In this document: piece by piece, positions 1 to 32,000 of the stretch
How the letters are laid out: the number at the start of each line of letters is the position of its first letter
Numbering within the stretch: the first letter of the stretch is position 1
From: Flavobacteriaceae bacterium
GTDB lineage: Bacteria > Bacteroidota > Bacteroidia > Flavobacteriales > Flavobacteriaceae
NCBI GenBank assembly: GCA_965224465.1
Contig: OZ245049.1
Span: 840,001 to 872,000 of the forward strand
Length of the DNA stretch: 32,000 bases
Direction of reading: 5' to 3'
Program-made: the position numbers and the translations under genes
Notes under the pieces: model-generated
The model's database searches: none
Told to the model about the DNA's origin: nothing
What the model saw: only the letters and a program-made list of their open reading frames with translations

Positions 1-175
1 ACGGTTTAAAGAAAAAATTCTGGTCTTTAGATTTCCAAGAAATCCCATCTCTACCAGCAAGTGAAATTAGCTCACTTTCTATATATTTATTGGTCAGTGT
101 ATCATTCTGTCCAAAACTATGAAACACAGAAAGCATTAATGTAAGAATGCTTATCTTTTTTAATAATTGCATCAT
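1..175 (-). CDS. partial CDS (N-terminal 58 aa only; continues past window start), secreted protein of unknown function
   Basis: Absent from the ORF track because the window edge truncates it. My hand translation of the reverse strand from ATG at 175 reads MMQLLKKISILTLMLSVFHSFGQNDTLTNKYIESELISLAGRDGISWKSKDQNFFFKP, open to position 1. It has a hydrophobic signal-like N-terminus. It lies 33 bp downstream of, and is co-oriented with, 209..1381. Confidence 0.35.
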   Translation of the reverse strand, partial: MMQLLKKISILTLMLSVFHSFGQNDTLTNKYIESELISLAGRDGISWKSKDQNFFFKP

Positions 176-208
176 TTTATTCTGTTTTTTGTTTGTTGTT
201 ATCATTAT

Positions 209-1381
209 TTAAAAATTAGGAAGCGCTTTATCTGCTATCTTTTTTATAGCAATACATTCCACTTCTATCAACCATCCAGGGCGACATACAGGTGCCAATA
301 CCATTACCTTAGGAAGGTCACAATAATTGTTTTCAAAATATGCTGCAATTACCTTTTTATCAGCTACGTCTCTAATATAAATGATAAGTTGAGCTACATC
401 ATCCATAGCTGCATCGGCATCTTTTAATAAAGCCTTTACATTTATCATCGCACGATCTATCTGAGCACTCACATCATTTTGGTGAACAATTTCTCCTTTA
501 TTATCAATACTTGCCGTTCCAGAAATAAAAATATGACGTCTATCTCCATAATCTACACTTGTACCACGTTCAAAAGTAACACCGTATTCGTGCGTTGGGT
601 TCAAATTTTCTGGAGCCACTAAAAATTTCACTTGTTGCTCTTTGATTCCACCAACACTATAAGCATCCATCAAAACATTTACATTCGGATTGGCATGCCT
701 CCCTTCTATTCCCGTGCTGGCAATAAAATGAGAATCAATATTCATGTCTAATTTATTAAAAAATGAAGATCGAGATCGTACCACACCATCGTAATTAAAG
801 TCAACATCTTTTACAAAAAGCCAAGTACGTATACAGTGATCTTTGATGTTCATCCCCTTCTTTTCTAGGCGTTGATTCAAGTCTTCAAAAACACCAAACG
901 TTTGATTATAAGACGTCAAAGATTTGTAATCAGAAGTCAATAGCGTAGACCAAACATGCGTATAACCATTTCTTTGAACTACTAATTCATGCTCACTTTC
1001 AAGTGTTTTTTGAATTGCGTTGTTCTTATCATTTATAACATAGGCCCATAATACGACCTTGGTATCGTTTAATGGAGGTTGTTGTACTACAGATAAAGCA
1101 CAGTTATGAACACCATTTCCTGCCCATTTTTTCATGGTAGTGAGGATGCTATCTTGATTTGCAAAATCACTTATAAAGAAGCGTGTAAAAACCAATGCAT
1201 CCTTTGGGATTGAAGCATTTTCCATATACGACTCCAGTGTATCAAGTAATTCTTTCAATTGATTTTCAAAACAATCAGTTTGGATTGCTTCAATCATTAA
1301 ATGAATTTCTTCTACGTTATTGTTCGAAAAAACAGCTTCACTTACGCGTGTTTTTTTATTTAAAATTTTATTGTATTTCAT
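209..1381 (-). CDS. RidA/YjgF-fold protein, FkbO/Hyg5-like chorismatase candidate (Rid family hydrolase)
   Basis: 390-aa ORF. The C-terminal part (IFISGTASIDNKGEIVHQNDVSAQIDRAMINVKALL...LIEVECIAIK) looks like a RidA/YjgF domain. The middle segment IRTWLFVKDVDFNYDGVVRSRSSFF...IASTGIEGR resembles the RiWnyi..I...Y..fN.gR / aTGIG blocks I recall from chorismatases. Its start is 2 bp after the upstream gene's stop. The family call is from memory only. Confidence 0.55.
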   Translation of the reverse strand: MKYNKILNKKTRVSEAVFSNNNVEEIHLMIEAIQTDCFENQLKELLDTLESYMENASIPKDALVFTRFFISDFANQDSILTTMKKWAGNGVHNCALSVVQQPPLNDTKVVLWAYVINDKNNAIQKTLESEHELVVQRNGYTHVWSTLLTSDYKSLTSYNQTFGVFEDLNQRLEKKGMNIKDHCIRTWLFVKDVDFNYDGVVRSRSSFFNKLDMNIDSHFIASTGIEGRHANPNVNVLMDAYSVGGIKEQQVKFLVAPENLNPTHEYGVTFERGTSVDYGDRRHIFISGTASIDNKGEIVHQNDVSAQIDRAMINVKALLKDADAAMDDVAQLIIYIRDVADKKVIAAYFENNYCDLPKVMVLAPVCRPGWLIEVECIAIKKIADKALPNF

Positions 1382-1383
1382 TT

Positions 1384-2814
1384 TTATAATGACTTCAAAA
1401 ATGTTATTAATGCGTCTCTATCAGTTTTTTGCATTTGTTTGAACAATTGCCTAGAAACATCTCCTTCTCCTCCGTGCCACATAATGGCTTCTACATAGTT
1501 CCTCGCTCTTGCATCGTGTAAAAATGAAGTATGACCATTCACCACATTTTGCAATCCAATTCCCCAAAGTGGTGTTGTTCTCCATTCGTCACCAGAGGCA
1601 TTAAACTGAGAAAAATCATCCCCCAATGCAGGTCCCATATCATGAAGTAAATAATCTGAATACGGGTGAATGGTTTGATTTCCTAGCCATGGCATATTGG
1701 TACCATCAATTAATTTCACCCCACCAGCTTTTGTATGTAATGTAGGCGTATGGCAAAGATTACATTTGGCTCGAAAAAACATTTTCTCACCTTGTTTTAC
1801 GGTTGGATCGTCCACATATCTACGAGCAGGAACACCTAATGAATGCAAATAAAAATCTACATCCCCCATATCTTTTGTGGTAATCTGAATACCATAATCT
1901 CCTTTCACTTGTGACTGTCCTTCTGCAATTTCGTGAGGAAAACGATCATTTGTCACTCCCATATCAGATAAAAAACCAAGTTCTACGGTCAAATCTGCAT
2001 GCTGCGCTTTGTGACCTGAAAGTCCCATTTGCCTCATGTTTCTTTCCATTACCCAGTTAACTTCTCCAGAGATTCCATATTCTGGGTACTGCATATTTGC
2101 CAAGGCTAGTATTTCATTTTGATCCAAAGCCATCATCAATCCCAAGCCTACATGCCTTAAAGGAGTTCTTACACTCATTTCTAAATTTTCTCTAGGAATG
2201 GCTTCTGCGTACCAATCAGTAATCGTATAATTGGGAGTCATTAAACTATACGTTTCACCATCGGCAAACGAATAAAATGATTCGTCGTATGTTACGTGTA
2301 ACTTTCCTTCTGGAGTAGATCCATAAATAGCCTGATCGTGTAAAACCCTTCCATAATTTCTATGATATTGATTATTTGGCGTACGCATAAAAGTTAAAAA
2401 CGCAGAAAAACCAAAAGGACCAGATCCTCCATCTGTTAACAAATGAGATTTTGTACGTCCTGCCCCAACGTGACAACTTCCACATGCATAGCCCGAATAT
2501 ACGGGACCTAAGCCACCACTTTCAGGATTCCCATCAGCAACTCTAGGCGTATCATACAATCCGTCACCCGACAGAAAACGATCCATCAAAGGTCCTGTAA
2601 CCCAATCTGAAGGCGTGTCAAATGCCACACTTGTAAAAGTAAATGTTGTTGAATTACCAGCCGACAATTCTGCTGGTTTTGCTAACCTCTTTCCTGGAGT
2701 GTATATATCTGTATATTGATTTTTCTCACAAGAAACAAGCCCTAAAATCGACAATAGGAAAAAGCCAAAAACATGACTTTTCCCTATTATTTTTTGTATT
2801 CCATTCTTCATCAT
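1384..2814 (-). CDS. di-haem oxidoreductase (DUF1111 / putative thiol oxidoreductase, cytochrome c peroxidase-like) lipoprotein
   Basis: 476-aa ORF with two CxxCH haem-binding motifs (YACGSCHVG and KCNLCHTP). It has a lipoprotein-type signal (LGLVSCEKN). It sits next to an imelysin gene, the usual partner for this family. Confidence 0.85.
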   Translation of the reverse strand: MMKNGIQKIIGKSHVFGFFLLSILGLVSCEKNQYTDIYTPGKRLAKPAELSAGNSTTFTFTSVAFDTPSDWVTGPLMDRFLSGDGLYDTPRVADGNPESGGLGPVYSGYACGSCHVGAGRTKSHLLTDGGSGPFGFSAFLTFMRTPNNQYHRNYGRVLHDQAIYGSTPEGKLHVTYDESFYSFADGETYSLMTPNYTITDWYAEAIPRENLEMSVRTPLRHVGLGLMMALDQNEILALANMQYPEYGISGEVNWVMERNMRQMGLSGHKAQHADLTVELGFLSDMGVTNDRFPHEIAEGQSQVKGDYGIQITTKDMGDVDFYLHSLGVPARRYVDDPTVKQGEKMFFRAKCNLCHTPTLHTKAGGVKLIDGTNMPWLGNQTIHPYSDYLLHDMGPALGDDFSQFNASGDEWRTTPLWGIGLQNVVNGHTSFLHDARARNYVEAIMWHGGEGDVSRQLFKQMQKTDRDALITFLKSL

Positions 2815-2822
2815 TCAGAAAA

Positions 2823-3932
2823 CTAATTTACGATTAGTGGACGTACTTTTTTATCTATAATAATCTTTAATTCATTCACTGCATCTATAGCAACGCTTAC
2901 TTGAGCTGCTTTTAAATTATTTCTAAACGGAGCAGGAATATCCGAAATAGCCTTAATAGCATCCGTAATCAAGCCTTTTATTTCAGTGTCTAATGCCTCG
3001 TTTTTTCCTTTTACAAAAGTAGAAATACTCAATTTTCTTGTCGCAGGGGTCGTCCCTCCTAAATATGAGTTTTCAATACTTCTAATGTTATTTTGAAAAT
3101 CTATAAGTGAGTTCCAACTAAACCAAGACTCAACTTTCAATACTTTACCACTCTTATGTGGATCTGCAATTTTTGAATTTGCAACCTCTTCAGCTATATC
3201 AATCATCCCTTGTAGAATTTCATCTACAGCATCAATCTGTGAAATATAACGACTTCCTTTTTTTCCTGCTTTTTTAAATTCAAGTCCATAAGGTGTTTTA
3301 ATCTCTATTTCTAAATCCTCCATTAATTTTTTTTCAGAAGCTCCACCATCCCATAAGGCCCATAATTTAATTGAATCATCACGTAACACCTCAGACACCG
3401 CAGACAAATATTGTTTTTCTCTAATAGTATATGCCGAAGCATCTCTATTTTTCCCCTCAGCAAACAATAAGTATTCTATGGTGTGAAAACCTCTTAATAC
3501 AGCTCCCAATCCATTCTGTACATATTCTGCTGTTAACACTTGCTTACCAGCCAATACTTGATCTAATTGATTTCTATCCAAAGGCCAAGAATCCAATAAA
3601 GGATCTAAACTATGATACTTTGCTGGACCGAACAAAAATGCTTCTCCCTTTTCCCAAGGAGCTCTGGTTGTTTTCCAATATTCACAGGCTGCATCCAAAT
3701 CTGCTTGTGAACCAGATATTTCAAATTCTTGTACCTTTGCTAATAACAATTTAGAATTGTCTTTCATTTCTACATATGTAGGGATAATAGTGTTATCCAC
3801 ATACTGTGCTAAAACCCCAGAAAAATCATGTTTTTTATCCACAGGATCACTTGTAGAATTACTATCACTACAAGAAACGAACCCAATGCTGCATAGCATT
3901 AACAGTACCGCAATTTTATTAAATACTCTCAT
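2823..3932 (-). CDS. imelysin family protein (peptidase M75 / IrpA-like iron-regulated lipoprotein)
   Basis: 369-aa ORF with lipoprotein signal (GFVSCSDS). It carries the characteristic GFHTIEYLLF (HxxE) block and the distal SWFSWNSLIDFQNNIRSIENSY block typical of imelysins. Confidence 0.85.
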   Translation of the reverse strand: MRVFNKIAVLLMLCSIGFVSCSDSNSTSDPVDKKHDFSGVLAQYVDNTIIPTYVEMKDNSKLLLAKVQEFEISGSQADLDAACEYWKTTRAPWEKGEAFLFGPAKYHSLDPLLDSWPLDRNQLDQVLAGKQVLTAEYVQNGLGAVLRGFHTIEYLLFAEGKNRDASAYTIREKQYLSAVSEVLRDDSIKLWALWDGGASEKKLMEDLEIEIKTPYGLEFKKAGKKGSRYISQIDAVDEILQGMIDIAEEVANSKIADPHKSGKVLKVESWFSWNSLIDFQNNIRSIENSYLGGTTPATRKLSISTFVKGKNEALDTEIKGLITDAIKAISDIPAPFRNNLKAAQVSVAIDAVNELKIIIDKKVRPLIVN

Positions 3933-3955
3933 TATTTATATATTAAATTAGTTAC

Positions 3956-5224
3956 TTATTTTTTTATAAACCAACTATTAAAGACCATACCTAAACCTAA
4001 AGTATGTTCAGAATTCAAACTTCCTCTATCAATTTTACGGCTGGAATAATCTGCTTTTAAACAAAGATTTTTCATTAAATAATAATTGACTCCCACTGTA
4101 AACACCTCTCTTTGATAGCGTGCATCTTTAAAAACACTCCCTTCTGTATTCTCCATAGTATTGTAATATTCGTACCTTACAAAGGGGATTAATTTTTCTC
4201 CTTCTTTATTAGTTCTAAACACATCGTACCCTGCTTCTATAGAGTACGTCATTGCGTTTTTTGCAACTGGTGTTCTCGAATATTGAATGTCTTTAGAGAT
4301 CGTCCTGTTAATTTTAGAAATTGCTTCACTATCAGAAATGTTTCCATAAATAAAATTAGCACGAACTGCTGCCCGCTTACTTTTATATTCTACATCCATA
4401 TTTAGAATAGAAACAGTTCCAGAAATATGCTTCATTAGCACAGCTTTTGCAGTATTTGCTGCACTATTCCCACAATATATAGAAACACCTATATTAAAGT
4501 TTTTGATAGCACTATTTTGAACACGCAATACCACAGCTGGATCTGTCATCTTTATTGATTCAAAAATTCCTTGCTTTCCATCTCTAATCCAAAAAGCAGA
4601 AGAAAAACCATTGGCATCCAACCCATTGATTAATTGTAATTCATACGACCATCTTCTGTATTTTCCTAAAACAGAAATCCCCGTTTCATGCCATGTCAAA
4701 GGCAACATACTCATTTCACCTTCTGGCCTCACCGAGGTAAAAAACTGCGTAGGTAAATGACGTCTATTCGTAATTCCTATAGGCACTATCATATGTCCTA
4801 TTTTAATATTAAAGGCTCTAGAAAAACTCTTTTTAAAATAAAATTGCTCCAATACAACCTCTCCTCCCTTTTCTACCTCCATCTCATATTCTCCTGATTC
4901 ATCATATTCCAACTCTAAACTAGATCCTGTTCCTCCATGTTCAAATTCAACCTCTGTAAAAATTTCGATGTCTCTTCGAAGTTTATAGTTAAACTCAAAC
5001 ACAAACCTAGGTACATCAATTAAAGCTCTATTGTCAGCTGGAGCCCCCTTTATTTCAGCATATCTATTTGCACCATAATCTAACTGTTGAAACAACAATT
5101 CTCCATAGGCACCAAATCTATAGGTATCATATAAAGGATTTACATCTGGTCGAACAATAGTAGTACTTTGTGCATGTATCATAAATACACATAGCAACAT
5201 TAAAAATGTGGTTGTTAATTTCAT
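3956..5224 (-). CDS. outer-membrane beta-barrel (porin-like) protein, first gene of the imelysin operon
   Basis: 422-aa ORF with a cleavable signal (FMIHAQS) and alternating hydrophobic beta-strand patterning throughout. An aromatic-rich segment lies near the C-terminus (MVFNSWF). It ends 23 bp upstream of the imelysin gene. Confidence 0.6.
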   Translation of the reverse strand: MKLTTTFLMLLCVFMIHAQSTTIVRPDVNPLYDTYRFGAYGELLFQQLDYGANRYAEIKGAPADNRALIDVPRFVFEFNYKLRRDIEIFTEVEFEHGGTGSSLELEYDESGEYEMEVEKGGEVVLEQFYFKKSFSRAFNIKIGHMIVPIGITNRRHLPTQFFTSVRPEGEMSMLPLTWHETGISVLGKYRRWSYELQLINGLDANGFSSAFWIRDGKQGIFESIKMTDPAVVLRVQNSAIKNFNIGVSIYCGNSAANTAKAVLMKHISGTVSILNMDVEYKSKRAAVRANFIYGNISDSEAISKINRTISKDIQYSRTPVAKNAMTYSIEAGYDVFRTNKEGEKLIPFVRYEYYNTMENTEGSVFKDARYQREVFTVGVNYYLMKNLCLKADYSSRKIDRGSLNSEHTLGLGMVFNSWFIKK

Positions 5225-5600
5225 CTATTCTTTTAAATATAGATGACAAAATTCAGCGTTTTATACAAAGTGAACAATCCCTAAATAGTGTGATTTTAAC
5301 AAAGTCATACATCCCCTAAAAAGGGGATATAAATAGCGCATAAACAATCTCCTCTTCTAAAAAACAAAACAGTCAATAATCTCTATAAACGATGATATAT
5401 AGTCGTTTACAGGAACAAAACAAGAACTACATTAACCAGAATTTGTCTAAATAAACATAGCCAAACCGTATTTTGTTGTAAAAACATAGTTAATGAACAA
5501 ATCATTGTTAAATCAAAGATAAAACCTACACTATTTATACACGTTTAATACAACAAAAACAGAATTTTAAGAGGTACTATTTGAACTATTCACCAAGCTT

Positions 5601-5760
5601 ATACCAAATACATTTTCAAGTGACGGTTTAGAAATGAAATTATTTTTTGTTATAGCTAGGCGAAAAACCTAAGGACATCCTTAGGCTACCCTTCTGTTTT
5701 TCAACAACGTTATAACGTAAAACAAACTATTTATATAGACCATGTTTGATTGTAATTGGT
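5601..5760 (-). repeat. copy A of a ~160-nt structured intergenic element (inverted relative to copies B-D)
   Basis: The reverse complement aligns block by block with 25943..26100, 26581..26740 and 31709..31858. Shared blocks are CCAATTACAATC, ATATAAA, GTTTGTTTTACGTT, GTTGTTGAAAAACAGAA, CGCCTAGCTA, TTCATTTCTAAACCGTCACTTG-AAATGTA and TTGGTAT. It lies in a 953-bp ORF-free region. Confidence 0.75.
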
Positions 5761-6177
5761 ATGGCTCATGAGTAAGAGATTTATTAGAAAGATTATTTTC
5801 TAGCGCAAGGGAATACCTAAAGGAATAACTCCCTTAATGGGCGTAAAAACCACTCACAAAACTAGACCGTACGTTATTGGAAACCTACACCTCATATCCT
5901 TTGTATATATGCGTTATAAAAAACATATATCCGCACATATATACCTCTTTCCAAACATATTTCAGAACTAGGTACTTACACTACAAAAAAAATGAATTTT
6001 AGAGTAAAAAAAACTTTAAATCCGTATTATAGACCGCTAAAATTAGCTGAATTGAATTCAAAAAAAAAAGTTAACAACCATTAAAATATGAATACATCAA
6101 ACCTCTAAATTTAAGAAAAAAAGCAACAAGCCCTATTTCAAAGTCCTTTATAATAAAAAATTATTATTTATAGCTGC

Positions 6178-6783
6178 TTATAAAGAAGGATTTAAGGACT
6201 CATTTATATCTATGATATTATTTGCTACTGCATAAATCACTAAGGCTGCTGTAGATTTGACTCCTAATTTCTGACTTATATTTTTACGATGCGTTACTAC
6301 TGTATGTATACTTATAAACAATGTTTCGGCAATTTCCTTTTGAGATTTACCTTGAGCTAAAGATCTCAAAACATCAATTTCGCGATCACTTAATGTGTTT
6401 TCGCTCATCGAATTCTTTTCAGATTTTAGGGTTAAGTATTTATCTATATCCATTAGCATACATTCCTCCGTATCATTTAAAAAAATACAGTCTCTAAAAC
6501 CATTGTAAAAATTCCTATCGTAATAGGTGGTAATAAGTCCGAGAACATTTACTTCTTTAAAATAGGCAGAAAACCGAGTCCATAAATTCTTAGCACCATT
6601 AAAAACCAATGGATTCACAATAATCAGATTAAAAGAAGAGTTTCGTTCTTTTTTTAAAACTTCTTTTACAGAAGATTTTTTCACAAAAGTATATAAAGGA
6701 TTCTTCGCAGAAATAATACTAGCTAAACCTTCCCTTATAATAATTGAAGGTTCAATAATTAATATGTGCATTTTTTTTTTCAC
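6178..6783 (-). CDS. LuxR/NarL-family transcriptional regulator with degenerate (pseudo-)receiver domain
   Basis: 201-aa ORF. The C-terminal LuxR HTH reads LSDREIDVLRSLAQGKSQKEIAETLFISIHTVVTHRKNISQKLGV. The N-terminal CheY-like fold has ILIIEPS where the DD acidic pocket should be. It has LIIVNP where the phospho-acceptor D should be. Confidence 0.85.
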   Translation of the reverse strand: MKKKMHILIIEPSIIIREGLASIISAKNPLYTFVKKSSVKEVLKKERNSSFNLIIVNPLVFNGAKNLWTRFSAYFKEVNVLGLITTYYDRNFYNGFRDCIFLNDTEECMLMDIDKYLTLKSEKNSMSENTLSDREIDVLRSLAQGKSQKEIAETLFISIHTVVTHRKNISQKLGVKSTAALVIYAVANNIIDINESLNPSL

Positions 6784-6790
6784 AACTTGG

Positions 6791-7483
6791 TTATTTTTTT
6801 TCTAACATTTCAACCAACGGAATTAATATGTGATCTTCAATCAATGTATGTACTTCCAAATCTTGTTCAAACTCAAACAGGGCAATTAAAATTTTACGCC
6901 GTATAACACAATCATTTTGAGGAGGTAAATACTGTATCAATAATCTTTTTAAATCATCTAATTTTTCCTCTAAATTATCGTGATGTTCTTTGTATTCAAC
7001 TACTGCGTAAGATTTCTTATCATTATTATCTCTTTGTTTATCTAATAAACTTATAATATAGGGAAAAGCAACCGTATTTTCATACGAAAAATGTTCATCA
7101 ACCTCATTTTTATACTCCTCAAAAAAACGTTCGAGCATTCGGTTTTCCGGCTTATGATTATGAGTACACATCGTCCGAATATTCTGTATAATATTTGGAA
7201 ACAATTCTACGGTATAATAAATATGAGACCTACAGAGATACTGAATAATTGCACGTATATCCAAGGTTTTAAAAGATGCTTTTGAAAGATACGAAATATC
7301 GTTGTGTAGATTTAATATATATAAGAAGACGTCCGTATTCACATTGCTTTCCTTGCAAATTGTTGCTATGTTTTTTTCTTTGACTCCTAATTGAATAGTA
7401 AATCTTTCAACAATTAAAATTAATGAATGATTACTCAAAAGTACTTCAGACATTTTCATGTCCTTATGGATTCTACCGTTCAT
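6791..7483 (-). CDS. hemerythrin-like (HHE cation-binding) domain protein
   Basis: 230-aa ORF with four H/E-bearing helices: SHIYYTVELFP, EHFSYENTVAFPYI, EHHDNLEEKL and VHTLIEDHILIPLV. This is the pattern of hemerythrin/RIC-type di-iron bundles. Alternative starts exist at 7459 or 7453 (MKMSEV). Its stop is 7 bp upstream of the LuxR gene. Confidence 0.6.
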   Translation of the reverse strand: MNGRIHKDMKMSEVLLSNHSLILIVERFTIQLGVKEKNIATICKESNVNTDVFLYILNLHNDISYLSKASFKTLDIRAIIQYLCRSHIYYTVELFPNIIQNIRTMCTHNHKPENRMLERFFEEYKNEVDEHFSYENTVAFPYIISLLDKQRDNNDKKSYAVVEYKEHHDNLEEKLDDLKRLLIQYLPPQNDCVIRRKILIALFEFEQDLEVHTLIEDHILIPLVEMLEKK

Positions 7484-7833
7484 TCGTTCCTTGAAATTAA
7501 TATTTTTACAGTGTAAAACTACTATAAATGTAATGATACAACAACAAAAAAAACAAAATTCTCCCCTGTTTTATATCTCCCTTAATTGCAGTTATTTAGC
7601 ACAGCCATAAATACACTTAGTTTAAGAAAACAGCAACAATCCCATACAAGAACTAAAAAAGCATAGCATCCCAAACCGTAATTTTAAAGAATAGATATTC
7701 ATCAAACCTCTTTGACATGTATTTATAACAACTTAACACACGGACAGTTACACCATTCCGAATCAAAACATATTGACCTACATATTTTATCTTAACATTT
7801 GAATAAAACAGGTCTGTTTTTTAACGGTTGTAT

Positions 7834-8574
7834 CTATTCAAAGTATTTCCTTGCTGCCTCCAAATCTTCTGGTGTATCAATTCCTATAGCGATTTGATTT
7901 GTTTCAACCATTTTCACTTTTAAATCATGTGCTAAAAAGCGAAGGTTCTCAAGTTTTTCTGTAGCTTCTAACATGGTCATAGGTGTTTTCGTAAAATCTA
8001 ATAAAGCTTGTTTACGAAATGCATAAATTCCAATATGCTTGAACCAACTCCCTTTCTTTTCATCTCTGGGATATGGAATAGGGCTTCGAGAAAAATACAT
8101 AGCAAAATCATTGGCATCCGTTACCACCTTAACATTGTTTGGATTTTGAATCTCTCCCAAATCCAATAATTCAATTTTTAATGATGCCACATCAATTTTT
8201 GCAGCATCCTTTTGATCAAAAACACGCAATAATTTTTCTAAGGATTCCTTCTGTGTAAAAGGTTCATCACCTTGAACATTCACTACAATATCCACATCTA
8301 GATCTACAATTACCTCTGCAATTCGGTCGCTCCCAGATTCGTGATCTGACCTGCTTTTAAGAGCTTTTCCTCCGTTTTTTACAATTTCTTGAAATATAAT
8401 ATCAGAATCTGTCACCACATAGACATCCTCAAAAAGACAGGTGTTTTTAGTGGCTTCATAAGTCCGTTGAATCACGGACATTCCACCAAGATCTTTCATT
8501 AATTTACCAGGAAATCGACTTGCCTCATAGCGGGCAGGAATCATGGCTATAATTTTATTTTTTTGCATTTTCAT
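7834..8574 (-). CDS. kdsB: 3-deoxy-manno-octulosonate cytidylyltransferase (CMP-KDO synthetase)
   Basis: 246-aa ORF with [34 protein letters not shown] and VNVQGDEPF motifs typical of KdsB. Confidence 0.9.
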
Positions 8575-9511
8575 TTCTGAGTTTTAGTCGGTTTAAAGAG
8601 GCATTTAATTCAAATCCTAACAACAAAATAATACAGTTCAACCAGATATACAGCATCAATATTAATAGTGCTCCAATAGACCCATATAATTCGTTATACC
8701 TAGCAAAATCTTTTACGTACACACCAAAAACATAGGTAGTAAGTATAATCAAAACAGTTGTTAATAAGGCTCCTGGCGAAAAGAATTTGGTAATTTTCCC
8801 TTCTTTGGTTCCAAAATAATACAACACAGAAGTTCCCACATAAATCATCAAAGTAAAAAACAGAAATTGTCCAATCTTTACACCTAAGACATCACTTTGA
8901 TCCCTATTATAGCCACCTGTTTTTTCTGCTAATTCACTTAAGTATTCAACAATATAAATCTCAAAGTACATCAATACCACAATCGTAACTAATAAAAGTA
9001 GCGCCAATATCACCCCTACCCATAAAGAATACAAATATTGCCAAACCATATTTCTAGTAAGCTTTACATGATACGAATATTCGAAACCTGCAAAAATAGC
9101 ATTCACCCCATTTGCCATCAAGAACATAGCGAAAATTAGGTTGACATAATTAACACCTGTACCTGTTCCTTGATGGTTTACAATATCTTCCACAATGGAA
9201 TCAAAAAAGTCAGAAGTTTTGGGAGGAAGTAAATTGGTTACAACACTCATAAACTCATGACTATCCACTGGTAAGTATGGTATGATTGTTAAAATAAATA
9301 GTAGAAAAGGAAAAATAGCCATAAAAAAGCTAAACGCGATGGCACTTGCACGAGAAGTTAAAGCTCCTTTTACGATACCGATAGAGTACATTTCCAATAA
9401 ATCATACAAAGAAAGCCCCTCAAAACTAGGCACCTTTATAGATTTTAAAAACCGAATAAATATATTTACTACGGGTATTTTTAACAATTTCTCTTCTATA
9501 GGTTTTGTCAT
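8555..9511 (-). CDS. YihY/BrkB family inner-membrane protein
   Basis: 318-aa ORF with about 6 predicted TM helices. The N-terminal segment ([39 protein letters not shown]) is typical of the YihY/virulence-factor BrkB family. It abuts the nadC stop and overlaps the kdsB start. Confidence 0.8.
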
Positions 9512-10369
9512 CTAAACAGCTTTTAAACTTAAATCCATATTATACACCGAATGGGTTAAGGCGCCCGAAGAAATAAAATCAACACCACACTCTGCGTATT
9601 CACGCAATGTTTTTTCATTAATTCCACCAGAGGATTCCGTTTGGCAATAATCTCCAATTAACGCTACCGCCTTACGCGTATTTTCATAATCAAAATTATC
9701 TATCAAAATACGATAGACTCCTGGTGTTTTCATAATCTCAGTAATCTCATCCAAACTCCTTGCTTCTACTATAATTTTCAAGTTTAGCCTATTGTTAACT
9801 AAGTATTCTTTGGTCTTCACAATGGCTTTTGTTACGCCACCACAAAAATCTATATGATTATCCTTTAACATAATCATATCGTATAAAGCAAATCTATGAT
9901 TGACACCTCCACCTATTTTAACCGCCCATTTCTCAATGGCTCTTATTCCTGGAGTCGTTTTTCGAGTATCCAAAATTTTGGTTTCTGTACCTTCTAAAAG
10001 AGCTACAAAAGAACGCGTTTTTGTAGCAATAGCACTCATACGCTGCATGGCATTTAATACCAATCGTTCTGTTTTTAAAATAGATTGAGATTTTCCTTCT
10101 ACATAAAATACAATATCTCCAGGTTTTACCGCAGCACCGTCCTCTAATATCGTTTCCACTTTCATACTTGGATCTACTTGAGCAAACACACGTTTTGCAA
10201 ATTCAACTCCAGCAATAATACCTGTATCTTTAACTAACAACTTGGCTTTCCCATAAGCATCACTGGGGATACAAGCCAACGAGCTATGATCGCCTCCCCC
10301 AATATCTTCACGAATGGCATTGCTAATTATCAGTTCTAATTCTTTTTCAAATTGAGCCTTACTTATCAT
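9512..10369 (-). CDS. nadC: nicotinate-nucleotide diphosphorylase (carboxylating), quinolinate phosphoribosyltransferase
   Basis: 285-aa ORF with LDTRKTTPGIRAIEKWAVKIGGGVNHRFALYDMIMLKDNHI and a C-terminal ESSGGI...ISSGALTHS, both classic QPRTase blocks. Confidence 0.9.
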   Translation of the reverse strand: MISKAQFEKELELIISNAIREDIGGGDHSSLACIPSDAYGKAKLLVKDTGIIAGVEFAKRVFAQVDPSMKVETILEDGAAVKPGDIVFYVEGKSQSILKTERLVLNAMQRMSAIATKTRSFVALLEGTETKILDTRKTTPGIRAIEKWAVKIGGGVNHRFALYDMIMLKDNHIDFCGGVTKAIVKTKEYLVNNRLNLKIIVEARSLDEITEIMKTPGVYRILIDNFDYENTRKAVALIGDYCQTESSGGINEKTLREYAECGVDFISSGALTHSVYNMDLSLKAV

Positions 10370-10389
10370 ATTTAAATTTATTATTGGTA

Positions 10390-10397
10390 CAAAAATA
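10390..10397 (-). promoter_or_regulatory. candidate Bacteroidota -7 box (TATTTTTG = TAnnTTTG) for the nadC operon
   Basis: The plus strand CAAAAATA at 10390..10397 gives TATTTTTG on the minus strand, 21 nt upstream of the nadC ATG at 10369. No clear -33 TTG was found. Confidence 0.4.
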
Positions 10398-10433
10398 ACT
10401 TTTTGTTTTAAAACTCCTAGCCTAAATCTTTAG

Positions 10434-10441
10434 TATCTTTG
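10434..10441 (+). promoter_or_regulatory. candidate Bacteroidota -7 box (TATCTTTG) for the rlmH operon
   Basis: It matches TAnnTTTG only 4 nt before the rlmH ATG at 10446. That would imply a leaderless or very short-leader mRNA, or that the true start or promoter lies elsewhere. Confidence 0.3.
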
Positions 10442-10445
10442 TCTT

Positions 10446-10919
10446 ATGAATATAAAACTATTGGTTATAGGTAAAACCGACGATAAAAATCTACTACAAC
10501 TCATCCAGATCTACGAAAATAGACTCAAACACTATATCAAATTTGACATTGAAATAATCCCCGATATTAAAAATGTAAAAAACCTTAGTGAAGTGCAACA
10601 AAAAGAGAAGGAAGGGAATTTAATTCTAAAAAAAATGGAGGCTTCTGACCAATTGGTATTGCTAGATGAAAATGGAAAAACGTTTAAGTCTACTGAATTC
10701 GCACAATTTTTACAAAAAAAAATGAATAGTGGGATTAAACAATTGGTCTTGGTTATCGGAGGTCCTTATGGTTTTTCTGAAGCTGTCTACAAAAAAGCAG
10801 TTGGAAAAATTTCTTTATCCAACATGACATTTTCACATCAAATGATTCGTTTGATACTTGTAGAGCAATTGTACAGAGGATTTACCATTTTAAAAAACGA
10901 ACCTTATCATCATGAATAA
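10446..10919 (+). CDS. rlmH: 23S rRNA (pseudouridine1915-N3)-methyltransferase, SPOUT family
   Basis: 157-aa ORF. LVLVIGGPYGFSEAVYKKAVGKISLSNMTFSHQMIRLILVEQLYRGFTILKNEPYH is the RlmH C-terminal signature. Confidence 0.9.
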   Translation: MNIKLLVIGKTDDKNLLQLIQIYENRLKHYIKFDIEIIPDIKNVKNLSEVQQKEKEGNLILKKMEASDQLVLLDENGKTFKSTEFAQFLQKKMNSGIKQLVLVIGGPYGFSEAVYKKAVGKISLSNMTFSHQMIRLILVEQLYRGFTILKNEPYHHE

Positions 10920-11502
10920 AATAGAAATTGTATTTGCTACCAATAATGCCAACAAACTTAAAGAAGTACAAGCGATGTTACCCCCACATATTAAAGTACT
11001 AAGTTTAAAGGACATCCATTGTTTGGAAGAAATCCCTGAAACTTCGGACACCTTAGAAGGAAATGCCATCTTAAAAGCCAACCATGTTACAAAAAACTAT
11101 GGTTACAATTGTTTTGCTGATGACACAGGACTGGAAGTAAACGCCTTAGACAATGCTCCTGGTGTCTATTCTGCTCGCTATGCAGGAGAAGATAACAATG
11201 CGGAGAACAACATGCAAAAACTGTTAGATAATCTAAATGACACCCTTGATAGGAAAGCACAGTTTAGAACGGTGATTGCTTTAAATTTAGAGGAGAAACA
11301 ATTTCTTTTTGAAGGGCTCTGTACTGGTGAAATTCTTCAAAAAAAACAAGGAAATGCTGGCTTTGGCTATGACCCTATATTTATGCCTTCCAACTACTGT
11401 ATCTCATTTGCGGAGATGGACATGGAAACCAAAGGAAAAATTAGCCATCGCGGATTATCCGTACAAAAGCTAGTGACTTATTTAAACACAATACTTACAT
11501 AA
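10912..11502 (+). CDS. rdgB: non-canonical purine NTP (dITP/XTP) pyrophosphatase, RdgB/HAM1 family
   Basis: 196-aa ORF with IVFATNNANKLKEV, FADDTGLEVNALDNAPGVYSARYAG, GFGYDPIF and KGKISHRG motifs. Its ATG overlaps the rlmH stop (ATGAATAA). Confidence 0.9.
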   Translation: MNKIEIVFATNNANKLKEVQAMLPPHIKVLSLKDIHCLEEIPETSDTLEGNAILKANHVTKNYGYNCFADDTGLEVNALDNAPGVYSARYAGEDNNAENNMQKLLDNLNDTLDRKAQFRTVIALNLEEKQFLFEGLCTGEILQKKQGNAGFGYDPIFMPSNYCISFAEMDMETKGKISHRGLSVQKLVTYLNTILT

Positions 11503-12531
11503 TTGGAAAAGATAAAATCATATAATACCACCTTTATTTTATTGGGATGTGCTTTATTAGTAGCGCTTATTATAAATATTAATTTGGGATCGGTATCCAT
11601 TCCGTTAAAAGCTATATTCAATAGTTTTTTAGACCCTGAGTCTGTCAAAATTTCTTGGAGATATATCATTTTAGATTACCGAGTTCCAAAAGCCATAACA
11701 GCTGTTTTAGTAGGAGCTGGCCTATCGGTTAGTGGTTTGCTCATGCAAACATTGTTCAGAAATCCATTGGCAGGTCCCTTTGTTTTAGGGATTAGTTCTG
11801 GAGCAAGTTTAGGCGTTGCATTGCTTATTATGGGAACTTCTTTTCTAAGCATCAACATATTGGCTAGTTTAGGTTTTAATTGGGGAGTTGCTTTCGCTTC
11901 AAGTTTGGGAGCTTTCCTAGTTCTTTTTGCCGTAATGGTTGCAGCTAATAAAATAAAAAACACCATGTCTATTTTAATTATAGGATTGATGTTTGGGAGT
12001 CTCACCACGGCAATCATAAGTGTATTGGCTTATTTTAGCTCTGCAGAACAATTGCAACAATTCATGTTTTGGAGTTTTGGAAGTTTAGGCAATTTAAGTT
12101 GGACAGAAATAGGAGTATTAACAGGGGTTTCATTTCTTGGACTGCTACTCGTACTCAGTATTATAAAACCCTTAAACAGCATGCTTCTAGGAGAAAACTA
12201 TGCTAAAAGCATGGGGGTTAACATCAAAAAAACAAGACAAATCACCTTGGTCGCTACAAGTTTACTCACAGGAGTAATTACCGCTTTTTCTGGCCCTATA
12301 GCCTTTGTTGGATTGGCAGTCCCACATTTAACCAAATTAGTGTTTAATACCTCAAACCACAAAACATTACTTCCTGCAGTTGCTATTTCGGGTGCCATTA
12401 TCATGTTGATTTGTGATAGTATAGCCCAACTTCCAAATAGTGAATACACCCTACCTATCAATGCAATTACCTCTTTATTTGGAGCGCCCATTGTAATTTG
12501 GTTATTAATGCGTAAACGTACCTTAAATTAA
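11503..12531 (+). CDS. FecCD-family ABC transporter permease (iron-siderophore/haem/cobalamin type)
   Basis: 342-aa polytopic membrane ORF with family-typical blocks (RVPKAITAVLVGAGLSVSGLLMQTLFRNPLAGPFVLGISSGASLG; GPIAFVGLAVPHL; GAPIVIWLL). The start as drawn is TTG, immediately after the rdgB stop. Confidence 0.85.
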   Translation: MEKIKSYNTTFILLGCALLVALIININLGSVSIPLKAIFNSFLDPESVKISWRYIILDYRVPKAITAVLVGAGLSVSGLLMQTLFRNPLAGPFVLGISSGASLGVALLIMGTSFLSINILASLGFNWGVAFASSLGAFLVLFAVMVAANKIKNTMSILIIGLMFGSLTTAIISVLAYFSSAEQLQQFMFWSFGSLGNLSWTEIGVLTGVSFLGLLLVLSIIKPLNSMLLGENYAKSMGVNIKKTRQITLVATSLLTGVITAFSGPIAFVGLAVPHLTKLVFNTSNHKTLLPAVAISGAIIMLICDSIAQLPNSEYTLPINAITSLFGAPIVIWLLMRKRTLN

Positions 12532-12532
12532 T

Positions 12533-13324
12533 ATGAAATTTACAGAAAAAAAACTTCTTTTATCCATCTCTAATGCTTGCATAGGTTACCGAGCAGGTAA
12601 AAAAAAGACCACTGTGGCGACTGGAATCACCGTAGATATCCACCAAGGAAACTTAGTCTGCTTATTAGGAAAAAACGGAATAGGAAAATCTACCTTGCTC
12701 AGAAGCATTTCTAAGGTACAACCCTTATTATCAGGTAAAATTAGTATTAAAGGAAAAGACATTGAAGATTATTCACCTCAGGAATTCTCTAAAGTAATGA
12801 GTCTGGTTTTGACAGAAAAACTCCCCGAAAGCAACTTAACAGTCTATGAACTAATAGCTCTTGGAAGACAACCATATACCGATTGGCTCGGAAGCATCAC
12901 AAAATCCGATAGTGTTATTATAGAAAAAGCGCTAAAAGCAACACATACCAGCCATTTATCATTACAAAAAACAAATGAATTGAGTGATGGTCAACTCCAA
13001 AAAGTACTCATTGCTCGTGCAATTGCTCAAGATACGGAATGTATTATCCTAGATGAGCCTACTGCTCACTTAGACATACATCATAAAATAGAAACCTTTA
13101 CACTGCTTAAAAAGTTAGCAAAGGATTTTGGTAAAACCATCCTCATTTCTACCCATGAAGTTCAAATAGCATTGCAATTAGCCGATGAATTATGGTTAAT
13201 GAATGATGATCAATTTATTGCAAACACTCCTGAATACCTTATTGAAAACAATGAATTGGATCGTTTATTCTCCTCTGACATTATTAGGTTTGACAAGAAA
13301 ACAAAACAATTTATCATCAAATAA
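12533..13324 (+). CDS. ABC transporter ATP-binding protein (FecE/HmuV-like)
   Basis: 263-aa ORF with Walker A GKNGIGKST, the signature LSDGQLQ and Walker B IILDEPTAHLD. It starts 1 nt after the permease stop. Confidence 0.85.
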   Translation: MKFTEKKLLLSISNACIGYRAGKKKTTVATGITVDIHQGNLVCLLGKNGIGKSTLLRSISKVQPLLSGKISIKGKDIEDYSPQEFSKVMSLVLTEKLPESNLTVYELIALGRQPYTDWLGSITKSDSVIIEKALKATHTSHLSLQKTNELSDGQLQKVLIARAIAQDTECIILDEPTAHLDIHHKIETFTLLKKLAKDFGKTILISTHEVQIALQLADELWLMNDDQFIANTPEYLIENNELDRLFSSDIIRFDKKTKQFIIK

Positions 13325-13429
13325 ATGCGATTATACCTGTTATTTACTCTGCAGATAATTGGATCGTTAAATATAAAATGAAAACAATGCCATTCCTCAA
13401 TTTTCTAGTCTAGACAAAAACAATTCTGA

Positions 13430-14998
13430 TTACCTATTTAATACTTCTGGGTTTACAATTACAAATTCGGTACGTCTATTTTTTTGGTGTTCTCCTTTTG
13501 AACATGTTACATTATTCCTACAATTATTAGTCAACATGCGTTCACCATAGCCTTTTCCTGATATTCGATTTGCGTCAATACCTTTTTTTACGATATAAGA
13601 AACGGTTGAATTTGCTCTTCTGCTAGAAAGCTCTATATTATAATAATCATTTCCTCTAGCATCCGTATGTGAGCCTGACTCAATAATTAGGTTTGGGTAT
13701 TTATTCATAACTGCGATCACTTTTTGAAGTTCTATCGCAGCATCTGGACGTATATTATCTTTATCAAAATCAAAATAAATAGGATTAATATTTATTAAAA
13801 TTCTACCTTCCTCCTGTATAAACTCTAGTTTACTTAAATTTAGGTTGACAATAATTCCTTTTGTATCCTTTTTTGCAAAAGACTCAAAACTGGGAGAGTA
13901 CGATTCTTTTTCTGCAAAAACTATATAATCCTTTTCGCAATCAATAGTAAACTTATACTCATTATTTGCTGTGTTTTTTTGCTGATCGACACGTGTTCCA
14001 TCCGCAGTTCTTAAGGTAATGAGTGCTCCTAGTATAGGCTTATTCGTTTTATTATCTACAATATTTCCAGTTACAAATTGCGTACATTTCTTTTCAACTT
14101 CTTTTTCAACTACAAATTTATAGATATCATCATCTCCTACTCCATTCTTACGGTTGGAAGTAAAGTAGCCTGTATTCAGCGCTTCCTTAAAAATAAAATT
14201 AAAATCATCTGAAACTCCATTTATCACTTCTCCAAGATTGAGTACCGTACTATAATTAGTTGCTGCTTTACTTACAAAAATATCCAAACCTCCATGCCCA
14301 GAATGTCCATCAGAAGAAAAATATAAGTCCCCATTTCTACTGATAAAAGGAAATGTATCATTTCCTTCTGTATTGATCGTACTTCCCAAATTTACTGGCG
14401 TCCCATAGCTAGCATCAGGATTAATATCCACATAATATATATCAGACAATCCGTAAGTTCCATCTCTATCTGAAGCAAAATACAACTTAGTTTGAGCTGC
14501 GTTTAATGTAGGATGTGCTGTAGAAAACAAATCACTATTAAATGGTAGTTCCTCTATATCTGTCCATGCTCCATTTACTTTTATTACTTTAAATATTTTT
14601 AATCTATTCAGTCCTTCGTTATCCGTTTTAAATTTCCCATGAAAATAATTATTCCTCGTAAAATACATGGTATTCCCATCTGCAGTAACAGCCACCGTAG
14701 ATTCGTGGTATTTTTTATTCACTACACGTTTCATCTTTTTTGTTATCCCTCGTTTTGTATCATACGTAAATAATTGATAAAACGGACGTTTCTTTCCCTT
14801 TACAAAATGACGCCTATTAATAACTATTGAAGAATCTCTATTAGAAGAAAAAACGATTCCATCTTCATAAAATGAAGCTCCAAAATCAGAAACTTTTGTA
14901 TTAAAACTAGCTAATTCGATGGCGTATTTATTTTTTATTTCTTGTGCTTGACAAGTCATACAAAAAAGCAAAGCGAGTGTGATGTAACATATTTTCAT
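13430..14998 (-). CDS. OmpA-family protein with TolB-like (PD40) beta-propeller repeats
   Basis: The C-terminal OmpA-like peptidoglycan-binding domain reads IYFDFDKDNIRPDAAIELQKV...SHTDARGNDYYNIELSSRRANS...GKGYGE. PD40-like repeats are present (YFASDRDGTYGLSDIYY, YFSSDGHSGHGGLDIF, YFTSNRKNGVGDDDIY). I prefer the start at internal M21 (MKICYITLALLFCMTCQAQ, ATG at 14998). The 15058 start drawn in the ORF track would overlap the PorP/SprF gene by 50 nt. Confidence 0.85.
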   Translation of the reverse strand: MKICYITLALLFCMTCQAQEIKNKYAIELASFNTKVSDFGASFYEDGIVFSSNRDSSIVINRRHFVKGKKRPFYQLFTYDTKRGITKKMKRVVNKKYHESTVAVTADGNTMYFTRNNYFHGKFKTDNEGLNRLKIFKVIKVNGAWTDIEELPFNSDLFSTAHPTLNAAQTKLYFASDRDGTYGLSDIYYVDINPDASYGTPVNLGSTINTEGNDTFPFISRNGDLYFSSDGHSGHGGLDIFVSKAATNYSTVLNLGEVINGVSDDFNFIFKEALNTGYFTSNRKNGVGDDDIYKFVVEKEVEKKCTQFVTGNIVDNKTNKPILGALITLRTADGTRVDQQKNTANNEYKFTIDCEKDYIVFAEKESYSPSFESFAKKDTKGIIVNLNLSKLEFIQEEGRILININPIYFDFDKDNIRPDAAIELQKVIAVMNKYPNLIIESGSHTDARGNDYYNIELSSRRANSTVSYIVKKGIDANRISGKGYGERMLTNNCRNNVTCSKGEHQKNRRTEFVIVNPEVLNR

Positions 14999-15008
14999 AG
15001 TATCATTT

Positions 15009-15929
15009 TTAGAAGAAACGTGGCGAAACCAAGTTTGTTTTTGTGTTAAACAATTCAATTCTCAAAAATACCTCATGTGATCCAGAGTCATAATTCACTA
15101 ATGCAGTAGTGTCCCAATCATAAGCATATCCAATCATAAGGTTTTCATTTATTTGAAAACCAGCCATAGCACTAAGAGCTGCACTCCATCTATAAGCAAG
15201 TCCTAGTCTGAACTTTTCATGGAATAATGCATTCAAAGACAGGTCTATTTGCAATGGAGCACCTGCTACATATTTTGTTAATAAAGCTGGCTTTAATTTG
15301 GTGTTTGCACTTATATCAAATACATACCCCGCAATCAAATAATAATTCATTCGTTCTTTTGCTATACTAGAAACTATCGGACTACCATCTTTATAATGTT
15401 CGGTTTCTAATATATTAGGCACAGACAATCCTAAATAGTAATTCGGAGTGTGATAATACAATCCAACACCAAAATTAGGAGTAAATCTATTCTCAATATT
15501 ATATGCATAAGGATCTTCTTGATCACCAATTGTCAATTTAGAAAAATCTACATTTAGCATATTAAGGACTCCTTTTAATCCAAATGCTAGCTTCCCTTTT
15601 TCAGAAACGGGTATGGTATAAGATACATCTATATTTAAGTATTGTTCTGTAGCTACCCCCAATTTATCATTTACAAAAGAAAAACCAAGCCCAATTTTAC
15701 TCCTAGAAAAAGGCGTATGAATAGCAAATGTTTGCGTTTGAGGAGCTCCATCCAAGCCTACCCATTGTGAACGATGTAAAGCAAGTATGCTCGTGACCCC
15801 TCTAGACCCTGCATAGGCAGGATTTATCCCCACTGTATTATACATATACTGCGTATATTGTGCATCTTGCTGTGAAAAAACATCGCAAAAACTCAATAGT
15901 ATAGCAATTAAAATTATTAATTTTCTCAT
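15009..15929 (-). CDS. PorP/SprF-family type IX secretion system membrane protein
   Basis: 306-aa ORF whose N-terminus FSQQDAQYTQYMYNTVGINPAYAGSRG is the hallmark of PorP/SprF (TIGR03519-type) proteins. It lies directly downstream of a type-B CTD cargo gene, as in the SprB/SprF paradigm. Confidence 0.9.
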   Translation of the reverse strand: MRKLIILIAILLSFCDVFSQQDAQYTQYMYNTVGINPAYAGSRGVTSILALHRSQWVGLDGAPQTQTFAIHTPFSRSKIGLGFSFVNDKLGVATEQYLNIDVSYTIPVSEKGKLAFGLKGVLNMLNVDFSKLTIGDQEDPYAYNIENRFTPNFGVGLYYHTPNYYLGLSVPNILETEHYKDGSPIVSSIAKERMNYYLIAGYVFDISANTKLKPALLTKYVAGAPLQIDLSLNALFHEKFRLGLAYRWSAALSAMAGFQINENLMIGYAYDWDTTALVNYDSGSHEVFLRIELFNTKTNLVSPRFF

Positions 15930-15978
15930 AGTATTATTTTTTAAATCGAATAGAAATATTCCTACTGCGCTGTTTGTG

Positions 15979-18900
15979 TTATCTATTTACATATAAATGC
16001 CCTGCTTTCTTCACTACCTTGTTCGTATCTGTATTGGTATACACTAAAATATAGAAATACGTTCCTACAGGTAATTTCTTACTAGCCTCTATGGTCATTC
16101 TACCTTCTGAAACCCCTCGAAACACATTATTATCTGAACCATACGATTTAGTTTCGTATACCAAAACTCCCCATCTATTATATATTTCCATCGTATTTTT
16201 CGGGTGAGATTGTATGCCTGTGATGTACAAGAAATCATTCTTTCCATCCCCATTAGGTGTTACTAAATTATGTACAATAATATCACAACTATCTATATCT
16301 AAATAATTAAGTATTCCGTCACTATCACAATCTCCTTCCTGTGTTTCTTCTGCCGTAGAAATCCCATCATTATCATCATCATTATCTAGATAATTAGGAA
16401 TCCCATCATTATCTGTATCATCATCATCTGGATTTCCATTATTATTTAAATCTTCATCCATCGTAGATATGCCATCTGCATCACAGTCTGTTTGAGCAGT
16501 CACATCTACCGAAATATCCTCTCCAATAAAATCACATGCTTCTTTAGGATTCGTACCTTTAGAAATTTCTATAACATCTAAAACACCATCACCATCACAA
16601 TCCATTTCTGATATAATAGGCTCACTTATGTCTTCTACACGATATGAACATGGCTGATTAGGATCTGTTCCGTTTGCTATTTCTATATGATCTAACACGC
16701 CGTCTCCATCTGTATCCAGAAGATTATTTGCAACTACAATTTTTACCGTAGCTGTATCACAATTCTCTGGACTTACTCCATTTTCACAAATCTTATATTC
16801 GACTTCATAAGTACCAGAAGGCGTTCCTTCGGCAATGGTAATTGTGCCATCAGTATTTAAAGTCAGTCCGCTTGGAACAGTCACTCCAGATAAGGTAACT
16901 TCTCCTGAATCTGTTCCTAGCACAACAGGTTTTCCGTCTAAAGTATCATTCTTGGTGATGTCTTTTGTTCTTTCCCCTACTTTAATTGGAGTGGTACTAA
17001 AATCATCATCTGTAGCAATTATTGGATTTACAACTACAACTTTTACTGTAGCCGTGTCACAATTTACTGGACTTATTCCATTTTCACAAATCTTATATTC
17101 AACTTCATAAGTTCCTGAAGGCGTTCCTTCGGAAACAGTAATTGTGCCATCAGTATTTAAAGTCAGTCCACTTGGAACAGTCACTTCGGATAAGGTAACT
17201 TCTCCTGGGTCTGTCCCCAGTACAATAGCTATTCCGTCTAAGGTGTCATTATCTGTGATGTCTGCAGTGCTTTCCCCTCCTGTAATTGGAGTCGCACTAT
17301 AATCATCATCTGTAGCAACTATTGGATTTGCAACTACAATTGTCACTGTAGCTGTATCACAATTCACTGGATTTGCTCCATTTTCGCAAATCTTATATTC
17401 AACTTCATAAGTTCCTGAAGGCGTTCCTTCGGAAATGGTAATTGTGCCATTTGTATTTAAAGTCAGTCCGCTTGGAACAGTCACTTCAGATAAGGTAACT
17501 TCTCCGGGGTCTGTCCCCAGTACAACAGCTATTCCGTCTAAGGTGTCATTATCTGTGATGTCTGCTGTGCTTTCTCCTCCTGTAATTGGAGTGGCGCTAT
17601 AATCATCATCTGTAGCAACTATTGGATTTTTAACTACAATTTTTACCGTAGCTGTGTCACAATTCACTGGATTTGCTCCATTTTCACAAATCTTATATTC
17701 AACTTCATAAGTCCCAGAAGGCGTTCCTTCGAAAACGGTAATTGTGCCATCAGTATTTAAAGTCAGTCCGCTTGGAACAGTCACTTCGGATAAGGTAACT
17801 TCTCCTGGGTCTGTTCCCAGTACAACAGCTATTCCGTCTAAGGTATCATTATCGGTGATGTCTGCTGTGCTTTCTCCTCCTGTAATTGGAGTGGCGCTAT
17901 AATCATCATCTGTAGCAACTATTGGATTTTTAACTACAATTTTTACCGTAGCTGTGTCACAATTCACTGGATTTGCTCCATTTTCACAAATCTTATATTC
18001 AACTTCATAAGTCCCAGAAGGCGTTCCTTCGAAAACGGTAATTGTGCCATCAGTATTTAAAGTCAGTCCGCTTGGAACAGTCACTTCAGATAAGGTAACT
18101 TCTCCGGGGTCTGTCCCCAGTACAACAGCTATTCCGTCTAAGGTGTCATTATCTGTGATGTCTGCTGTGCTTTCTCCTCCTGTAATTGGAGTGGCGCTAT
18201 AATCATCATCTGTAGCAACTATTGGATTTTTAACTACAATTTTTACCGTAGCTGTGTCACAATTCACTGGATTTGCTCCATTTTCACAAATCTTATATTC
18301 AACTTCATAAGTCCCAGAAGGCGTTCCTTCGAAAACGGTAATTGTGCCATCAGTATTTAAAGTCAGTCCGCTTGGAACAGTCACTTCAGATAAGGTAACT
18401 TCTCCGGGGTCTGTCCCCAGTACAACAGCTATTCCGTCTAAGGTGTCATTATCTGTGATGTCTGCTGTGCTTTCCCCTCCTGTAATTGGAGTCGCACTAT
18501 AATCATCATCTGTAGCAACTATTGGATTTACAACTACAATTTTTACCGTAGCTGTGTCACATTTTTCTGGATTTGCTCCATTTTCACAAATCTTATATTC
18601 AACTTCATAAGTTCCTGAAGGCGTTCCTTCGAAAACGGTAATTGTGCCATCAGTATTTAAAGTCAGTCCGCTTGGAACAGTCACTTCAGATAAGGTAACT
18701 TCTCCGGGGTCTGTCCCCAGTACAACAGCTATTCCGTCTAAGGTATCATTATCAGTGATGTCTGCAGTGCTTTCCCCTCCTGTAATTGGAGTCGCACTAT
18801 AATCATCATCTGTAGCAACTATTGGATTTACAACTACAATTTTTACCGTAGCTGTGTCACAATTCACTGGATTTGCTCCATTTTCACAAATCTTATATTC

Positions 18901-21657
18901 AACTTCATAAGTTCCTGAAGGCGTTCCTTCGAAAACGGTAATTGTGCCATCAGTATTTAAAGTCAGTCCGCTTGGAACAGTCACTTCAGATAAGGTAACT
19001 TCTCCGGGGTCTGTCCCCAGTACAACAGCTATTCCGTCTAAGGTATCATTATCAGTGATGTCTGCAGTGCTTTCCCCTCCTGTAATTGGAGTCGCACTAT
19101 AATCATCATCTGTAGCAACTATTGGATTTACAACTACAATTTTTACCGTAGCTGTGTCACAATTCACTGGATTTGCTCCATTTTCACAAATCTTATATTC
19201 AACTTCATAAGTTCCTGAAGGAGTTCCTTCGGCAACGGTAATTGTGCCATCTGTATTTAAAGTCAATCCACTTGGAACAATCACTTCGGATAAGGTAACT
19301 TCTCCTGGGTCTGTCCCCAGTACAATAGCTATTCCGTCTAAGGTGTCATTATCTGTGATGTCTGCTGTGCTTTCTCCTCCTGTAATTGGAGTCGCACTAT
19401 AATCATCATCTGTAGCAACTATTGGATTTGCAACTACAATTTTTGCCGTAGCCGTATCACAATTCACTGGATTTGCTCCATTTTCGCAAATCTTATATTC
19501 AACTTCATAAGTTCCTGAAGGCGTTCCTTCGGAAATGGTAATTGTGCCATTTGTATTTAAAGTCAGTCCGCTTGGAACAGTCACTTCGGATAAGGTAACT
19601 TCTCCTGGGTCTGTTCCCAGTACAATAGCTATTCCGTCTAAGGTGTCATTATCAGTGATGTCTGCTGTGCTTTCCCCTCCTGTAATTGGAGTGGCGCTAT
19701 AATCATCATCTGTAGCAACTATTGGATTTGCAACTACAATTTTTGCCGTAGCCGTATCACAATTCACTGGATTTGCTCCATTTTCGCAAATCTTATATTC
19801 AACTTCATAAGTCCCAGAAGGCGTTCCTTCGAAAACGGTAATTGTGCCATCAGTATTTAAAGTCAGTCCGCTTGGAACAGTCACTTCAGATAAGGTAACT
19901 TCTCCGGGGTCTGTCCCCAGTACAATAGCTATTCCGTCTAAGGTATCATTATCTGTGATGTCTGCTGTGCTTTCTCCTCCTGTAATTGGAGTCGCACTAT
20001 AATCATCATCTGTAGCAACTATTGGATTTTCAACTACAATTTTTGCCGTAGCTGTATCACAATTCACTGGATTTGCACCATTTTCGCAAATTTTATATTC
20101 AACTTCATAAGTTCCTGAAGGCGTTCCTTCGGCAACGGTAATTGTGCCATCAGTATTTAATGTCAATCCACTTGGAACAGTCACTTCGGATAAGGTAACT
20201 TCTCCTGGGTCTGTTCCCAGTACAATAGCTATTCCGTCTAAGGTGTCATTATCTGTGATGTCTGCTGTGCTTTCCCCTCCTGTAATTGGAGTGGCACTAT
20301 AATCATCATCTGTAGCAACTATTGGATTTTCAACTACAATTTTTACCGTAGCTGTATCACAATTCACTGGATTTGCTCCATTTTCGCAAATTTTATATTC
20401 AACTTCATAAGTTCCTGAAGGCGTTCCTTCGAAAACGGTAATTGTTCCATCAGTATTTAAAGTCAATCCACTTGGAACAGTCACTTCGGATAAGGTAACT
20501 TCTCCTGGGTCTGTTCCCAATACAATAGCTATTCCGTCTAAGGTATCATTATCGGTGATGTCTGCTGTGCTTTCTCCTCCTGTAATTGGAGTCGCACTAT
20601 AATCATCAGCTGTAGCAACTATTGGATTTACAACTACAATTTTTACCGTAGCTGTGTCACAATTCACTGGATTTGCTCCATTTTCACAAATCTTATATTC
20701 AACTTCATAAGTTCCTGAAGGCGTTCCTTCGAAAACGGTAATTGTGCCATCAGTATTTAAAGTCAGTCCGCTTGGAACAGTCACTTCGGATAAGGTAACT
20801 TCTCCGGGGTCTGTCCCCAGTACAATAGCTATTCCGTCTAAGGTGTCATTATCTGTGATGTCTGCTGTGCTTTCTCCTCCTGTAATTGGAGTCGCACTAT
20901 AATCATCATCTGTAGCAACTATTGGATTTGCAACTACAATTTTTGCCGTAGCCGTATCACAATTCACTGGATTTGCTCCATTTTCGCAAATCTTATATTC
21001 AACTTCATAAGTCCCAGAAGGCGTTCCTTCGAAAACGGTAATTGTGCCATCTGTATTTAAAGTCAATCCACTTGGAACAGTCACTTCGGATAAGGTAACT
21101 TCTCCTGGGTCTGTCCCCAGTACAATAGCTATTCCGTCTAAGGTGTCATTATCGGTGATGTCTGCTGTGCTTTCCCCTCCAGTAATTGGAGTCGCACTAT
21201 AATCATCAGCTGTAGCAACTATTGGATTTGCAACTACAATTTTTGCCGTAGCCGTATCACAATTCACTGGATTTGCACCATTTTCGCAAATCTTATATTC
21301 AACTTCATAAGTTCCTGAAGGAGTTCCTACGGCAACGGTAATTGTGCCATCAGTATTTAAAGTCAGTCCGCTTGGAACAGTCACTTCGGATAAGGTAACT
21401 TCTCCTGGGTCTGTTCCCAGTACAATAGCTATTCCGTCTAAGGTGTCATTATCGGTGATGTCTGCTGTGCTTTCCCCTCCAGTAATTGGAGTCGCACTAT
21501 AATCATCATCTGTAGCAACTATTGGATTTGCAACTACAATTTTTGCCGTAGCCGTATCACAATTCACTGGATTTGCTCCATTTTCGCAAATCTTATATTC
21601 AACTTCATAAGCTCCATTTTCCTGAAGGCGTTCCTTCGAAAACGGTAATTGTTCCAT
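15979..21657 (-). CDS. largest ORF of the adhesin locus: 17 tandem 100-aa repeats + thrombospondin-type-3-like repeats + gliding-motility-associated (type B) T9SS C-terminal domain
   Basis: 1892-aa ORF. The repeat is NPIVATDDDYSATPITGGESTADITDNDTLDGIAIVLGTDPGEVTLSEVTVPSGLTLNTDGTITVFEGTPSGTYEVEYKICENGANPVNCDTATVKIVV. D-rich DxDxDG motifs are present (DTDGDGVLD, DCDGDGVLD, DTDNDGIPNYLDNDDDNDGIS). The C-terminus VTPNGDGKNDFLYI...IYNRWGVLVYE...LPVGTYFYIL...GHLYVNR matches the CHU_C/TIGR04131-type CTD. The first ~17 aa (MEQLPFSKERLQENGA) are out-of-frame read-through. Confidence 0.85.
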   Translation of the reverse strand: MEQLPFSKERLQENGAYEVEYKICENGANPVNCDTATAKIVVANPIVATDDDYSATPITGGESTADITDNDTLDGIAIVLGTDPGEVTLSEVTVPSGLTLNTDGTITVAVGTPSGTYEVEYKICENGANPVNCDTATAKIVVANPIVATADDYSATPITGGESTADITDNDTLDGIAIVLGTDPGEVTLSEVTVPSGLTLNTDGTITVFEGTPSGTYEVEYKICENGANPVNCDTATAKIVVANPIVATDDDYSATPITGGESTADITDNDTLDGIAIVLGTDPGEVTLSEVTVPSGLTLNTDGTITVFEGTPSGTYEVEYKICENGANPVNCDTATVKIVVVNPIVATADDYSATPITGGESTADITDNDTLDGIAIVLGTDPGEVTLSEVTVPSGLTLNTDGTITVFEGTPSGTYEVEYKICENGANPVNCDTATVKIVVENPIVATDDDYSATPITGGESTADITDNDTLDGIAIVLGTDPGEVTLSEVTVPSGLTLNTDGTITVAEGTPSGTYEVEYKICENGANPVNCDTATAKIVVENPIVATDDDYSATPITGGESTADITDNDTLDGIAIVLGTDPGEVTLSEVTVPSGLTLNTDGTITVFEGTPSGTYEVEYKICENGANPVNCDTATAKIVVANPIVATDDDYSATPITGGESTADITDNDTLDGIAIVLGTDPGEVTLSEVTVPSGLTLNTNGTITISEGTPSGTYEVEYKICENGANPVNCDTATAKIVVANPIVATDDDYSATPITGGESTADITDNDTLDGIAIVLGTDPGEVTLSEVIVPSGLTLNTDGTITVAEGTPSGTYEVEYKICENGANPVNCDTATVKIVVVNPIVATDDDYSATPITGGESTADITDNDTLDGIAVVLGTDPGEVTLSEVTVPSGLTLNTDGTITVFEGTPSGTYEVEYKICENGANPVNCDTATVKIVVVNPIVATDDDYSATPITGGESTADITDNDTLDGIAVVLGTDPGEVTLSEVTVPSGLTLNTDGTITVFEGTPSGTYEVEYKICENGANPEKCDTATVKIVVVNPIVATDDDYSATPITGGESTADITDNDTLDGIAVVLGTDPGEVTLSEVTVPSGLTLNTDGTITVFEGTPSGTYEVEYKICENGANPVNCDTATVKIVVKNPIVATDDDYSATPITGGESTADITDNDTLDGIAVVLGTDPGEVTLSEVTVPSGLTLNTDGTITVFEGTPSGTYEVEYKICENGANPVNCDTATVKIVVKNPIVATDDDYSATPITGGESTADITDNDTLDGIAVVLGTDPGEVTLSEVTVPSGLTLNTDGTITVFEGTPSGTYEVEYKICENGANPVNCDTATVKIVVKNPIVATDDDYSATPITGGESTADITDNDTLDGIAVVLGTDPGEVTLSEVTVPSGLTLNTNGTITISEGTPSGTYEVEYKICENGANPVNCDTATVTIVVANPIVATDDDYSATPITGGESTADITDNDTLDGIAIVLGTDPGEVTLSEVTVPSGLTLNTDGTITVSEGTPSGTYEVEYKICENGISPVNCDTATVKVVVVNPIIATDDDFSTTPIKVGERTKDITKNDTLDGKPVVLGTDSGEVTLSGVTVPSGLTLNTDGTITIAEGTPSGTYEVEYKICENGVSPENCDTATVKIVVANNLLDTDGDGVLDHIEIANGTDPNQPCSYRVEDISEPIISEMDCDGDGVLDVIEISKGTNPKEACDFIGEDISVDVTAQTDCDADGISTMDEDLNNNGNPDDDDTDNDGIPNYLDNDDDNDGISTAEETQEGDCDSDGILNYLDIDSCDIIVHNLVTPNGDGKNDFLYITGIQSHPKNTMEIYNRWGVLVYETKSYGSDNNVFRGVSEGRMTIEASKKLPVGTYFYILVYTNTDTNKVVKKAGHLYVNR

Positions 21658-21874
21658 CAGTATTTAAAGTCAATCCACTTGGAACAGTCACTTCGGATAA
21701 GGTAACTTCTCCTGGGTCTGTCCCCAGTACAATAGCTATTCCGTCTAAGGTGTCATTATCGGTGATGTCTGCTGTGCTTTCCCCTCCAGTAATTGGAGTC
21801 GCACTATAATCATCAGCTGTAGCAACTATTGGATTTGCAACTACAATTTTTGCCGTAGCCGTATCACAATTCAC
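21605..21874 (-). pseudogene. adhesin fragment (about 0.9 repeat unit) between the 56-bp and 7-bp insertions
   Basis: 89-aa ORF with the same repeat sequence. Its apparent Met is a GTG inside the VNCDTAT motif. It ends out of frame (GTPSGKWSL) after the inserted CTCCATT at 21612..21618. Confidence 0.7.
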
Positions 21875-22875
21875 TGGATTTGCACCATTTTCGCAAATCT
21901 TATTTTTGCCGTAGCCGTATCACAATTCACTGGATTTGCACCATTTTCGCAAATCTTATATTCAACTTCATAAGTTCCTGAAGGAGTTCCTACGGCAACG
22001 GTAATTGTGCCATCAGTATTTAAAGTCAGTCCGCTTGGAACAGTCACTTCGGATAAGGTAACTTCTCCTGGGTCTGTTCCCAGTACAATAGCTATTCCGT
22101 CTAAGGTGTCATTATCGGTGATGTCTGCTGTGCTTTCCCCTCCAGTAATTGGAGTCGCACTATAATCATCATCTGTAGCAACTATTGGATTTGCAACTAC
22201 AATCCCAGAAAGTTTTACCGTAGTTGTATCACAATTCACTGGATTTGCTCCATTTTCGCAAATCTTATATTCAACTTCATAAGTCCCAGAAAGTGTCCCT
22301 TCGGCAACGGTAATTGTTCCATCAGTATTTAAAGTCAGTCCACTTGGAACAGTCACTTCGGATAAGGTAACTTCTCCTGGGTCTGTCCCCAGTACAACAG
22401 CTATTCCGTCTAAGGTATCATTATCGGTGATGTCTGCTGTACTTTCCCCTCCTGTAATTGGAGCGCCACTATAATCATCATCTGTAGCAACTATTGGATT
22501 TGAAACTACAATTTTTGCCGTAGCTGTATCACAATTTTCTGGACTTGCTCCATTTTCACAAATCTTATATTCAACTTCATAAGTTCCTGAAGGCGTTCCT
22601 TCGGCAACGGTAATTGTGCCATCAGTATTTAAAGTCAGTCCGCTTGGAACAGTCACTCCAGACAAGGTAACCTCTCCTGGATTTGTTCCCAGTACAATAG
22701 CTATTCCGTCTAAGGTGTCATTATCGGTGATGTCTGCTGTGCTTTCCCCTCCAGTAATTGGAGTCGCACTATAATCATCATCTGTAGCAACTATTGGATT
22801 TGCAACTACAATTTTTACCGTAGTTGTATCACAATTCACTGGATTTGCAAATCTTATATTCATCCATTTTCGCAA
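21871..22875 (-). pseudogene. adhesin fragment (about 3 repeat units) between the 14-bp and 56-bp insertions
   Basis: 334-aa ORF of repeat sequence. It begins with out-of-frame residues MRKWMNIRF and ends with AKIRFAKMVQIQ. It also contains an in-frame 9-bp insertion (CCCAGAAAG, 22204..22212) giving TTVK-LSG-IVVANP. Confidence 0.7.
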
Positions 22876-23450
22876 ATCTTATATTCAACTTCATAAGTCC
22901 CAGAAAGTGTCCCTTCGGCAACCGTAATTGTGCCATCAGTATTTAAAGTCAGTCCGCTTGGAACAGTCACTTCGGATAAGGTAACTTCTCCTGGGTCTGT
23001 CCCCAGTACAACAGCTATTCCGTCTAAGGTATCATTATCGGTGATGTCTGCTGTGCTTTCCCCTCCAGTAATTGGAGTCGCACTATAATCATCATCTGTA
23101 GCAACTATTGGATTTGCAACTACAATTTTTACCGTAGTTGTATCACAATTCACTGGATTTGCTCCATTTTCGCAAATCTTATATTCAACTTCATAAGTCC
23201 CAGAAAGTGTCCCTTCGGCAACCGTAATTGTGCCATCAGTATTTAAAGTCAGTCCGCTTGGAACAGTCACTTCGGATAAGGTAACTTCTCCTGGGTCTGT
23301 CCCCAGTACAACAGCTATTCCGTCTAAGGTATCATTATCGGTGATGTCTGCTGTACTTTCCCCTCCTGTAATTGGAGCGCCACTATAATCATCAGCTGTA
23401 GCAACTATTGGATTTGAAACTACAATTTTTGCCGTAGCTGTATCACAATT
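22860..23450 (-). pseudogene. adhesin fragment (about 2 repeat units) between the 5-bp and 14-bp insertions
   Basis: The frame is open from just below the TAA at 23451..23453 down to the stop at 22860. I hand-checked NCDTATAKIVVSNPIVATAD in frame with the track ORF 22860..23270, whose Met is a GTG within VTVPSGL. Confidence 0.65.
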
Positions 23451-25516
23451 TTATTTTCTGGACTTGCTCCATTTTCACAAATCTTATATTCAACTTCATA
23501 AGTTCCTGAAGGCGTTCCTTCGGCAACGGTAATTGTGCCATCAGTATTTAAAGTCAGTCCGCTTGGAACAGTCACTCCAGACAAGGTAACCTCTCCTGGA
23601 TTTGTTCCCAGTACAACGGGATTTTCGTCTAAGGTATCATTATCGGTGATGTCTATTGTGCTTTCTCCTCCTGTAATTGGAGTGGCACTATAATCATCAT
23701 CTTTGGCATCTATTTGAGGAATACAACTAGGAATATTATCATAAGGTTTTACGGTATCTATTGTCACAGAAACAATTCCAGAATCAACAAATGTTTCTAA
23801 ACTATCATAAAGTCCATTATCCCCCACAGGCCCAGAGCTCTCAGTTCCTGCTTCTTCAGCATCAGAACAGCTGTCATTATCAGAGTCGAGATCAACACTT
23901 TTTGTACATGTGGGATCCACCTCATTTAAACTAAAACCATCAACAAGAACAACAGTAGGCGCCTCTAAATAAAACTCATATTTAACAGAAGAAGAAGTTG
24001 CTTCAAAAACAATTCTATATTTTTTCCAGTGAGGATTGTATAGAGTTGATACATCTGGACTTTGAGTAAAATCGGCTGTTGAACTAGGGTCTGTTGAAAA
24101 ATTAGTATAGACCGTTTCATCTAAGGGAGTCTGGTATAGCACATTTACTCCTGTACCACTTCCTTGATCAACAAAACCATAACGCACATGATGTATATCG
24201 TAATCATATCCCTCATTTCCAGAGTATCCATAATTAGGCAAGGTCCCCATTTCAAATTCTAATACATATTGACTTCCAATAGTTAGTCCACTTATATTAT
24301 TCGAAATTGCTTCATCAGCTAGTGAAAAAATCAAAAAACCACCACCACTATCAGATGGTATAATATTTATTTTATAAAAGCCTCCTGTTCTTGGATCTCC
24401 AATACTTGAGCCCGCTAAATACTGAGCTTCAGACCAGTCAGGGGTTCCTGTTGTAAAGTCCCATCCTTGATAAAGCCCAATAGGACTTGTACCATTAAAA
24501 GAATAACTACTTAAATGTGATTTATACTTAGAATTCCCATCTTCAGAGATTGCTTTCGTTGATATTTCGGTATCTGAGTAAAAAAAATCACCGTTGGTTA
24601 ATAAATCTATTGTTGGACATTCTACTACATCAGGAATCCCATCATTATCATCATCTATATCTATAACATCTGAAATTCCATCATTATCAAAATCTGAAAT
24701 AACATTGAATTGGGACGTATCATAACTATAACAATTTGCTACGGCATGGTAAAAAGCAGCATAATAAATGCCAACCGGCGCAGCATTTGAGCTCCCAAGT
24801 ATGTTTGTTTGACTCACAGGTAATGCCGTATGCCAACTTAAGCTAGTACCACTAGGACCTGCATTTGAAGAAATAGTTGTTAAATCAAATGTAGTTACTG
24901 CGCTCGCAGACCCAACATTTGAGGATAAAACTGGCGCATTTACACCTGCTTCACAATTATAACAAGTTGGAGTCCCTATAGAAACAGCATCTATAATAGA
25001 TTGAACTCCTGAATCCACACCTGCTGCATCTGCTCCTTTTAATTTTAAATAAGCATACGCATCGTTTTCAGATGAAGACAACGTATACGTAAATTCCTGA
25101 AAAGTTGAATAATTACCACTTCCATAGAAATTATCCATTAAAACAGGCGTTGTAAAACTTATCCCATCTATACTAAAAGACACTAAATAGCTATCAAGAT
25201 CAGCTGAACTATTAACTGCTTTAGCAGTAATCGTAACTTTAGCACCTTGTGTGAAGGTTGTGGTAAATGATGCAGCCGTATAGGTTACCGACCCATACCA
25301 TTCTTCAGGACCATCTCCATCTGGAGCACCATGTAATGTTGCCGCAGATCCACCTCCTGTAACATACTGGGTTTCTAAATAAGACCCATGAGAACATTGT
25401 GCCTGTATACTACTCATAAGCATTATAGAAAACAACCACATTAAAAAACCCTTTAAAACAAAATTGTTCGTATTTGATAAACATTTATATTTCATACCAT
25501 GATTGTTTTTATACAT
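23420..25516 (-). CDS. N-terminal fragment of the adhesin: signal peptide, unique ~590-aa region, first repeat unit
   Basis: 698-aa ORF with a hydrophobic signal (LMWLFSIMLMSSIQAQ). Alternative starts are at 25495 or 25438. It has a TSP3-like DFDNDGISDVIDIDDDNDGIPD and then the first repeat, DAKDDDYSATPITGGEST...EVEYKICENGASPEN. After that the frame is lost at the ATTTT duplication. Confidence 0.8.
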   Translation of the reverse strand: MYKNNHGMKYKCLSNTNNFVLKGFLMWLFSIMLMSSIQAQCSHGSYLETQYVTGGGSAATLHGAPDGDGPEEWYGSVTYTAASFTTTFTQGAKVTITAKAVNSSADLDSYLVSFSIDGISFTTPVLMDNFYGSGNYSTFQEFTYTLSSSENDAYAYLKLKGADAAGVDSGVQSIIDAVSIGTPTCYNCEAGVNAPVLSSNVGSASAVTTFDLTTISSNAGPSGTSLSWHTALPVSQTNILGSSNAAPVGIYYAAFYHAVANCYSYDTSQFNVISDFDNDGISDVIDIDDDNDGIPDVVECPTIDLLTNGDFFYSDTEISTKAISEDGNSKYKSHLSSYSFNGTSPIGLYQGWDFTTGTPDWSEAQYLAGSSIGDPRTGGFYKINIIPSDSGGGFLIFSLADEAISNNISGLTIGSQYVLEFEMGTLPNYGYSGNEGYDYDIHHVRYGFVDQGSGTGVNVLYQTPLDETVYTNFSTDPSSTADFTQSPDVSTLYNPHWKKYRIVFEATSSSVKYEFYLEAPTVVLVDGFSLNEVDPTCTKSVDLDSDNDSCSDAEEAGTESSGPVGDNGLYDSLETFVDSGIVSVTIDTVKPYDNIPSCIPQIDAKDDDYSATPITGGESTIDITDNDTLDENPVVLGTNPGEVTLSGVTVPSGLTLNTDGTITVAEGTPSGTYEVEYKICENGASPENKIVIQLRQKL

Positions 25517-25587
25517 AGGATTATATACTGCTCCTACTCGTTAATAATTATAAAAAAAACTGCTGTTTTCCTTTTCTTTTTCCTTTT

Positions 25588-25595
25588 CAAAATTA
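25588..25595 (-). promoter_or_regulatory. candidate -7 box (TAATTTTG) for the adhesin gene
   Basis: The plus strand CAAAATTA gives TAATTTTG (TAnnTTTG) on the minus strand, 72 nt upstream of the ATG at 25516. No convincing -33 TTG was found. Confidence 0.35.
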
Positions 25596-25711
25596 TATCT
25601 TAAATTAAAATGCGCTCTTAACTTGTACTAGTATGCACATATCTATTTCTAAAACAGATACATTCATAATAATGATATTCACAAATAATGAGGTACGGGG
25701 GTTAATTCTTT

Positions 25712-25830
25712 ATATAATTGGTCTTGTTAAAAACAGAGAGATCGCTAAAGGTGCTTCATAGCTTCTACCAAGCCATTGCAAATAGATATAGTAGTTAATC
25801 TCATAAAAACAAACAGCTAACTTCTAATTA
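25712..25830 (+). repeat. degenerate relic (fifth copy) of the ~160-nt element
   Basis: Patchy collinear matches to the element. CTTGTTAAAAACAGAGAGATCGCTAAAGG matches GTTGTTAAAAAATAGAACGATAGCTTAGG. CATAGCTTCTACCAAGCCATT matches GATAGCTTAGGCTACCATCCATT. TAGTTAATCTCATAAAAACAAACAG matches TAGTTAAAATAAAAAACAG. The 5' third is missing. Confidence 0.35.
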
Positions 25831-25942
25831 ATACACCCCATCTAAAAAAGAAAGAAGTAAAAATAAAAAAACAGTACACTATTCCCTTAAACTAACACTA
25901 CACACTGTGATAATCTCATATATTTGTAACCTAAATTATACT

Positions 25943-26100
25943 AATTACAATCCAAAATGTTTGATATAAATAGTTTGTTTTACGTTCTAGTGTTGTTAAA
26001 AAATAGAACGATAGCTTAGGCTACCATCCATTTTTCGCCTAGTTAAAATAAAAAACAGTTCCATTTCTAAACCTACACTTGTAAATGTATAGTTGGTATC
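25943..26100 (+). repeat. copy B of the ~160-nt structured intergenic element
   Basis: The sequence is AATTACAATCCAAAATGTTTGATATAAATAGTTTGTTTTACGTTCTAGTGTTGTTAAAAAATAGAACGATAGCTTAGGCTACCATCCATTTTTCGCCTAGTTAAAATAAAAAACAGTTCCATTTCTAAACCTACACTTGTAAATGTATAGTTGGTATC. It aligns along its full length with copies A, C and D. Confidence 0.8.
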
Positions 26101-26580
26101 ACTCAAAATTTCAGCAACACAAACTAGTAACGCCATCATATATGGACGTTATAAATCAATATCTATCCTATTCCTAAAACAAAGGAACTATTATATTTTC
26201 AATGGAGTATTTCGTTATTTTTAATATTCGAATTATCAATTTTTACATGTTCAGATATTGCAAACAAAATACAACACACATCACCTATATCGAATAATTA
26301 ATAAAGTTTGGGGGGGAAGTAACAATTAATATTTAATATTTAATTGTAGTACTAAGTTATGACTGTATTCCTTTTTAGCTCAACATCAATTCGATCAATT
26401 CGATCAATTCTACATTTAACGCATTGATTTCGAAAAGCAAACAATCAACTTATGTGCAATATAAACAAAATATTTAAACAATCAAAATATAATCGATTAT
26501 TTTTCAATACATTACACTAAAAAAAGGTCTTTTTCATAAAAGGATATTGGTAAAAACATTGATCAGGATCTATATTTACA

Positions 26581-26740
26581 CCAATTACAATCCAAAATAA
26601 CCGATATAAAAAGTTTGTTTTTACGTTCTAGTATTTTTGAAAAACAGAACGATAGCTAAGGCTATCCATCCATTTGTCGCCTAGCTAAAACAAAAGATAA
26701 TTCCATTTCTAAACCGTCACTTGGAAATGTAGTTGGTATA
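26581..26740 (+). repeat. copy C of the ~160-nt structured intergenic element (best-preserved predicted fold)
   Basis: It has the terminal pair CCAATTACA / TGTAGTTGG. Its hairpins are CGTTCT/AGAACG, TAGCT(A)AGGC/GCCTAGCTA and CATTTCTA/TTGGAAATG. It is in the same orientation as copy B, 480 bp downstream of it. Confidence 0.8.
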
Positions 26741-26939
26741 ACAATCAAATTTTTAAATTAATTCAATAAAAATCAGACGACAGGATATACGCATTCCTGC
26801 ACTTTTTTTATATATTTGGCTTTTTAACCATCCGTTCAATAAAACCAGACCTAAGGCGTTATTGAATACATTAACAAATAATTTGTCTGTTCCTACTTCA
26901 TCCATGGTATGAATAAGAGCCTTTTAAAAAAATCGATAT

Positions 26940-27953
26940 ATGAAAATATTTTACTCCCTTATTTTATCCGTGTTTTTCCTCAGTTGTGGAAGCAAGAACA
27001 TAATAGCTACTTCTCCTACAGAAACCAACATAGATAATGCGGAAAAATTCGCAAATACTATCACCAATACAGACCTTAAAAACTATTTAACTACCATTGC
27101 TTCCGATGATTTTGAAGGAAGAAAAACTGGAGAAGAAGGTCAAAAAAGGGCCGCTAAATATTTAAGCGATTTCTATCTAAAAAACAACATCAAAAGCCCT
27201 TTATCTAGTGGGAGTTATTTACAAATCATCCCTAAAGATTTCTTTAAAGGACGCTCTAATTATGATTCAGAAAACGTATTGGCTTTTATAGAAGGAACCG
27301 ACAAGAAAGAAGAAATCATTGTGATTTCTGCTCACTATGATCACTTAGGAATTAAAGGAAGAAAAGTTTATAATGGAGCGGACGATGATGGGTCTGGAAC
27401 TGCTGCTATTATGGAAATAGCCCAAGCGTTCAAAACTGCTGAACAACAAGGCAAAGGGCCTAGAAGATCCTTGTTATTCTTACATGTAACAGGAGAAGAA
27501 ATAGGTCTTTTTGGCTCAAAGTATTATGTTCAAAACCCTGTTTTTCCTTTAAAAAATACCGTGACTAATTTAAACATAGACATGGTAGGACGTGTAGACA
27601 AAATGCATAAGAAAAATCCCAATTTTGTGTATTTAATTGGTTCCGAAAAAATAAGTAAAGAATTGAAATATATTTCAGAGCAAGCCAACGGGGAATACAC
27701 CCACTTAGAATTGGACTATCGATATGACGATGAGAATGATCCGAATCGCTTTTACTACAGATCTGACCATTACAATTTTGCGAAAAATGGGATTCCAATT
27801 ATATTCTATTTCAATGGAACTCACAAAGACTATCACAAAGAGAGTGATACCGTTGATAAAATAAATTTTGAGATTTTAGAAAAACGAACTAAACTTATTT
27901 TTTATACAGCTTGGAAATTAGCCAATAGAGACGAACGCCTAAAAATAGACTAA
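26940..27953 (+). CDS. M28-family metallopeptidase (aminopeptidase) lipoprotein
   Basis: 337-aa ORF with lipoprotein signal (FFLSCGS). It has ISAHYDHLG, GADDDGSGTAAIMEIAQAF and HVTGEEIGLFGSKYY, the zinc-ligand blocks of M28 peptidases. Confidence 0.85.
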   Translation: MKIFYSLILSVFFLSCGSKNIIATSPTETNIDNAEKFANTITNTDLKNYLTTIASDDFEGRKTGEEGQKRAAKYLSDFYLKNNIKSPLSSGSYLQIIPKDFFKGRSNYDSENVLAFIEGTDKKEEIIVISAHYDHLGIKGRKVYNGADDDGSGTAAIMEIAQAFKTAEQQGKGPRRSLLFLHVTGEEIGLFGSKYYVQNPVFPLKNTVTNLNIDMVGRVDKMHKKNPNFVYLIGSEKISKELKYISEQANGEYTHLELDYRYDDENDPNRFYYRSDHYNFAKNGIPIIFYFNGTHKDYHKESDTVDKINFEILEKRTKLIFYTAWKLANRDERLKID

Positions 27954-27971
27954 TTCCTACACCTAGAAATC

Positions 27972-28007
27972 CCCTCATAAAAACACCTTTCTTATGAGGG
28001 CTTTTTA
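27972..28007 (+). terminator. rho-independent terminator after the M28 peptidase gene
   Basis: A 9-bp perfect stem CCCTCATAA (27972..27980) / TTATGAGGG (27992..28000) with an 11-nt loop, followed by CTTTTT. It starts 19 nt after the stop codon. Confidence 0.7.
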
Positions 28008-28082
28008 AAAAACAAAGCACTAGACACCATTTTTATTTGACCTAACTCTCAAAAGAAATTAATTTTTATCAAAAGATTGAAT

Positions 28083-28090
28083 TAACTTTG
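28083..28090 (+). promoter_or_regulatory. candidate -7 box (TAACTTTG) for the GH16-like gene
   Basis: It matches TAnnTTTG 27 nt upstream of the ATG at 28118 and lies downstream of the preceding terminator. Confidence 0.4.
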
Positions 28091-28117
28091 ATTTAGACAC
28101 CATTAACAACAAAAGCT

Positions 28118-28840
28118 ATGAAAAAATATACCTACTTACTCATTATATTGATCACACTTACTATTTCTTGTCAAAATGAGAGTGATTCCCCTATAAGAAG
28201 TATTCAATTTTCTGAAATAGAATGGGACGTTAAAGAAGCTATTAATGCTGCGCCAGGCGGTAACAATTGGTCAAGTTCAGAAGGCAGTGTTTTTGTAGAC
28301 TCAAAAGGTCAATTGCATTTAAAAATTAGAAAAATTGCTGGAATTTGGCATTGTGCTCAAGTTACAGCGCAAAAATCTTATGGTTATGGAAAATACATAT
28401 TTTTTCTTGCAACCGATGTAGAAACATTAGATCCAACTACTGTTACGGGATTATTTACCTACGAAAACGACCATCGAGAAATAGATATTGAGTTCTCTCG
28501 TTTTGGAAAAACAACCACCCCTGTTGGTTCCTATACACTACAGCCAAAACCCTATACTGAGGAGAATAAACATACATTCCCACTAAACTTAAATGGTACA
28601 CATTCTACTCATATCTTCGAATGGACACCAGAAGGCATTAACTTTGAAAGTTTTCACGGGCATTTCACCTCCCTTCCCTCAGAAGACCAATTGATAAGTA
28701 GATGGAGTTATAAAGGAGCAAAAATCCCGCCAGTTGGAAATGAACTATTGAATTTAAATTTATGGTTATTCCAAGGAGAATCTCCAGCATCAGACAAAGA
28801 TATTACGGTCATAATATCTAAGGTTTATGTGCCTTATTGA
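28118..28840 (+). CDS. glycoside hydrolase family 16-like (concanavalin-like beta-glucanase fold) lipoprotein
   Basis: 240-aa ORF with lipoprotein signal (LTISCQN). The block HREIDIEFSRFG matches the GH16 catalytic ExDxxE motif (compare lichenase DEIDIEFLG). Substrate is unknown. Confidence 0.6.
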   Translation: MKKYTYLLIILITLTISCQNESDSPIRSIQFSEIEWDVKEAINAAPGGNNWSSSEGSVFVDSKGQLHLKIRKIAGIWHCAQVTAQKSYGYGKYIFFLATDVETLDPTTVTGLFTYENDHREIDIEFSRFGKTTTPVGSYTLQPKPYTEENKHTFPLNLNGTHSTHIFEWTPEGINFESFHGHFTSLPSEDQLISRWSYKGAKIPPVGNELLNLNLWLFQGESPASDKDITVIISKVYVPY

Positions 28841-28989
28841 TAAGAAAAAAAAACGCACTAAATAAACAGTACATACTCTCACAAAATCAAATGGATTTAA
28901 ATCAATAATCTAAGCCAAAAGAACGAAACATACTTCCGAAAGACTATTTTATTTCGAGTTTTTAGCTCGCCCCCTTCCCTCACCAAGGT

Positions 28990-29994
28990 TTAATGCATCA
29001 ATTTAAACAATAACTCTTTTAATAAATCGCTCTGAGGGAGTGCATTTGCACCGACTCCTTTACTTTTAAGGTCAGCTTCTCTCAATAAGGATATTACTTG
29101 AGAAACTTTTCGCATTGGATAATTTCTGGCGGCATCTGCATAATCGGCTACAAAATAAGGATTCACTTTAAGCTTTGCTGCCACATTAGCTCTCGATTTA
29201 TCTTTTAAAGCATGGTACATAAACAACTGAGTGAAATAGCTATTAAGCAAAGAAATAGTCATAACCAAAGGATTATTCTTAGGGTTTTGACTAAAATAAT
29301 TAATAATTTTGTTGGCCAATAACACATCTTTATTCCCAATGGCTTTTCGCAACTCAAAATTATTAAAATCTTTAGAAATCCCAATATTGTCCTCAATAAT
29401 TTTATCGCTAATGGTTGCATTTTCAGGTAAAATAACCATCAATTTTTCCAATTCTTTATAAATACGACTCAAATCAGTTCCCAAAAACTCTGTCAACATC
29501 AGCACCGCTTTATTATCGATCCCATAGTTATGTTCTGTCAATACCCGTCTGATCCAATCTCCTATCTGATTGTCGTACATTTTTTTAGACTCAAAAATAG
29601 CGCCATTCTTTTTGATGGATTTATACAGTTTTTTTCGCTTATCAATCTTTTTATACTTGTAACATAGCACCAACATAGTCGAAGTTTGAGGATTCTCTAC
29701 ATAACTAATTAAAGACTCAATACTACGTGCTAATTCTTGGGCTTCTTTCACAATAATTACTTGTTTATCTGCCATCATAGGAAACCGTTTGGCATTGGAA
29801 ATAATATCCATCACCTCCACATCGCCTCCGTACATCACCATTTGGTTAAACCCCTTCTCTTCCTCCGAAAGGATATTGTTTTCTATATAATTAGAAATTT
29901 CATCTATAAAATAAGGCTCTTCTCCCGTCAACAGATAGACAGGTTTGATGTTTCCTTTTTTTATATCTCCAATAATTTGATTTATATCGTTCAT
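28990..29994 (-). CDS. holA: DNA polymerase III subunit delta
   Basis: 334-aa ORF with the N-terminus IKKGNIKPVYLLTGEEPYFIDEIS. Overall length and pattern are typical of Bacteroidota HolA. Confidence 0.8.
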   Translation of the reverse strand: MNDINQIIGDIKKGNIKPVYLLTGEEPYFIDEISNYIENNILSEEEKGFNQMVMYGGDVEVMDIISNAKRFPMMADKQVIIVKEAQELARSIESLISYVENPQTSTMLVLCYKYKKIDKRKKLYKSIKKNGAIFESKKMYDNQIGDWIRRVLTEHNYGIDNKAVLMLTEFLGTDLSRIYKELEKLMVILPENATISDKIIEDNIGISKDFNNFELRKAIGNKDVLLANKIINYFSQNPKNNPLVMTISLLNSYFTQLFMYHALKDKSRANVAAKLKVNPYFVADYADAARNYPMRKVSQVISLLREADLKSKGVGANALPQSDLLKELLFKLMH

Positions 29995-30023
29995 TTATCA
30001 AAAAAAATCAGCATTTTTGTACA

Positions 30024-30473
30024 ATGCAGCAGCTTAATTTACCACCGTATAATCTGAACATCAAAAGTAGTGAAAATAAGCTGGTAATTTTTGATATCGT
30101 TCGAAAAAAATACATCATACTCACACCAGAAGAATGGGTTCGACAACATTATATCCACTACTTGATTGAAGAAAAAAAATATCCAATTTCCTTAATAGCT
30201 GTAGAAAAACAGCTCAAAGTCAATACCCGTATCAAACGTACAGATATCGTTATTTATAATACCCAAGGCACACCAGAAATTATTGTAGAGTGCAAAGCTC
30301 CATCCATCAAAATATCTCAGCATGTTTTTGATCAAATAGCACGTTATAACATGGAATTAAAAGCTCCCTTTTTAATTGTAACTAATGGTTTATTACATTA
30401 TTACTGCCGTCAAAACTTCGAAAAAAAATGTTATGAATTCTTAAGAGATATCCCTGAATTTAAAAAGAAATAA
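30024..30473 (+). CDS. type I restriction enzyme HsdR N-terminal domain-containing protein (stand-alone PD-(D/E)xK-like)
   Basis: 149-aa ORF with LTPEEWVRQHYIHYL...RTDIVIYN...PEIIVECKAP...FDQIARYN. This is the pattern of the small HsdR_N family that commonly diverges from holA in Bacteroidota. Confidence 0.7.
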   Translation: MQQLNLPPYNLNIKSSENKLVIFDIVRKKYIILTPEEWVRQHYIHYLIEEKKYPISLIAVEKQLKVNTRIKRTDIVIYNTQGTPEIIVECKAPSIKISQHVFDQIARYNMELKAPFLIVTNGLLHYYCRQNFEKKCYEFLRDIPEFKKK

Positions 30474-30512
30474 TCCTTGTCTTATTTAAGCAAACACTGC
30501 TGAAATTTTACC

Positions 30513-30520
30513 TACATTTG
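30513..30520 (+). promoter_or_regulatory. candidate -7 box (TACATTTG) for the GT2 gene
   Basis: It matches TAnnTTTG 17 nt upstream of the ATG at 30538. Confidence 0.4.
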
Positions 30521-30537
30521 ACCAAAAATTATCCTAT

Positions 30538-31530
30538 ATGAACTTTGCCATTGTGATCTTAAACTGGAACGGAAAACAACTATTAGAACAATTTTTACCA
30601 AGCATTATAGCCTATAGTGACCCTTCCTATTCAAGTATTTATGTGGCAGACAATGCCTCTACGGATGATTCTATTTTATTTATTAAAGAAACCTATCCGA
30701 GTATTAAAATTATTGAGAACAATAGTAATGGTGGTTATGCCAAAGGTTATAATGATGCTCTAAAACATGTAGATGAAGAAATTTACGCCTTGGTAAATTC
30801 TGATATCGAAGTCACTAAAAACTGGCTAGCTCCTATTAGAGAATTGTATATGACTCAAAATAAAACCGTAATTATACAGCCTAAAATACTAGATTTCAAA
30901 CAAAAAGACCTCTTTGAATACGCAGGAGCAGCAGGTGGGTTTTTAGACAAGTATGGCTATCCATTTTGTAGAGGGCGTATTTTTAACAGTATAGAAAAAG
31001 ATCAAGGACAATACAACGACATTCTCCCCATTTTTTGGGCTTCTGGAGCTTGTTTTTTTATAAAAAAGGATGCTTTTAATGAGTTAAATGGTTTTGATGA
31101 AGCTTATTTTGCCCATCAAGAAGAGATCGATTTATGTTGGCGTGCTCAAAACTTAGGGATGGCTGTTGTATACAATGGACACTCCACAGTTTACCATGTT
31201 GGAGGAGCAACACTCAATGAGCTTAACCCTCAAAAAACATACTTAAATTTCCGTAATAGCTTATGTAATTTAGTGAAAAACACGCCTAAAAAAGGAATGT
31301 TCTTATTACTATTTACTAGATTAATGCTCGATGGAATTGCAGGAGTTAAATTTATGCTAGAATTAAAGCCTCGTCATACAATTGCCATTATCAAAGCACA
31401 TTTTGGTTTTTATTCCATGTTTTCTTCTATGCTAAAAAAACGAAATTCAACTTTAAAAAATGTCCCTTATTATAAAACCAAAAGTATTGTTTGGGATTAT
31501 TTCATAAAAGGAAAAAAAGAATTTAAATAG
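30538..31530 (+). CDS. family 2 glycosyltransferase
   Basis: 330-aa ORF with FAIVILNWNG...YVADNASTDDS...GYAKGYN...SDIEV...ASGACFFIKK...FDEAYFAHQEEIDLCWR, the GT2 (GT-A fold, DxD) signature. Confidence 0.85.
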   Translation: MNFAIVILNWNGKQLLEQFLPSIIAYSDPSYSSIYVADNASTDDSILFIKETYPSIKIIENNSNGGYAKGYNDALKHVDEEIYALVNSDIEVTKNWLAPIRELYMTQNKTVIIQPKILDFKQKDLFEYAGAAGGFLDKYGYPFCRGRIFNSIEKDQGQYNDILPIFWASGACFFIKKDAFNELNGFDEAYFAHQEEIDLCWRAQNLGMAVVYNGHSTVYHVGGATLNELNPQKTYLNFRNSLCNLVKNTPKKGMFLLLFTRLMLDGIAGVKFMLELKPRHTIAIIKAHFGFYSMFSSMLKKRNSTLKNVPYYKTKSIVWDYFIKGKKEFK

Positions 31531-31583
31531 GATTACACCAATAGTTATTAGCACATTATAGACGATTCAAAACAGCAAACAAT

Positions 31584-31708
31584 ATGGAAATAGATCCACG
31601 TCAGCTTTCTTTTTAAAACCATCCTTAGTAGAACAAATTATAAAGCATTGTTCCCTTAAATTTTTTAACAAAGGAACTGAAATTTTAAGAGCAGAACAAT
31701 ATATAATA
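31584..31708 (+). pseudogene. Crp/Fnr-like (cyclic-nucleotide-binding) gene remnant, frameshifted and truncated by element copy D
   Basis: ATG at 31584 gives MEIDPRQLSF then a stop. The +2 frame continues LKPSLVEQIIKHCSLKFFNKGTEILRAEQYI, which resembles the N-terminus of flavobacterial Crp/Fnr regulators. One extra T in the T5 run at 31610..31614 would join the two frames. The reading frame runs into element copy D and stops inside it. Confidence 0.4.
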
Positions 31709-31858
31709 TCAATTACATTCCAAACTGACCGATATAAAAATTTATTTTACGTTCTAGCGTTGTTAAAAAATAGAACGATAGCTAATATCCATCCATTTTC
31801 CGGCTAGCTAAAAAAATAATTCCATTTTTAAACCTTCACTTGGAAATGTATTTAATAT
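31709..31858 (+). repeat. copy D of the ~160-nt structured intergenic element
   Basis: The sequence is TCAATTACATTCCAAACTGACCGATATAAAAATTTATTTTACGTTCTAGCGTTGTTAAAAAATAGAACGATAGCTAATATCCATCCATTTTCCGGCTAGCTAAAAAAATAATTCCATTTTTAAACCTTCACTTGGAAATGTATTTAATATAA. It aligns along its full length with copies A-C. Confidence 0.75.
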
Positions 31859-32000
31859 AACACTCCCCTAGCATGGTTATCAATCATGCTGTAACCCGAA
31901 ATCGTTAAAAATTCATACGTCTATTATATGATTTTTTTAAGCTCTTTCCAAAAGGCCCCATCTACTTTTGCTAGCTTGAGTTTTTTTAAATAAACGTGCT

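Follow-up and report, generated by a model that had tools for sequence, protein, structure and literature searches.

Several copies of a non-coding unit of about 160 nt lie scattered through a 32,000-nt stretch of Flavobacteriaceae DNA, referred to here as the window, and the question raised by this locus is what kind of unit they represent. The original prediction offered three answers: a MITE-like mobile element, a dispersed sRNA gene family or a regulatory cassette. We judge it probable that the copies belong to a new family of palindromic MITE-like elements carried by a small clade of marine Flavobacteriaceae. The family itself is undescribed; the kind of element is ordinary, most likely a MITE comparable to ERIC or Correia.

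A profile HMM built from the aligned copies and run without filters (nhmmer) recovered all of them by large margins. In agreement with the number first proposed, it places four full-length copies in the 32,000-nt window at E = 1e-40 to 1.5e-49: copy A at 5597-5765 on the minus strand (E = 6e-48) and, on the plus strand, copy B at 25936-26102 (E = 7e-45), copy C at 26575-26743 (E = 1.5e-49) and copy D at 31704-31863 (E = 1e-40). When the ends of the element are set as TACC...GGTA, copies A (5602..5761, minus strand), B (25939..26098, plus strand) and C (26579..26738, plus strand) each measure 160 nt and copy D (31707..31857, plus strand) measures 151 nt. The sequence blocks that the original prediction listed as shared are present in the copies, whose pairwise identity is 77-84% by BLAST and 81-86% across the aligned core. 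With the 300-nt tandem repeats of the adhesin gene masked, these four copies are the only dispersed repeats in the window, and no solo element ends were found there. Similarity between copies ends at the element boundaries in BLAST comparisons and the flanks are unrelated, which upholds the view of the copies as a discrete unit. Two elements of the original picture had to be given up. A degenerate relic had been placed at about 25712..25830; the best that nhmmer offers in that region is 25721-25776 on the plus strand, at 5.7 bits and E = 2, and BLAST gives no match. With this relic unsupported, the copies stacked beside the adhesin gene number two (B and C, between that gene and an M28 peptidase gene) rather than three.

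The anatomy of the unit is that of an extended palindrome. Imperfect terminal inverted repeats of about 23-24 nt are found in all ten copies now known, those of related genomes included, with TACCAATTACAATCCAAAATGAC at one end and GTCACTTGGAAATGTATTTGGTA at the other; the inverted repeat had been noticed from the outset, although at a length of 9 nt. Copy C exemplifies the family at its 5' end (CACCAATTACAATCCAAAATAAC, 26579..26601, plus strand) and carries GTCACTTGGAAATGTAGTTGGTA at its 3' end (26716..26738, plus strand), and in the alignment the 3' inverted repeat of copy B carries a 2-nt insertion. The symmetry extends throughout the element, such that the profile also matches the reverse strand of each copy over its full length, at E-values as low as 8e-9. 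Set against its own reverse complement, the consensus forms 59 Watson-Crick matches, 16 transversion mismatches and 8 transition mismatches, and on the strand complementary to the orientation first chosen (hereafter the complementary strand) seven of these eight are G-U and one is A-C. Within the copies, 93% of cells are paired, compared with 41-48% when the partners are slid. For single copies the predicted folding energy is -33 to -44 kcal/mol, and z-scores range from -3.3 to -4.6 whichever strand is taken (-39.3 kcal/mol and z = -3.3 for copy A).

Most copies are 151-160 nt long, with variants of 73 nt and 193 nt. Nine of the ten have a G+C content of 27-33%, whereas that of the window is 35%; the exception, also at 35%, is L005, an insertion-bearing copy from the NORP167 MAG. 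Conserved coding capacity is lacking, as had been noted before: among the nine full-length copies, eight have a longest stop-free stretch of 22-36 aa and L005 has one of 66 aa, and no reading frame is common to the copies. The L005 copy (L005:4823-5025) has two segments inserted in its interior, about 22 and 12 nt long, of which the latter forms a small G+C-rich hairpin (CCGACCCGTCGG); the MAG sequence includes N calls.

At the center of the element lies an A-tract, a GATAGC/GCTATC stem and a T-tract. In copy C the resulting hairpin (26641..26666, minus strand) reads GATAGC-CTTA-GCTATC followed by GTTCTGTTTT and was recognized as terminator-like by a terminator scan. Copy B holds the best terminator-like version in the window (25996..26029, minus strand), in which 10 pairs (GGATGGTAGC / GCTATCGTTC) are directly followed by TATTTTTT. 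The scan flags both of these centers on the complementary strand, where 0.3 sites would be expected by chance in that region. The copies have no promoter motif in common. TAnnTTTG, the -7 motif of Bacteroidota, occurs in just two of 18 strand-copies, at different places, and is thus conserved on neither strand, and a scan for sigma-70-type promoters returned no more sites than in shuffled sequence.

These observations bear directly on the notion that the copies are independently transcribed, paralogous sRNA genes of about 160 nt. Such a family would be expected to be structured, intergenic, multi-copy and conserved between species, as the element is. Nevertheless, we hold this explanation to be very unlikely. 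It is at odds with the sporadic and shifting occurrence of the -7 motif, and with a divergence that is uniform along the element and leaves no conserved single-stranded seed region; moreover, it would leave unexplained both the direct repeats at the flanks and a derivative that consists of ends alone, to which we return below. Rfam lends it no assistance either. At gathering thresholds there were zero matches in the whole window, including to Flavo-1 and the other Bacteroidota motifs that the original prediction had singled out for comparison, and at E up to 10 the sole match in 25600-26950 was a chance one to snoR12 (E = 1.6). A literature search on MITEs in Flavobacteria likewise found no paper on a repeat family in this clade, and the initial failure to put a name to the element is thereby borne out.

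The distribution of the element is narrow. An exact-pattern scan across one genome per GTDB species located it in three Flavobacteriaceae MAGs only, all from North Pond crustal fluids (NORP167, NORP150 and NORP129); the remaining five matches comprised the pattern alone, with no element. Six further copies in sister MAGs and metagenome scaffolds bring the total to ten in at least five Flavobacteriaceae genomes, so that the search in relatives suggested at the outset has been answered in the affirmative. Related copies are 78-90% identical. One of them, L039:9343-9509, was found without pattern bias while a syntenic locus was being inspected, and it is the single copy in about 160 kb of related DNA chosen irrespective of the element; the genome of a relative would therefore carry copies in the order of tens, and the window with its four is a local cluster. 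Beyond these genomes, exact patterns run against JGI metagenome contigs gave no match for a first pattern and five for a second, none of which was a true copy: all were short and comprised the pattern alone, and the two inspected fall within coding sequence. IMG/VR returned 14 matches, all to the 21-nt pattern alone, and plasmid and phage collections returned none. Two short contigs, L040 and L041, stop at the element end or a few bases from it, as is expected of a genomic repeat.

The genes that adjoin the copies have no common function. In the window, copy A lies between a porin gene and a LuxR-type regulator gene, copies B and C between the T9SS adhesin and M28 peptidase genes, and copy D between a glycosyltransferase gene and a Sua5-like gene. 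Copy D is situated about 66 nt 3' of the stop codon of this last gene, a Sua5/YrdC-like gene on the minus strand that was recognized by reverse-frame translation and synteny with L011 and whose reading frame extends past the end of the window. A Crp-like gene fragment that might have been split by copy D (31584-31706) was considered and rejected, as it contains an early stop codon and has no Pfam match even at E = 10. In the MAGs, the neighbors are genes for a histidine kinase and HlyIII, for GH130, for alkaline phosphatase and SbcD, for aminopeptidase P, and for sirohaem synthase and a hexapeptide transferase.

Comparison with relatives reveals several syntenic places at which the element is missing. 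L011, the nearest relative by synteny, shares the gene order and has an M28 peptidase that is 85% identical, and it possesses neither copies B, C and D nor the 13.4-kb island of adhesin, PorP/SprF and OmpA genes. When the intergenic region was compared with L011 by BLAST, similarity restarted at window position 26756, 18 nt past copy C, which places this copy at the right edge of the adhesin island. In L032 and L035 a giant gene is divergent from the M28 gene, as in the window, and no element copy is present; the association of copies with the giant adhesin is thus incidental. A second informative place is the interval between the histidine kinase and HlyIII genes. It holds a copy in both L009 and L039, whereas L038 and L042 show a gap of 90-95 nt and L046 has other small genes there; altogether the element is absent from it in four other relatives. 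Within the intergenic DNA of the adhesin-M28 and kinase-HlyIII intervals, no empty site could be defined at the nucleotide level, relatives of 78-85% protein identity not being alignable there. The stretch upstream of the HlyIII gene varies within the clade, as seen in L009, L039, L038, L042, L044 and L046. Depending on the genome it contains a gap of 90-95 nt, the repeat, or one or two small genes, encoding either proteins of 140 and 97 aa or a 161-aa DUF5763 protein; a CHASE3 kinase gene borders it except in L044, which has no kinase gene beside it.

The position of copies B and C might also call to mind an invertible DNA switch, in which a recombinase flips a promoter segment that controls surface proteins such as the giant adhesin. 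Inverted repeats do bracket some 115 bp, and two copies do occupy the divergent region between the adhesin and M28 peptidase genes. We nonetheless regard this as highly improbable, for none of the marks of an inverton, namely an internal promoter, a nearby recombinase and the occurrence of both orientations, was observed. The TAnnTTTG promoter motif is not conserved inside the element, the Pfam-scanned ORFs of the window contain no recombinase domain, and a single locus represented by three samples (L039, L040 and L041) occurs in one orientation. In addition, the majority of copies follow the 3' ends of housekeeping genes, no copy is present in relatives that share the adhesin/M28 arrangement, and the mismatches between the arms are identical in all copies, which means that they were inherited and not homogenised.

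The flanks of the element may bear a trace of insertion. As a general pattern, a T-W-A triplet adjoins TACC...GGTA on either side, and in five of the ten copies the two triplets constitute a perfect 3-nt direct repeat of TAA or TTA. The repeat is TAA...TAA in copy D (31704-31706 and 31858-31860), L009 and L039 and TTA...TTA in L002 and L010. In L010 the triplet on the upstream gene's side, TAA on the plus strand of the locus, is the stop codon of that gene. The remaining window copies have the triplets CCA (5762-5764) and TAA (5599-5601) for A, TTA and TCA for B, and TTA and TAA for C. The middle base is the same on both sides in six copies and complementary in one (p ~0.04, for n = 10 copies of which L009 and L039 may share ancestry). 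A 3-bp target duplication would give identical middle bases, and an extension of the stem would give complementary ones. Certain subgroups of the IS5 family and PIF/Harbinger elements typically duplicate 3 bp at TNA or TWA, and IS30-family elements of Bacteroides can likewise duplicate 3 bp; these groups are no more than a lead. PATEs derived from IS200/IS605 elements lack terminal inverted repeats and make no target duplication, each end having a subterminal hairpin of its own; such an origin does not agree with the true terminal inverted repeats, which pair across the whole unit, or with the direct-repeat flanks.

An internal-deletion derivative adds to this picture. In L010 a 73-nt version retains both ends, has lost the interior and is flanked by the TTA...TTA repeat. 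The copies otherwise relate to one another in a star-like manner at 78-90% identity, with L009 nearest to the consensus, and divergence from the consensus is approximately uniform along the element. No pair of copies exceeds 90% identity, and hence there is no sign of recent activity. Within the window, no transposase domain was detected in the ORFs scanned against Pfam, in line with the original prediction as far as these ORFs are concerned; the four ORFs from 8555 to 11502 were assigned by synteny with L011 alone. No transposase gene with matching ends was found in the window or in about 0.2 Mb of related DNA, and no extra end-like sequence adjoining an ORF was found in the window or the related loci.

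Conservation between species calls for closer consideration. Copies from different species resemble one another as much as do copies within one genome, whereas orthologous intergenic DNA is saturated, and this likeness requires that a master copy be conserved, that the element pass between relatives living together or that selection act to some degree. Selection is central to the proposal that the element is a host-selected, cis-acting RNA module, serving as a hairpin in 3'-UTRs or between cistrons or as a terminator for both directions, which was spread by recombination or by a transposition that ceased long ago and whose function, not mobility, explains its conservation. We consider this unlikely. 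In its favor there is an asymmetry of strands. The complementary strand of the consensus folds with 55 pairs at -24.6 to -26.1 kcal/mol, as against 33 pairs at -13.5 kcal/mol for the other strand, a difference that stems from the G-U nature, on that strand, of seven of the eight transition mismatches in the master palindrome. The same strand is co-directional with neighboring genes in all six MAG copies and in copy D, copy A being the sole exception: here alone the more stable RNA orientation runs antisense to the genes on both sides. Furthermore, by the rules of the terminator scan, five of nine copies have a terminator-like center on the complementary strand and three of nine on the other. 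Between species, copies are 85-90% identical amid flanks that cannot be aligned, and two species hold a copy in the same kinase-HlyIII interval.

The way in which the copies have changed argues in the opposite direction. At paired positions of the consensus, copy-specific changes comprise 22 to G-U, 22 to A-C and 27 transversions; pairing has been broken as often as it has been kept, and this looks like neutral decay. Covariation is marginal, with four compensated pairs and 93.0% paired cells compared with 92.3% in shuffles. Once restricted to the informative cases, that is copies between co-directional genes, the orientation bias amounts to just five of six (p ~0.1) and is suggestive only. 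The central stem is short, at 6 bp with three G-C pairs, the 73-nt derivative is wholly without the center, and the kinase-HlyIII interval is devoid of the element in the four other relatives already described. In L002 the element lies between a stop codon and a canonical strong terminator, and it is therefore not the terminator of that gene; probably it is co-transcribed. The terminator in question (L002:7753-7788, AAAGCCTC...GAGGCTTTTTT) directly follows the element, and some 170 nt further on an isolated end-like sequence, GTCATTTGGAAATTAATTTGATA (L002:7920-7942, four mismatches, nhmmer E = 0.41), may be the remnant of a second copy. A related and rather doubtful proposal combines function with mobility: the element would be a domesticated mobile terminator or 3'-UTR hairpin cassette, kept near-constant across several Flavobacteriaceae species by selection on the complementary-strand RNA and perhaps mobilized by a TWA-targeting type of transposase not yet linked to Bacteroidota MITEs.

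Returning to the MITE-like reading, the features of the unit match the definition of a prokaryotic MITE (PMC10969869; PMC3049150). The element is shorter than 500 bp and has neither a transposase nor any conserved coding capacity, it is bounded by terminal inverted repeats, it is AT-rich with a transcript predicted to form a stable stem-loop, and its copies are dispersed among unrelated flanks and vary in presence, L011, L038 and L042 being syntenic loci without copies. Of the three answers originally offered, the mobile element is the best fit, in view of the long terminal inverted repeats, the TAA/TTA direct repeats beside half of the copies, the 73-nt derivative, the unrelated contexts, the syntenic absences and the neutral-looking decay. 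The sRNA family and the regulatory cassette are unsupported, as there is no conserved -7 motif, the neighboring genes are functionally unrelated and covariation is marginal.

From this reading, in which the elements are non-autonomous, a mechanism may be sketched. A transposase encoded elsewhere in the genome, which for a MITE would be that of an autonomous IS sharing its ends, would bind both ends of the element, and insertion would take place at TWA sites (TAA or TTA) with duplication of 3 bp, after which the copies would decay neutrally. Wherever a copy comes to lie within a transcript, formation of a long RNA hairpin is predicted (-33 to -44 kcal/mol), and the complementary strand would fold the better of the two by virtue of its G-U pairs. 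The center of this putative hairpin (A-tract, stem of 6-10 bp and T-tract) is similar to a weak Rho-independent terminator that works in both directions, so that a copy could end or stabilize neighboring transcripts, as has been proposed for ERIC, Correia and SPRITE sequences (PMC10969869; PMC3049150). Such an effect would be no more than a plausible consequence of insertion.

The closest parallels are found among well-known repeats of other bacteria. ERIC, a 127-bp imperfect palindrome of Enterobacteriaceae and Vibrionaceae, shares with the element (130-160 bp) a whole-length imperfect palindrome, an intergenic and non-coding nature, tens of copies per genome, conservation between species at differing sites, and shorter and longer variants arising from internal deletions and insertions, and its predicted RNA hairpin has orientation-dependent effects (PMC10969869; PMC3049150). 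The two belong to different phyla and have no sequence similarity: when the copy nearest to the consensus was used as query, sensitive blastn gave no match in 5,426 complete genomes of E. coli, a species in which ERIC is present. They differ also at the flanks, where ERIC duplicates TA on insertion and the element displays a 3-nt TWA repeat. The Correia elements of Neisseria (CREE/NEMIS) are comparable in their length of about 100-156 bp, inverted repeats of about 23-26 bp, deletion variants and intergenic location. Their transcripts fold into long hairpins, as is predicted for the element, and these are cut by RNase III (PMC10969869; PMC3049150). Unlike Correia, the element shows no evident outward promoter and no evident IHF site. 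It is unrelated to Correia in sequence, and its copy number is apparently far lower.

SPRITE repeats resemble the element in being small, AT-rich, interspersed and terminator-like, in lying near gene 3' ends, and in that target duplication is not established and empty sites are lacking (PMC3049150). They are distinguished by ends that are merely AAAA/TTTT and by a long stem followed by a long U-rich tract, whereas the element has 23-nt inverted repeats and is terminator-like only in its short central stem. Nearest in taxonomy are BrickBuilt and other MITEs of Porphyromonas gingivalis, which like the element are found in Bacteroidota, strictly intergenic and non-autonomous (PMC10969869; PMC5771137). 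BrickBuilt is set apart by its description, as it is reported to carry promoters (PMC10969869), none of which is conserved in the element; the pattern scan, moreover, places the element in Flavobacteriaceae MAGs only.

The element would add one more MITE family to Bacteroidota, a phylum for which few have been described. It accounts for the four unusually long intergenic regions of the window and for the breaks in metagenome contigs at these sites in the clade. The profile can be used in annotation, so that the repeats are not mistaken for sRNA genes or regulatory leaders, and as a strain marker for the Flavobacteriaceae populations of North Pond. If the terminator or hairpin activity were real, the family would be an instance in which mobile DNA contributes the ends of transcripts to an AT-rich genome of the Bacteroidota. 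The understanding of how MITEs work is unchanged by this family.

The island beside copies B and C presents features of its own. It spans 13.4 kb (approximately 13325-26755) and comprises genes for an OmpA/PD40 protein, PorP/SprF and the giant adhesin together with a 1.4-kb non-coding stretch. It is missing between the ABC-transporter and M28 peptidase genes in L011 and L036, and in L032 and L035 a giant gene is present at its position. A hairpin on the plus strand at 26776-26810 (CAGGA...TCCTG and then a T-run) matches in position a terminator located just 3' of the ABC-transporter gene in L011, and in the window the island now parts this hairpin from that gene. The giant T9SS adhesin (15979-25516, minus strand) has 23 tandem repeats of 300 nt and a CHU_C secretion domain. 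It is broken into five consecutive ORFs (23420-25516, 22860-23270, 21871-22875, 21605-21874 and 15979-21657), with the breaks falling at repeat units whose spacing of 307, 356, 314 or 305 nt is not a multiple of three; the split gene is either a pseudogene or the product of an assembly error in the repeats. Lastly, the non-coding DNA between copies B and C contains a run of seven G residues (26310-26316) and a tandem repeat of CAATTCGAT in about 2.7 units (26387-26411), and these two sequences upstream of the adhesin are possible slippage-prone tracts.
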